DNA of 64,000 nucleotides from Lytechinus pictus (taxonomy: Eukaryota), in the NCBI RefSeq assembly GCF_037042905.1, contig NC_087250.1, positions 6,636,001 through 6,700,000 of the forward strand, read 5' to 3'. Shown here in pieces: positions 1 to 64,000 of the stretch (the stretch's first letter is position 1; each line of letters begins with the position of its first letter). The notes below the pieces were generated by a model. It was not told where the DNA came from. It did no database searches and was given only the letters and a program-made list of their open reading frames with translations. Position numbers and translations under genes: made by a program.

Positions 1-429
1 CGTATTCGATATGGCTGTTGGCTGTGAGAAAACCAAAATCACAGAGCAGTAAGTGGAACGCGAGTTTTCGATTTCGTTTTCGCTGTGTGCGTTTTTCCAA
101 ACAGAATCACCGAGCGGAAAGCCTATTCTTATTTTTTATGATATATAAAACACAAATCTAGAATGAGAAATCAGAAACAGCCCCAAAGTATTTCTGATTT
201 AGATTTTCTGTTTTTCATCTAAAAGAACGAAATCACAACAAGTTTTTATCGTTGTGATTTAGTTTTTGTGTTTTCAAAGACCGAACCGCGGTGCTGATTT
301 CCGTTTTTGCTCTGCGATGATTGGAAAGGAAAAACGAATTATCCATTAGTACCCTGATTTGGCTGCCCGGTTCTGAGCTCGTTCAAGCCGTTGGATGTTT
401 GCCGAAGGTGTACCAACTAACAGAGAGTT

Positions 430-1030
430 TGCATATTCAATTCTTGATGTAATCAAATCTCTCACAGCATGCTTACATGCATCCTTATACGAGCTTTATA
501 TGAGAGATGAAAGGGATAAAACACGGCGACTTATCTTCAATAGGTGTGATAATGTACACCTTCATGTCTGACATGGGTTATGTATACAAACCAAAAAGCT
601 GCGGACTGACTACCGATCCCTGTGGAACACCCAAATGGAGGGAAACTGATTCTGAGAACTTATTCGCGACCTTTAGCCTGAAACTACGATTATACGACAG
701 GTAAGAATCGAACCGAGATTTCACACTCCCATAGATGCCGAATTGACAAGTGAGACGATTCAGTAAAAATTCATGGTCGACGGAGTCAAATGCAGCAGAG
801 AGGTCTAGAAAGAAAACAAAGTTTGTTGCCTATCGCTCGTCGCTCGAAGTATGTCATGATGAACTATAAGAAAACAGTCTCTGTACTATGGTCACGTCGG
901 TAGGCTGACTGATTTTGAACATTCAGATAATTTGTATCCAGATAGTCCACGATTTGGGACAAAGCAGCCATCTTGATGATTTTGGAAACAAATGAAACAT
1001 TAGAGATATGTCAGTAATTTTTCAAATTTC
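430..1030 (-). pseudogene. Degenerate non-LTR retrotransposon (L2/CR1-group) reverse transcriptase fragment
   Basis: Minus-strand reading gives LKNY*HISNVSFVSKII, QSAYRRDHSTETVFLIVHHDIL, LDLSAAFDSVDH (about 773-808) and LGVPQGSVVSPQLF (about 594-635), which are typical L2/CR1 RT motifs, with in-frame stops. Boundaries are approximate. Confidence 0.85.
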
Positions 1031-1039
1031 AAAGTTGTG

Positions 1040-2662
1040 GTGGGAATCAACATATACCACCAACCTTTGACCTTAGTCATGTGACTTGAAACCTAAATAG
1101 ACAAGAAGTTTATTATAACTTGATCACCCTTATGTTCAAGTTTTGCGAACTAGGTTCGTATACTTTCCAAGCTATAATGACATTTCAAAAACTTAACCTT
1201 GATTCCCCAACACGATCTAAGTTCATTGACCCTAAATGACCTTTAGTAATGCTTGATGACCATTATGTCCAAATTTCACAAACTAGACCTATCTACCTTT
1301 AACATGATTAAAGGTTGTGATGAAATTTCAAAAACTTAACCACTGGTGAAGATTTTATGTTGACGCCGCCGCACAGTGGGCCAGAATGAGTTGAAAGTGC
1401 GCCAAAATTATATTCCGTATTAGATTTTTATTTTAACATGTTCATTATGGGTAATTTGGGGCGTAGAATCGAATGAACATAATTTAAAGCCGATATGACG
1501 TCACCTTGATACCAAATTTTGATTGGCTACTTAAAACCTAGCTGTGAAAAGACAAATTACGCTAAACAATGTGTAGTATATAAACTTTGTGTTATGTGCT
1601 ACTTTAAGATTGACCAGAGTGAATGTTGGTTTATGCTTCTCACATTCCTAAAAAGTGTGTATGAGATGCCGAAAATTATTTTATGGCATCAAAACGATAA
1701 TTAATAAATTTATATAAAAAAAAGCCTTTAAAATCTGAAAATATCAACCGTGCTTTATCGAGCTGTGTTGACTTGTGAAAAACACAGAGTATATAACACC
1801 ACGAATGTATCACTATGAGGAGTGTTTTTGGCTGAAATTATTCTACAAGTAAGTTTTATCTCTGGGAGAGTTGTGGATATAGCCCTTATTTGCGTTGGCA
1901 ACCTTTATTTTGTTTACATTATGCCCGGAATTCATGTAATTTTCATGGAATGGAAGGGGAATCGTCCTAGCCTTGCAAAAGCGTACGGCAATGTACACCC
2001 ATACGGTGCGCTACGATGACTGCGCGGTATAAAAATGACCGTTTTTGAACAGGTTTTTGGGGTGTTGTGTCAAGTAAAATCGGCTCTCACATGAAAACGG
2101 GCAAAAACGGGCAGCTAAATTTGGTATCGATTTAAAGCTTAGACATCGGAAAAAATTATGCTTATAGAATTTAGACGGAAAACCACGGAAATCTAAACGT
2201 TTCTAATGTAAATGCAAAAAAATGGATTTTCAGCCTATTTCGAGGAATAATCATCCTATTAACCACCTGAAAGGTGTCTTTATCTACTTTGAACCCTTTC
2301 ACACTAAAAATGAATATATCAGGATTATGTGGGAGCCCTTTCAGATTCCTACATGAAAAACCTCTTGTGAAATGGCCTGTTTTTCAACTAGGTTGTCATA
2401 TACGCGACATTTCGCAAAATGTCACATTTTACGATTTGAGGTAGGAAATTAACAACCTTTATGCAAATTCCAGAATGAAATATTTTGCTGAAGCATTCTT
2501 CAAAGTGTTGTCTTTCAGCTGGGCATGACAAAAAATAAAAATCAGAAATTGCCCAAAATGACTTTTGGCGCACTTTTGTTTCACCCCGGCCCACTGTGCG
2601 CCGTCACTGCCGTGTCAAAAGCGGCGACTATAGTCTTGCTCTGCTATGCAGACGAAACAAAA
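1040..2662 (-). mobile_element. Helentron/HINE-like non-autonomous repeat fragment, split by the CACAGTG element
   Basis: The reverse complement of 2599-2662 begins TTTTGTTTCGTCTGCATAGCAGAGCAAGACTATAG (T-rich start plus short hairpin), followed by a GGC-type microsatellite. The body at 1040-1370 has repeated GACCTTT/AAAACTTAACC modules. Confidence 0.4.
1372..2598. mobile_element. Non-autonomous Transib/RAG-like DNA transposon (1227 bp)
   Basis: Both ends read CACAGTGGGCC-(11 nt, different)-AAAGTGCGCCAAAA. Exact 5-bp GC-rich TSD CGCCG at 1367-1371 and 2599-2603. No transposase ORF. Confidence 0.85.
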
Positions 2663-2881
2663 TGAATAAAACGGTAAAAACGCCGCGGGGTAATTGTGAC
2701 TGAGGTATAAGATATTAATGGTTTCATGCTATAACTAGATATATCCCAATTGGAAATGTACTTTTTCATCTAGCAATTTGCTATTGGAATATATATATGT
2801 ATACTTGCTTCAAAACGTGTCATTTATTCCTCTAGTTGGCATGCAAGTTTGAAATATGTTTCATGTTCTATTTTCTTATAG

Positions 2882-2941
2882 GTAAATACTTACAATCTAA
2901 AGATGAACTGAGCAACCAAGAGGCAGTACCCGGCGATTCAG
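2882..2941 (+). CDS. Putative 60-bp phase 1-1 coding exon (KYLQSKDELSNQEAVPGDS), possibly a linker exon of the NLR gene
   Basis: Pyrimidine tract and AG acceptor (ttttcttatag), CAG/GTAAAC donor, open frame, lies between transposons. Its phase matches the phase-1 acceptor of the NACHT exon at 35431. Confidence 0.4.
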
Positions 2942-3899
2942 GTAAACTAGAAATACTGTCTTTTTCATTTCTTAGCCTTCCTTTTCGAAATTTATGGACG
3001 TTTCTCTTTTCTTTAATAAAAAAATTGCACTACGATCAAGCAGATATTCATCATCATGAATATATCCCCATTCCATTTTACATAATACTACTACTAATAA
3101 TAATTAGACTGATATCGCGCCAAATCCACTCTGTAGAGTGCTCAAGGCGCTTTTTAGGAAATTATAAAAGAAATTAAGAATTAAAGAGAAATGTTTTAAG
3201 GTAATGTTTGAAAGTTTCAGAGGTCAAGCACTATTTGATGTTTTCAGGGAGGCTATTCCATAACTTAGAAGATTAGTAAACAAATGATCCCCCCCCCCCA
3301 TCTACCTCTCTTCATTGTTCTTATACAATCGATGACTTATCACTTAGTGGTGCCGTATTTTTCTTCTGCAATTTTATCTTATTTTTGTATTATTTTTAAC
3401 ACTTTTTGATGCACTTTCTATTTTAGATTCTTTTTAAGGACGTTCCACAGTTAAAATGAAGTCCATGTCATTTTCACCAAATTTTGCAGAGAGTTACGTT
3501 GGTATCTAAACATTATGAAAATGCAAAAAAATAATATAGGTTCATGTGCTTATTTTTTTTCTACGGGTCTTCAAAGTCGCCGTATTTGAATGATATGAAA
3601 TGTTGCGCAATCAAGAGAATTATGCCTCTCTTAGACCTCACAAATTCACCAAATGAGTTTAAGTCATCTTTACTCAGTGGATAACGCATCAAACTTCATC
3701 AAACTTTCAGAATGTGTAACTTAGTAGATACCAAAGTAAGAGAAAGCCTTTTAATTAGTAAAACTATATCTATTTGGAGTCAGCAGCGCCCTCATTTGGC
3801 AAAAATGGTGCAAAAACTCGGAAAAAACAAATCTTCAAAGAGTGACGTGAATCTATTCAAAAATCAAAAAATATATATTTTGTAAGCTGCACTTTTTTC

Positions 3900-4742
3900 A
3901 AAATCCACGTCATTTTCATCAAATTCTGCTAAATTGTAGATGGTGTAGGGAAGTTAACAATATGGGGTCCATGTGCTCGTTTTTTTAACTATGAGTGTCT
4001 AAAGTGATGCAAGTTGGCTTGAAAATCGCCTAAAGTGCGCCGAAAACGTGCAAAAGTCTAATAATACCGTCTAAAATGCGAATGGTTCCGTAGTTCACTC
4101 CCAAAAATTCAAAATCCATGTCATTTTCATCATACTCTCTAAATTTGTAGAGGAAAATATTCTAAAGCCGTTAAAATATTTAAAATATAGAGTCCGTGTG
4201 CTTGTTTTTTTAATTATCAGGGTCCAAACTGTTGCGAGTTGGCTTGAAAATCGCCTAAAGTGCGCCGAATTCGCCGAAAGCGTGCAAAAGTCTAATAATA
4301 CCGTCTAAAATGCGAATGGTCTTGTATTTCGCTCCCAAACATTCAAAATCCATGTCATTTTCATCATACTCTCTAAATTTGTAAAGGAATATATTCTAAA
4401 GCCGTTAAAATATAAAAAATATAGGGTCCATGTGCTAATTTTTTAGTTATCAGTGTCCAAACTGTTGCGAGTTGGCTTGAAAATCGCCTAAATGCGCCGA
4501 AAACGTGCAAAGGTATAATAATACCGTCTAAAATGCGAATAGGGCCGAATTTTGCTCCCAAACATTCAAAATCCATGTCATTTTCATCATACTCTCTGAA
4601 TTTGTAGAGGAATATATTTTAAAGCCGTTAAAATAAATAAATAATAAATAAATAAATAAATAAATAATAAATAAATAAATAAATATTAAATAAATAATAA
4701 ATAAATAATAACAATAATAAATAATAAATAATAAATAATAAG

Positions 4743-4781
<39 letters not shown>

Positions 4782-5700
4782 AATTAAAAAAAATATAGGG
4801 TCTATGTGCTCGTTTTTTAGTTATCAGTGTCCAAACTGTTGCGAGTTGGCTTGAAAATCGCCTTAATGCGCCGGAAACGTGCAAAAGTCTAATAATACCG
4901 TCTAAAATGCGAATGGTTCCCGTATTTTGCCCCCAAACATTCAAAATCCATGTCATTTTCATCATACTCTCTGAATTTGTAGAGGAATATATTCTAAAGC
5001 CGTTAAAAAAAATATATATATAGGGTCCATGTGCTCGTTTTTAAACTATCAGTGTCCAAAGTGTTGCAAGTTGGCTTGAAAATATTGAAATCCACCTAAA
5101 ATGCGCCGAAAACGTGCAAAAGTCTAGTAATAGTACCGTCTAAAATGCAAATAGGTCCGTAGTTTTGCTCCCAAACATTCAAAATCCATGTCATTTTCAT
5201 CATACTCTCTAGATTTACAGAAGAATAAATTCTGATGACGTTAAAATATGAAAAACATGGGGTCCATGTGCTCATTTTTAAGCTATTAGTGTCTAAACCG
5301 TTGCGAGTTGGCTTGAAACACCCTAAAATGCGCCGAAATCAAGTAAAAGTCTGATAATACCGTCCAAAGTGTCTAAAATACGAATGGTTCCGTAGTTCTG
5401 CTCCCAAACATTCAAAACCCATGTCATTTTCATTATACTCTCTAGATTTGTAGAAGAATATATTCTGAAGAAGTTAAGACATTTAAATTATGGGGTCCAG
5501 GTGCTCGTTTTCAAATTATCAGTGTCCAAAATATTGCGAGTTGGCTTGAAACAGCCCAAAATGCGTTGAAAACAAGCACAAGTCTGTTGATATACCGTCT
5601 AAAATGCGAGTAGTTCCGCAGTCTTGTTCCTAAACATTGAAAATCCATGTCATTTTCATCATACTTTGCACAAAGATACTTTAGCACCTGAATATTCCAA
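3900..5700. repeat. Tandem array of about 8 units of about 215-240 bp inside K1
   Basis: The marker AAATCCATGTCATTTTCATCATACTCTCT recurs near 3901, 4113, 4346, 4568, 4944, 5182, 5415 and 5641. One unit carries an (AAAT)n expansion at about 4630-4785. Confidence 0.9.
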
Positions 5701-6355
5701 ATATACAAAAATTAACATGTGTCCATGTGCTTGATTTTTTGCTATAGGGCTTCAAAGTTAACCCAAAATGGATGTTCTTAACTCTTACTGTGACAGTACG
5801 AATACCCCTTGACTGCCAGGGGTATTCGAGGGAATCCTAAATTGACCGAAACGTAAGCAGAGACTGATTTTAAAACGGTCATAACTCTTTACCCGTACAT
5901 TGTATAATGAAACCTTCTACACATGAAATCATGCATGGTTCAAGGTTTTTATGATCGTGTTATTATCTTTCTTATTCGCGTTTTTTTTAAATGAGAAAAA
6001 ATGTAATATTTTACTTTTGTTTTTTTCAATAAGTAAAACCTATAAATTATAATTTCATGAACATTTCAACGAGCAAATAACCTGATGAATTGTAGAGATA
6101 CCAAAAATTAAGAAGATAAAATAAAAGTTAAATGTTTACCCTTTTAAATGACGTAGATATTGATGAAATTGAACGAACAGACATAACAAAAAATAATGCT
6201 CTTTTGAATGAAATACTATTTTGGCTATTTAAGTTGCTTCCTCTGAAGAATACACACACAATTAAAAGCGTTCTTTTCCAAAAAAGAGCATCGTTTTCGA
6301 TCAAGTGACCAATCACAGAACAGCTGTGATCCCCACGCGAACACACACAATAATA

Positions 6356-8251
6356 CACTACTCAAAAAAAGTTAAGGACCACTTTTTAATGTGTGTATAC
6401 AATTTTCAAACCGGGTGTTGTATTTCTAGAAATACCCGAATATGGCTGTCTTGAATCTCCTCAAACACCCTGTAACAATTTCACACATTGGTGGTTTCAG
6501 TTGTTGCATGATGTCTCTCGCATTATTGCATATCCTGAAAAGTGGGCCCATTGTGAAGTGGTACAAATGTGGATTCAAATGCATTTTCTGTCTTTAGTCT
6601 CTACAATCAACAAATTGCTGACAACAGCAATGCCAAGATACAGCTGTCCAGGATGCCATCAAACACAGTGAAATCAATTTCACACATGCAGTTCTTTCAT
6701 GTCTCTTGCATCATTGCAATGTGCCCGTACAAAAGTGGCTTCCAAAGCATTTTCTGTCTTTAGTCTCTACAATCAACAACTTGCTGACAATAGCAATGCC
6801 AAGATACAGCTGTCCAGAATGCCATCAAACACAATGACATCAATTTCACACATGCAGTTCTTTCATGATGTCTCTGGCATCATTGCAGTGGGCCATAAGA
6901 CAAGTGTCTTCCAAAGCATTTTCCGTCTTTAGTCTGTACAATCAACAACTTGCCTACAACAGCAATGCCAAGACACCACCTAAGTGAAACAGATGTAGCC
7001 AGAGCCCTAGGGATGCTGGAAGCTGGCCTCAGTCAGCGAAGAGTAGCCAGAATGATGGGCGTGTCACACAGTGTCATTAGCAGAGCAAATCAAAGACACC
7101 GAGAGACAGGGCTATACTCCGAGAGACCCCGCAGTGGCCGACCAGTTTCGACAACCCCTAGAGATGATCGCTACTTGACGAATCTCAGCCTCCGCAACCG
7201 CTTTCACAGTGCACGCCGCCTCAACAATGACTTCGCTGCAGCAACTGGAGTGATTGTTTCCACTCAAACAATCCGTAACCGACTTCACAGAGCCAATATG
7301 CATGCCAGACGGCCAGCTCAGTGTGTCCTACTCACCCCTGCTCACAGAAGAATTCGTCTCAACTGGGCCCGGGAGCATGTCAGATGGACCAGACAGCAAT
7401 GGCGTAGAGTTCTGTTCACAGATGAGAGCAGATTTTTCCTTGACCACAATGATGGACGTTCGAGAGTCTGGAGGCGACCAGGAGAGAGATTTGCAGACCC
7501 CTGTATTGCAGAACATGACCGTTATGGGGGAGGCAGCGTCGTGGTGTGGGGAGGCATCACCTACGCCAACCGTACTCGTCTCTACGTGGTCCCAGGGGGA
7601 GCAATGACAGGAGTGAGGTACAGGGATGAGGTCCTTGAACCTATAGTGGTGCCATTTGCAGAAAATGTGGGACAAAACATCATTTTCATGGATGACAATG
7701 CCCGTGCCCACCGAGCTAGGGTGGTGACCGAGTTCCTTGAGGGCCAGGGGATTGAGCGTATGGAGTGGCCAGCGAGGTCCCCGGACTTAAACCCGATAGA
7801 GCACGTCTGGGACATGATGGGGAGGAGTCTCGAGCAGCTCGAAGCCCATCCACTTAGACTGCAGCAGCTGGGTGTGGCTCTGGAGGCTGCATGGGATGCA
7901 CTGGACGTCAGAGACATCAATCGCCTCATCAGCTCCATGAGACAGCGCTGTGAAGCCGTTATTGCTGCAGGAGGTGGTCACACTCGTTACTGAACTGCCT
8001 GAAAGACACTCAGACATTCGTTTTTACCACTTCATGTCGGTAGCTGATACCCCTCGGGGCCCACTTTTCAGGATGTGCAGTGATGCGAGAGACATTGTGC
8101 AACAACTGAAACCACCCATGCGTGAAATTGATTACAGCGTGTTTAAGGACATTTGGGACAGTTGTACTGAGGTATTTCCAGAAATAAAACACCTTGTATA
8201 AAATTTTTATGTACGTTTTAAAAAGTGGTCCTTAACTTTTTTTGAGTAGTG
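6356..8251 (+). mobile_element. Full-length Tc1/mariner (DD34E) transposon, 1896 bp
   Basis: TA|CACTACTCAAAAAAAGTTAAGGACCACTTTTTAA ... TTAAAAAGTGGTCCTTAACTTTTTTTGAGTAGTG|TA. Imperfect inverted repeats extend about 200 bp. The empty site is present in P2 near 21395. Confidence 0.97.
6965..7993 (+). CDS. Tc1-family transposase, 342 aa, apparently intact
   Basis: ATG at 6965 (MPRHHL...), HTH region, GRP motif, FTDESRF, FMDDNARAH and SPDLNPIEHVW, with 34 residues between the second D and E. No stops or frameshifts. Confidence 0.97.
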   Translation: MPRHHLSETDVARALGMLEAGLSQRRVARMMGVSHSVISRANQRHRETGLYSERPRSGRPVSTTPRDDRYLTNLSLRNRFHSARRLNNDFAAATGVIVSTQTIRNRLHRANMHARRPAQCVLLTPAHRRIRLNWAREHVRWTRQQWRRVLFTDESRFFLDHNDGRSRVWRRPGERFADPCIAEHDRYGGGSVVVWGGITYANRTRLYVVPGGAMTGVRYRDEVLEPIVVPFAENVGQNIIFMDDNARAHRARVVTEFLEGQGIERMEWPARSPDLNPIEHVWDMMGRSLEQLEAHPLRLQQLGVALEAAWDALDVRDINRLISSMRQRCEAVIAAGGGHTRY

Positions 8252-9034
8252 TATATTAGAACCCTGTATCTTCAAAGTGTGGCCAACCGTAAACTTTCAT
8301 TCGTGTAGTCTTCAAAATAAGACCCTGTGGTTTCTTTTTATTCGTAGTGTAACAAACAAAGTTATTGCCAGTCAGAAGGAGACAAAATATAAATTTAAAG
8401 ATGATATATCAAAATATAGATAAAGAGGAATCGGACAGGTTCACTACTAACAAGTTTGTGGTATAAAATCCCACAAAATGATATGGGCGTTCTTGGCAAA
8501 GTACAAAAAAGCTAGAAAAAAAAGGTTATTTTTCGTGAATCAAGGAAGAGGAAATGCAGATCAGTTACAAAAAAAAAATCAATACAAATTTTCAAAAAAA
8601 GAAAATATGCCTATTTGTTCTGTATTACTGGTCTGACCAATGTAGCCACCTGTTAACATTCTCCCCGACTACATTCTTTTGTTCATGCCACCAAGTCATG
8701 AACAATAGATGTCCAGACTCTCTTTCATGAGGAATCTCTAATCCGCGCTCCCTCCTGACCTATTATCTAGAAGCAATTTAGCACAGGATGTTCTTAAAAA
8801 TCGGGGCTCACGCACGTCTTTTGATTTGACTATTCAATACTTTCAAAGGTTCCGATATTTCTTTCTTTTTACATTTTACTTTTTTGTGGGTGACCCAGGT
8901 AAAAAGAAAACAATTAGCCCCCCCCCCCCCCCTACATAAAAATCCGGCATCCACCCATGGTCTCCCCAGCTCGTAGCACTATCCGTGGTAAAAAAAGAAT
9001 AATTTGTTCAGATAACATGATGTACAATATATAA

Positions 9035-9234
9035 ATGCCTGGTCACACCGCCCGAGCGTTGTTGGAGCAGAGAGAAAAAAATCATCACCGCTCGCTACTG
9101 TTCACCATTTTCGATTTCGACTGTTTTTTTTTTTGTTTTTTTTTCGATTCCCCAATTTTGTGAGCAAAATTCGACCCTCTCTCCCTACCGCTCCACGACC
9201 GCTCCAGCAACGCTCGGGCGGTGTGACCAAGCCT
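9035..9234. mobile_element. PIF/Harbinger-like MITE (200 bp)
   Basis: About 34-bp TIR GCCTGGTCACACCGCCCGAGCGTTGTTGGAGC with TAA on both sides. Absent from the paralogous sequence near 20390-20420. Confidence 0.75.
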
Positions 9235-9829
9235 TAAGAAATTTAATATTCAACCCGTTATCGTCATCATTTGTATTTCTACTCTCTAAAGTCGTTTTAA
9301 AATTTCCTTGATAGTAAAGTCAATGCAGCAACTAACAGGTCGGTCTGATCGGTTTTGTTAATGTAACTGGCAGCTGTCCCGCCCTATCCCTTTCTTTTTT
9401 TTCCTCAAAACATCTGATATTGCTGTACATACTCCGTTTACATTTTTTATTACCAATGGTTGGATTTAGTAAAGGAAAAACATCCACTTTGAAAAAAAGA
9501 GATAAATCTTTAACGGAATAAAGCGTTATTATCGGCAGTTTTAATTATCACATTTTTTGCTTCTTCCTATTTTATTCGAGGAGAATATTGAACGATTCAT
9601 ATCTTTGTGAGAAGTTTGAATATGATACTGATAAGCATACCAATGTCAATCATTTCTTTAAAAAATGGTTTGGGTTATAAAAAGACAAGCGAATATGACC
9701 CGTTATTTACTAGATCTTAAGTTTATGAAGAGAGAGTTTGGCTGCAGAAGAAATGCAATTGATATGATCACAACAATTATTTGTGAATAATAATCATAAT
9801 GATGATGACTCTGATCACAATAACATTAA

Positions 9830-10343
9830 AGGGATTAAAGGAAAATATTCATATCTTTATACATTAGTAATATTTTATGAAAAAGAGTCGTCATGAATAT
9901 TCATTAGGTGGGCTGGTGATGTCACATCCCCACTTTCCGTTTTCTTATGTTATTACATAAAACCATAATTATTTCATCATTTCATACTTGTGTGAATAAT
10001 ATGTCTCCCTTATAATGAAATAAATATCTAATGCATTAAACCAGTTGTCTAATATTTAATGCATTAAATCAGTTGTCAATTCAATTTTTCTAGTGCTTGG
10101 AGGAAAAAAGATTGAATAAACCTAATTTTATATAATAAAATACAAAAGAACAAGTGGAGATGTGACATCATCAGCCCACCTAATGAATATTCATGACAAC
10201 TGCTTTCACAAAATATTGCTAAACTTTAAAATTCAATAACTTTGTTATTGTGTTATCCGATTTTGATGAACATTTTTAGTATTTTGCTCAGTGAATTATG
10301 CTCTATTTATAAAACTATAATACTTTCAGCCCAGACAATCCCG
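9830..10343. mobile_element. Kolobok-like MITE, left end partly deleted
   Basis: TTAA|AGGGAT ... CAATCCCG|TTAA, with an internal inverted pair at 9887-9931 and 10156-10200. Its right part is also present in P2 (32725-32860). Absent from the paralogous 34840-34850 site. Confidence 0.6.
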
Positions 10344-12078
10344 TTAATAATAATAATAAGAAGGTGAAGGAGAAGAATAATGATAATAATAATTACAATA
10401 ACAATAACAATAATGATAATAATGATTATGATAATAGTCATACTAATAATGATAATAATAATAACAATAATAAATGAATAAATAAATAATCAGTGTGATG
10501 ATTGTAGTGCGCAGACGAGAGTTGGAAATGACAGCCTTCTTCACTCATATTCATAACGAGAACAATTTTTTGAGAATGGTAAAAACAAAGTACAAGACCT
10601 TTCCCCCGCCCAACCGCCCACCCCCCCCCCCCCTCCCCTCCCCCTCAAAAAAAAAATTAATAAATGAAAAAAAATTCACAAATCGTGCACATTTGCAGGC
10701 AGAAAAAAGCCTTGACACAAGAATACTACCATACCGGCCTGCAAAAGACCCGGTCGATAGCTCATGAATATTCATGTGACAATAGCGAATGGTCGAGTAG
10801 TGTTAGGTGAGGAACATCGTACCGCTCTGTCATTGGTCAATTCCGAGCTGAATGCCCTCGCACATTCGCCTTTGCTCTGCCCATAGAAGTACGTGTATTG
10901 CTACACACAACCGTTATATCACACGTGTCTATAGGGGAAATCTTGATTCAGATCGCGGCAATATCCGAAATCAACTCTTCAAAATAATGATGCAAAAATA
11001 CAATTTAACTAAAAAAATGTCTATTTAAACCACTATATTTTATATATGATAAAATGAATTGTGAATTCCTTGCCAGTATAACAACATAAAAAAAACACAG
11101 AACATGGTGTTGATTTTCTGGCTGTAAAATTGGTTAAACAAAAAAAAAGTTACTTGGGCACGTATACGTGCCAATGGCATTAGAGTTATAAGGGCACAAA
11201 TAGCTGTCAATGGCTCTTAAAGAGTTAAGAATTGTGCATTCAAAAGTATTTGGCATATTTAGACCTCACGAGATCACAACAATGAGTTTAAAGCTATATT
11301 ACTCAGTCAAAATCCATGAAGATTTCATCAAATTTTGTAATATGATTAACAATTGTATCCGTAAGATGGATAATTTATTTATATTGCTGGCAATTGTTTG
11401 CTCATTAAAGTCTAACAACACTCTTAGTTCTCAGAAATTGCGGGAAAGATACCCAACGTCAAACATTTCCAATTTCAATAACAAACTTGAGAAGTAAAAG
11501 ATATGCTGCACTTTAGTCAAAACCCATGTCATTTTCACCATACTTTATAAAGTTGTAGAGGAAGGTATACCAAAGAGGTGCAAACATATAAAATATGGGT
11601 TCATGTGCTAGTTTTCAAACTATCAGCACTCTTATTAGAGCAAATTTGCTTCTTAAACACCCGAAAACGCGCCAAAAGCTTTGTATCTATGTGAGGAAAA
11701 ATTCCGAACCACTTTTCCATTTATTCAAACTTGGGATCATATTCATCATACTTTGCAGCACTACAGAGAAACTATTTTGAAATTGTGGAATAATTGAGGA
11801 ATAAAAAAAAATGGTCCATGGAATAATTCTAGTTTATTAGCTTCATAAAATAACACATCAGATCTGAAGTTAGTGCAGGTAAGGAGAAAACTCAGCTCAC
11901 ATTACTTACAGCTAGCTGGTTAAATCACCAGTTCATCCATTGTGACGTCAGCGCGCAGAATGTAAAATATGCGCAGATCATGATGCACACAAACATAACT
12001 TTGGAACGTCCTTAAAGCAATAATTAAGGAAATGGATACAATGAAAGCAGCAGTCTGCAATGAGTAATCCCAAATATA

Positions 12079-12128
<50 letters not shown>

Positions 12129-12525
12129 TGTGTGTGTGTGTGTGTGTGTATTCACAAATGGTTTAGAAAATACCGTAGAAATAAAATCGTAGATTTTAAA
12201 AGGAGCATAGCTCTCAAAAATGAAAGGTAAAGTTACACTCTTCGTCAGTGCCCATGATGTGACAAAAAAAAGAAATCAAAATCCGTTTCTGAAACAGTCG
12301 TAAAAAACACGTCTGTTCATGGGCATACGGATTGTGAAACTCACCTTTCAAAAAAATCAATGCGCTGAAGATGGAAGAAACGCACTGTATAAGACGCACC
12401 TAAAGACGCGTTGCCATGACTGCAAGATGACAATGGCGAATCTCCGGCTCCAATACATGAAAATCTGAAAAGGGCCTCACCGCCAACAGTCGAAACAGAC
12501 TTTTTCTATATATATACATATATGT

Positions 12526-12560
<35 letters not shown>

Positions 12561-12630
12561 AAAGAAATGGATGAAGAGAACAATATTTAAATAAAAAGAG
12601 TTGCCAAAGCTGTTGTACATGTATAACTTT

Positions 12631-12681
<51 letters not shown>

Positions 12682-12685
12682 TATA

Positions 12686-14221
12686 GCAGCAATGGAGATA
12701 CACACCTGAAAGTTGACCATGAGTCAACCGACTTAGAGTCAATTTACTAAGAATCATACTCAGGACTGCTATATCACGATTGCAGTTTCTATCAGTTGAT
12801 TTTTCTAACATGTTGTCTGTTTTCTTGATAACTGTTCAACTGGTTTGAGTTATTGCTTGGTTATCCATTTCTATTTGCGTTTCCTGTATTAATTATAATG
12901 CCTTAATAACAAAATAATGAGTCTAGATTTGTCATTGTAATGTTCCACGCAGAGCGATTAATGTGGGGTTGTGGTCGCTTATTAGAACAGCCACTATACG
13001 TACGTGCATAGACCTACTGCCTACTCTGCGGAGCGAGAGCCGATTTTGAGTAATTGTGTAGTCTTATTCCAGGAATAAATAAATAAGTAAAATAATAATT
13101 ATAACAACGCCAGTTACATATTAAATTAAATACAAAAAAATAGAATATAAAAGGTACCGGTGGAACTTTACCTTTACCATGTTGCTCCTATAGCTATGCT
13201 TCTCTCTAGATCTAGTTTAAGGCGGGCGGGGGGGGGGGATTGTTTTCCTTGCAGTTTTACGAAGCCAAACTACAGATGTCAATAATCGGAACGAATTGCG
13301 CGCGCTCGAATGGTACCATGTGGTACGTACGTACACGTGCACAGTACACAAGCATAAGATCTATGCATATTAGATCTAGATCTATAACATATTATGCACA
13401 TGTTTTGACGGGGAAGTGGTGGGGAGGGGGTGGTGAACGAAGACAATCGCAGTGGCATAATATGTTACTATTTATAAGGGAAAATATATATATATAATAT
13501 ATATGGTTGGTCAATTCTGCACTTAATTATGTTGAAAATTACTATCATTATATTGACCGTTGACAAATAAATCAAATCAAATCAACATTTTAACACACGT
13601 GTTTATAATACAAACAGAACAAACACCCCCCCCCCCCCCACACACACAAACAAACTAAATGATGGCACACACACAGATGTATACACAAACACATACACAC
13701 ACAGACACAAACACATACACACAGACAGACACACAGGCACATGCACACACACAAACTTTAAGTTTACGTTTTGGAGAAAATATGGGGTAACTGCAGCCCT
13801 GGAAACCCTACTAATCTAGGCATCAGTACACTTAATTGAATGTAATCCAAATTGAATTGAATGAACAAATATTTTGGTGATTAATCTTGGAACCATATTA
13901 TTCAACTACAAAAAAAAATCAAAATTTTACTCTTTTTTTTTTCTTAGTTATTTATTCGTTCCTGGAATAAGACTACACTATTTCACAAAATCAGCTCTCG
14001 CTCCTCAGAACACACAGCAGGTCTATGAATATACGTAGTGGCTGTTCTAATAAGCGATCACACCCCCAACTGTGTTTCCCATCGTGAAAGCACTCCATTG
14101 CCGCCCATAGTACACTCTCCGAGCTCAAAAAAAATTCTAAGTTCTGAACATGACCATGAGTCAATTGACTTCAAGTCGGTTGACTCAGGGCCGACTTCCA
14201 GGTGTGTATCTCCATTGCTGC
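12686..14221. mobile_element. (TA)n-flanked foldback element, asymmetric or deleted copy
   Basis: TIR GCAGCAATGGAGATACACACCTG. 13108-14221 is nearly identical to 18794-19850. The left arm is shorter and more diverged. Confidence 0.8.
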
Positions 14222-14394
14222 ATATATACAGTATATATATATATATATATGCAGCTTTGATCCAGCTGAGGCATGGCGGCTTGTCATTGTTCAAAACCCA
14301 CCTTCACCCGACAAAGGAAATTATAATTGGTATGGTGTCGAAAATCTGTCTATCTGACGGTCAATTGGATCGGGGTCGCCCTAGCCACTAACCC

Positions 14395-14466
14395 GTCTCT
14401 GTGGTCTAGTGGTTAAGGCACCGGCGTTCAAAGCTGGGGGCCCGGGTTCGATTCCCGGCAGAGGCA
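14395..14466 (+). tRNA. tRNA-like gene or pseudogene with TCA anticodon, embedded in a repeat
   Basis: 72-nt cloverleaf: GTCTCTG/CAGAGGC acceptor, TGGTCTAGTGG A box, CCGGC-GTTCAAA-GCTGG anticodon arm, CCGGG-TTCGATT-CCCGG T arm, then T6. G32 is atypical. Confidence 0.65.
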
Positions 14467-14583
14467 TTTTTTCGGCATCACCAATTTTTCCAAAAAGGGT
14501 AGATAGCTCTGGGAACATTGATTTAAGCTACGCCTACCATTGTTCCCTTCATCCATTTCTTTCACACTATATATATATATACA

Positions 14584-16646
14584 CACAACAAAAAAAGTAA
14601 GTCCCCCCTTAAACAAACATCAATAATTTCCGAACCAATGCGAGTTTTTAATATATTTTTATATGAGCGTGTAGGTAATTTTATAAGCTATCCTCTGAGT
14701 AAATGTTATGGACATATTTTACGTCATGCTTCAGTGAGCACCGTCAGAAGGCAAACATGTCACTTTTCAAAAGTCACAAGCCAAATATCATTACTTTGAT
14801 TCCACTTTATTGAAACTAATTCTACATTCTCATCATGAAAAATAGTCAGAAGGCTTGAAAAAGGTACTTTCTAAAAGACGATACAATTTTTTGGCTAAAT
14901 GTCACGGTTGAATAAACACAAGTCCAAATTTGCTATAATTGGATTTTTTACACATTTCTATAAATAAAAATGATAAAATATTATGACATTTATTTTTGGG
15001 AAGAGTATCTTCAGCAATATTCATCGTTTCACGGTTCAATAAACATTTATTGAATTAAAAAAATACGATTTTCAAATATCATAGGCATGTATTGTTTCAT
15101 TTTGGTAGCTGAAAATGATCTTTTCACAACTTTTTCGTTATGTTCATGACCAATTAACATGTTTCAATAATTCAAAGGCGTTAAATTAAACGTTCACGCT
15201 TGAATGAACATGTGGAATGTGATTAGCTCTTTTTTACGTTATTGGAAAAATGCAATTTGTAACTATAGATATCTGTCACAAACATCCTTGCATAGTTCAT
15301 TTGATTTGATTTTTATGAAAATCCCGATGTTTAATGCATCAGTGAGCACACAATATTACAAAATTATGCAAATGAGAAGAAAGTTCAAGGCCTTGGCCCC
15401 ACTCTGTGCCGTATCGAATGGTTATTTTGGTGTGCGCGCCTTTTGGATAGTGTTACCCTGAAGCCGAGTGCGAAGTTTCATGAAATAATTGTTGGCAGAA
15501 GTAACAAAAACCGTCCATGAAACAAACCCTCATTTCATATTTGTTAAAATTTTGACTTCCTCTCTCATAGACTTGTGTACATTATGGGTGCATATGTTTA
15601 AGAATACGTAACCCCTTATTCAATATGGTGGAACTTTTTTCAAGGCTCTCTTTAGCATTGTCATTTGGTAGTAATGTTTATCAACCCATGGGCAGAATTC
15701 TGTGCAAAAATTAAATCGATTTGTTTATTTATGGATGAGTGAGCACGCATCAAAGTAGGAAAATTGGTATTTTCAATGTCACAGACTCATTTTAAAGGGT
15801 AATAAAGTGAATATTGGGGGCAAATTCGGTTTCAAATGTGACTTTAATTGCTGTGTTTTAATCATCCATCATTTCTATCACCACACAATTTCCGAACTTT
15901 AAACATTTTCATGGTTGAGCGAGCACATTCGAAAACTTAGGAATGAATACTCTTTATACTGCATAAATGTATTCTTTCCTAACAATTTCTCATGATCAGT
16001 TTGATTTATGGACAAATCAGTGGTGGATCCAGAATTTTAAAATGGGGGAGGGGCCTATAATCGGGGGAGACACCAAAATTGTCAAATTTTAACATGATCT
16101 AACAAGTTGTAGAGGATATTACCATAAACCCTTATCATAATACGTCACAATACAGGGGCCGCGGAACGGTTTTCAAAGTGGGGGGATGACCATGCAAAAA
16201 AATCACAATCGTATGGTCATTTTTACATTTTTGTACATGCTTTTGAAAAAAAGTGGGGGAGGGGGGCTGAAGCCCCCCCCCCCCCCCGCTTCCGCGGCCC
16301 CTGCAATACATTGTGCTCACTCAACCATGAACATACGATATCAAATCTGTGTGTGGAGTGGCTAAATGATGGATAGTAAAACAGCATAACACCATAAAAT
16401 TCACCTAAAAACAATATTTGCCCAACTTTGTATTTGCACAATCTGAAAAACGACTCTTGTGACTTTCAAAAATGGCCATTTTTAATTCAATCTTTAATTA
16501 CTCATGCATGACTCAACCGATCAATCTCATTTTTCACCAGGAGTTATTTAATGAGTGTTAAAAACCACCTACGAAATATCATATCTCAAAATAATTCTGT
16601 TCAAAAGTTACAGCAATTTGATTTAGGGGGGACTTACTTTTTTTGT

Positions 16647-16650
<4 letters not shown>
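14584..16650. mobile_element. Non-autonomous Tc1/mariner-like element in a (TA)n tract
   Basis: TIR CACAACAAAAAAAGTAAGTCCCCCCT at both ends, TA-repeat flanks, no transposase ORF. Confidence 0.8.
16153..16303. mobile_element. Small MITE with poly-G/poly-C subterminal tracts
   Basis: TIR CAGGGGCCGCGGAA, with a 5-bp direct repeat CAATA on both sides. Confidence 0.8.
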
Positions 16651-16681
<31 letters not shown>

Positions 16682-16685
<4 letters not shown>

Positions 16686-17491
16686 AGTTTAGTTGCAAAA
16701 GGGGTTAGGTCCACTTTGGACCATTCCGAGAAAAAACATGTTTTTTATTCTCACTTATTGCAATATTCTTATGAGAAACTAAATTGTCACGATGTACCAC
16801 ATAAAATTGGAGATAAAAGAAATCTACCTGTCTTCAATTTTTTTTCTATATATATATTTTTTAAAATTATCATTGTGGACTTAACCCCTTTTGCAAGTAA
16901 ACTGAAATGAATCCAATCTCTTTTGATTAAAAAAGTGATTTTTCTTTGCCACTTTCATTCACGTTTTCATTTGAATTTCAAATTGTATCTTGTATCATAA
17001 GAATGACTAACAATTTAGAGGTTTAGAGACAGAAAACAACACAATTTATGAAAAAAAATCGATCTAACCCCTTTTGACAAACGAGTTCTTCAGAAGAGTT
17101 TGGTTGCAATAGGGGTTAGGTCTACTCCAAGAAAATCATTTTTTTTTCTCCCATATTACAATATTCTTATGCAAAACTGAATTTTCATGATACCCTGCCA
17201 TGAGAACATAAAATTGGGTATAAGAGAACTCTACCTGTCTTCATATTGTTTTAAGATATTCTTTTTAAAAAAAATCTCTGTGGACCTAACCCCTTTTGCG
17301 ACTAAACTAAAATGGATCTAACCCCTTTTGAAAAAAAGTGATTTTTCTTTGCCATTTTAGTTCACTTTTAATAGGAATTTCAACTTTTCTTTGGTATCAT
17401 CTTATAGAGTTACTAAAAATCTATACATTAAGACATACAAATCAAATTTGAAAAAAAAATGGACCTAACCCCTTTTGCAAGTGAGCTCTTC
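16682..17491. mobile_element. Head-to-tail dimer of a ~400-bp MITE (possibly Sola-like)
   Basis: Units 16682-17091 and 17093-17491, each GAARAGTTT.GTTGCAA.AGGGGTTAGGTC ... GACCTAACCCCTTTTG..GAG.TCTTC. ATAT flanks. Confidence 0.7.
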
Positions 17492-17492
17492 A

Positions 17493-17543
<51 letters not shown>

Positions 17544-17546
<3 letters not shown>

Positions 17547-19849
17547 GCAATGGAGATACACACCTGAAAGTCGACCCTAAGTCAACCGACTTGAAGTCAA
17601 TTTACTCAGGGTCATGTTCAGAACTTAGAAATTTTTGTTGAGCTCGGAGTGCTTTTACGATGAGAAACACAGTTGGGGGGTGTGATCGCTTATTAGAACA
17701 GCCACTACGTACATTCATAGACCTGCTGTGTGTTCTGAGGAGCGAGAGCTGATTTTGTGAAATAGTGTAGTCTTATTCCAGGAACGAATAAATAACTAAG
17801 AAAAAAAACGAGTAAAATTTTGATTTTTTTTTTTTTAGTTGAATAATATGGTTCCAAGATTAATCACCAAAATATTTGTTCATTCAATTCAATTTGGATT
17901 ACATCCAATTAAGTGTACTGAGGCCTAGATTAGTAGGGTTTCCAGGGCTGGTGTGTGTGTGTGCATGTGCCTGTGTGTCTGTCTATGTGTATGGGTACGC
18001 GTATACATCTGTGTGTGTGCCATCATTGAGTTTGTGTGTGTGTGTGTGGGGGGGTGTTTGTTCTGTTTTTATTATAAACACGTGTGTTAAAATGTAGATT
18101 TGATTTGATTTATTTGTCAACGGTCAATATAATGATAATAATTTTCAACAGAATTAAGTGCAGAATTGACCAACCATATATATTATATATATATATATTG
18201 TCCCTTATAAATAGTAACATATTATGCCACTGCGATTGTCTTCGTTCACCACCCCCTCCCCACCACTTCCCCGTCAAAACATGTGCATAATATGTTATAG
18301 ATCTAGATCTAATATGCATATATCTTATGCTTGTGTACTGTGCACGTGTACGTACGTACCACATGGTACCACTCGAGCGCGCGCAATTCGTTTCGATTAT
18401 TGACATATGTAGTTTGGCTTCGTAAAACTGCAAGGAAAACAATCCCCCCCCCCCCCGCCTTAAACTATATCTAGAGAGAAGCATAACCTGGCATAGCTAT
18501 AGGAGCAACATGGTTAAGGTAAAGTACCACCGGTACCTTTTATATTCTATTTTTTGTATTTAATTTTACATGTAACTGGCGTACTAACCCTGGCTCCCTG
18601 ACATCTGGGCACAGACTGGAACCTCAAAAAAAAAAAAAAGTTATCTCCTTCTACCCAGTCTCGATCGGCCATTTCGTTACGATTTTTAACAAAAATGGAC
18701 GATCGAGACGGGGGTAGGAGATAACTTTTCGGTTTTTTGAGGTTCCAGTCTGTGCCCAGATGTCAGGGAGCCAGGGAGCTTCCTGGGTTAGTACGCCAGT
18801 TACATGTAAAATTAAATACAAAAAATAGAATATAAAAGGTACCGATGGTACTTTACCTTAACCATGTTGCTCCTATAGCTATGCCAGGCTATGCTTCTCT
18901 CTAGATATAGTTTAAGGCGGGGGGGGGGGGGGGAGATTGTTTTCCTTGCAGTTTTACGAAGCCAAACTACAGATGTCAATAATCGGAACGAATTGCGCGC
19001 GCTCGAATGGTACCATGTGGTACGTACGTACACGTGCACAGTACACAAGCATAAGATCTATGCATATTAGATTTAGATCTATAACATATTATGCACATGT
19101 TTTGACGGGGAAGTGATGGGGAGGGGGTGGTGAATGAAGACAATCGCAGTGGCATAATATGTTACTATTTATAAGGGAAAATATATATATATAATATATA
19201 TGGTTGGTCAATTCTGCACTTAATTCTGTTGAAAATTACTATCATTATATTGACCGTTGACAACTAAATCAAATCAAATCAACATTTTAACACACGTGTT
19301 TATAATACAAACAGAACAAACACCCCCCCCCCACACACACACAAACTCAATGATGGCACACACACAGATGTATACACAAACACATACACCCTCAGACACA
19401 AACACATACACATAGACAGACAAACAGGCACATGCACACACACAAACCAGCCCTGGAAACCCTACTAATCTAGGCCTCAGTACACTTAATTGGATGTAAT
19501 CCAAATTGAATTGAATGAACAAATATTTTGGTGATTAATCTTGGAACCATATTATTCAACTACAAAAAAATCCAAATTTTACTCCTTTTTTTTCTTAGTT
19601 ATTTATTCGTTCCTGGAATAAGACTACACTTTTTCACAAAATCAGCTCTCGCTCCGCAGAACACACAGCAGGTCTATGAATGTACGTAGTGGCTGTTCTA
19701 ATAAGCGATCACACCCCCAACTGTGTTTCCCATCGTGAAAGCACTCCGAGCTCAACAAAAATTGCTAAGTTCTAAACCATGATCCTGAGTAAATTGACTT
19801 CAAGTCGGTTGACTCAGGGTCGACTTTCAGATGTGTATTTCCATTGCTG

Positions 19850-19850
<1 letters not shown>
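17544..19850. mobile_element. 2.3-kb near-perfect palindromic (foldback) element in a (TA)n tract
   Basis: The arms are reverse complements from the termini (GCAGCAATGGA..) to a loop of about 7 nt near 18680-18686. (TA)n on both sides. Confidence 0.92.
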
Positions 19851-19880
<30 letters not shown>

Positions 19881-20158
19881 GTCAAATTATGCATGTACAA
19901 CAGCTTTGGCAACTCATTTATTTAAATATTTTATGAAAGAAATGGATGAAGAGAGCAATGGTAGGCGTAGCTTAAACCAAGGTTCCCCAGAGCTATCTGC
20001 CCTTTAGAAAAATTGGCAATGCCGAAAAAAATGTCTCTGCGGGGAATCGAATGTTCAAAACCCACCTACACCCAACAAAGGAAATTATAATTGGTATAGT
20101 GTCGAAAATCTGTCTATCTGACGGTCAATCGGATCGGGGTCCACCTAACCACTAACCC

Positions 20159-20230
20159 ATCTCTGTGGTCTAGTGGTTAAGGCACCGGCGTTCAAAGCTG
20201 GGGGCCCGGGTTTGATTCCCGGCAGAGACA
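20159..20230 (+). tRNA. Second copy of the TCA-anticodon tRNA-like sequence (B box mutated)
   Basis: Same sequence as 14395-14466 except G1A, a TTTGATT T loop and a CAGAGAC 3' strand. It shares about 110 bp of 5' flank and the T6 run. A partial inverted third copy lies at about 19936-20051. Confidence 0.55.
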
Positions 20231-22528
20231 TTTTTTCGGCATTACCAATGGGTATGGGTGACCCGTGTAAAGAGAAAACAAATGCCCCACCCCCCCCAAC
20301 CCCTACAGAAAAATCCTGCATCCACCTAGGGCCTCCCTAGCTCGTAGCACTATAGGTGGTAAAAAATAATTTGCTAAGATTACATAATGTAAAATACTAA
20401 GCGTGGTATTAAAAAAAATGTAATGTTCCACCTGTTATCGTCGTTAACATTTTCATTTCAACTCTCTAATGTCGGTTTAAGGACGTTCCACAGTTATGTT
20501 TGTGCGCATTATGATCTGCGCATATTTTACACTCTGCGCGCTGACGTCACAATGGATGAACAGGTGATTAATTAGCTGTGGGTATGAGCTGATTTTTCTC
20601 ATCATCTGCACTCTAACTGCAGATCCGATGCGTTATTTTATGGAATTATTACATGGTCCATTTTTAAAAATATCTCTACAATATAAAAATACTTTACTCT
20701 GCAGTGCTGCCAAATATCACGAATATGACAACGATTTTGAATTAATCGTAGAATGGTTTTGATTTTTTTCTTCACGTAGATACAACACATTTGGCACATT
20801 TTTTGTGATTTAACTCTTACTATGCCAGGCCCAATACCCTATAGTGCCAGGGATATTCGAGGGAATCCTAAATTGACCGAAACGTAAGCAGAGACTGATT
20901 TTAAAACGGTCATAACTCTTTACCCGTACGTTGTATAATGAAACCTTCTACACATGAAATGATGCATGGTTCATGGTCTTTATGATCATGTTATGACCTT
21001 TCATATTTGCAATCGGAAAAATTGAGAAAAGATGAAATATTTTACATCGTTTTTTTTCAAAAAGTAAAACCTGAAAAAATATGATTTCATTAACATTTCA
21101 AAGAGTAAATAACCTGAGTAATTGTAGAGATACCAAAAAATTAAGAAGATAAAATGAAAGTTCAATGTTTACCCTTTCAAATGACGTATCTATTGATGAA
21201 ATTGAACAAACAGAAATATGAAAAATAATGCTCTTTTTAATGAAATACTATTTTGCTATTCAAGTTATTTCCTCTGAAATGTGAGAGGGTTTATACACAC
21301 GAAATTGAAACCGACCTTTCCATAAAAGGGCATTGTCGTCGATCAAGTGACCAATCACAGCACAGCTGCGATCCCCACGCAAACACACATAATAATAGAT
21401 TAGAGACATGTATCTTCACAGTGCAGCCAACCGTACCCTTACATTCGTGTAGTCTTCAAAACAAGACCCTGTCATTTTTCAGAATGCGCGGTATTCCGAA
21501 ACAACCGCTATGGGGGAAACAAAATTATTAGCGCAGTGTAAATTTTATGTCATTTCAATTCTTGTCAATATTGTCGTACTGTAAAACATGTTTTAGAAAA
21601 TCGTAACCTGGATACGATTTGTGGTGTGCGATGCACTCAACTATATACTGTTTTGGATAATGTAGGCGATTTCTATCCAGTGTCGGCAACAAACATTTGC
21701 GACCCACTCAGCTGTCGTTCTAAAGCATGAATCAGTGTAAAGTTTGGTCATATTTTGTCAGGGTCGATTCGTCGTACATACTATACGGGCTTTCGTACTG
21801 TAACAAAGTTACTGCCAGTCAGAAGGAGACAAAATATAGAAAACTAAAGATGATATATTGAAATATAGATAAAGAGGGATCGGACAGATTCAATACTAAC
21901 AGGTTTGGGGTGTAAAATCCCACAACATAATATGGGCGTTCTTGGCAAAGTACACAGAACTAAGAAAAAAATGTTTATTTTTCGTGAATCAAGAAGAAGA
22001 AATGCAGATCAGTTACAAACTAAAAATTCAATACAAATTTTCAAAAAGAAAATAGGCCTATTGGTTCTATATTTCTGGTCTGACCCCCCCCCCCACCTCG
22101 CCTAAAAAAATGTGAGGTCAGGTGGAAATGTTTATGTTGACAATTTTAGCCCTTTTTGTGGTGACCAAGGTTGAATACAAAATTAAATGTATTTATTACA
22201 AAACATAATTCTAGCATAATATTCATACGTTATCATTATTACGTAATTAACTGATCTCACATCTCTCTCTCTCTCTTTCCATCTATCTATCTATACATCT
22301 CTCGTAATCTCTGGACTCTCTCTCCTTTCTTTTTCATCTCGTGTTTTTTTTTTCACTTTTATTTTACTTTTATACCTTTGCATAGATTCTGTGCTTTAAT
22401 GATAAACGATAATTTACAGTGAGCTAATAAATTATAATGAGAGTAACAAAACTACTACTACTACTAACTACTACTACTACTACTATTACTACTACTACTA
22501 CTACTACTTCTATTACTACTACTACTAC

Positions 22529-24013
22529 GGCAGTTTATAATCACTCGCGTCGCGTTCTGGTTCGTAATCACTCGCGTTTTGAATTTTTGGCGATTTTTTT
22601 TATTTCGGTGCGATTTTTTTTTAACGGTGTCTTCAATGGGACAGACATGCAGGGAAATTTGAGTTTCGCTTTAAGCCGGCAATTAAGTGCCTTAAAATAA
22701 AATGTACTCGACTACTGTTCTAAGTACCAAGAATAGATAACAAGCTTGATCCGCCCCAGACAGCTGGCAGCAGTCTGTTTCGAGGAGTTTTTTTCAAACA
22801 TTTTTAATTTTTTTAAATTTCTCTGTATTTGGTGAGTGGAGCCAACGGAGTTCAGCGGAACAACCAACATAATAATTAATAGACACAAAGACCGAAGCTT
22901 TTGGTCAATATCAACGAACGTAGAGGGCAGCAACACACAAGCGTGTTGCTCTAAGGAATGTCAACTCCGCTCGAATTTTGTGACCACTCTAAAAAAAAAA
23001 AAAAAATTATATCACACACACACACAATTATTTGTATAAAGGAACAATTTTGTTGGTCCCTCGGACTTCTTTATAAGCAGAGTGCACTTTACTCCCCCTC
23101 CTACTTCTCTTTCTTCTCAGTCTTCTTTTTATTCCCATTATTATGTCATCTTATTCTTCTCCATGTTCTTCTACTTCTCAATTTCTTCCCTTTCTCCTTA
23201 TTGTTCATCTCCCTTCTCACTTCTTCCTTTTCTCTTCTCAGTCTTCCCCTCTATTTTATCTTCTCTTTCTCTTCTTCTACATCCTCCCCTCAATTTTCTC
23301 TTTTTAGTTTCATTTTTACCCCCTTATGTCCTCCATCTTCTTTTTTCTTCTTCTACTTCTCCTCCTCCTTCCTTCTTGCTTTTCTTCTTCAGCACTTTTT
23401 TCCTCCCTGATTTTTACGTTAGTGTAGAATAATTCACAAAGAAAGGGAGAAGGAAATAAATAGTGATATTATGAAATTGTAGCACCTCACTATGCTTTAT
23501 AAAGAATACCACAGACTTCAGGAAAATCCTCCAAAGGCAAAGCTAAATCGAGAGTAGCCTTTCCTCCTTTTTCTTCTTTATTCCTTTTCTCCTTTCTTTC
23601 TCCTTTTTTCCTTGCTTCTTTCTTTCTGTCTGTCTTTTTTTTTCTTTCTCTTTTCTCCCTCTTTCCCTTCCTTCCCCCCCCCCCTCTCTCTTTTTTTAGG
23701 GGGAGCCCCCCGCTTCCGCCGCCTATGGCTCTAAGATTTAAGATGTGGAATGTGATTATGTTAAAACAGTAGTCAAAATTTGCTTGTTATCTTAAAACAG
23801 TGGTCGAGAACGTTTTATTTAAGGCACTTACCAGCTTAAAATAAAACGAAACTCGAATTTCAATATTATTTTATTTTTCCAGTACGTTTGTCCCATTGAA
23901 GACACCGTTAGAAAAAAAATCGCACCGAAAAAAAAAAATCGCCAAAAATAAAAAACGCGTGTGATTACCAACCCGACGCGAGTGATTACGAACGCGAGTG
24001 AATATAATAAGCC
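22529..24013. mobile_element. TIR element embedded in an (ACT)n microsatellite
   Basis: About 200-bp imperfect inverted repeats (22529-22735 vs 23780-24013, e.g. TTTCGGTGCGATTTTTTTT.TAACGGTGTCTTCAATGGGACA). (ACT)n lies directly on both sides. Confidence 0.8.
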
Positions 24014-24295
<282 letters not shown>

Positions 24296-24436
24296 TTTTT
24301 ACAGCAGTACAAAAACTGGGTGTCCTGGTCGGTCAAATGAATCGCTTAAAATATTATTAACGTTGATATTTGTGAACACTCATTTTAAAACTGTCTAAAA
24401 AATGTTAATGTTGAGCCGTTTTGAAGTAAGAGACGG

Positions 24437-27400
24437 TGTTACACCCACAAATGTAATAATCGCCCACAAATGTAATAACGCCCACAAATGTAATAACACT
24501 TTACCCACAAATGTAATAACGCCCACAAATGTAATAACACTTTACCCACAAATGTAAGAATATCACCCACAAATGTAATAATGCACTTTACCCACAAATG
24601 TAATAATTTTTGATCGCCCACAAATGTAATAATGACTTTACCCACAAATGTAATAAATTTGAAGGGATTTTTGGCGAATCTGTTCTAAACTAAAATCCTA
24701 TAGTAATGCGTTCATATAGCACAAAAGTGCAAAGTCTTTTTTCCAGACCTGGTTAATAAAACATTATAGTACAATTTCAAAGTCTATTTCCAGACCCGGT
24801 TGTTTCAAAATTATAATATACGTCCAAAGTCTTTTTTCCAGACCCGGTTGATTTAACAATTATAATGCAAGTCCAAAGTCTTTTTTCCAGACCCGGTTGT
24901 TTAAAAAATTATGATATAAGTCCAAAGTCTTTTTTCCAGACCCGGTTAATTCAAAAATTATAATGCAAGTCCAAAGTCTTTTTTACAGACCCGGTTGTTT
25001 CAAAAATTATAATATACGTCCAAAGTCTTTTTTCCAGACCCGGTTAATTCAAAAATTATAATATATGTCCAAAGTCTTTTTTTCAGACCCGGTTGTTTCA
25101 AAAATTGTTATAAACGTCCAAAGTCTTTTTTCCAGACCCGCTTGTTTCAAAAATTATAATGCAAGTCCAAAGTCTTTTTTTCAGACTCGGTCGTTTCAAA
25201 CATTAGAATATTAATCCAAAGTATTTTTTCTAGACCCGGTTGTTTCAAAAATTATGATATACGTCCAAAGTCTTTTGTCCAGACCCGGTTAATTCAAAAA
25301 TTATAATGCAAGTCCAAAGTCTTTTTTCCAGACCCGGTTAATTCAAAAATTATAATATACGTCCAAAGTCTTTTTTCCAGACCCTGTTGTTTCAAAAATT
25401 ATAATATACGTCCAAAGTCTTTTTTCCAGACCCGGTTGTTTAAAAAATTGTAATGCAAGTCCAAATTTTTTTTTTCAGACCCGGTCGTTTCAAACATTAG
25501 AATATAAATCCAAAGTCTTTTTTCCAGACCCGGTTGTTTCAAAAATTATAATATACGTCCAAAGTCTTTTTTCCAGAACCGGTTAATTAAAAATTATAAT
25601 GCAAGTCCAAAGTCTTTTTTCCAGACCTGGTTGTTTAAAAAATTGTAATGCAAGTCCAAATTTTTTTTTTCAGACCCGGTCGTTTCAAACATTAGAATAT
25701 AAATCCAAAGTCTTTTTTCCAGACCCGGTTGTTTCAAAAATTATAATATACGTCCAAAGTCTTTTTTCCAGAACCGGTTAATTAAAAATTATAATGCAAG
25801 TCCAAAGTCTTTTTTCCAGACCCGGTTGTTTAAAAAATTATAATATAAGTCCAAAGTCTTTTTTCCAGACCCGGTTAATAAAACATTATAGTACAATCCC
25901 AAAGTCTTTTTTCCAGACCCGGTTATTTCAAACATTAGAATATAAGTCCAAAGTCTTTTTTCCAGACCCGGTTGTTTCAAAAATTATACTATACGTCCAA
26001 AGTCTTTTTTCCAGACCTGGTAGTTTCAAAATTATTATAAGTCCAAACTAAGATAATGATATTCTAGTTGAATAAAATGAGAATCGAGCTCAGTCTTTTC
26101 TCCAGACCCAGTCAATTGAAACTGGTGGAAATGTAACAAAGACCCCAACTCTTTTGTAAATGTTAACGACCCACGATCCTATTTATGTTGAATAACATGG
26201 AAATATAGCGTAGTTTTTCCTCCAGACCCAGATCTTTCAAATAACAAATGAATAATAATAATAAATTCGTAATAATAAAAAAAGCAAACAAAGACCCACG
26301 ATCCTATTTATGTTGAATAACATGAAAATATAGCGTAGTCTTTCCTCCAGACCCAGACCTTTCAAATAAGAAATGAATAATAATAATAATAAATTAGTAA
26401 TAATAAAAAAAGCAAACAAAGACACACGATCCCCTTTATGTTGAAAACATGGAAATATAACGTAGTCTTTCCTCCAGACCCAGTTATAAAAGTCATTTAA
26501 AACACAACAACAACAAAACAGAGACCCTGCAATCTTATCATCATTGAATAACATGGAAATATGGTGTAGTCTTTCTTCCAGACCCAATTATTTCAAAATA
26601 ATCAAAATCATTAAAAAATAATAACAGAATCTAAGGCCCAACTATCCTTCAAACTAAGAACCTTCAATAAATAAAAGTTTAGAGAGTTTTCTTTATTCCA
26701 GACCTTTATATTTAAACAATAAGATAAATGAAATCCTCATGACTAAGACTCAATCATATTCTTGTGCCTGTTCAACATGAATAAGATGATTGGGGGAGTA
26801 TTTCATCAACATTTATGTCCGACAAGTTGTCAGATCTGACAACTGTTCTTGATGTTGATTGGCTAAGAAGCAGTGCTATCAGTGTCGGATAAAACGTCAG
26901 ACAACTCCTTTCATGAAATGCTCCCCGGGCTCTAAGTTTTGATGTTGTTTTTTTATTATAAATTTCTTTGCCTGGAAGAAAAAATGAATGTTTAATTGCA
27001 TCATTTATTATAGGATGTTAGGCTGGAAGAGGGTTAATTTTTTTTTCTGTTTTTTTTTTAACAAACTGGTCTGGTCAAATTAAGTATGCGTTATCACAAG
27101 GGTTTATAGTTTGGAAGATGCTGGGGTCTAAGTTTTAAGATTAATGTTTCGCTTAATTTGTATTTTAAAGAAAACTGGGTGAGGGGAAAACACAGCACTC
27201 TAAGCCCAAGCATTTTAAGTTGGTTTAATTTTGAAGATTGGTCTTAGCTGTGATTTTTTTTTCAATATTTGTTTATCTTTTAAATAACCGGGTCTAGACG
27301 AAAGACTAAGCATAATACTCGTGTTATTCCACAAGAATAAGAATATGACAAAGTCATATTCTTATTATATTTTAAGATTGTTTAAATTATTTTTAAATTA

Positions 27401-29290
27401 CTGGGTCTGGAATAAAGACAACGCTCTAAACATGTGCTTTTCTACCAGCATGGTCTTAATTTGGAGGATTGTTGGTTCTAAGATTCGTTTTGGGGGTTGG
27501 GTTTTATTGATTTTTTTATTCTTGAAATAATTGTGTCTGGAGGAAAGTCGATCTTCGACAATCGGTCTTCATGTTATATCACAATAATTAGATTATTGGG
27601 TATTCGTTTTAGAATATTTGTAAAAACTACTTTATTTTTTTCAAATAATAACCAAGTCTGGAGAAAGGATGTTTGCTTTACCCATGCATTACTACAATGT
27701 TTTGTAGGGGTCGTAGTATTTTTTTTTTTAAATGGGTGTGGGGTAAAGACATATTTTTTTTACTGGGTGAAACTTTGGAAAATTGGTTATAGATTTGAAG
27801 TTTTTTAATTCATTTTTTAATAGCCGGGTCTGGAGGAAAGACTTTGGACTTATATTGTAATTGTTTAATTATCCGGGTCTGGAAAAAAGACTTTGCACTT
27901 TGGTGCTATATGAACGCATTGCTATAGGGTTTATTTTTTAGTTTTAAGTAACCGGGTCTGGAGAAAAGACTACGCTTGATTCTCAATTTACTCTTAGTGC
28001 ATATATTCACAATATATGCCATATAAGTTGAAACAACAACAAAGACATTAATTCCGCCAGTTTTGATTAACTGGGTCTGGAGAAAAGACTAAGCTCGATT
28101 CTCTTTTTTTTTCCACTGAAATATCATTATCGTATCTTAGTTTTGACTTATATTATAATTTTTGAAATAACCGGGTCTGGAAAAAAGACTTTGGACTTAT
28201 ATTATAATTTGTGAAATAACCGGGTCTGGAAAAAGACTTTGGACTTATATTATAATTTTTTTAACAACCGGGTCTGGAAAAAAGACTGGACTTATATTAT
28301 AATTTTTTAAACAACCGGGTCTGGAAAAAGACTTTGGACTTATATTGTAGTTGTTTAATTATCCGGGTCTGGAAAAAAGACTTTGCACTTTTGTGCTATA
28401 TGAACGCATTGCTTTAGGGTTAATTTTTTAGTTTTAAGTAACCGGGTCTGGAGAAAAGACTACGCTTGATTCTCAATTTACTCTTAGCGCATATATTCAC
28501 AATATATATATATATATATATTATAATTTTTGAAATAATCGGGTCTGGAAAAAGACTTTGGACTTATATTAAAATTTTTTGAAACAACCGGGTCTGGAAA
28601 AAAGACTTTGGACTTGCATTATAATTTTGGAATTAACCGGTTCTAAAAAAAAGACTTTGGACTTGCATTATAATTTTTGAAACAACCGGGTCTGAAAAAA
28701 AGACTTTGGACTTGCATTATAATTTTTTAATCAACCGGGTCTGGAAAAAAGACTTTGGACGTATATTATAATTTTTGAAACAACCGGGTCTGAAAAAAAG
28801 ACTTTGGACTTGCATTATAATTTTTGAATCAACCGGGTCTGAAAAAAAAGACTTTGAACTTGCTTATAAATTTGGAATTAACCGGGTCTGGAAAAAAAAG
28901 ACTTTGGACGTATATTATAATTTTGAAACAACCGGGTCTGGAAAAAGACTTTGGACTTGTACTATGATGTTTGATTAACGTCTGGAAAAAACACTTTGCA
29001 CTTTTGTGCTATATGAACGCATTACTATAGGATTTTAGTTTAGAACGGATTCGCCAAAAATCCCTTCAAATTTATTACATTTGTGGGTAAAGTCATTATT
29101 ACATTTGTGGGCGATCAAAAATTATTACATTTGTGGGTAAAGTGCATTATTACATTTGTGGGTGAAATTATTACATTTGTGGGTAAAGTGTTATTACATT
29201 TGTGGGCGTTATTATATTTGTGGGTAAAGTGTTATTACATTTGTGGGCGTTATTACATTTGTGGGCGTTATTACATTTGTGGGTGCAACA
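24437..29290. mobile_element. 4.85-kb modular foldback element with TGT...ACA termini (Ginger-like ends)
   Basis: Outer domain of 18-24-bp repeats (CCCACAAATGTAATAA), a short unique inverted block, then ~56-bp repeats (TCCAAAGTCTTTTTTCCAGACCCGGTT), all mirrored on the right arm. No clear TSD. Confidence 0.85.
26793..26926. mobile_element. Small MITE in the centre of the foldback element
   Basis: TIR GGGGAGTATTTCAT / ATGAAATGCTCCCC, with an internal palindrome GTTGTCAGATCTGACAAC. Confidence 0.55.
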
Positions 29291-29306
29291 GACCCCCCCC
29301 CCCCCC

Positions 29307-30391
29307 CAGTCAGACTGCAGGTCCCAAGAAAGTGGCTTCTTTCATCCAAGTGATATTCATGACTTGAGATGTTTTGCATATTTAATGAGCTTGATGCGGA
29401 CCAAAACACCTCTTTTCATTCGGTCATTGCTGCTCTAATTGTGCATCGAATTTCATGAATTTGGTACCATTGTAAAGAAGAAGAATCATTCTTTCAGGTC
29501 ATGTGTTTGGATTTATTCAAAGATTTTGTAATATAGGTAAAAAATTTTGATCTAAAATATGCTACAAAATAAATATTTTCACCTGACAAAAGCTGCTATT
29601 TTCACACTTTATTTTTGTTTGAGCCCAAATGATTTTTATATCATGATAAAGCTGAATATGTATGCTTTGAAATGATATAGGTTTCAAAATAAGAATTGGT
29701 TTAATCGGGTCAAGATCACACTTTTCATTTGTCAAGTACATAAAGCAGCTTGAAAACAAGAATACTGCACTCTGATTGGTCAAAAAGACCACACAATGGC
29801 AAATTCCAATGATTCCAGTGCCTGGGTTCGTGGGAAGGTCACACTTCCCATGTGGTAATCTCCTCAAATACCCCGCGCCTGTTGTTCTGTGAACCTTATC
29901 CAGCCAATCAGAACTCTGGAATTCATGCAAGTACAAAATTTCAGAAATCTCGTCTTGTACCTTGGTGGGAAAAGTGTGATCTTGACCCGATTAAAAGGTG
30001 CCGCATATCAAGAGTGGCATTGTGAGAAAGTACAGAAGTTCAGCTTTATGGTGATATAGATATTATTGAGGCTCAAAATAAAAAGTTTTGCACAATTTGC
30101 AAAAGAAAACAGAGGAAGAAAATTCAGTTTTGAGGCACATTTTCAGGCCAGAAATTCACTTATTTAACAAAATATTGTATACAAAATAAATGACCAATAT
30201 GAAAGAGTAACTTTTACTCTATCTGATGGTGCAATAATATTTCATTTAACTTGAGGTTAAAACAGGTAAATTCTTAGAGAAAGAAAATCTCACGAATCAC
30301 GAGATTTTGCAAGGAGGAGGATTCAGCCACGAGATGATTTGGATGAATCTGGCCTTTTTGCTTATTAGCATAGGGACCTGCGGTCTGACTG
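29307..30391. mobile_element. 1085-bp non-autonomous TIR element in a poly-C tract (possibly Academ-like)
   Basis: TIR CAGTCAGAC(T/C)GCAGGTCCC at both ends, with poly-C on both flanks. Confidence 0.75.
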
Positions 30392-33130
30392 CCCCCCCCC
30401 CCCCCCGGCTTCCAGGGTTACCAAAATTAAGATAAATATAATGAACAATTACGCAATTAGAATTTTGTGATTGCAGTCATTATAAGACTGGTATTCTGAC
30501 AATTTAAAGACTGTAATCTGGGCCAACTATGCATCTCGTACATGCCAAGGAATGGACAATAGATGCCGGATATTCTTTTTCGTGTGGATAATATAATGCA
30601 ATATAAATATGAAAATATAATGGCAATTTTAGACAAGAAAAGGGCCCCATTGCATATTATGTCTTTGAATAATTGATTATTTTCAAACTTTAGGCTTCAT
30701 TCATTCCGCAAGCGAGCATACATAGCAAGCGGTTTGAAAAAAAGGCAACTGTCTACGTCGACATGCCAGGAAGCCCAATGGGATCTCTATTTGATATAAA
30801 ATCGTAGCTGAACAGTGAAAGAACGATAAACATAACAGGTAAAATTCACTCTGGATATTTCATGATGGGGGTGAAATATTAATTATATCTGCTTCGGTAT
30901 TAAAAAGAATAATCTTCGACCAAAGTAACCACCTGTCTGATAGCGACTACATTTTTATTGTTCATGCCACCAAGTCGTGAACAATAGCTGCCCAGACTCC
31001 CTTTCATGAGGAATGTCTAATCCGCACTCCCTCCTGACCTATTATCGAGGAGAGCAATTTAGCACAGGATGTTCATAGAAATCGGGCCACGCGCGCGTCT
31101 TTTGATTTGACAATTTAATACTTTCAAAGGTTCCGATACGAACAATAGCTTTTCTCTCCCCAACACCTTCCATTGACTTATTGCCATTAAAGTACATAGT
31201 TTTTATTCAAATATTTGTTTCGACTTTAAGACATTTAGCATCGACAATATACGTCAAATGTCCTGTAATCTAAATGATGATGATGATGATGATGATGATG
31301 GTGATAGGGATGATGGTAAAGATGGCATGGATAATGTCGAGAATGATAACAAGAAATCACGGGGAAAACAACACACCTCCACCACCACGACCACCAGCAC
31401 AAACACTGGCATCGTTACTTCCACTTATCAAAAGCATAAAGAAAAACAAATAGTTTAAAATAATTAAATTTAATTGTAGCTGAAGCCTATTTTGCATATT
31501 TAGAAATAAAGGATAAAGATGAGATTTAAGATTGAAGAAATGTATAGGCTATAGTCCTTGACAAATCAAAAATACAGGAAATTGAAAGATAAAAGGGGAA
31601 ACAGAAATAACGAAGCAATGGGGTGTGAAGGTAGAAATTACTAACAATTTGTAGAAATTTAGATCTTTATATTTTGTTGAACCTTATGATTGTTTATTCA
31701 AATAATATGTTTGTAATGGATCATCCGATATCAGAAAAGTAAGATATTGCTTTCGACAATATCAGAAATTATATTTTCTACACCTCTTTATTTGTGATAT
31801 TTATAATTACCCCGTCATTAAAAATATCAATCTAGTAAGGCTTAATTTTACTTCCCCTTCCCTGAAATAAATTATTAAATGGACATTATTTGCTGTTCAA
31901 ATGATATATAAGTGACACCACTAAATTTCTTTATACCGTGCATTGTCAATGTTCATGCGGTAGGACTTATGCACAATCAACATACTCGATAAGTTAGTAC
32001 ATATCACATTTCCAATTATCAAATTTGCTTGATATATTATTTTTTTTTTCATTTAGTAGTAATCCAGTTTATGCTTCCAGATTTACCATATGAGCTCAGC
32101 GTGTAGGGAAATATACCAATTATCTTTTTGCTGGCAAAAAGGGAGAAACAAAAGAAAGCGGAACATCGGAAGAAATTATGCATTGATTGATATAAATTAT
32201 TTCTCGCTAATAAAACAAATGAGGAAGAATGGACAAAAAAAAACACATTGCGGAAAATGCATGACATTCACAGAATTTTGTAAATAAAAGATCATGAAAA
32301 GTGCGTTTACTCGCTTGATTCGCTCACTCCCATTTTCTCCTTTTTTTTTTCCTTACACACATCATACTTTTTATTTCGCCCTTGCCACATTGACAACATA
32401 TATTTTGTTGATGATCAAAATAATATTTAGGTTTCTTTCTGTAACCGATGCAAATTTGATGCTTATTTTTTCCACCAAACTTGGTACGTAATTTGGTGTT
32501 GTTATCAAATTTGCTTGATTCATTTTTTTTCATTTAGTAGTATATGATATCAGATTTGACATAAGAGCTCAGCGTGTAGGGGAATTTACCCATCATCTTT
32601 TTGCTGGCATAAAGGGAGAAACAAAAGAAAGCGGATCATCGGAAGAAATTATACATTGATTAATTTACGTTATTTCTCGCTAATAAAACAAATGAGGAAG
32701 AATGGACAAAAAAAAACGCATTGCAAAATATTACTAAACTGTGAAACTCAATAACTTTGTTATTTGTTATCCGATTTTGATGAAATGTTCGGTATTTTGC
32801 TCAGTGAATTCTGCTTTGTATATAAAACTATAAATACATTCAGCCGGGACCATCCCTTTTATACTAAGAAGAAGGTGAAAGAGAAGAATAATGATAATAA
32901 TAATTATAATAACAATAACAATAATGATAATAATAATTATAATAATAGTAATACTAATAGTGATAATATTAAAACAATAATAAATGAATAAATAAATAAT
33001 GAGTGTGATGATTGCAGTGCGCAGACGAGAGTTGGAAATGACAGGCTTCTTTACTCATATATTTATAACGAGAACAATTTTGTGACAATGCTAAAAACAA
33101 TGTATAAGACCTTTCCCCCGCCCCCCCCCC

Positions 33131-33171
<41 letters not shown>

Positions 33172-35430
33172 GAAACCGTGCACATTTGCAGGCATGAAAA
33201 AGCCTTGACACAAGAATACTACCATACTGGCCTGCAAAAGACCCGATCGATAGCTCATGAATATTCATGTAACAATAGCGAATGGGCGAGTAGTGTTGGG
33301 TGAGGAACATCGTACCGCTCGGTCATTGGTCAATTCCGAGCTGAATGTCTTCGCACATTCGCCTTTGCTCTGCCCATAGAGGTACGTGTATTGCTACACA
33401 CAACCGTTATATCACACGTGTCAATAGGGGAAATCTTGATTCAGATCGCAGCAATATCCAAAATCAACTCTTGAAAATAATGATGCAAAAATACAATTTT
33501 ACTCAAAAAATGTCTATGTAAACCACTATTTTTCATATGATAAAATGAATTGTGAATTCCTGGTCAGTATAACAACATAAAAAACAGAGAATATGGTGTT
33601 GATTTTCTGGCTGTAAAATTGGTTTTAAAAAAAAAAGTTCTCTGGGCACGTATACGTGCCAATGGCATTAGAGGGCTAAGGGCACGCATAGCTGCCAACG
33701 GCATTTAAAGAGTTAAAAGCACATTTGCTCTAATAAAAATGCCGATAGTTAAAAAACAAGCACGTGAACCCCTATTTTTTTAATTTGTGCTCCTCTTATG
33801 TATACCTTCCTCTGAAACTTTGAAAATTTCGGTGAAAATGACATGGATTTTGAATTAAAAGCAGCATTTCTTGTACTTTTGCAGTTTGTTCTTAAAATTT
33901 CACATTTTTGAGATTGGGTTTTTGTTATCTTTTACGCCATTTTTAAGAACTGACAGTGCTGTTAGACTTATCATTGCAAACAAATACACACTAGAAATAG
34001 ATTTTCCATTGTAACGATACACTTATTAACTCTCTTGCAAAATTTGATGACGTTTTTATGTATTTTGACTAATATAGGTTTAAACTCATTTAAGTGATCT
34101 TGCGAGGTCTAAAAATGCCAAATTCTTTTGAATGCGCAATTCTTAAGAACATCCATTTGGCTGAACTTTGAAGCTCTATAGCAACAAATCAGGCACATGG
34201 ACCTATGTTAATTTTTGCACATTTCGAATATTCAGGTTCTAAAGTATATATGTGCAAAGATAGGTGAAAATGACATGGATTTCACTTTAACTGTAGAACG
34301 TCCTTAGCATCCTCTTGATAGTGACGTCAATGATGCAGCAACTAACAGATCGGTCTGGTCGGATTTGTTAATTAAATTGGCAGCTGTCCCACCCTGTCCC
34401 TTTTTTTCTTTTCCTCAAAACATCTGATATTACTCTTTATACTCCGTTTGCATTTTAAATGACCAATGGTTGGATTTAGCAAAATAAAACATCCACATTG
34501 ACAAAAAAAAATCTTGAGACGAATAAAGCGTTAATATCGGCCGTTTTAATTATCACATTTTTTTGTTTGCTTCTTCCTATTTAATTCGAGGTGAATATTG
34601 AACGATTCATATTTTTGTGAAAAGTTTGAATATGATATTGATAAGCATAACAATGTCAACCATTTTTTTAAAAAATGGTTTGGGTTATAAAAAGACAAAC
34701 GAATATGAACCGTTGTTTACCGGATATTAAGTTTATGAAGAGAGAGTTTGGCTGCAGAAGAAAGGTAATTGATGTGATTACAACAATTATTTTTGAATAA
34801 TAATCAGATTGATGATGATTCTGATTCCGATGGCAATAAAATTAATAATAATAAGAAGAAGAGAAGAAGAAGGTGAAGAAGAAGAATAATGATAATAATT
34901 ACATTGGTGAAGTACGTTTGGATGTTTTTAGAATGCATTGCATACGTAATCTATCAAGAGGGGAGTAATCGTGAATAACGTGAAAGTGATATGAAATAAT
35001 GTAAGGATTTCATTATAACGTGCAGCGCCAGAACGAGTGAATTGCATGACACATACATTTCTTTTTTTTTTGTTCTCTCTACTACCCTTCCTTTTTTCTT
35101 CTTTTCCCATTTTCGAATTCACTCATTGTAAAATCATATAGTGACGCGACGACGTCGTATCTGCTATTCTAATATGTGTGATGCTATATAGAACATAATA
35201 CTTATTTGCCTTATTCACAATGTGTACGCTGTAATGATTATCATGGATATCCTCACCAGCTTACTAAATGATTAAATAATAACATTAACGTTTGTTTGCC
35301 CTATAGCGTTACGCCGGGGTAAACTATAAATGTATTTATGTTCATTGCAGACAAGCTCCGAGATTACAGATGTACTTACCTGGCGTGTTTTGTTTATTAA
35401 CATATCGCATTATTTTGTATTTTCCTTCAG

Positions 35431-37013
35431 ATATATTTGGCAAGAAGATCTCGGAATCGTTGACCGTTGGACGATGTCGTGAGAAATTGAGACACAAGTA
35501 CCTCGATAAACTGTGCAAGATTCAACTGAAGCCCTGGGATAAATCAGATTACGCTGAGCTCAAAGATTTGCATACGGTTGTAACAATGATGAGGAAAGAC
35601 TCGAGTGGGATAGATACCAAAAAGAAAGAAGAATTGAAAGGCTCTGTTGATAAAATATTTTCTACGAAAGTAAACGGGAGACTACCATCTCGAATCCTCA
35701 TTTCAGCTCCAGCTGGAGTAGGGAAGACAACAGCTATTGCAAAGATAGCGTACGACTGGGCTCAAGAAAAAAAAGAATCGGCATTGGAGCAGTTGCCACT
35801 TCTATTTGCTGTTAAATTTCGTAACACAAGCCACAGGACATCGATTGGGGAAGCCATCAAAACTCAGCTTTTAAGCGACGTTCAAGATCTCTCACCGGAC
35901 GGTATAGAGAGTTTCATCCGTGAAAATGAAGAGATCTGTCACATAATCCTAGACGGACTGGATGAATATGCAGGTATTTCTTCACTGAACAATATTGTCA
36001 GCGTCATTCGATGTGACGAGTTTCCACAATGTCGCGTGCTTGTAACAACACGCCCTCATCTAGAAAGCTACTTCAATCAAGATGACCTTCCGAGGGTATA
36101 CACTAAAATGTGGATCGAAGGATTTTCGATGGAGAGTTCCAAAGAGTACATCGACAGATTTTTCAAACTTAATTTGAGTGACGAAAAGGGTGAACAGCTG
36201 AAAGAATACCTCAACGACCAACCACTCATCGATGAACTTGCCAAAACACCCCTCTTTTGTCTAATGATCTGTCACCTGTGGAGTGAAGATCAACTATGTA
36301 GTGATGTCAGTACCCAAACAGATTTGTTTGACAGCGTGAATAAATTTTTAATGCATCATGCAAACGCTCGCTTAGGGTCAACTACGTCAAGGCTAACCTT
36401 CACTCACAACAAATTATATAGGATAATTAAGGAAATTGGCAGAGTTGCGCTCTACGGTCTACTCGATGATGCCAAGAAACTAATCTTTACGCTCCGAGAT
36501 TTCCGTAAAATTCCTCATATCCTTGATAAGGCATGCAAGCTCGGAATAATTTCCAAGACGACAGTGCCAATCACAAACCTACCTCAGTCCGACGAGACCA
36601 CTTCCACTCAAATTGAATTTTATCACAAATTAGCACAAGAACATTCGGCGGGTAAATTCATCGCTAGTGCAACACGGCGCTTACCATTACGGTTAAGAGT
36701 ATCTAAGTTGGACCGAATCTTGTGGAAGATTAATTCAAACATCGGAGACTATGAGGAACTCATCCGATTTGCTGCTGGCACAAACAGGCGTCTAGGAATA
36801 CGAATAATGGAAGCACTCCTTGCAAACGAGCATTTGGAAGAGAAGGAACGGTACCGCATTCTACTTGACTGTTCATCAGAGTCCAAGGATAGTGGAGGAA
36901 ACATGTCTTCGTTGGTTCAAAGATGCGTCACTGCACAGAGTATCATTCTGAAGTCACCAACTATGTATACTGTCGTTGGGCTTAAAAACCTTCCGAAGCA
37001 ACTGCAACATGAG
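35431..37013 (+). CDS. NACHT-domain exon of an NLR-type (NACHT-LRR) gene
   Basis: Acceptor ttttccttcag at 35430 and donor GAG/GT at 37014. Walker A APAGVGKTT, Walker B HIILDGLDEY, sensor VLVTTRP, IEGFS, TPLF and winged-helix FYHKLAQEH, in an uninterrupted frame. Confidence 0.92.
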
Positions 37014-37395
37014 GTATCTAAAGCCAAAATGTACATTCCTCTTTTCAACAAAGAAAAACAAACCTGAATGTCATTTCATTTCACATTTTCTTTTCCCTTA
37101 ACTCTTTGCACGTTGAATATGATTTTCGGGGAATAATAATGAAATCGTTTCCATGTTATTTTCTTTAATTTAAAATTTTCATATTACACCATTGATGGTT
37201 ATTATTATCATATAAATATTATGCAAGAAGTATTGCCTTTTATTAGCTCATCTTATTTGAAAGTAGGGGAGAAAACTAATCATTGCGATTGTTGAATATA
37301 ATTATACGAATGTGCAAGAGTGCAGCATCAGGGCGCGCAGTGTTAATACTACCATGTTCATCATGTATGTTTTTCTCACTCTCCCCTGATACTAG

Positions 37396-37931
37396 GTAAG
37401 AACAATGAGGTTCGAGGAGTCTGTGCTTACGGCTGACGTGGCCAGACGAATGTGGTCCTGTCTCAAAACATTTCCTAACTTACATACCATGTGCATCACA
37501 GACACTTCTATAAGTGTTCCATCATCTCTTCAAAAGCTCCCATCAGTTACTCGTCTGTTAGCCAAGAGAATGACGCCTAGCTGTTACACAAGCGTACTGT
37601 TATCTCTACCTCATGCAAGGGAGCTCGATGTATCCATCGTAATTGAAAATACGAGCAACACTTTCGAGATGGAAACCGATACTTACCGTATGAATCAAAT
37701 TGTATATCATCCACACGATATTAACACGATCAATGTGACACTTCAACAATGCGTGTCACAGTCATTGGGTGAAGTCAATTTGGGATTGAAATCTGGAGGG
37801 CTTGCTCTTCTGTTTGAAGAACAATCTCAGAATCAGCACCTACTATCTGTTTCTGGGGATATGGGCAGATACGGAGAAACCGTGGTTGATCTGTTTGTCA
37901 TGACGACACAACTTACCTATTTGAATTCTCC
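37396..37931 (+). CDS. Next NLR exon, degenerate leucine-rich repeats
   Basis: Acceptor after a pyrimidine tract (..ctag at 37395), in phase 0 with the NACHT exon, and a GTAAGT donor at 37932. LRR-like segments FPNLHTMCI, LPSVTRLLA, LPHARELDV. Confidence 0.8.
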
Positions 37932-39151
37932 GTAAGTATTTATTTCTCTTTTAACAAAAGCAGATCAACTTTCTATAATTCCACTCCCTGATCCACATTT
38001 TAAGTTTTATTTAGATCGTAATTTACTCCATGCGTGAAATTTAGCCAAAATTAAGCAAGACTGAGAGAAAGCCTCTTCGGTGGGAGTCGTTAACTATCTG
38101 TATGTATTTATATTAATTTGCTTTGTTCATTCATATATTAATTTTTTTTTTTTTAGTTTTAAAAACAGATATAGATATATTTGATAAAATAGTTGTTTCA
38201 TCGTTTCAATATAATTTTGAAGAGCTAACATGCAAAAGGGACTATATCCATTTTTATATTTTAGCATTTTTTTTTTGCAGGTTTAAATTGACATTCACCA
38301 TATTCATTAGACTGACTATAGACCAACACCCAAAATTTTCAAGAATTTTATTAAAAATGGACGTGGAAATTTACGTTGTCATGCAAAAGGGACTAAATCT
38401 GCCTTTGCTCAATCTTCACAAAACGCTGTTTTTTGTTGTTTTTTGGGTTTCACCTTAATCAATGTTTCCTTTCAAAATGTTTTTCCTTAGCTTAAAAATC
38501 ATCAATGTACGTATACAAAATGCCAGTAAAAAAAAAATCCTGCAGACTGCTTTTTATTTTATATGACTTTTTACATTATTATTTTTTGGATTTCGGCCCT
38601 TTGCATGAAAAGTTCTGAATGGTAATAGATCTACAGGAGGTTTTAACATTAATATAACAGTTCCTCCCTCCCTTTCCTTTCTATTGACAGTTTAGATATT
38701 GAAAAAGGTTTACTGGTCTGTTATTAGTTACATGTATAGGTTTTGCCTGACATAGAAACAACTTGAAATCAGTTTTTATGATGTATAAGGAAACATATGA
38801 AATAAGATACATTTTTTACCTATTTTGATGACTCTGGAACATAGTGTAAGAACTTCCTGAAAGGAAACATAGATTTGGTTGGACTAAAAGGTAACTTTAC
38901 TGCCAACTCGTCCAGTAACCTCATCAGTCTGGTCTGCTAGTGAAATTATTTGGACACGATGGACTAAAGCAAGAATTTTTTTCTCTAGACCTTTCTATAT
39001 GACTTGATTAAGGATTGAAAATAGGGCATGCTCAAAAAAAAAAAAGTCTGACAGCAGGAACAGTGAAAAAATGAGTGGAAATATAATAAATTATTAGTTT
39101 AAAATGGTCTGATATATAGACTAGTGCAAGTACAAAAATCAAAGCAGTGCA

Positions 39152-42100
39152 TTATTAGGTGGTCTGTCAACGACAGATCACCTATTGATTTCGCCAGAAT
39201 TTTCTTTCTTTATTTATTAGGTGGTCTGTCTATGACAGATCACCTCTTGATTTCGCCAGAATTTTCTTTCTTTATTCTTTATTTATTCTTTATTTCTTTA
39301 TTAGGTGGTCTGTCAACGACAGATCACCTATTGATTTCGCCAGAATTTGTATTTCTTCCGTACACTTTTTTGTACACACGTTCACTCGAAATCGACATGG
39401 TCAATTTCCTTCAAATTTCTGTCAGTCATCAAGCCCTATGATTTCAAGTAAAATCAACTTTTTCAAGGTCATCAGGTCATGATGACGTCATCCAGGCGCC
39501 ATTTTGTAAAATCACATTGTCGATCATATCTCCATTATCAATTATCAAAAATCAATCAAATTAACATCACATCAACTTCAGGTCAAGGGTCAACAGGTCA
39601 TGTCATCAAAGGTCACCTGGAGGTCACGACGCGCGCGTACGCGCTCGTCAAAATTTTAAAATGCTCAAAATCACTTTTTGACCAAAGTAAAGTACGTTTC
39701 AGGTCATTTTAAGCATTTCAAAAATTTGCGCACGCACAGGTATGCGCGCGCGTTTCCGCGCGTAACGCCTTCAACGCAACGCAGAAACGCCGTTTTTTTA
39801 CATCATTGCATTGATAATATAATTCTGAGCAATTTGATACCTTGATCAACCTTCTACGACCATTAATAACGAAATTAACACCCGTTCAAGTTTGCAGCAC
39901 GTGTGCGCGCGAGCTCTTACTATAGGCCATATATGGGCAAAAACATGCCTATTAAAAATTCACTGTAGTTCTTTAAATAGTCCGTTGACCCCCAATTTTT
40001 TTTCATATATCGATAGAGTATGAGTTGTAGATTTGATTTCATGTCACCATTGTCCCTCAATTCGATCATGGCATCATCAAAATGGCGTCGGAAGTTAAAA
40101 TATCCATTTTCCTTGTTATGACGTCATAACAATTATGCAAATTAGGCTCTAACTCCGTGAATATTGGTCAATTTTCGCCCATTTTTCGATATGTTGTAGC
40201 TTAAGTCTTACTCTTTCTGAATAATTGCCTTTAATTTTCATTTTAATAAACGGATCATCCTCAAAAATTGCAAATAATAAAGACATGTCATTTTTCCTCA
40301 TTTTGCGTGCAATCTCTATGGGACATGACTTTTTCTCAAAACTAGATTCGACATTCCTCTATTTCGTGAGCCATATCTGCATTTTTTCTTGCCAGTTCTT
40401 CCTGAGCTTTTAGTATGTTGTAGCTGAGATTCTAAGCTTTCGAAAATGTCAACCTATCTTTTCGATCAGATGCCGGGATCATGCCCGTATTTCACTTGCA
40501 AAATTGGATTGGATATTCTCGTATTTTCCTTACGTGTAAAGTCTATGGGAAATACTCTAGCTCAATTCTTTCTTCTTTATTAGGTGGTCTGTCAACGACA
40601 GATCACCTATTGATTTCGCCAGAATTTGTATTTCTTCCGTACACTTTTTTGTACACACGTTCACTCGAAATCGACATGGTCAATTTCCTTCAAATTTCTG
40701 TCAGTCATCAAGCCCTATGATTTCAAGTAAAATCAACTTTTTCAAGGTCATCAGGTCATGATGACGTCATCCAGGCGCCATTTTGTAAAATCACATTGTC
40801 GATCATATCTCCATTATCAATTATCAAAAATCAATCAAATTAACATCACATCAACTTCAGGTCAAGGGTCAACAGGTCATGTCATCAAAGGTCACCTGGA
40901 GGTCACGACGCGCGCGTACGCGCTCGTCAAAATTTTAAAATGCTCAAAATCACTTTTTGACCAAAGTAAAGTACGTTTCAGGTCATTTTAAGCATTTCAA
41001 AAATTTGCGCACGCACAGGTATGCGCGCGCGTTTCCGCGCGTAACGCCTTCAACGCAACGCAGAAACGCCGTTTTTTTACATCATTGCATTGATAATATA
41101 ATTCTGAGCAATTTGATACCTTGATCAACCTTCTACGACCATTAATAACGAAATTAACACCCGTTCAAGTTTGCAGCACGTGTGCGCGCGAGCTCTTACT
41201 ATAGGCCATATATGGGCAAAAACATGCCTATTAAAAATTCACTGTAGTTCTTTAAATAGTCCGTTGACCCCCAATTTTTTTTCATATATCGATAGAGTAT
41301 GAGTTGTAGATTTGATTTCATGTCACCATTGTCCCTCAATTCGATCATGGCATCATCAAAATGGCGTCGGAAGTTAAAATATCCATTTTCCTTGTTATGA
41401 CGTCATAACAATTATGCAAATTAGGCTCTAACTCCGTGAATATTGGTCAATTTTCGCCCATTTTTCGATATGTTGTAGCTTAAGTCTTACTCTTTCTGAA
41501 TAATTGCCTTTAATTTTCATTTTAATAAACGGATCATCCTCAAAAATTGCAAATAATAAAGACATGTCATTTTTCCTCATTTTGCGTGCAATCTCTATGG
41601 GACATGACTTTTTCTCAAAACTAGATTCGACATTCCTCTATTTCGTGAGCCATATCTGCATTTTTTCTTGCCAGTTCTTCCTGAGCTTTTAGTATGTTGT
41701 AGCTGAGATTCTAAGCTTTCGAAAATGTCAACCTATCTTTTCGATCAGATGCCGGGATCATGCCCGTATTTCACTTGCAAAATTGGATTGGATATTCTCG
41801 TATTTTCCTTACGTGTAAAGTCTATGGGAAATACTCTAGCTCAATTCTTTCTTCTTTATTAGGTGGTCTGTCAACGACAGATCACCTATTGATTTCGCCA
41901 GAATTTGTATTTCTTCCGTACACTTTTTTGTACACACGTTCACTCGAAATCGACATGGTCAATTTCCTTCAAATTTCTGTCAGTCATCAAGCCCTATGAT
42001 TTCAAGTAAAATCAACTTTTTCAAGGTCATCAGGTCATGATGACGTCATCCAGGCGCCATTTTGTAAAATCACATTGTCGATCATATCTCCATTATCAAT

Positions 42101-45100
42101 TATCAAAAATCAATCAAATTAACATCACATCAACTTCAGGTCAAGGGTCAACAGGTCATGTCATCAAAGGTCACCTGGAGGTCACGACGCGCGCGTACGC
42201 GCTCGTCAAAATTTTAAAATGCTCAAAATCACTTTTTGACCAAAGTAAAGTACGTTTCAGGTCATTTTAAGCATTTCAAAAATTTGCGCACGCACAGGTA
42301 TGCGCGCGCGTTTCCGCGCGTAACGCCTTCAACGCAACGCAGAAACGCCGTTTTTTTACATCATTGCATTGATAATATAATTCTGAGCAATTTGATACCT
42401 TGATCAACCTTCTACGACCATTAATAACGAAATTAACACCCGTTCAAGTTTGCAGCACGTGTGCGCGCGAGCTCTTACTATAGGCCATATATGGGCAAAA
42501 ACATGCCTATTAAAAATTCACTGTAGTTCTTTAAATAGTCCGTTGACCCCCAATTTTTTTTCATATATCGATAGAGTATGAGTTGTAGATTTGATTTCAT
42601 GTCACCATTGTCCCTCAATTCGATCATGGCATCATCAAAATGGCGTCGGAAGTTAAAATATCCATTTTCCTTGTTATGACGTCATAACAATTATGCAAAT
42701 TAGGCTCTAACTCCGTGAATATTGGTCAATTTTCGCCCATTTTTCGATATGTTGTAGCTTAAGTCTTACTCTTTCTGAATAATTGCCTTTAATTTTCATT
42801 TTAATAAACGGATCATCCTCAAAAATTGCAAATAATAAAGACATGTCATTTTTCCTCATTTTGCGTGCAATCTCTATGGGACATGACTTTTTCTCAAAAC
42901 TAGATTCGACATTCCTCTATTTCGTGAGCCATATCTGCATTTTTTCTTGCCAGTTCTTCCTGAGCTTTTAAAAACATGCCTATTAAAAATTCACTGTAGC
43001 TCTTTAAATAGTCCGTTGACCCCCAATTTTTTTTCATATATCGATAGAGTATGAGTTGTAGATTTGATTTCATGTCACCATTGTCCCTCAATTTGATCAT
43101 GACGTCATCAAAATTGCGCCTAAACTGAAAATTTCATTTTTTCAAAAATGACGTCATCAAATTTATGCGAATTTGATCATAACTCCGTGAATATTGATCA
43201 TTTTTTGCCCAAATTTCGATATGTTGTGGTTTAGAATGTACTCTTTCTCGCAAATAGGCATGAATTTTCATTTTGAAAAACGCATCATGGTGTAAGATTG
43301 CGATGAAAAGAGGCATGTCATTTTTCCTCATTTTACGTGTAATCTCTATGGGACATGACTTTTTCTCAAAACTAGATTCTACATTCCTCTATTTCGTGAG
43401 CTATATCTCCATTTTTTCTTGTTAGTTATCCCTGAGCTTTTGGTATGATGTAGCTGAGATTCTAAGCTTTCGGAAGTGTGCCCTTTATTTTTCGATCAGA
43501 TGTCAGGATCATGCCCGTTTTTCGCTTGCAAAATTGGATTTGTAATTCTCAAATTTGCTTACGTGTAATCTCTATGGGAACGTGTAATCTCTATGGGGAA
43601 TATCGTGGCTCAATGGATAACGCATGACTTGAGTTCTCGGGGGCGCAGGTTCGAGTCCTGGGGGTGAACAAGACGATTTTTTTTTCATTTTTTTTTTCTT
43701 TTTACCACCTCGTACATGATCCTTTATGATAATTAAAAGGTATGAAAGTTAAAATTTAGCAAGATTAAACAGATTATAATAACTTTTTTCATATCACATG
43801 TATTTTCATATATCAAAGAGACCCTTTTCACAGTGCTTTATCATCTCCCGTCTTTCACAAGTATTCCATCCATAATGAACATTCCGTTGTCATCATGAAG
43901 ATCATATTGATCTGCTGGAACATGGTAATAGTGATCATGATGGCGAGAATAAGGACAGACCACCTAATTCGTCCGCATGACGAATTAAAATCTAGTTTAT
44001 TTTTATTTCTTCCGTACACTTTTTTGTACACACGTTCATTCGAAATTGACATGATCAATTTCCTTCAAATTTCAGTCAGTCATTAAGCCGTATGATTTCT
44101 AGTAAAATCAACTTTTTCAAGGTCATTAGGTCATCGTGACGTCATCCAGGCGCCATTTTGTAAAAATCAGGTCATTATCATATCTCGATAACGAGTGATC
44201 AAAAATCAACTATATTTGGTATACATCAATTTCAGGTCAACGGTCAAATAAAAATTTCATCAAATTCCGCGCGCGCACCTCGACGCGCACGTACGCGCGC
44301 ATTAAAATTTTAAAATGCTCAAATTCGTTCCAAATTAATTTTCCATACGTTTCAGGCCATTTTAAGCATTTTGCAAAAAAACGCGCGCACGCACATGCGC
44401 GCGCGTTTTCGCGCGTAATTGCATCTTCCAACATAGAATCGCCAAATTTTTTTATATCAATGCACCGATAATATAATTCTGAACAATTTGATACCTTGAT
44501 CAACCTTCTGCGACAAGTAATAACGAAATTATCACCCGTTAAACTTTGCAGCACGTGTGCGCGCGAGCTCTCACTACAGGCCATATATGGGCAAAAACAT
44601 GTCTATTGAAAATTCACTGTAGCTCTTTAAATAGTCCATTGACCAGAATTTTTTTTTTCATATATCGATAGAGTATGAGTTGTAGATTTGATTTCATGTC
44701 ACCATTGTCCCTCAATTTGATCATGACGTCATCAAAATTGCGCCTAAACTGAAAATTTCATTTTTTCAAAAATGACGTCATCAAATTTATGCAAATTTGA
44801 TCATAACTCCGTGAATATTGATAATTTTTCGCCCAGATTTCGATATGTTGTAGTTTAGAATGTCCTCTTTCTCGTCAGTAAACATAAATTTTCATTTTGA
44901 GAAACGCATCATGGTGTAAAATTGCGATGAAAAGAGGCATGTCATTTTTCCTCATTTTACGTGTAATCTCTATGGGACATGACTTTTTCTCAAAACTAGA
45001 TTCTACATTCCTCTATTTCGTGAGCTATATCTCCATTTTTTCTTGTTAGTTATCCCTGAGCTTTTAGTATGATGTAGCTGAGATTCTAAGCTTTCGGAAT

Positions 45101-48100
45101 GTGCCCTCCATTTTTCGATCAGATGCCAGAATCATGCCCGTTTTTTGCTTGCAAAATTGGATTTGTAATTCTCAAATTTGCTTACGTGTAATCTCTATGG
45201 GAACGTGTAATCTCTATGGGGAATATCGTGGCTCAATGGATAACGCACTTGACTTGAGTTCTGGGGGGCGCAGGTTCGAGTTCTGGGGGTGAACAAGATG
45301 TTTATTTATTTTTTTATTTTTACCACCTCGTACATGATCCTTTATAATTAAAAGGTATGAAAGTTAGAATTTAGCAAGATTAAACAGATTATAATTACTA
45401 TTTTCATATCACATGTATTTTCATATATCAAAGAGACCCTTTTCACAGTTCTTTATCATCTCCCGACTTTCACAAGTATTCCATCCATAATGAACATTCC
45501 GTTGTCATCATGAAGATCATATTGATCTGCTTGAACATGGTAATAGTGATCATGATGGCGAGAATAAGGACAGACCACCTAATTCGTCCGCATGACGAAT
45601 TAAAATCTAGTTTATTTTTATTTCTTCCGTACACTTTTTTGTACACGCGTTCATTCGAAATCGACATCGTCAATTTCCTTCAAATTTCTGTCAGTCATCA
45701 AGCTCTATAATTTCTAGTAAAATTAACTTTTTCAAGGTCATCACGTCATCGTGACGTCATCCAGACGCCATTTTGTAAAATCACATTGTCGATCATATCT
45801 CCATTATCAATTATCAAAAATCAATCAAATTAACATCACATCAACTTCAGGTCAAGGGTCAACAGGTCATGTCATCAAAGGTCACCTGGAGGTCACGACG
45901 CGCGCGTACGCGCTCGTCAAAAATTTAAAATGCTCAAAATCACTTTTTGACCAAAGTAAAGTACGTTTCAGGTCATTTTAAGCATTTCAAAAATTTGCGC
46001 GCGCACACGTATGCGCGCGCGTTTCCGCGCGTAACGCCTTCAATGCAACGCAGAAACGCCGTTTTTTCTATATCATTGCATTGATAATATAATTCTGAGC
46101 AATTTGATACCTTGATCAACCTTCTACGACCATTAATAACGAAATTAACACCCGTTAAAGTTTGCAGCACGTGTGCGCGCGAGCTCTTACTATAGGCCAT
46201 ATATGGGAAAAACATGCCTATTAAAAATTCACTGTAGCTCTTTATATAGTCCGTTGATCCCCAATTTTTTTTCATATATCGATAGAGTATAAGTTGTAGA
46301 TTTGATTTCATGTCACCATTGTCCCTCAATTTGATCATGACGTCATCAAAATTGCGCGTAAACTGAAAATTTCATTTTTTCAAAAATGACGTCATCAAAT
46401 TTATGCAAATTTGATCATAACTCCGTGAATATTGATTATTTTTCGCCCAGATTTCGATATGTTGTAGTTTAGAATGTATTTTTTCTCGTCAGTTAACATG
46501 AATTTTCATTTTGAAAAACGCATCATGGTGTAAAATTGCGATGAAAAGAGGCATGTCATTTTCCCTCATTTTACGTGTAATCTCAATGGGACATGACTTT
46601 TTCTCAAAACTAGATTCTACATTCCTCTATTTCGTGAGCTATATCTCCATTTTTTCTTGTTAGTTATCCCTGAGCTTTTGGTATGTTGTAGCTGAGATTC
46701 TAAGCTTTCGGAAGTGTGCCCTCCTTTTTTCAAAGTCATTAGGTAATCGTGACGTCATCCAGGCGCCATTTTGTAAAAATCAGGTCATTATCATATCTCG
46801 ATAACGAGTCATCAAAAATCAACTATATTTGGTATACATCAACTTCAGGTCAAAGGTCAACTAAAAATTTCATCAAATTCCGCGCGCGCACCTCGACGCG
46901 CACGTACGCGCGCATCAAAATTTTAAAATGCTCAAATTCGTTCCAAATTAATTTTCCATACGTTTCAGGCCATTTTAAGCATTTTGCAAAAAAACGCGCG
47001 CACGCACATGCGCGCGCGTTTTCGCGCGTAATTTCATCTTCCAACATAGAATTGCCAATTTTTTTATATCAATGCACCGATAATATAATTCTGAACAATT
47101 TGATACATTGATCAACCTCCTACGACAAGTAATAACGAAATTATCACCTGTTAAACTTTGCAGCACGTGTGCGCGCGAGCTCTCACTACAGGCCATATAT
47201 GGCCAAAAAAAGGGGCAATTGAAAATTCACTATACCTCTTTAAATAGTCCGTTGACCCCAATTTTTTTTTCATATATCGATAGAGTATGACTTGTAGATT
47301 TGATTTCATGTCACCATTGTCCCTCAATTTGATCATGACGTCATCAAAATTGCGCCTAAACTGAAAATTTCATTTTTTCAAAAATGACGTCATCAAATTT
47401 ATGCAAATTTGATCATAACTCCGTGAATATTGATCATTTTTCGCCCAGATTTCGATATGTTTTAGTTTAGAATGTACTCTTTCTCGACAGTTAGCATAAA
47501 TTTTCATTTTGAAAAACGCATCATGGTGTAAAATTGCGATGAAAAGAGGCATGTCATTTTTCCTAATTTTACGTGTAATCTCAATGGGACATGACTTTTT
47601 CTCAAAACTAGATTCTACATTCCTCAATTTCGTGAGCTATATCTCCATTTTTTCTTGTTAGTTATCCCTGAGCTTTTGGTATGATGTAGCTGAGATTCTA
47701 AGCTTTCGAAAGTGCCACCATTTTTTTCGATCAGATGCCAGGATCATGCCCGTTTTTCGCTTGCAAAATTGGATATGTAATTCTCAAATTTGCTTCCGTG
47801 TAATCTATTTGGGAACGTGTAATCTCTATGGGGAATATCGTGGCTCAATGGATAACGCACTTGACTTGAGTTCTCGGGGGCGCAGGTTCGAGTCCTGGGG
47901 GTGAACAAAATGATTTTTTTTCCATTTTTTTTTTCTTTTTACCACCTCGTACATGATCCTTTATGATAATTTAAAGGTATGAAAGTTAAAATTTAGCAAG
48001 ATTAAACAGATTATAATTACTTTTTTCATATCACATGTATTTTCATATATCAAAGAGACCCTTTTCACAGTTCTTTATCATCTCCCGTCTTTCACAAGTA

Positions 48101-48233
48101 TTCCATCCATAATGAACATTCCGTTGTCGTCATGAAGATCATATTGATCTGCATAAACATGGTATTAGTGATCATGATGGCGAGAATAAGGACAGACCAC
48201 CTAATTCGTCCGCATGACGAATTAAAATCTAGT
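39152..48233 (+). mobile_element. Tandem multimer of a Helentron/HINE (Helitron2)-like non-autonomous element
   Basis: 5' TTATTAGGTGGTCTGTC plus an adjacent inverted copy. 3' GACAGACCACCTAAT, hairpin AATTCGTC-CGCAT-GACGAATT and CTAGT at 43992, 45607 and 48229. Near-identical 1279-bp units start at about 39298, 40577 and 41856, followed by ~1.6-kb variant units. Confidence 0.75.
47833..47903 (+). other. tRNA-derived Pol III box pair within the HINE-like unit (also about 43598-43666 and 45221-45291)
   Basis: TGGCTCAATGG (A box) and GGTTCGAGTCC (B box) at tRNA spacing. The acceptor and anticodon stems do not pair well. Confidence 0.55.
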
Positions 48234-48259
48234 TTTGCATTCGCTTAGTTCTTGAATTA

Positions 48260-49490
48260 GTGCAAAACCAATTTAACCAGTTGGCCAACTTGTTTCATTA
48301 GGGAAATTGAAACAACTGGTTCCGATTTAAACCAATTGCCAATTGGTTCCAGTTAAAACCAATTGGGCAACTGGAACCAGTTGGCAATTGGTTAAATTAA
48401 AACCAATTGGTTCTAGTTGAAACCAATTTGGCAACTGCATGTTGGTTCCAGTTGTTCCAAATTCCTATTAAAACCAGTTGAATACAATTGCAGGCAACTG
48501 GTTTCAATTGGTTCCAGTTGTAACCAATTTGTTTCGACTGGATCCAATTTGAACTTTCAGTTGGAATGAAGTTAATTAGATACAAATTAATTATCATTTG
48601 TACTCGCGATTGTTTATGCCAACACAGAAGCATTGGTATATGTCTATTAATACTAATGTCAAGGGCATTGATATACATGTAATATAGAAGCCCATACTTG
48701 TATATTTATATGGAGGAGCTTCGAATATATGTATTTGTATTTGATGTCATTTGGTAACAGTTAGTGGTGTACTTTTAACTATTTTATATTTTAATCTGTT
48801 GTAATTATAATCTATATTTATAAACATGGTTTTCAATGCTAAGCAGTGGCGTACCTAGGATTTTCCACAGGGGGGGGGGGGGAACCGTCCGCCAAAAAAT
48901 TGACAAGCAAAAAAAAAAAGGTCTTCAATCACAAATAAAGGATTTCGTATCAGAAAAAAATTGACAAGCAAAAAAAAAAAAATATATATATATATAAAAA
49001 GTGTTCAAGCTCGTCAGGGGGGCAGGGATACGTCCTTTACATGGGTTGTGGCTCGTCATGGGAGGGGGGCAGACTGCCCCCCCCCCCCGTAGGTACGCTA
49101 GTGCTGCTAAGTATTCTAAACATTTATCTTAAACAAGTGTGGCACTTGAGAATGAAAATAAATGAATAGATACAATGTAAATGATGATGAATTACATAAA
49201 ACATTAATCTGTACACATTGGCAGATAATATGTAAATCAACTGAATTCAATTGGATCCAGTTGGGTAACTGGCAAAATTTCTAAATGGAAACCAAGTGGA
49301 AGTCCTTTCCAGTTACCCAACATGATCCAATTAGGATTTCTAGTTACCCAACTGGTTCCAGTTAGGATTTCCAGTTATCCAATTGGTTTCAATTGGAAAT
49401 TATTATATTCCAGTTAAAACCAATTGAAACTAGTTCAAACCGATTGAAACCATTTGGAAATCCAACTGGTTTCAATTGGATTTTGGTCCT
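48260..49490. repeat. Two blocks of degenerate ~10-bp CCAATTGG/CCAGTTGG modular repeats (48260-48570, 49240-49490)
   Basis: Dense recurrence of AACCAATTG, CAACTGG and TTCCAGTT. Probably subterminal repeats of an unidentified element. Confidence 0.6.
48844..49103. mobile_element. hAT-like MITE
   Basis: CAGTGGCGTACCTA ... TAGGTACGCTAGTG, with 8-bp flanks ATGCTAAG / CTGCTAAG (1 mismatch). Confidence 0.75.
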
Positions 49491-49929
49491 AGGCGTCTTC
49501 AATGGGCTGCTGTGTGGCGTCACTCATACTGGAACTCTCCGGAGGACCGATGAAGGCAGAAATATGGCATGAAAATAAATAATTTTTGATAGCTGAATTC
49601 GGCATACTCTAAACATTATTTTTAAAAGTGAAGTTATATAGATGACCATAAAAAGTCATTATAAAATACTTTTGATTCTTCGTGTGTGTACTTAAAAAAA
49701 TGCAACCCCCCCAAAAAAAGGTACTTAAAAAAATGCAATCCCCCCCCCCAAAAAAAAAAAAAAAAGACAAGTGGAGGGGTGTTTATTTTAAGAGTATTTA
49801 AGTTTCTAATGTTCATGGAATTTAACCTTCTCTATTTTTTATGTTGTCAGTTTTTACGGACCTCCTCCACGCCAAAAAGAACCTAGACATATCACTGAAG
49901 GTGATTAATACCCTGCCCTATGACGTTAA

Positions 49930-50374
49930 AGGAGAATCCAACCAAAAAAAAAACTTGTCTTTAGAGAAAAAAGAATATGTGATATCATAGTGATATAAGA
50001 CAAGGACTTCTCTACCATGTACTCTAATACATAAAATTTGAAAAAAATATTTTTTTAAATACTTTTGCTTCAATCTATATCTTTTTTCGTGAGGATATAA
50101 AACAATATGCTACCTGGTTTTTATAACGGCCCCAATGGAATGGGAACATAGGAGAAAACCAAAAATCCTGGTATGATAAAGTTGTTCTTGCCCCCTTGTG
50201 ATAATTTACTTACCTAGTTGCCAATTTGAAATCTACATAGTCTTAAATATCTTAATTCTAAAGCAGTCCTAACTTTATTTTGCTTGTCTGATTTCTTTCA
50301 AACTTTGATAATTCTGTTTTATTTATTTTACTCCTTTCCAACTTAACATTTTATGACCAACGCTGAGTTCCCCT
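49930..50374. mobile_element. Kolobok-like MITE
   Basis: TTAA|AGGAGAATCCAAC ... GCTGAGTTCCCCT|TTAA, imperfect short TIR. Confidence 0.6.
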
Positions 50375-52462
50375 TTAATATTGAATATAAATCTTTACCC
50401 AAAATGAATATTTGTGCCAACTTTGAACTTTTAAGAGCACTGGTTACAAACTGAGAAGTTGTTAGATCTACAAGTAGTTTTCCTGCATTTCTGGCTATCG
50501 TGTGTGGTTACCATTGTAATGCACTTTGTGACTAATGCAAAAAAAAAAAAAAAACGGTTCTTGTACATCTTTACCTCAAGGCCAATGTATGAGCCACAAT
50601 TCATGAGTATTGGTTTAAAACTGATGAATTAGTTCAAATCGCAAGGTTTTAACCCAAATTTTGCCATCTAATTTGGTGTTACCATGGCAACACAATTTCG
50701 GAAACACACACAAAAAATGTGTCTTGTACAACTTCACCTCAAGCCCAATGTGTGTGCCAAATTTCAAGAGAAATGGTTAAAAACAGAGGAAGAGGTTCTA
50801 ACTGCAAGATTTTTACCTATTTTTTGGTCATAATATACTGTTACCATGGCGACACAATTTCCAACACATTCGAAAAATGTGTCTTGCACATCTTTACCCA
50901 AAGAGCAATGTATATATGTATATATACACACACACCAACATTGAACCCCTTCAGCTTGTTTATGCATCTGCATTCAGATATTTGGTACATTAAGATTACA
51001 GGACAAACAGAAAATCTGTTCAAAAAGCGTCTGAATTCAAAAACTAAGTAAAAGCAAAGAAATACTCTGCTACTGAGTTTTGCACTGGCACTTTTCTATA
51101 TATCAAACTACTTTAAACTCATAAATTCTTACATTTTCACCCATTCTTGTCACTGTTCCTGCAGCCAGAGTTTTAGGAGAATACCCTGTTTTTAATTCTT
51201 ATACATAAACAAAGGTCTAGATAAAAATTCTTGCTTTTAGTCGGGTAGAAATTATTGCATGACCGTCAAGTTGGGTATGACTGCGATTTTTTTTGCTGGA
51301 AGTTGTAGTATGGGGTGTCTTTATCAAGAATCAAATGGATGCCACCTTGGCACCCTTGGCCATTTTTTTTTATTAACGCCATAGGCCACGCCCACTTTTT
51401 CATACCTCTTAAATATGAATTTCAAATTTTAAGGAATAAACATGTCATGTTTGGTATCAACTTAAAGCTAATGATAAATAAAATGTAAATTTATGGATCA
51501 ATGGACATTTAAATTACGCATACGTCAGTTGAAGGTCATTTAAGGCCATTAAAGGTCAAATTGCCTTACAAATGTAAGAACTACATGTAATGTGGAACAT
51601 ATCATGCTTAAAACAAAAACAAGTTGGATTTATTGGCAAACGTTAAAGGCAAAACATAACATCGCTCCCTGTAAAAAAAAAAATCAATGTTGATACCTGA
51701 AAATAGTATGGGTAAAGCAGTTACAATATTAAAATGCCGTCATGAAAATCTCACATCACAAAAATAATTGGATTTATTTATAAAAATATGAAATATAAGT
51801 GACCCTCTTTCAGTTGTAGGAGTCCGTTGTGACAGAAAGTTCGTTGCATTTCAAAATTGTGCCATGTATTTATTAGTAGCGCCCTCTTTCGATGAGAGTG
51901 TGCAATGCTCATAGATGATCGTTGATTGGTGCTCTGATGTGTGGAGGCGGGGCAACGAGCGACGAGGAACAAGTGTTTTGCTTCTAGGAAGTACGTTCCC
52001 ATATACACATCGGCGTTTGCGAAGTGCCATTGCAGTTTGGCCGATCAGCGTGTCTGTGTTTACAAAGAATCCCCACGTTTCCACTGCCGCCATGTCCTCT
52101 CACTGATTGTGAGCGCTGATTGTGTTTATGTAATGGTCTCATGTGGCCGTAAGAGGTCAAAGGCCAGTCTAGTATGAGGCGCCGAATGTACCAATATTAT
52201 ATAGAACAATTATTTGTTATATAATCATTATTTATTAAATAATTTTAACATTTTATTTGTAAATAACTACTATTATATAAAATATCATTTCTAATTATTT
52301 ATATATAATTCCAAGTAATACTTCATTATTTGTAAATAATAATAGTTCGACATTCCATTATTTATAAATAATGATTATTTGTTTTTCATTATTTATAAAT
52401 AATGATTATTTGTTTTTCATTATTTACAAATAATGATTATTTGTTTTTCATTATTTATAAAT

Positions 52463-52824
52463 AATAAGATTATTCGAATAAGCGAAGAAGATAGTTTGCG
52501 AGAGAAGACAGGTCTTCTCAAAAAACCAATTATTGGCAAGCCATACACGGCCCGCGAAAACAAAGCGCGCCCCTGCGATTCCGCGGGAATTCTCCAAGGA
52601 CACGCCCCCAGCAACATGTCTGTGATTGGCTGGGCATGTCATGGATGGCGCCGTTACACAGCGCCCTTGGTGGCAGCCAGGCAACGGCAACGGGGGCACA
52701 GCCTCTACGCTAAAAAGAACCAATGAAATGCATTGAAAGAATTCAGGTACGTGCGCAATACGCGACAGATTTGGAAGCACATGTTCATTCTCAACTAAGC
52801 TCTGGGGGATGCAAGACGTTAATT
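52463..52824 (+). repeat. Repeat A1 (362 bp), promoter-like
   Basis: Matches 57592-57953 with 2 substitutions seen. Contains CCAAT/ATTGG motifs and a CACGCCCCC GC box. Confidence 0.95.
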
Positions 52825-55800
52825 CGTAGTTCGCTATGAAACCGTTCTTGGATCATCATAGTTTAGGCCTCACTTTAGCAGGCTAATACAAACCATTTTA
52901 AGTACTAGTATTGCTCATCCCAGGTCACAGGGATGTCAGGATAAAATGGATCCCGGGAAAATTAATTCTCAGCGTTTTTATCAACATTATGAATGGCTAG
53001 CCGTCCAGATCTCGCTGACGACACGCTGGTGGAGCTGCAGAGTGCAGTGAAGGGATGGACGGATACAACGCTGAATTACCGAACCCCTACAGGGACTATC
53101 TCAGTTAGGCCGGGATCACCGTTCTCGTTAGAGGTCTAACGTTAGATCGACCGCTATTTTGCCACGGTCTATTGGTGAGACTGCAGAGTTGGAATATACA
53201 TCAGCTTCCACAGGAATAATAAGTACTTTCAGTCAAACGGAAGCTCTGACCAATGCCGTGAATGAGGATATTTGCCGGAGTTGTTCTCCTATGAGTACAA
53301 CTAGGCCGATTGTCTTTTGAGGCTGTGCCTGTGATAAAACTGCCGGCGATGCTTCGAGTTCGATGGAGCTGGATCTAATTGATTGTTGATGCGAATGGAG
53401 TGGAGTTAGGGCCCGGACCACAGTGTATATATCTTGACCCGGTGAGTGTTTGGATCCATGTTTGTACTTGTAGTTGCACATCTTGACCTAGACCTTAAAT
53501 GAATTTGGCCTGAACCGGCCGCTATAGTATAGCTATTACTTAACTTGGGGCCCGGAACTCTAACGTTATAACTTGTGATACTAGATTAGGCCTATATCTA
53601 TTGACCAAATTCAAAGTTCCAACTCAGACTAAATGTTCTCTGGGCCTGGATCTATCCCTATAACCCCTTTGGCTTTGGTTCTAGGGCCAACTATGATATA
53701 CGATATCGATCTAGATTCTAGGTAATAGGACCGAACATTTTTCAATATATTTCTAATGTGGTTGCGGGAATGCAGGATAAATGGAAACTGAAGGACCTAG
53801 GCTAGCTTCGACTCGGCTTGGTTTGCGACTGGAGTTGAGTTGATTCAATATGACTTTATGAGAGCGTTGGTAAGGGTCGAATCAGAGGGATTGGCGTCGC
53901 GCCCTACTCGGAAAGGCAGCGTTGAACAGTGGACTGAGTTGAATTATCAAATATTAGGTCAAAACCTATCACAATATGAGTTTTTTGTATTGGATCTAAT
54001 TAAAGGATCAACATTCTGTTTCGCCAGCTGAGTCCCGGCTCATGCTACAAAATAAACAAAAAAGAAATAAACGATGCTCCATACACCAAGCTGGATCCCA
54101 CGATAATTTGAGCCCATTGATCAGCTGGCATTTTGTAACCAAATTCCCCAAAATGAACAGGATAGGGGCTATAAATGAAACTGGGGTGGCTGCCTTCGGT
54201 GTGAACAGGGATACGATAAATATGATGAAATAAACTGCATTCGCCTACCGGTACTAAAACGATATTATTCATTGAGATAGATGGTAGAGGTATAGGTCGA
54301 TGTACCGTAATCCGTATTTTGCTGTCCATTGGGCGTGTGTAATAATAGTTATTTGCTTGGTCAACTTCATCCTGTTCTGGACCTACATGAATTAACTGGC
54401 AGCTTAGTTGCTTGATGAGGTTGGGGAATGCTAAGATACGTCATTTTTTATAGACCTCTATTACCAAATTTCAGTTCGGAAATGTAGTCAATGTATGCCC
54501 AGTGTCCGTACCACTTATCCCTTCTCGCCGGCCTCGAGTTTATAAGATGGCGTAAAGATAAAACATAACCACAATAAAATATACGTCGATTGTATCATTC
54601 CGGGTGAGGAGGGGAAGTTGAGGGCGTTTGTGCCCCCCCCCCCCCCCGAAATGCTCAAAAGAGCCCTGGAAAACCCCATTTATTGCCATGTTAAAGCTTA
54701 TCCAACGCTGTAGGTTCGGCCCCTAGTTGTGAAAAGTGAAGGGAACGAGTGCGGGATTCACAAATTCATTGGCATACTTTTTAAAAGGGCGCCTTGGAAA
54801 ATCCCCTTTTATTGCAATTCTGGAGCGTTGCAAGTTAAGGCGATTAGTTGTGGAAAGTATAAGGGAACATGTATGGAATTCCTTGCACACATTCTTGTCA
54901 CGTTGTGTTGAACAATACTCTGCCGGAAGATTTGTTTGTTTTTTACCTCTCCAGGGACGTGGAGTCTGAAGTTAATTGGCCAGGGCACAAATGATCAAGC
55001 CTAGACCCAGACTGATGTACGAGGAGACTTAGCTAAGCTTGACCTGGACTGGTGTACGAAGGGACAGGGCTTAGACTTGGCTTACTATGGTTCACATTGG
55101 ATGACAGTGGTTGCAAAGGTTTTCACACTGCAAGATGAGAAATCCGGATTTATTTGAAGATGCCGGATTTATGGTTTAACGTAATGCTCTAAATAGACGA
55201 GAGGTTGAGAAATGCAGTGATCAAGATCCTTAAGTCCAGACTTGAAGAGGAAACATGAATAATCTCGAAGTTGTTGAGAAGTATAACCCTTTCGGAGAAA
55301 ACTAAAAAACCTTGGAAAAAGGGGGCATTATGGGAACACCTTCAGTTCGTATCTATTTGCAATACTGGGCAGCCAGCAAAGTCGGTTGAAGCATCGATAA
55401 CCAAGAATATAAACAAAAACTGTGAGGCATGTCCCTCTGGTGCATTTATGTGCTTATATATGTCTCTTCCTTTAAGACATAACCTCACCTGTTGTAAGAG
55501 GCGATCTCATATATGAAGCCAACTTGAATGTGGGAATGCACGCCTTGATTTTTATGCCCCCATTTAACTTCATTAATCGATGTGGAATGGATATTATTAG
55601 TTTCGATTCACACTGGTGACCAAAAACGAAAAAAAAAAAAAAAAAAAGAGAGAAAAAGAAAAAAAGAAAAAAATCCCGGTTCTTAGCTTGAAGGAAGGCA
55701 TTCCTACATAAACATTACACATGAGAAAATCATGCAAAATTTCCTAATGCATGAACTGTTACCAGGGATGATGAAATTCAGTGGTCTTATTTAACGGTTA

Positions 55801-57111
55801 TGGAGGCCACAGTTTGTTCACTTGAAAAGAAATACACATTTATCAAATAGTTGTGGAGATTGATTTTGTATGGCATTTCATCAAACAGTTGAGTTGTACA
55901 ATAATGATAGAATTACTAGCATGGTTTGGCTATACGTTAATTTGATATATTCTTTGGCCTCAAATTATTTCATGTTAGAGTCACTTCGATGACCCCCTAA
56001 TGGACATTAAGTTGAAATTATTTGAAAGAAGGGTACTCCTTTTTAAGGTGTGCCAAGACATTTGTTGATTTGTTGTTTCACATTTCCGCAAAAGTGGATC
56101 CGAAGGTTTTCCAGAGTTTCTTCTCACCGAGTTTTATCTCTGGTTTTTTACCCTGGACCTACTTGACGTGGAATTGGTTTCAGCTCTCGTTGCATGAGTT
56201 GTGTTTAGTGCAACGAGGGCTTAAACTTGCGAACAACATTCACTCGCAGGGGGAATGAAATAAGCAAGGATGCTATGTTGTCAAGCTTGTTAATGGTTTA
56301 GAGTGAGAATGGTTGGCCAATGTCCAATTGATGTAGAGATATTTATAACAACTTGGAGGTGTAGACGAAGAGTATGGTATATGATGCGTCCATTCGTTGA
56401 TCGCATGAGATTGCTTTGTATGGAATATTTTTTTGATTGTTGACTATCCATTCCGATGGCTGGCATGGTTTATTGATCATTAACTTAGTTGTTGTTGTCC
56501 TTGATTATTGAATTGGCTGGGTTGTCGAGCGTGAAAACTCACTTTTGAACTTATGGCTTGGTTGGGCTTGGTTACAGAATTACCGACTGATTATTATCGG
56601 TAGCTTTGACATCAGCTTTCCAGGGGAGGCAATGGTTTGATAATTTAAAGTCGACGGCACCGATGCACGGCCCTCTATTCTACCATTTAGGGTCGCCGCC
56701 GAGGAGGCAGAATATGGGACCAAATCCTACTTTAGTCATGATATCGGGGGTGCTTTGGAAGAGTGGCCCTTATTTTATCGAGTATTATTATACAATAAAA
56801 TGCACAAAATAGAATTCTCATACTAGTATAATGGCGACAGTATTGAAGTACGAGTATAATTACATGACAAAAGAAGATGACGCTCATAGTATATATGTTG
56901 GTCCTAGTGCAGAGGACAAGGGAGAGAGAGCATAATTTATGGGTTTCCGAAACCATGAGTTGCAACCAGGAAACCAGACGCGATGGTTTGGGAGGGATGG
57001 CCTTGACATGAAGGGACTCCCAAAATCCAATAGTGTTTGCCAAGTGTCACGGCAAAAAAAAAAAAAAAAAAAAAAAAAAAATGATTATTTGGGGCTTTCG
57101 CTTTTTTGTGG

Positions 57112-57594
57112 GTATTTTTTCTTATATCGGTCAAATTTCAACACCAGGGGGAGGCACTGTATACTAATTATGTCAAGAAAATCGGGACAGGGGAACCCAA
57201 CTTTCCAAAGTCTCCTGGTTTGAAAGTCCGGCTGGATGTCTTCCGGCAGGTTCCCCTTCCAAGAATTCACGTTCTGGTCTTGAAGCCTCTCCCCCAATTT
57301 TATTTCACACATGAGATAATCTTGTATTGAATAGATGATAAATGTAAAGAGGGGAATCCGCACCCCAGGAAATACCTGTCCTGGGATCCCGTTGGATCTC
57401 TTCCTTCTGGGAGGTCACGTGACCCGGTTTCCCCCTTAAAATCTGGTTGATTGTGGCTTGATGAATATTGTTTAGAAACTGTGTACTTGTTAAAATATTG
57501 TAAATGTCGTTTTAATGATTCTGGTAAAATCCCCCAGAGGCAATAAAGTTGAGAAACGGCAATTTCATGTTCGATCTGTATTTATTCTCGCAAT
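57112..57594 (+). repeat. Repeat B1 (483 bp)
   Basis: Matches 59573-60055 with 1 substitution seen. AATAAA at 57542. Confidence 0.95.
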
Positions 57595-57953
57595 AAGATT
57601 ATTCGAATAAGCGAAGAAGATAGTTTGCGAGAGAAGACAGGTCTTCTCAAAAAAACAATTATTGGCAAGCCATACACGGCCCGCGAAAACAAAGCGCGCC
57701 CCTGCGATTCCGCGGGAATTCTCCAAGGACACGCCCCCAGCAACATGTCTGTGATTGGCTGGGCATGTCATGGATGGCGCCGTTACACAGCGCCCTTGGT
57801 GACAGCCAGGCAACGGCAACGGGGGCACAGCCTCTACGCTAAAAAGAACCAATGAAATGCATTGAAAGAATTCAGGTACGTGCGCAATACGCGACAGATT
57901 TGGAAGCACATGTTCATTCTCAACTAAGCTCTGGGGGATGCAAGACGTTAATT
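57592..57953 (+). repeat. Repeat A2
   Basis: Directly fused to B1 through AAT; constant 5129-bp offset from A1. Confidence 0.95.
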
Positions 57954-58229
57954 TGCCCTCCCTCCCGCCCATTTAATAATGGTTGTGAGTGGTTGGTTAT
58001 AATATTGTCAGGGTCGGAGGGTATTGTTTCTGCCTCCAAAAATGTGGTACACATGTTATGAAAAAAGATTGGATGATATAATACATGGTTGTTAATAATT
58101 CTGTCGTGATTTTTGTTTATACTCAAATCTGTCAAAGGCGATTGTGCTAATTAATCTAAATGTGGTAATAGCGAATTTTAAAGACGGGGCTCGAGATTGC
58201 TCAATGAGCCTGTTTAAGTGCAAGTTGTG

Positions 58230-59570
58230 CCGGTTACAGTTGATTGAAATAACCTTATATTTTGGTTGGTTATACTGTTGATAGATAACATGGATTTATT
58301 TTGGTTGGTTGGCTGGGCATGTGTTTTGATAGAATTGCATTGGTTGCATAGGCTTGTATTAGTTGACTGGATGGGCTTGATTGGCTTGTTGGTCGGATAG
58401 ACTTGCATTGGTTGGTTGGGCGATATGTTTGGTTGTTTATTATCATAAGGATCCACGCTCTACAAGCAAGGCTTTTAGTGGATCCCCTCATTTCCAAACA
58501 AGTTCTTGTTAATACAATTGCCAAAATTTTCATAATTTGTCTATAGTTGATTTGTAATTACAATTGTTGTGTATTTGTGTTTATGCATTTAGTGCATATT
58601 TGATTTGTACCGTGATTTTTTATGATGTACATGACGGAAGTTCAAAATGAACTCGTTTTTATTCGGTTGGATGTGCTTGCGCTGGTTGGGTGGATGGGCT
58701 TGCTATGATTGGTTGGTTGGTTATAATGATCATAGGGATTCACGCTCTCCAAGTAGTTATTTTAGTGGATCCCCTCATTTCCAACCAAGCTATTAATACT
58801 TTTGTACAAATTTTAAAATTTTGTCTGTAGTGGACCGGCAATTACAATTTATATGTATTTGCAAATTGTTTATGCGCACTATGATGCATATTTAATTCGT
58901 GTTTGTATTTGGTAATGATGTACAAGATGAACTGAAATTTGTTTGGTGGCTTTATATGGTTGGTTGGCTGGGCTTGTTCTGGTTGACTACAATTGCACAA
59001 ATTTTCATAATTTGCAGTTGATTTGGAATTATAATTGATGTGTATTTGTGTTAATGCATTTGATGCATATTGATTGGTACCGTAACTTTTTGTGATGTAC
59101 ATGACGGAAGTTCAAAAGGAACTTGTTTTGTTTGGTTGGATGGGCTAACATTGGTTGGATGTTTGGGCTTGTTATGATTAGTTGATTGGTTATGATCATA
59201 TCGATCCACGCTCTATCAGCAGATCCTTTAGAAAGATCCCCTCAGTTTCAACCAAGCTGATAATACTATTGTACAAATATTGAAATTGTGTCCGTAGTTG
59301 ACTTGTAATTACAATTGATATGTATTGTCATTGTTTATGCATCATATCATTTATAATTGATTTATGTTTGTATGTGGTAATGATGTACAAGGTGAACTTA
59401 AACTCGTTTGGCTAGTTAGATTGGCTTTACAGGGTTGGATGGTTGGATGGGCTTGTTATGGTTGGTTGGTCGGGCTTGTTATGGTTGGTTGGTCGGGCTT
59501 GATATGGTTGGTTGGATGGGCTTGTTTTGGCTGGTAGGATGGGCTTGTTTTGGTGTTTGGCCTGATTACT
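58230..59570 (+). repeat. Diverged ~470-bp tandem units with TTGG-rich tracts between A2 and B2
   Basis: GATCCACGCTCT..GATCCCCTCATTTCCAA recurs near 58450, 58737 and 59203. GATGTACATGACGGAAGTTCAAAA occurs at 58624 and 59094. Confidence 0.8.
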
Positions 59571-59572
59571 GA

Positions 59573-60055
59573 GTATTTTTTCTTATATCGGTCAAATTTC
59601 AACACCAGGGGGAGGCACTGTATACTAATTATGTCAAGAAAATCGGGACAGGGGAACCCAACTTTCCAAAGTCTCCTGGTTTGGAAGTCCGGCTGGATGT
59701 CTTCCGGCAGGTTCCCCTTCCAAGAATTCACGTTCTGGTCTTGAAGCCTCTCCCCCAATTTTATTTCACACATGAGATAATCTTGTATTGAATAGATGAT
59801 AAATGTAAAGAGGGGAATCCGCACCCCAGGAAATACCTGTCCTGGGATCCCGTTGGATCTCTTCCTTCTGGGAGGTCACGTGACCCGGTTTCCCCCTTAA
59901 AATCTGGTTGATTGTGGCTTGATGAATATTGTTTAGAAACTGTGTACTTGTTAAAATATTGTAAATGTCGTTTTAATGATTCTGGTAAAATCCCCCAGAG
60001 GCAATAAAGTTGAGAAACGGCAATTTCATGTTCGATCTGTATTTATTCTCGCAAT
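59573..60055 (+). repeat. Repeat B2 (terminal)
   Basis: Constant 2461-bp offset from B1; ends ..TTCTCGC-AAT into the host repeat. Confidence 0.95.
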
Positions 60056-63000
60056 GATTATTTGTTTTTCATTATTTATAAATAATGATTATTTGTTTTT
60101 CATTATTTACAAATAATGATTATTTGTTTTTCATTATTTATAAATAATGATTATTTGTTTTCCATTATTTATAAATAATGATTATTTGTTTTTCATTATT
60201 CATAAATAATGATTATTTGATTTTCATTATTTATAAATAATGATTATTTGTTTTTATATTATTTATAAATAATGACACTACATCCTTCATTATTTATAAA
60301 TAATTGCAATTCGTTTTTCCGTTATTTATAAATAAGTTTTCTATTATTTATAAATAATAATTATTTATTATCAATGCCAGTGTACATTTCATTATTTATA
60401 AATAAATTTTTTGTTAAATAATGAAAACGTCTACTTCATTATTTATAAATAATTTTTTCGAGTGCACTATTATTCTCATTATTTATAAATAATCATTATT
60501 TAATGTTTGAGTTTTCCATTATTTATAAATAAAGATTATTTGTTAAATAATGAAATATCTACTTCATTATTTATAAATAATAATTTAGTTTCAATATCCC
60601 ATTATTTATAAATAATCATCATTTATAAACAATTTTTACAGTTTGCCATTATATACAAATAATCATTATTTATATACAAAAAACCATTATTTATTAAATA
60701 ATGCCATTATATATTAAATAATGAAAAACTCGCTATAACATGCAAATGTGGGACCGCCCATGATATGAATATTCATGATGCGATTTCCTTTTTCGTGATT
60801 TTTCTTCGCAAATTTTTGTCCATTTCCTCTTCATAATGACATTTCTTGAAGCAATTTTCTAGGAATATGGTCTGATTGTAATATTCTTCATTTTCTATAT
60901 AACTTCGTCTTCGTAGAAATATCAAAAAGTGTAATTTTATACGATTTTTCCTACAGTTCACAATCCCCATAGGCGCGCGTGTATCGTAGGGACAACCGGT
61001 GAATCGACGGAGTGCTCTTCATCGAAATACTACGTTGGTTGGTCCCCGGAAGTGGCGGGCGGAATTTAGCCCGAATCCTCGATGGAAGTAGATCAAGTGC
61101 ATATGAGCTGAGAGAGTGAAATATCAGTGTACAGGCCCTTCTACTTTTTATAAATATTTCTTGTTGCTTTTTTTGTTAAGTTAATTTTTCCTGGTGTAGA
61201 GATAAGTTTCAGTTCTAATAATGCACTTCAAATACATTTTGGAGTGTCTGTTTGAGGCGTTTGGGGCGATTTCACCCTGGCCCCAAAATGCTCGCAACGA
61301 CAATACGGAGGCATGATGACCCCTAAATTTTTAAAAACTTATTTTTCTATTGAAAATTATCAAAAAATTCACCAAAAGTGTGCACGAAAGCCTTCGTATT
61401 TCACTTTTAAAACTCCAAAAAGTGCCCAAATGACAAGCTTGGTCGCTTCGCTGTGTCGCTTTCAACTTGAGAAAGTTTACGCGTCTGCTTCCCCCCCCCC
61501 CCCTCCTCCGAAAGAAATTCTGTATACGGCCATGCTCTAAAGAGCCTGGCACATTGATTTAAGTATACTTTCATTTTCATAATTTTTATCTCATTATCAT
61601 CATGACCTTACGCATAATTTTTTCCAGGGGGGCCGGGGCCGGAGCATGACGCGCGTAAACTTTCTCAAAAAAATCTTGAAAGCGGGACCAAGCCCAAATG
61701 ACATACTTGGTCGCTTCGCTGTCTCGCTTTCAACTTGAGAACGTTTACGCGCGTCTGCCCCCACCCCCGAAAGAAATTCTGTGAACGGCCATGCTCAAAA
61801 GAGCATATGGCACATTGATTTATATGTACTTTTCATTTTCATTATTTTTATCACATTATCATCATGGCCTTACACAGAATTTGTACCGGGGGGGGGGAGC
61901 AGCAAGAACGCGCGTAAAGTTTCTCAAAAAATCTTGAAAGCGAGACAGCGACGCGACCAAGCTCAAATGACAAGCTTGGTCGCTTCGCTTTTTCAAGATT
62001 TTTATGAGAAAGTTTACGCGCGTCCTGCTCCCCCCCCCCCCCCCTGGAAAAAATTATGCGTAAGGCCATGATGATAATGAGATAAAAATAATGAAAATGA
62101 AGTACACATAAATCAATGTGCCAGGCTCTTTAGAGCATGGCCGTATACTGAATTTCTTTCGGAGGAGGGGGGGGGGGGGAAGCAGACGCGTACACTTTCT
62201 CAAGTTGAAAGCGACACAGCGAAACGACCAAACTTGTCATTTGGGCACTTTTTAGAGTTTTAAAAGTGAAATACGAAGGCTTTCTTGCACACTTTTGGTG
62301 AATTTTGTGATAATTTTCAATAGAAAAATAAGTTTTTAAAAATTTAGGGGTCATCATGCCCCCGTATTGTCGTTGCGAGCATTTTGGGGCCAGGGTGAAA
62401 TCGCCCCAAACGCCTCAAACAGACACTCCAAAATGTATTTGAAGTGCATTATTAGAACTGAAACTTATCTCTACACCAGGAAAAATTAACTTAACAAAAA
62501 AAGCAACAAGAAATATTTATAAAAAGTAGAAGGGCCTGTACACTGATATTTCACTCTCTCAGCTCATATGCACTTGATCTACTTCCATCGAGGATTCGGG
62601 CTAAATTCCGCCCGCCACTTCCGGGGACCAACCAACGTAGTATTTCGATGAAGAGCACTCCGTCGATTCACCGGTTGTCCCTACGATACACGCGCGCCTA
62701 TGGGGATTGTGAACTGTAGGAAAAATCGTATAAAATTACACTTTTTGATATTTCTACGAAGACGAAGTTATATAGAAAATGAAGAATATTACAATCAGAC
62801 CATATCCCTAGAAAATTGCTTCAAGAAATGTCATTATGAAGAGAAAATGGACAAAAATTTGTGAAGAAAAATCACGAAAAAGGAAATCGCATCATGAATA
62901 TTCATATCATGGGCGGTCCCACATTTGCATGTTATAGCGAGTTTTCCATTATTTAATAAATAATGGCATTATTTAATAAATAATGGTTTTTTGTATATAA

Positions 63001-64000
63001 ATAATGATTATTTGTATATAATGGCAAACTGTAAAAATTGTTTATAAATAATGATTATTTATAAATAATGGGATATTGAAACTAAATTATTATTTATAAA
63101 TAATGAAGTAGATATTTCATTATTTAACAAATAATCTTTATTTATAAATAATGGAAAACTCGAACATTAAATAGTGATTATTTATAAATAATGAGAATAA
63201 TGGTGCACTCGAAAAAATTATTTACAAATAATGAAGTAGACGTTTTCATTATTTAACAAATAATCCTTATTTATAAATAAAGGAAAACTCAACAAATTAT
63301 TTATAAATAATGAAATGTGCACTGGCATTGATAATAAAAAATTATTATTTATAAATAATAGAAAACTTATTTATAAATAACGGAAAAACGAATTGCAATT
63401 ATTTATAAATAATGAAGTATGTAGTGTCATTATTTATAAATAATATAAAAACAAATAATCATTATTTATAAATAATGAAAAACAAATAATCATTATTTAT
63501 AAATAATGAAAAACAAATAATCATTATTTATAAATAATGAAAAACAAATAATCATTATTTATAAATAATGAAAAACAAATAATCATTATTTGTAAATAAT
63601 GAAAAACAAATAATCATTATTTATAAATAATGAAAAACAAATAATCATTATTTATAAATAATGAAAAACAAATAATCATTATTTGTAAATAATGAAAAAC
63701 AAATAATCATTATTTATAAATAATGAAAAACAAATAATCATTATTTATAAATAATGGAATGTCGAACTATTATTATTATCCTCGATGGAAGTAGATCAAG
63801 TGCATATGAGCTGAGAGAGTGAAATATCAGTGTACAGGCCCTTCTACTTTTTATAAATATTTCTTGTTGAAAAACAAATAATCATTATTTATAAATAATG
63901 AAAAACAAATAATCATTATTTATAAATAATGAAAAACAAATAATCATTATTTGTAAATAATGAAAAACAAATAATCATTATTTATAAATAATTAAAAACA

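Follow-up and report, generated by a model that had tools for sequence, protein, structure and literature searches.

A non-coding element with split direct repeats in a satellite foldback of Lytechinus pictus, a candidate non-autonomous member of the DIRS order

Retroelements that use a tyrosine recombinase are uncommon, and most of what is known about how they integrate comes from models. TOC1 is an algal element present in tens of copies, and Day et al. are reported to have described in 1988 an unusual split arrangement of its terminal repeats.

TOC1 has been classed as a non-autonomous DIRS retrotransposon (PMC9940879), and SIRE, another non-coding relative of elements of this kind, corresponds to the A2-B2 part of VIPER (PMC6681497). 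For DIRS1-like elements, the account in PMC3266345 has a 3-bp junction recombining with an identical genomic sequence without any target-site duplication; 23 of the 28 elements annotated there start and end with NTT, mostly ATT, and their circular junction is AAT. Ngaro elements are described with the order A1-[ORFs]-B1A2B2, in which A2 adjoins B2 (PMC8547959), while the nematode form of Pat1 and Kangaroo are reported to carry their internal repeats far upstream of the 3' end (PMC4157794). According to the same literature, sea urchins, Lytechinus included, host DIRS1-like, Pat1-like and Ngaro elements (PMC3266345, Table 1; PMC4157794).

Here we describe a non-coding element of 7,587 bp from the window, that is, the whole 64-kb stretch of DNA analysed. 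It is composed of split direct repeats in the arrangement A1-body-B1|A2-spacer-B2. We read it, with a probability of roughly one half, as a split-direct-repeat element belonging to the tyrosine-recombinase retroelements (DIRS order), with a PAT/TOC1-like layout. Because it encodes no RT, RNase H or tyrosine recombinase (YR), it could belong to that order only as a non-autonomous member.

Repeats, ends and insertion site

Between 52463 and 60055, the plus strand reads AAT, A1, body, B1, AAT, A2, spacer, B2 and AAT. The left AAT (52463-52465, sequence reading) is the target trinucleotide common to the element junction. It is followed by A1 (359 bp; 52466-52824, from blastn and alignment), a non-coding body of 4287 bp (52825-57111), B1 (480 bp; 57112-57591), the internal AAT forming the B1-to-A2 joint (57592-57594, sequence reading), A2 (359 bp; 57595-57953), a spacer of 1619 bp (57954-59572) that is G-rich on the plus strand, B2 (480 bp; 59573-60052) and the right AAT (60053-60055, placed by sequence reading and empty-site comparison). 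Comparison of the region with itself by blastn paired 52463-52824 with 57592-57953 (362 bp, 2 mismatches) and 57109-57603 with 59570-60062. A and B are two unrelated direct repeats in interleaved order, and AAT alone parts B1 from A2. Base-by-base alignment placed the differences between A1 and A2 at 52526 (C/A) and 52673 (G/A), 2 of 359 positions, and the single difference between B1 and B2 at 57223 (A/G), 1 of 480. The first-pass annotation had proposed the order A1...B1A2...B2, with about two and about one differences between copies. Self-comparison, alignment and sequence reading confirm the order, the counts agree, and the ends it gave at 52463 and 60055 coincide exactly with the outer AAT trinucleotides.

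A1 has a GC content of 0.50 and contains 23 CpG, with a CpG observed/expected ratio of 1.01 (0.88 in the whole window), and CCAAT and ATTGG each occur twice in it; from its sequence we infer that A1 is a promoter module. Each B carries one AATAAA, 44 nt before its end (57542-57547 in B1, 60003-60008 in B2). In A there is no AATAAA, nor was TTTATT, the polyA signal for the other strand, found there. About 1.2 kb of the spacer consists of diverged tandem units, with 58502-58946 and 58976-59411 at 81% identity and two further pairs at 77% each, accompanied by 23-bp G/T-rich arrays (5.2 copies at 59436-59554). Two short stretches of dispersed repeat (about 54643-54705 and 56084-56176) lie in the body, as do two A-rich runs, at 55622-55673 and 57054-57081, the latter a perfect (A)28 that ends 30 nt upstream of B1.

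Directly after the (A)28 run stands AATGATTATTTG (57080-57091, plus strand), a 12-nt internal copy of the target site in which AAT is followed by the right flank's initial 9 nt. This 12-mer has 27 matches in the window, 26 of them in or beside satellite arrays and only the internal one elsewhere; the chance expectation is 0.10 per 64 kb. Its presence inside the element is not foreseen by a simple model of circle integration.

The element sits inside one arm of a foldback-like structure made of a 31-bp satellite. The left flank (52209-52465) is a satellite array within the interrupted arm, the right flank (60056-60723) belongs to the same array in exact phase with the left, and the phase runs unbroken across the insertion once 52466-60055 is taken out. 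The opposite, inverted arm holds a paralogous site at 63290-63777 on the minus strand: 52335-52465 of the left flank is identical to 63777-63647 (131/131), and 60056-60413 of the right flank matches the adjoining 63646-63290 at 97.8% over 358 bp. Since both flanks match it side by side, the opposite arm serves as a paralogous empty site in which AAT occurs a single time; in the filled site AAT bounds the element on either side and also stands between B1 and A2. The element was inserted as one piece with no loss of host sequence. What is new is an insertion into the arm of a satellite foldback whose uninterrupted opposite arm is the empty site. The true and recent insertion claimed earlier is borne out on both points, being precise by the continuous satellite phase and the paralogous empty site, and fairly young by 3 differences in 839 bp of repeat.

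Coding capacity, copies and sequencing runs

Stop-to-stop open reading frames of at least 60 aa overlapping 52400-60100 number 46, none of them longer than 139 aa and, within the body, none longer than 131 aa; the body was rightly said to lack a long frame. Pfam searches of six-frame pieces revealed no trace of RT, RNase H, gag or tyrosine recombinase in the element: 9 of the 129 pieces (at least 35 aa) matched any family at E<=1, with a best E of 0.015, and no match passed its family cut-off or belonged to those four kinds. A 130-aa minus-strand frame of A1 (plus 28 nt of body) gave 7 candidates in a protein search, none at E<=0.001. Rfam, searched over 52000-60600, returned no match at E<=1, hammerhead included, and a tRNA scan found none in the element. 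Beyond the element, Pfam applied to 53 of the 62 open frames of at least 85 aa in the 64-kb window found no RT or YR, the sole matches being to a Tc1-type transposase and a NACHT protein; the other 9 frames overlap the transposase frame in other reading frames or lie in the low-complexity stretch 22955-24395.

No second copy was found in the other 56 kb of the window, a tiny scope for a genome of this size: nhmmer with A, B and six body or spacer pieces gave no match at E<=1 against the masked window. Public contigs gave no match to a 25-mer from the start of A, sought in the metagenome and viral sets, or to a 24-mer from B, sought in the metagenome set.

In a search of sequencing runs, none was listed as RNA, and the best eight are guessed to be RNA or of unstated kind. 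In run X1, a single contig of 2359 bp spans B1-AAT-A2-spacer (57112-59478) unbroken, and contigs tile 52957-59602 at an even depth of 41-70 with zero on 52828-52956; the label of RNA is the tool's guess, and RNA, multi-copy DNA or a structural difference would all be possible sources. Contigs from X1 and X9 reproduce the body, the B1-A2-spacer stretch and the spacer-B joint at 99.4-100% identity. Run X9, tentatively taken as DNA, covers the body and spacer at contig depths of 4.3-6.8 and B at 11, which, read with no single-copy reference, looks like one element copy with B counted twice. In run X11, from a more distant species, depth over the bins of A and B exceeds that over the majority of bins in the body.

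Two X9 contigs carry other joints. One joins the end of A to 56236 (52815>56236); a piggyBac-type excision was considered for it and rejected, the TTAA motifs at 52819 and 56221 misfitting the joint. Another runs spacer-B-AAT-A, stepping back 7590, and could be a circle, a tandem or a permuted copy, or equally a path through the collapsed B repeat; the X9 assembly is a low-depth de Bruijn assembly, and we count this contig for neither side.

As for transcription, a portion of run X23 (raw RNA-seq, 8.7 million reads, about 6% of the run) placed 84 reads on the stretch, 81 of them partial and all on the two short dispersed-repeat bits, so that no transcript of the element proper appeared in this part of one run. 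The animal behind X23 may itself be without the insertion. A large family still being mobilised, as the first-pass annotation pictured, finds no support in these data, with the single-copy-like depth in X9, the lack of a transcript in the X23 reads and the lack of a second copy in the 64-kb window.

Origin of the split repeats

The element carries AAT at either end and at its internal joint, and the empty site has it a single time, which is the integration signature under a rule stated for DIRS1-like elements, for which ATT/AAT is also the trinucleotide most often reported. As a DIRS-order element, it would form a closed circle with B joined to A via AAT, and the internal B1-AAT-A2 would be a stored copy of, or template for, that joint. 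A tyrosine recombinase, supplied in trans, would exchange strands between the AAT of the circle junction and that of the target, which would leave no duplication beyond the shared core. The CpG-rich A with its CCAAT boxes may drive a transcript that would terminate at B2's AATAAA, 44 nt short of the end of that repeat. A transcript running from A to that AATAAA would give an RNA without the outer parts of A1 and B2, and these would be restored from the B1A2 joint. The model requires read-through of the polyA signal in B1.

An appreciably less probable reading is a tandem heterodimer, in which two different non-autonomous units with the same ends, A-body-B and A-spacer-B, stand head to tail. 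It could have arisen if one AAT received two site-specific integrations in turn, or if a dimer circle was integrated; the units could be Crypton-type DNA elements and not retroelements. The interiors of body and spacer share nothing (outside A and B, local alignment scores stay within the shuffled range), which suits two separate units, and a second circle integrating at the end of a resident copy would leave AAT between B1 and A2. Isolated A-B units are described elsewhere, SIRE being the non-coding A2-B2 part of VIPER (PMC6681497) and solo AB repeats occurring in Cafeteria (PMC8547959), and the X9 contigs joining the A end to 56236 and spacer-B to A indicate that other arrangements of the modules may exist. 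On the other hand, if X9 depth reflects copy number, there are no other copies of A or B, and two rare units side by side would be unlikely; a promoter-like A and a B with a polyA signal also suit an RNA unit, though DNA elements have both too.

The non-autonomous derivatives of Cryptons likewise have non-coding interiors, conserved ends, no inverted repeats and a short shared sequence at the joint; of the parent they are described as retaining nothing but the 5' and 3' ends, they lack terminal repeats, and sea urchin is among the hosts of Cryptons (PMC3212892). Each half of the present element (A-x-B) would fit such a derivative, with a 3-bp joint near the 4-6 bp reported, but the flanking repeats of Cryptons are given as 4-6 bp and not 3 bp (PMC13465315), and the derivatives are single units without split repeats, so that the interleaving would need a tandem pair.

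A sharper version of the heterodimer is more doubtful still. Two non-coding circles, different from each other but alike in their B-AAT-A junction, would have been integrated successively, and only recently, at the same AAT of the foldback arm by a sea-urchin tyrosine recombinase. If true, the locus would show split direct repeats in the making, and with them a low-copy element whose movement is conservative, as DNA, and which returns repeatedly to a single satellite sequence as its target; the internal 12-nt target copy would be the scar of an earlier stay in that satellite.

We regard as improbable, to much the same degree, a composite of unrelated steps, with a retrocopy A1-body-(A)28 beside an insert at 57092-60052 flanked by the 12-bp AATGATTATTTG, or else an unknown class with a 3-bp-duplicating enzyme. 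The recurrence of that 12-mer after (A)28 and at the right end, rarely expected by chance, speaks for the composite, as do the likeness of the perfect A run to a polyA tail and the AAT that precedes A1 too, by which A1-body-(A)n is bounded by AAT and AAT+GATTATTTG. The right end of the second insert, however, is the natural end of B, as at B1|A2, which points to a site-specific and not a random end, and the duplication expected of a nested polyA insert was not found (a 16-mer search allowing <=3 mismatches matched only itself). As for an unknown class, families that duplicate 3 bp are described with inverted repeats or, like Troyka, with CG..CG LTR ends (PMC12440569), and neither is present here.

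An assembly artefact or local rearrangement, for which the repeat-rich region and the X9 joints absent from the window might be cited, is very improbable in view of the independent X1 and X9 contigs that match the assembly and of an insertion that is base-exact against its paralogous empty site.

Several further classes were considered and rejected. Helitrons have a 5' TC and a 3' CTRR with a hairpin and insert between A and T; the ends of this element read AAG... and ...CTCGC. A Penelope-like element or retrozyme does not fit, as no hammerhead was found with Rfam and there are two interleaved repeat pairs, not one. LTR retrotransposons (Gypsy, Copia, BEL, Troyka) bear one and the same LTR at their two ends and duplicate 4-6 bp of target (3 bp in Troyka), whereas here the ends differ, A at the left and B at the right. 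If B+A were taken as an ordinary LTR, it would read TG...ATT (B starts with TG, A ends with ATT) and not TG..CA, and sequence reading found no TGG primer-binding start after A and no purine tract before B.

Comparison with described elements

As a DIRS-order element, the insertion is of value as a young copy adjoining a near-identical uninterrupted target, where both joints and the internal junction are visible to the base. Were Lytechinus to have a coding partner sharing these ends, the element could serve, in a laboratory sea urchin, as a usable substrate for tests of how circles form and how sites are chosen; if neither a partner nor a further copy exists, the structure requires a different explanation.

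Ngaro and VIPER elements have split direct repeats too, but their B1, A2 and B2 are contiguous at the 3' end, unlike the present element, in which A2 and B2 lie 1.6 kb apart. Of the Ngaro/PAT/TOC1 type assigned at first pass, the split-repeat order and the PAT/TOC1-like layout therefore stand, whereas Ngaro is imprecise, since its A2 adjoins B2. DIRS1-like elements are described with the same trinucleotide (3 bp, mostly ATT/AAT) at the ends, the internal junction and the target, without duplication (PMC3266345); their terminal repeats are inverted and they contain an internal complementary region, whereas inverted repeats of that sort were looked for inside the present element and not found.

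The PAT group (the nematode form of Pat1, Kangaroo and SpPat1 of sea urchin) is likewise described with A1..B1A2..B2 and a long interval between A2 and B2 (PMC4157794). That literature also takes away the oddity once seen in the long spacer, the internal repeats of nematode-form Pat1 and Kangaroo being comparably placed (PMC4157794). PAT elements encode gag, RT/RNase H, a methyltransferase-like domain and YR, whereas this element encodes nothing, and its A2-B2 interval, unlike theirs, consists of tandem repeats. TOC1 of Chlamydomonas is also multi-kilobase and ORF-less; it has a known autonomous relative, TOC3, whereas here one copy and no partner has been seen. Should a coding partner with the same ends exist in Lytechinus, the element would make a clean equivalent, in an animal, of TOC1.

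Layout, insertion site and surrounding window

The layout of the element was derived from a self-comparison of 51500–61000 together with a base-by-base alignment, and was checked against the sequence. Between a left AAT (52463–52465, 3 bp) and a right AAT (60053–60055, 3 bp), repeat A1 (52466–52824, 359 bp) is followed by the body (52825–57111, 4287 bp), repeat B1 (57112–57591, 480 bp), an internal AAT (57592–57594, 3 bp), repeat A2 (57595–57953, 359 bp), a spacer (57954–59572, 1619 bp) and repeat B2 (59573–60052, 480 bp). In the base-by-base alignment, A1 and A2 mismatch at 52526 and 52673, and B1 and B2 at the single position 57223; the coordinates, mismatch counts and repeat order reported in the first-pass annotation were all correct. 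Outside A and B, alignment found no similarity between body and spacer. The 12-bp overlap of the A and B repeats in BLAST is only apparent and has two causes: AAT is common to both repeats, and the start of A, AAGATTATTCG, resembles the satellite GATTATTTG, a likeness that is either chance or a relic.

On both sides the element is flanked by arrays of an AT-rich 31-bp satellite, whose phase is identical on the left and right once 52466–60055 is removed. Because the same satellite recurs inverted at about 62948–64000, the host site makes up one arm of a foldback-like structure. On the left, the flanking 52335–52465 (including unique sequence at the array edge) is identical to 63777–63647 at 131/131 positions, and the right flank (60056–60413) is 97.8% identical to the directly adjoining 63646–63290. 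Since both flanks match adjoining stretches there, the opposite arm is a paralogous empty site, in which TATAAATAAT adjoins GATTATTTG with one AAT. At the filled site, AAT stands at either end and the internal joint reads CTCGC-AAT-AAGATT; the element is a true, exact insertion. Near the site the arms show 8 differences in 489 aligned bases (about 1.6%), against 3 in 839 (0.36%) between the element's repeats, and on these divergences the insertion postdates the most recent homogenisation of the arms. This bears out the recent insertion proposed earlier.

The foldback-like structure pairs 52209–52465 and 60056–60723 with 62948–64000, the arms being 97.8–100% identical near the insertion site, and an inner inverted pair lies between them (61170–61586/62084–62500, 417 nt, 96% complementary). 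We take this structure to be reminiscent of sea-urchin foldback transposons (TU type). Elsewhere in the window, 35307–37064 and 37396–37935 (+) form a NACHT-domain (NLR-like) gene with 241 matches at E ≤1e-10, which is part of the large sea-urchin NLR expansion; its NACHT-domain frame (35307–37064) shares 96% identity with a protein of Lytechinus pictus and 87% with proteins from L. variegatus. A Tc1/mariner-type transposase frame of 364 aa is open at 6899–7993 (+) (HTH_Tnp_Tc3_2, E 7.6e-19; DDE_3, E 3.2e-18) and may be an intact DNA transposon. Two 72-nt tRNA-like genes, 14395–14466 and 20159–20230 (+), called by ARAGORN as tRNA-SeC (anticodon tca) and lying 5.8 kb apart, may belong to a repeated unit or be repeats derived from tRNAs. 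In 22001–26000, C strongly exceeds G (GC skew −0.28 to −0.32) and there are open frames of low complexity. At 40436–42267 (+), open-frame pairs 1279 bp apart (40436–40717/41715–41996 and 40731–40988/42010–42267), in which no Pfam family was found, suggest a tandem duplication.

Coding capacity, transcript signals and an internal copy of the target site

Forty-six stop-to-stop frames of at least 60 aa overlap the element region, the longest reaching 139 aa. Among 129 six-frame pieces of at least 35 aa, nine had Pfam matches at E ≤1 (best E 0.015) and none passed a family cut-off, with no reverse transcriptase (RT), RNase H, integrase, recombinase or gag; the lack of a long ORF noted previously therefore holds. 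An Rfam search of the element gave zero matches at E ≤1, and a tRNA scan found none inside it. Because no coding, Rfam or tRNA trace was found, the body is unrelated non-coding DNA and not a decayed autonomous copy. It carries two A-rich runs and two short dispersed-repeat bits; on the latter (54643–54705 and 56084–56176) fall many RNA reads that fit only in part, as well as deep contigs from several runs, and they are probably fragments of dispersed repeats present in abundance.

A has a GC content of 0.50 and a CpG o/e of 1.01, compared with 0.36 and 0.88 for the window, and contains the motifs CCAAT and ATTGG, twice each. B holds one AATAAA, 44 nt from its end and followed by a GT-rich stretch, and no polyA signal was found in A on either strand. 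Judging from the CpG-rich A and the AATAAA in B, a transcript would start in A1 and end inside B2, the outer parts absent from it would be supplied by the B1-AAT-A2 joint, and read-through of the identical polyA signal in B1 would be required.

The 12-mer AATGATTATTTG joins the AAT core to the 9 nt with which the right flank begins. The window contains 27 copies of it (0.10 expected by chance): 26 are within or next to satellite arrays, and one is at 57080–57091, directly after an uninterrupted (A)28 run and 20 nt upstream of B1. Because it recurs there, A1-body-(A)28 is bounded as if it had once been at the same satellite site; equivalently, 57092–60052 is flanked by a 12-bp repeat. A search upstream for a duplicate of the sequence that follows the (A)28 run found none, and the 20-nt stretch ahead of B1 is similar to a single unit of the 23-bp G/T array that precedes B2. 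The internal 12-mer may have been left behind by a previous stay in this satellite, in which case a site preference would be implied, and may also be a sign of stepwise assembly of the structure.

Representation in public sequencing runs

Part of 57000–58100 is contained in 20 runs from 10 studies, with shares from 0.89 down to 0.08 and five coded organisms. Contigs of run X1 (organism A; run kind guessed) cover 52957–55616, 55678–56117, 56136–57044, 57112–59478 and 59449–59602 at depth 41–70, with about 99.6% identity to the window by substitutions and about 99.3% counting gap positions, and leave 52828–52956 uncovered. As a single X1 contig spans B1-AAT-A2-spacer, the internal joint was not created by misassembly of the window. 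X1 has the sister repeat's base at 57223 and 57655, so these differences are private to the window's copy.

In X9 (apparently DNA, organism B), body and spacer contigs have depths of 4.3–6.8 and the contig with B has 11, the pattern that would be expected of one copy with B counted twice, these depths being relative among element parts only. One X9 contig runs spacer-end, B, AAT, A, and another joins the end of A (52815) to 56236, skipping 3420 bp (52816–56235) with 2 letters common at the joint. Both joints could be real variants; the first could instead be a path through a collapsed repeat, and the second may represent an allele with a deletion or an alternative arrangement of the element. 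Run X11, from the more distant organism D, has body, A and spacer pieces at about 90–97% identity, and its depths (122–793 in A/B bins vs 0–124 in most body bins, the two dispersed-repeat-bit bins excepted) weakly suggest extra copies of A and B in that organism. In X23, raw rRNA-depleted RNA-seq of organism A of which about 6% was read, 84 reads were placed, 81 of them only partly on the stretch and all of these on the two dispersed-repeat bits; that portion gave no sign of an element transcript. The large family and ongoing mobilisation in trans put forward by the first-pass annotation are thus unsupported by the data examined, X9 depth looking like one copy and the portion of X23 that was read giving no sign of an element transcript.

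Mechanism and relatives

The best available reading, to which we give a probability of about 0.5, is a split-repeat element without coding capacity whose integration resembles that of the DIRS order; by analogy, recombination of a circle junction with a target having a common short core does fit it. Its main rival, a tandem pair of two recombinase-mobilised units, seems rather unlikely. The lack of a hammerhead speaks against Penelope-like elements and retrozymes, neither end resembles that of a Helitron, and Troyka, with 3-bp duplications and CG..CG ends as described (PMC12440569), does not fit. An integrase-type LTR element is excluded by differing end modules and by the absence of TG..CA, of a primer-binding site after A and of a purine tract before B.

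The preferred DIRS-like reading has a described counterpart: in DIRS1-like elements, the 3-bp junction recombines with an identical genomic sequence without duplication (PMC3266345), an idea restated in PMC7192593. In the former account, 23 of 28 annotated elements start and end with NTT, mostly ATT, and the circular junction is AAT, the very trinucleotide of this element. The interleaved repeat order is that of PAT, Ngaro and VIPER, as their descriptions present it (PMC4157794, PMC8547959, PMC6681497). In these accounts B1A2B2 is contiguous in Ngaro and VIPER, whereas this element has a spacer between A2 and B2; nematode-form Pat1 and Kangaroo are described with internal repeats further upstream, so the long A2..B2 interval, formerly regarded as an oddity, is precedented. 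On this comparison the layout is PAT/TOC1-like rather than Ngaro-like, and of the initial Ngaro/PAT/TOC1 assignment the split-repeat order and the PAT/TOC1 likeness stand while the name Ngaro is imprecise. Table 1 of PMC3266345 gives sea urchins, including L. variegatus, as hosts for DIRS1-like elements, and S. purpuratus is reported to contain Pat1-like and Ngaro elements (PMC4157794) as well as Cryptons (PMC3212892). At most, the element would belong to a class that is already known, in which TOC1 and SIRE set the precedent for relatives without coding capacity.
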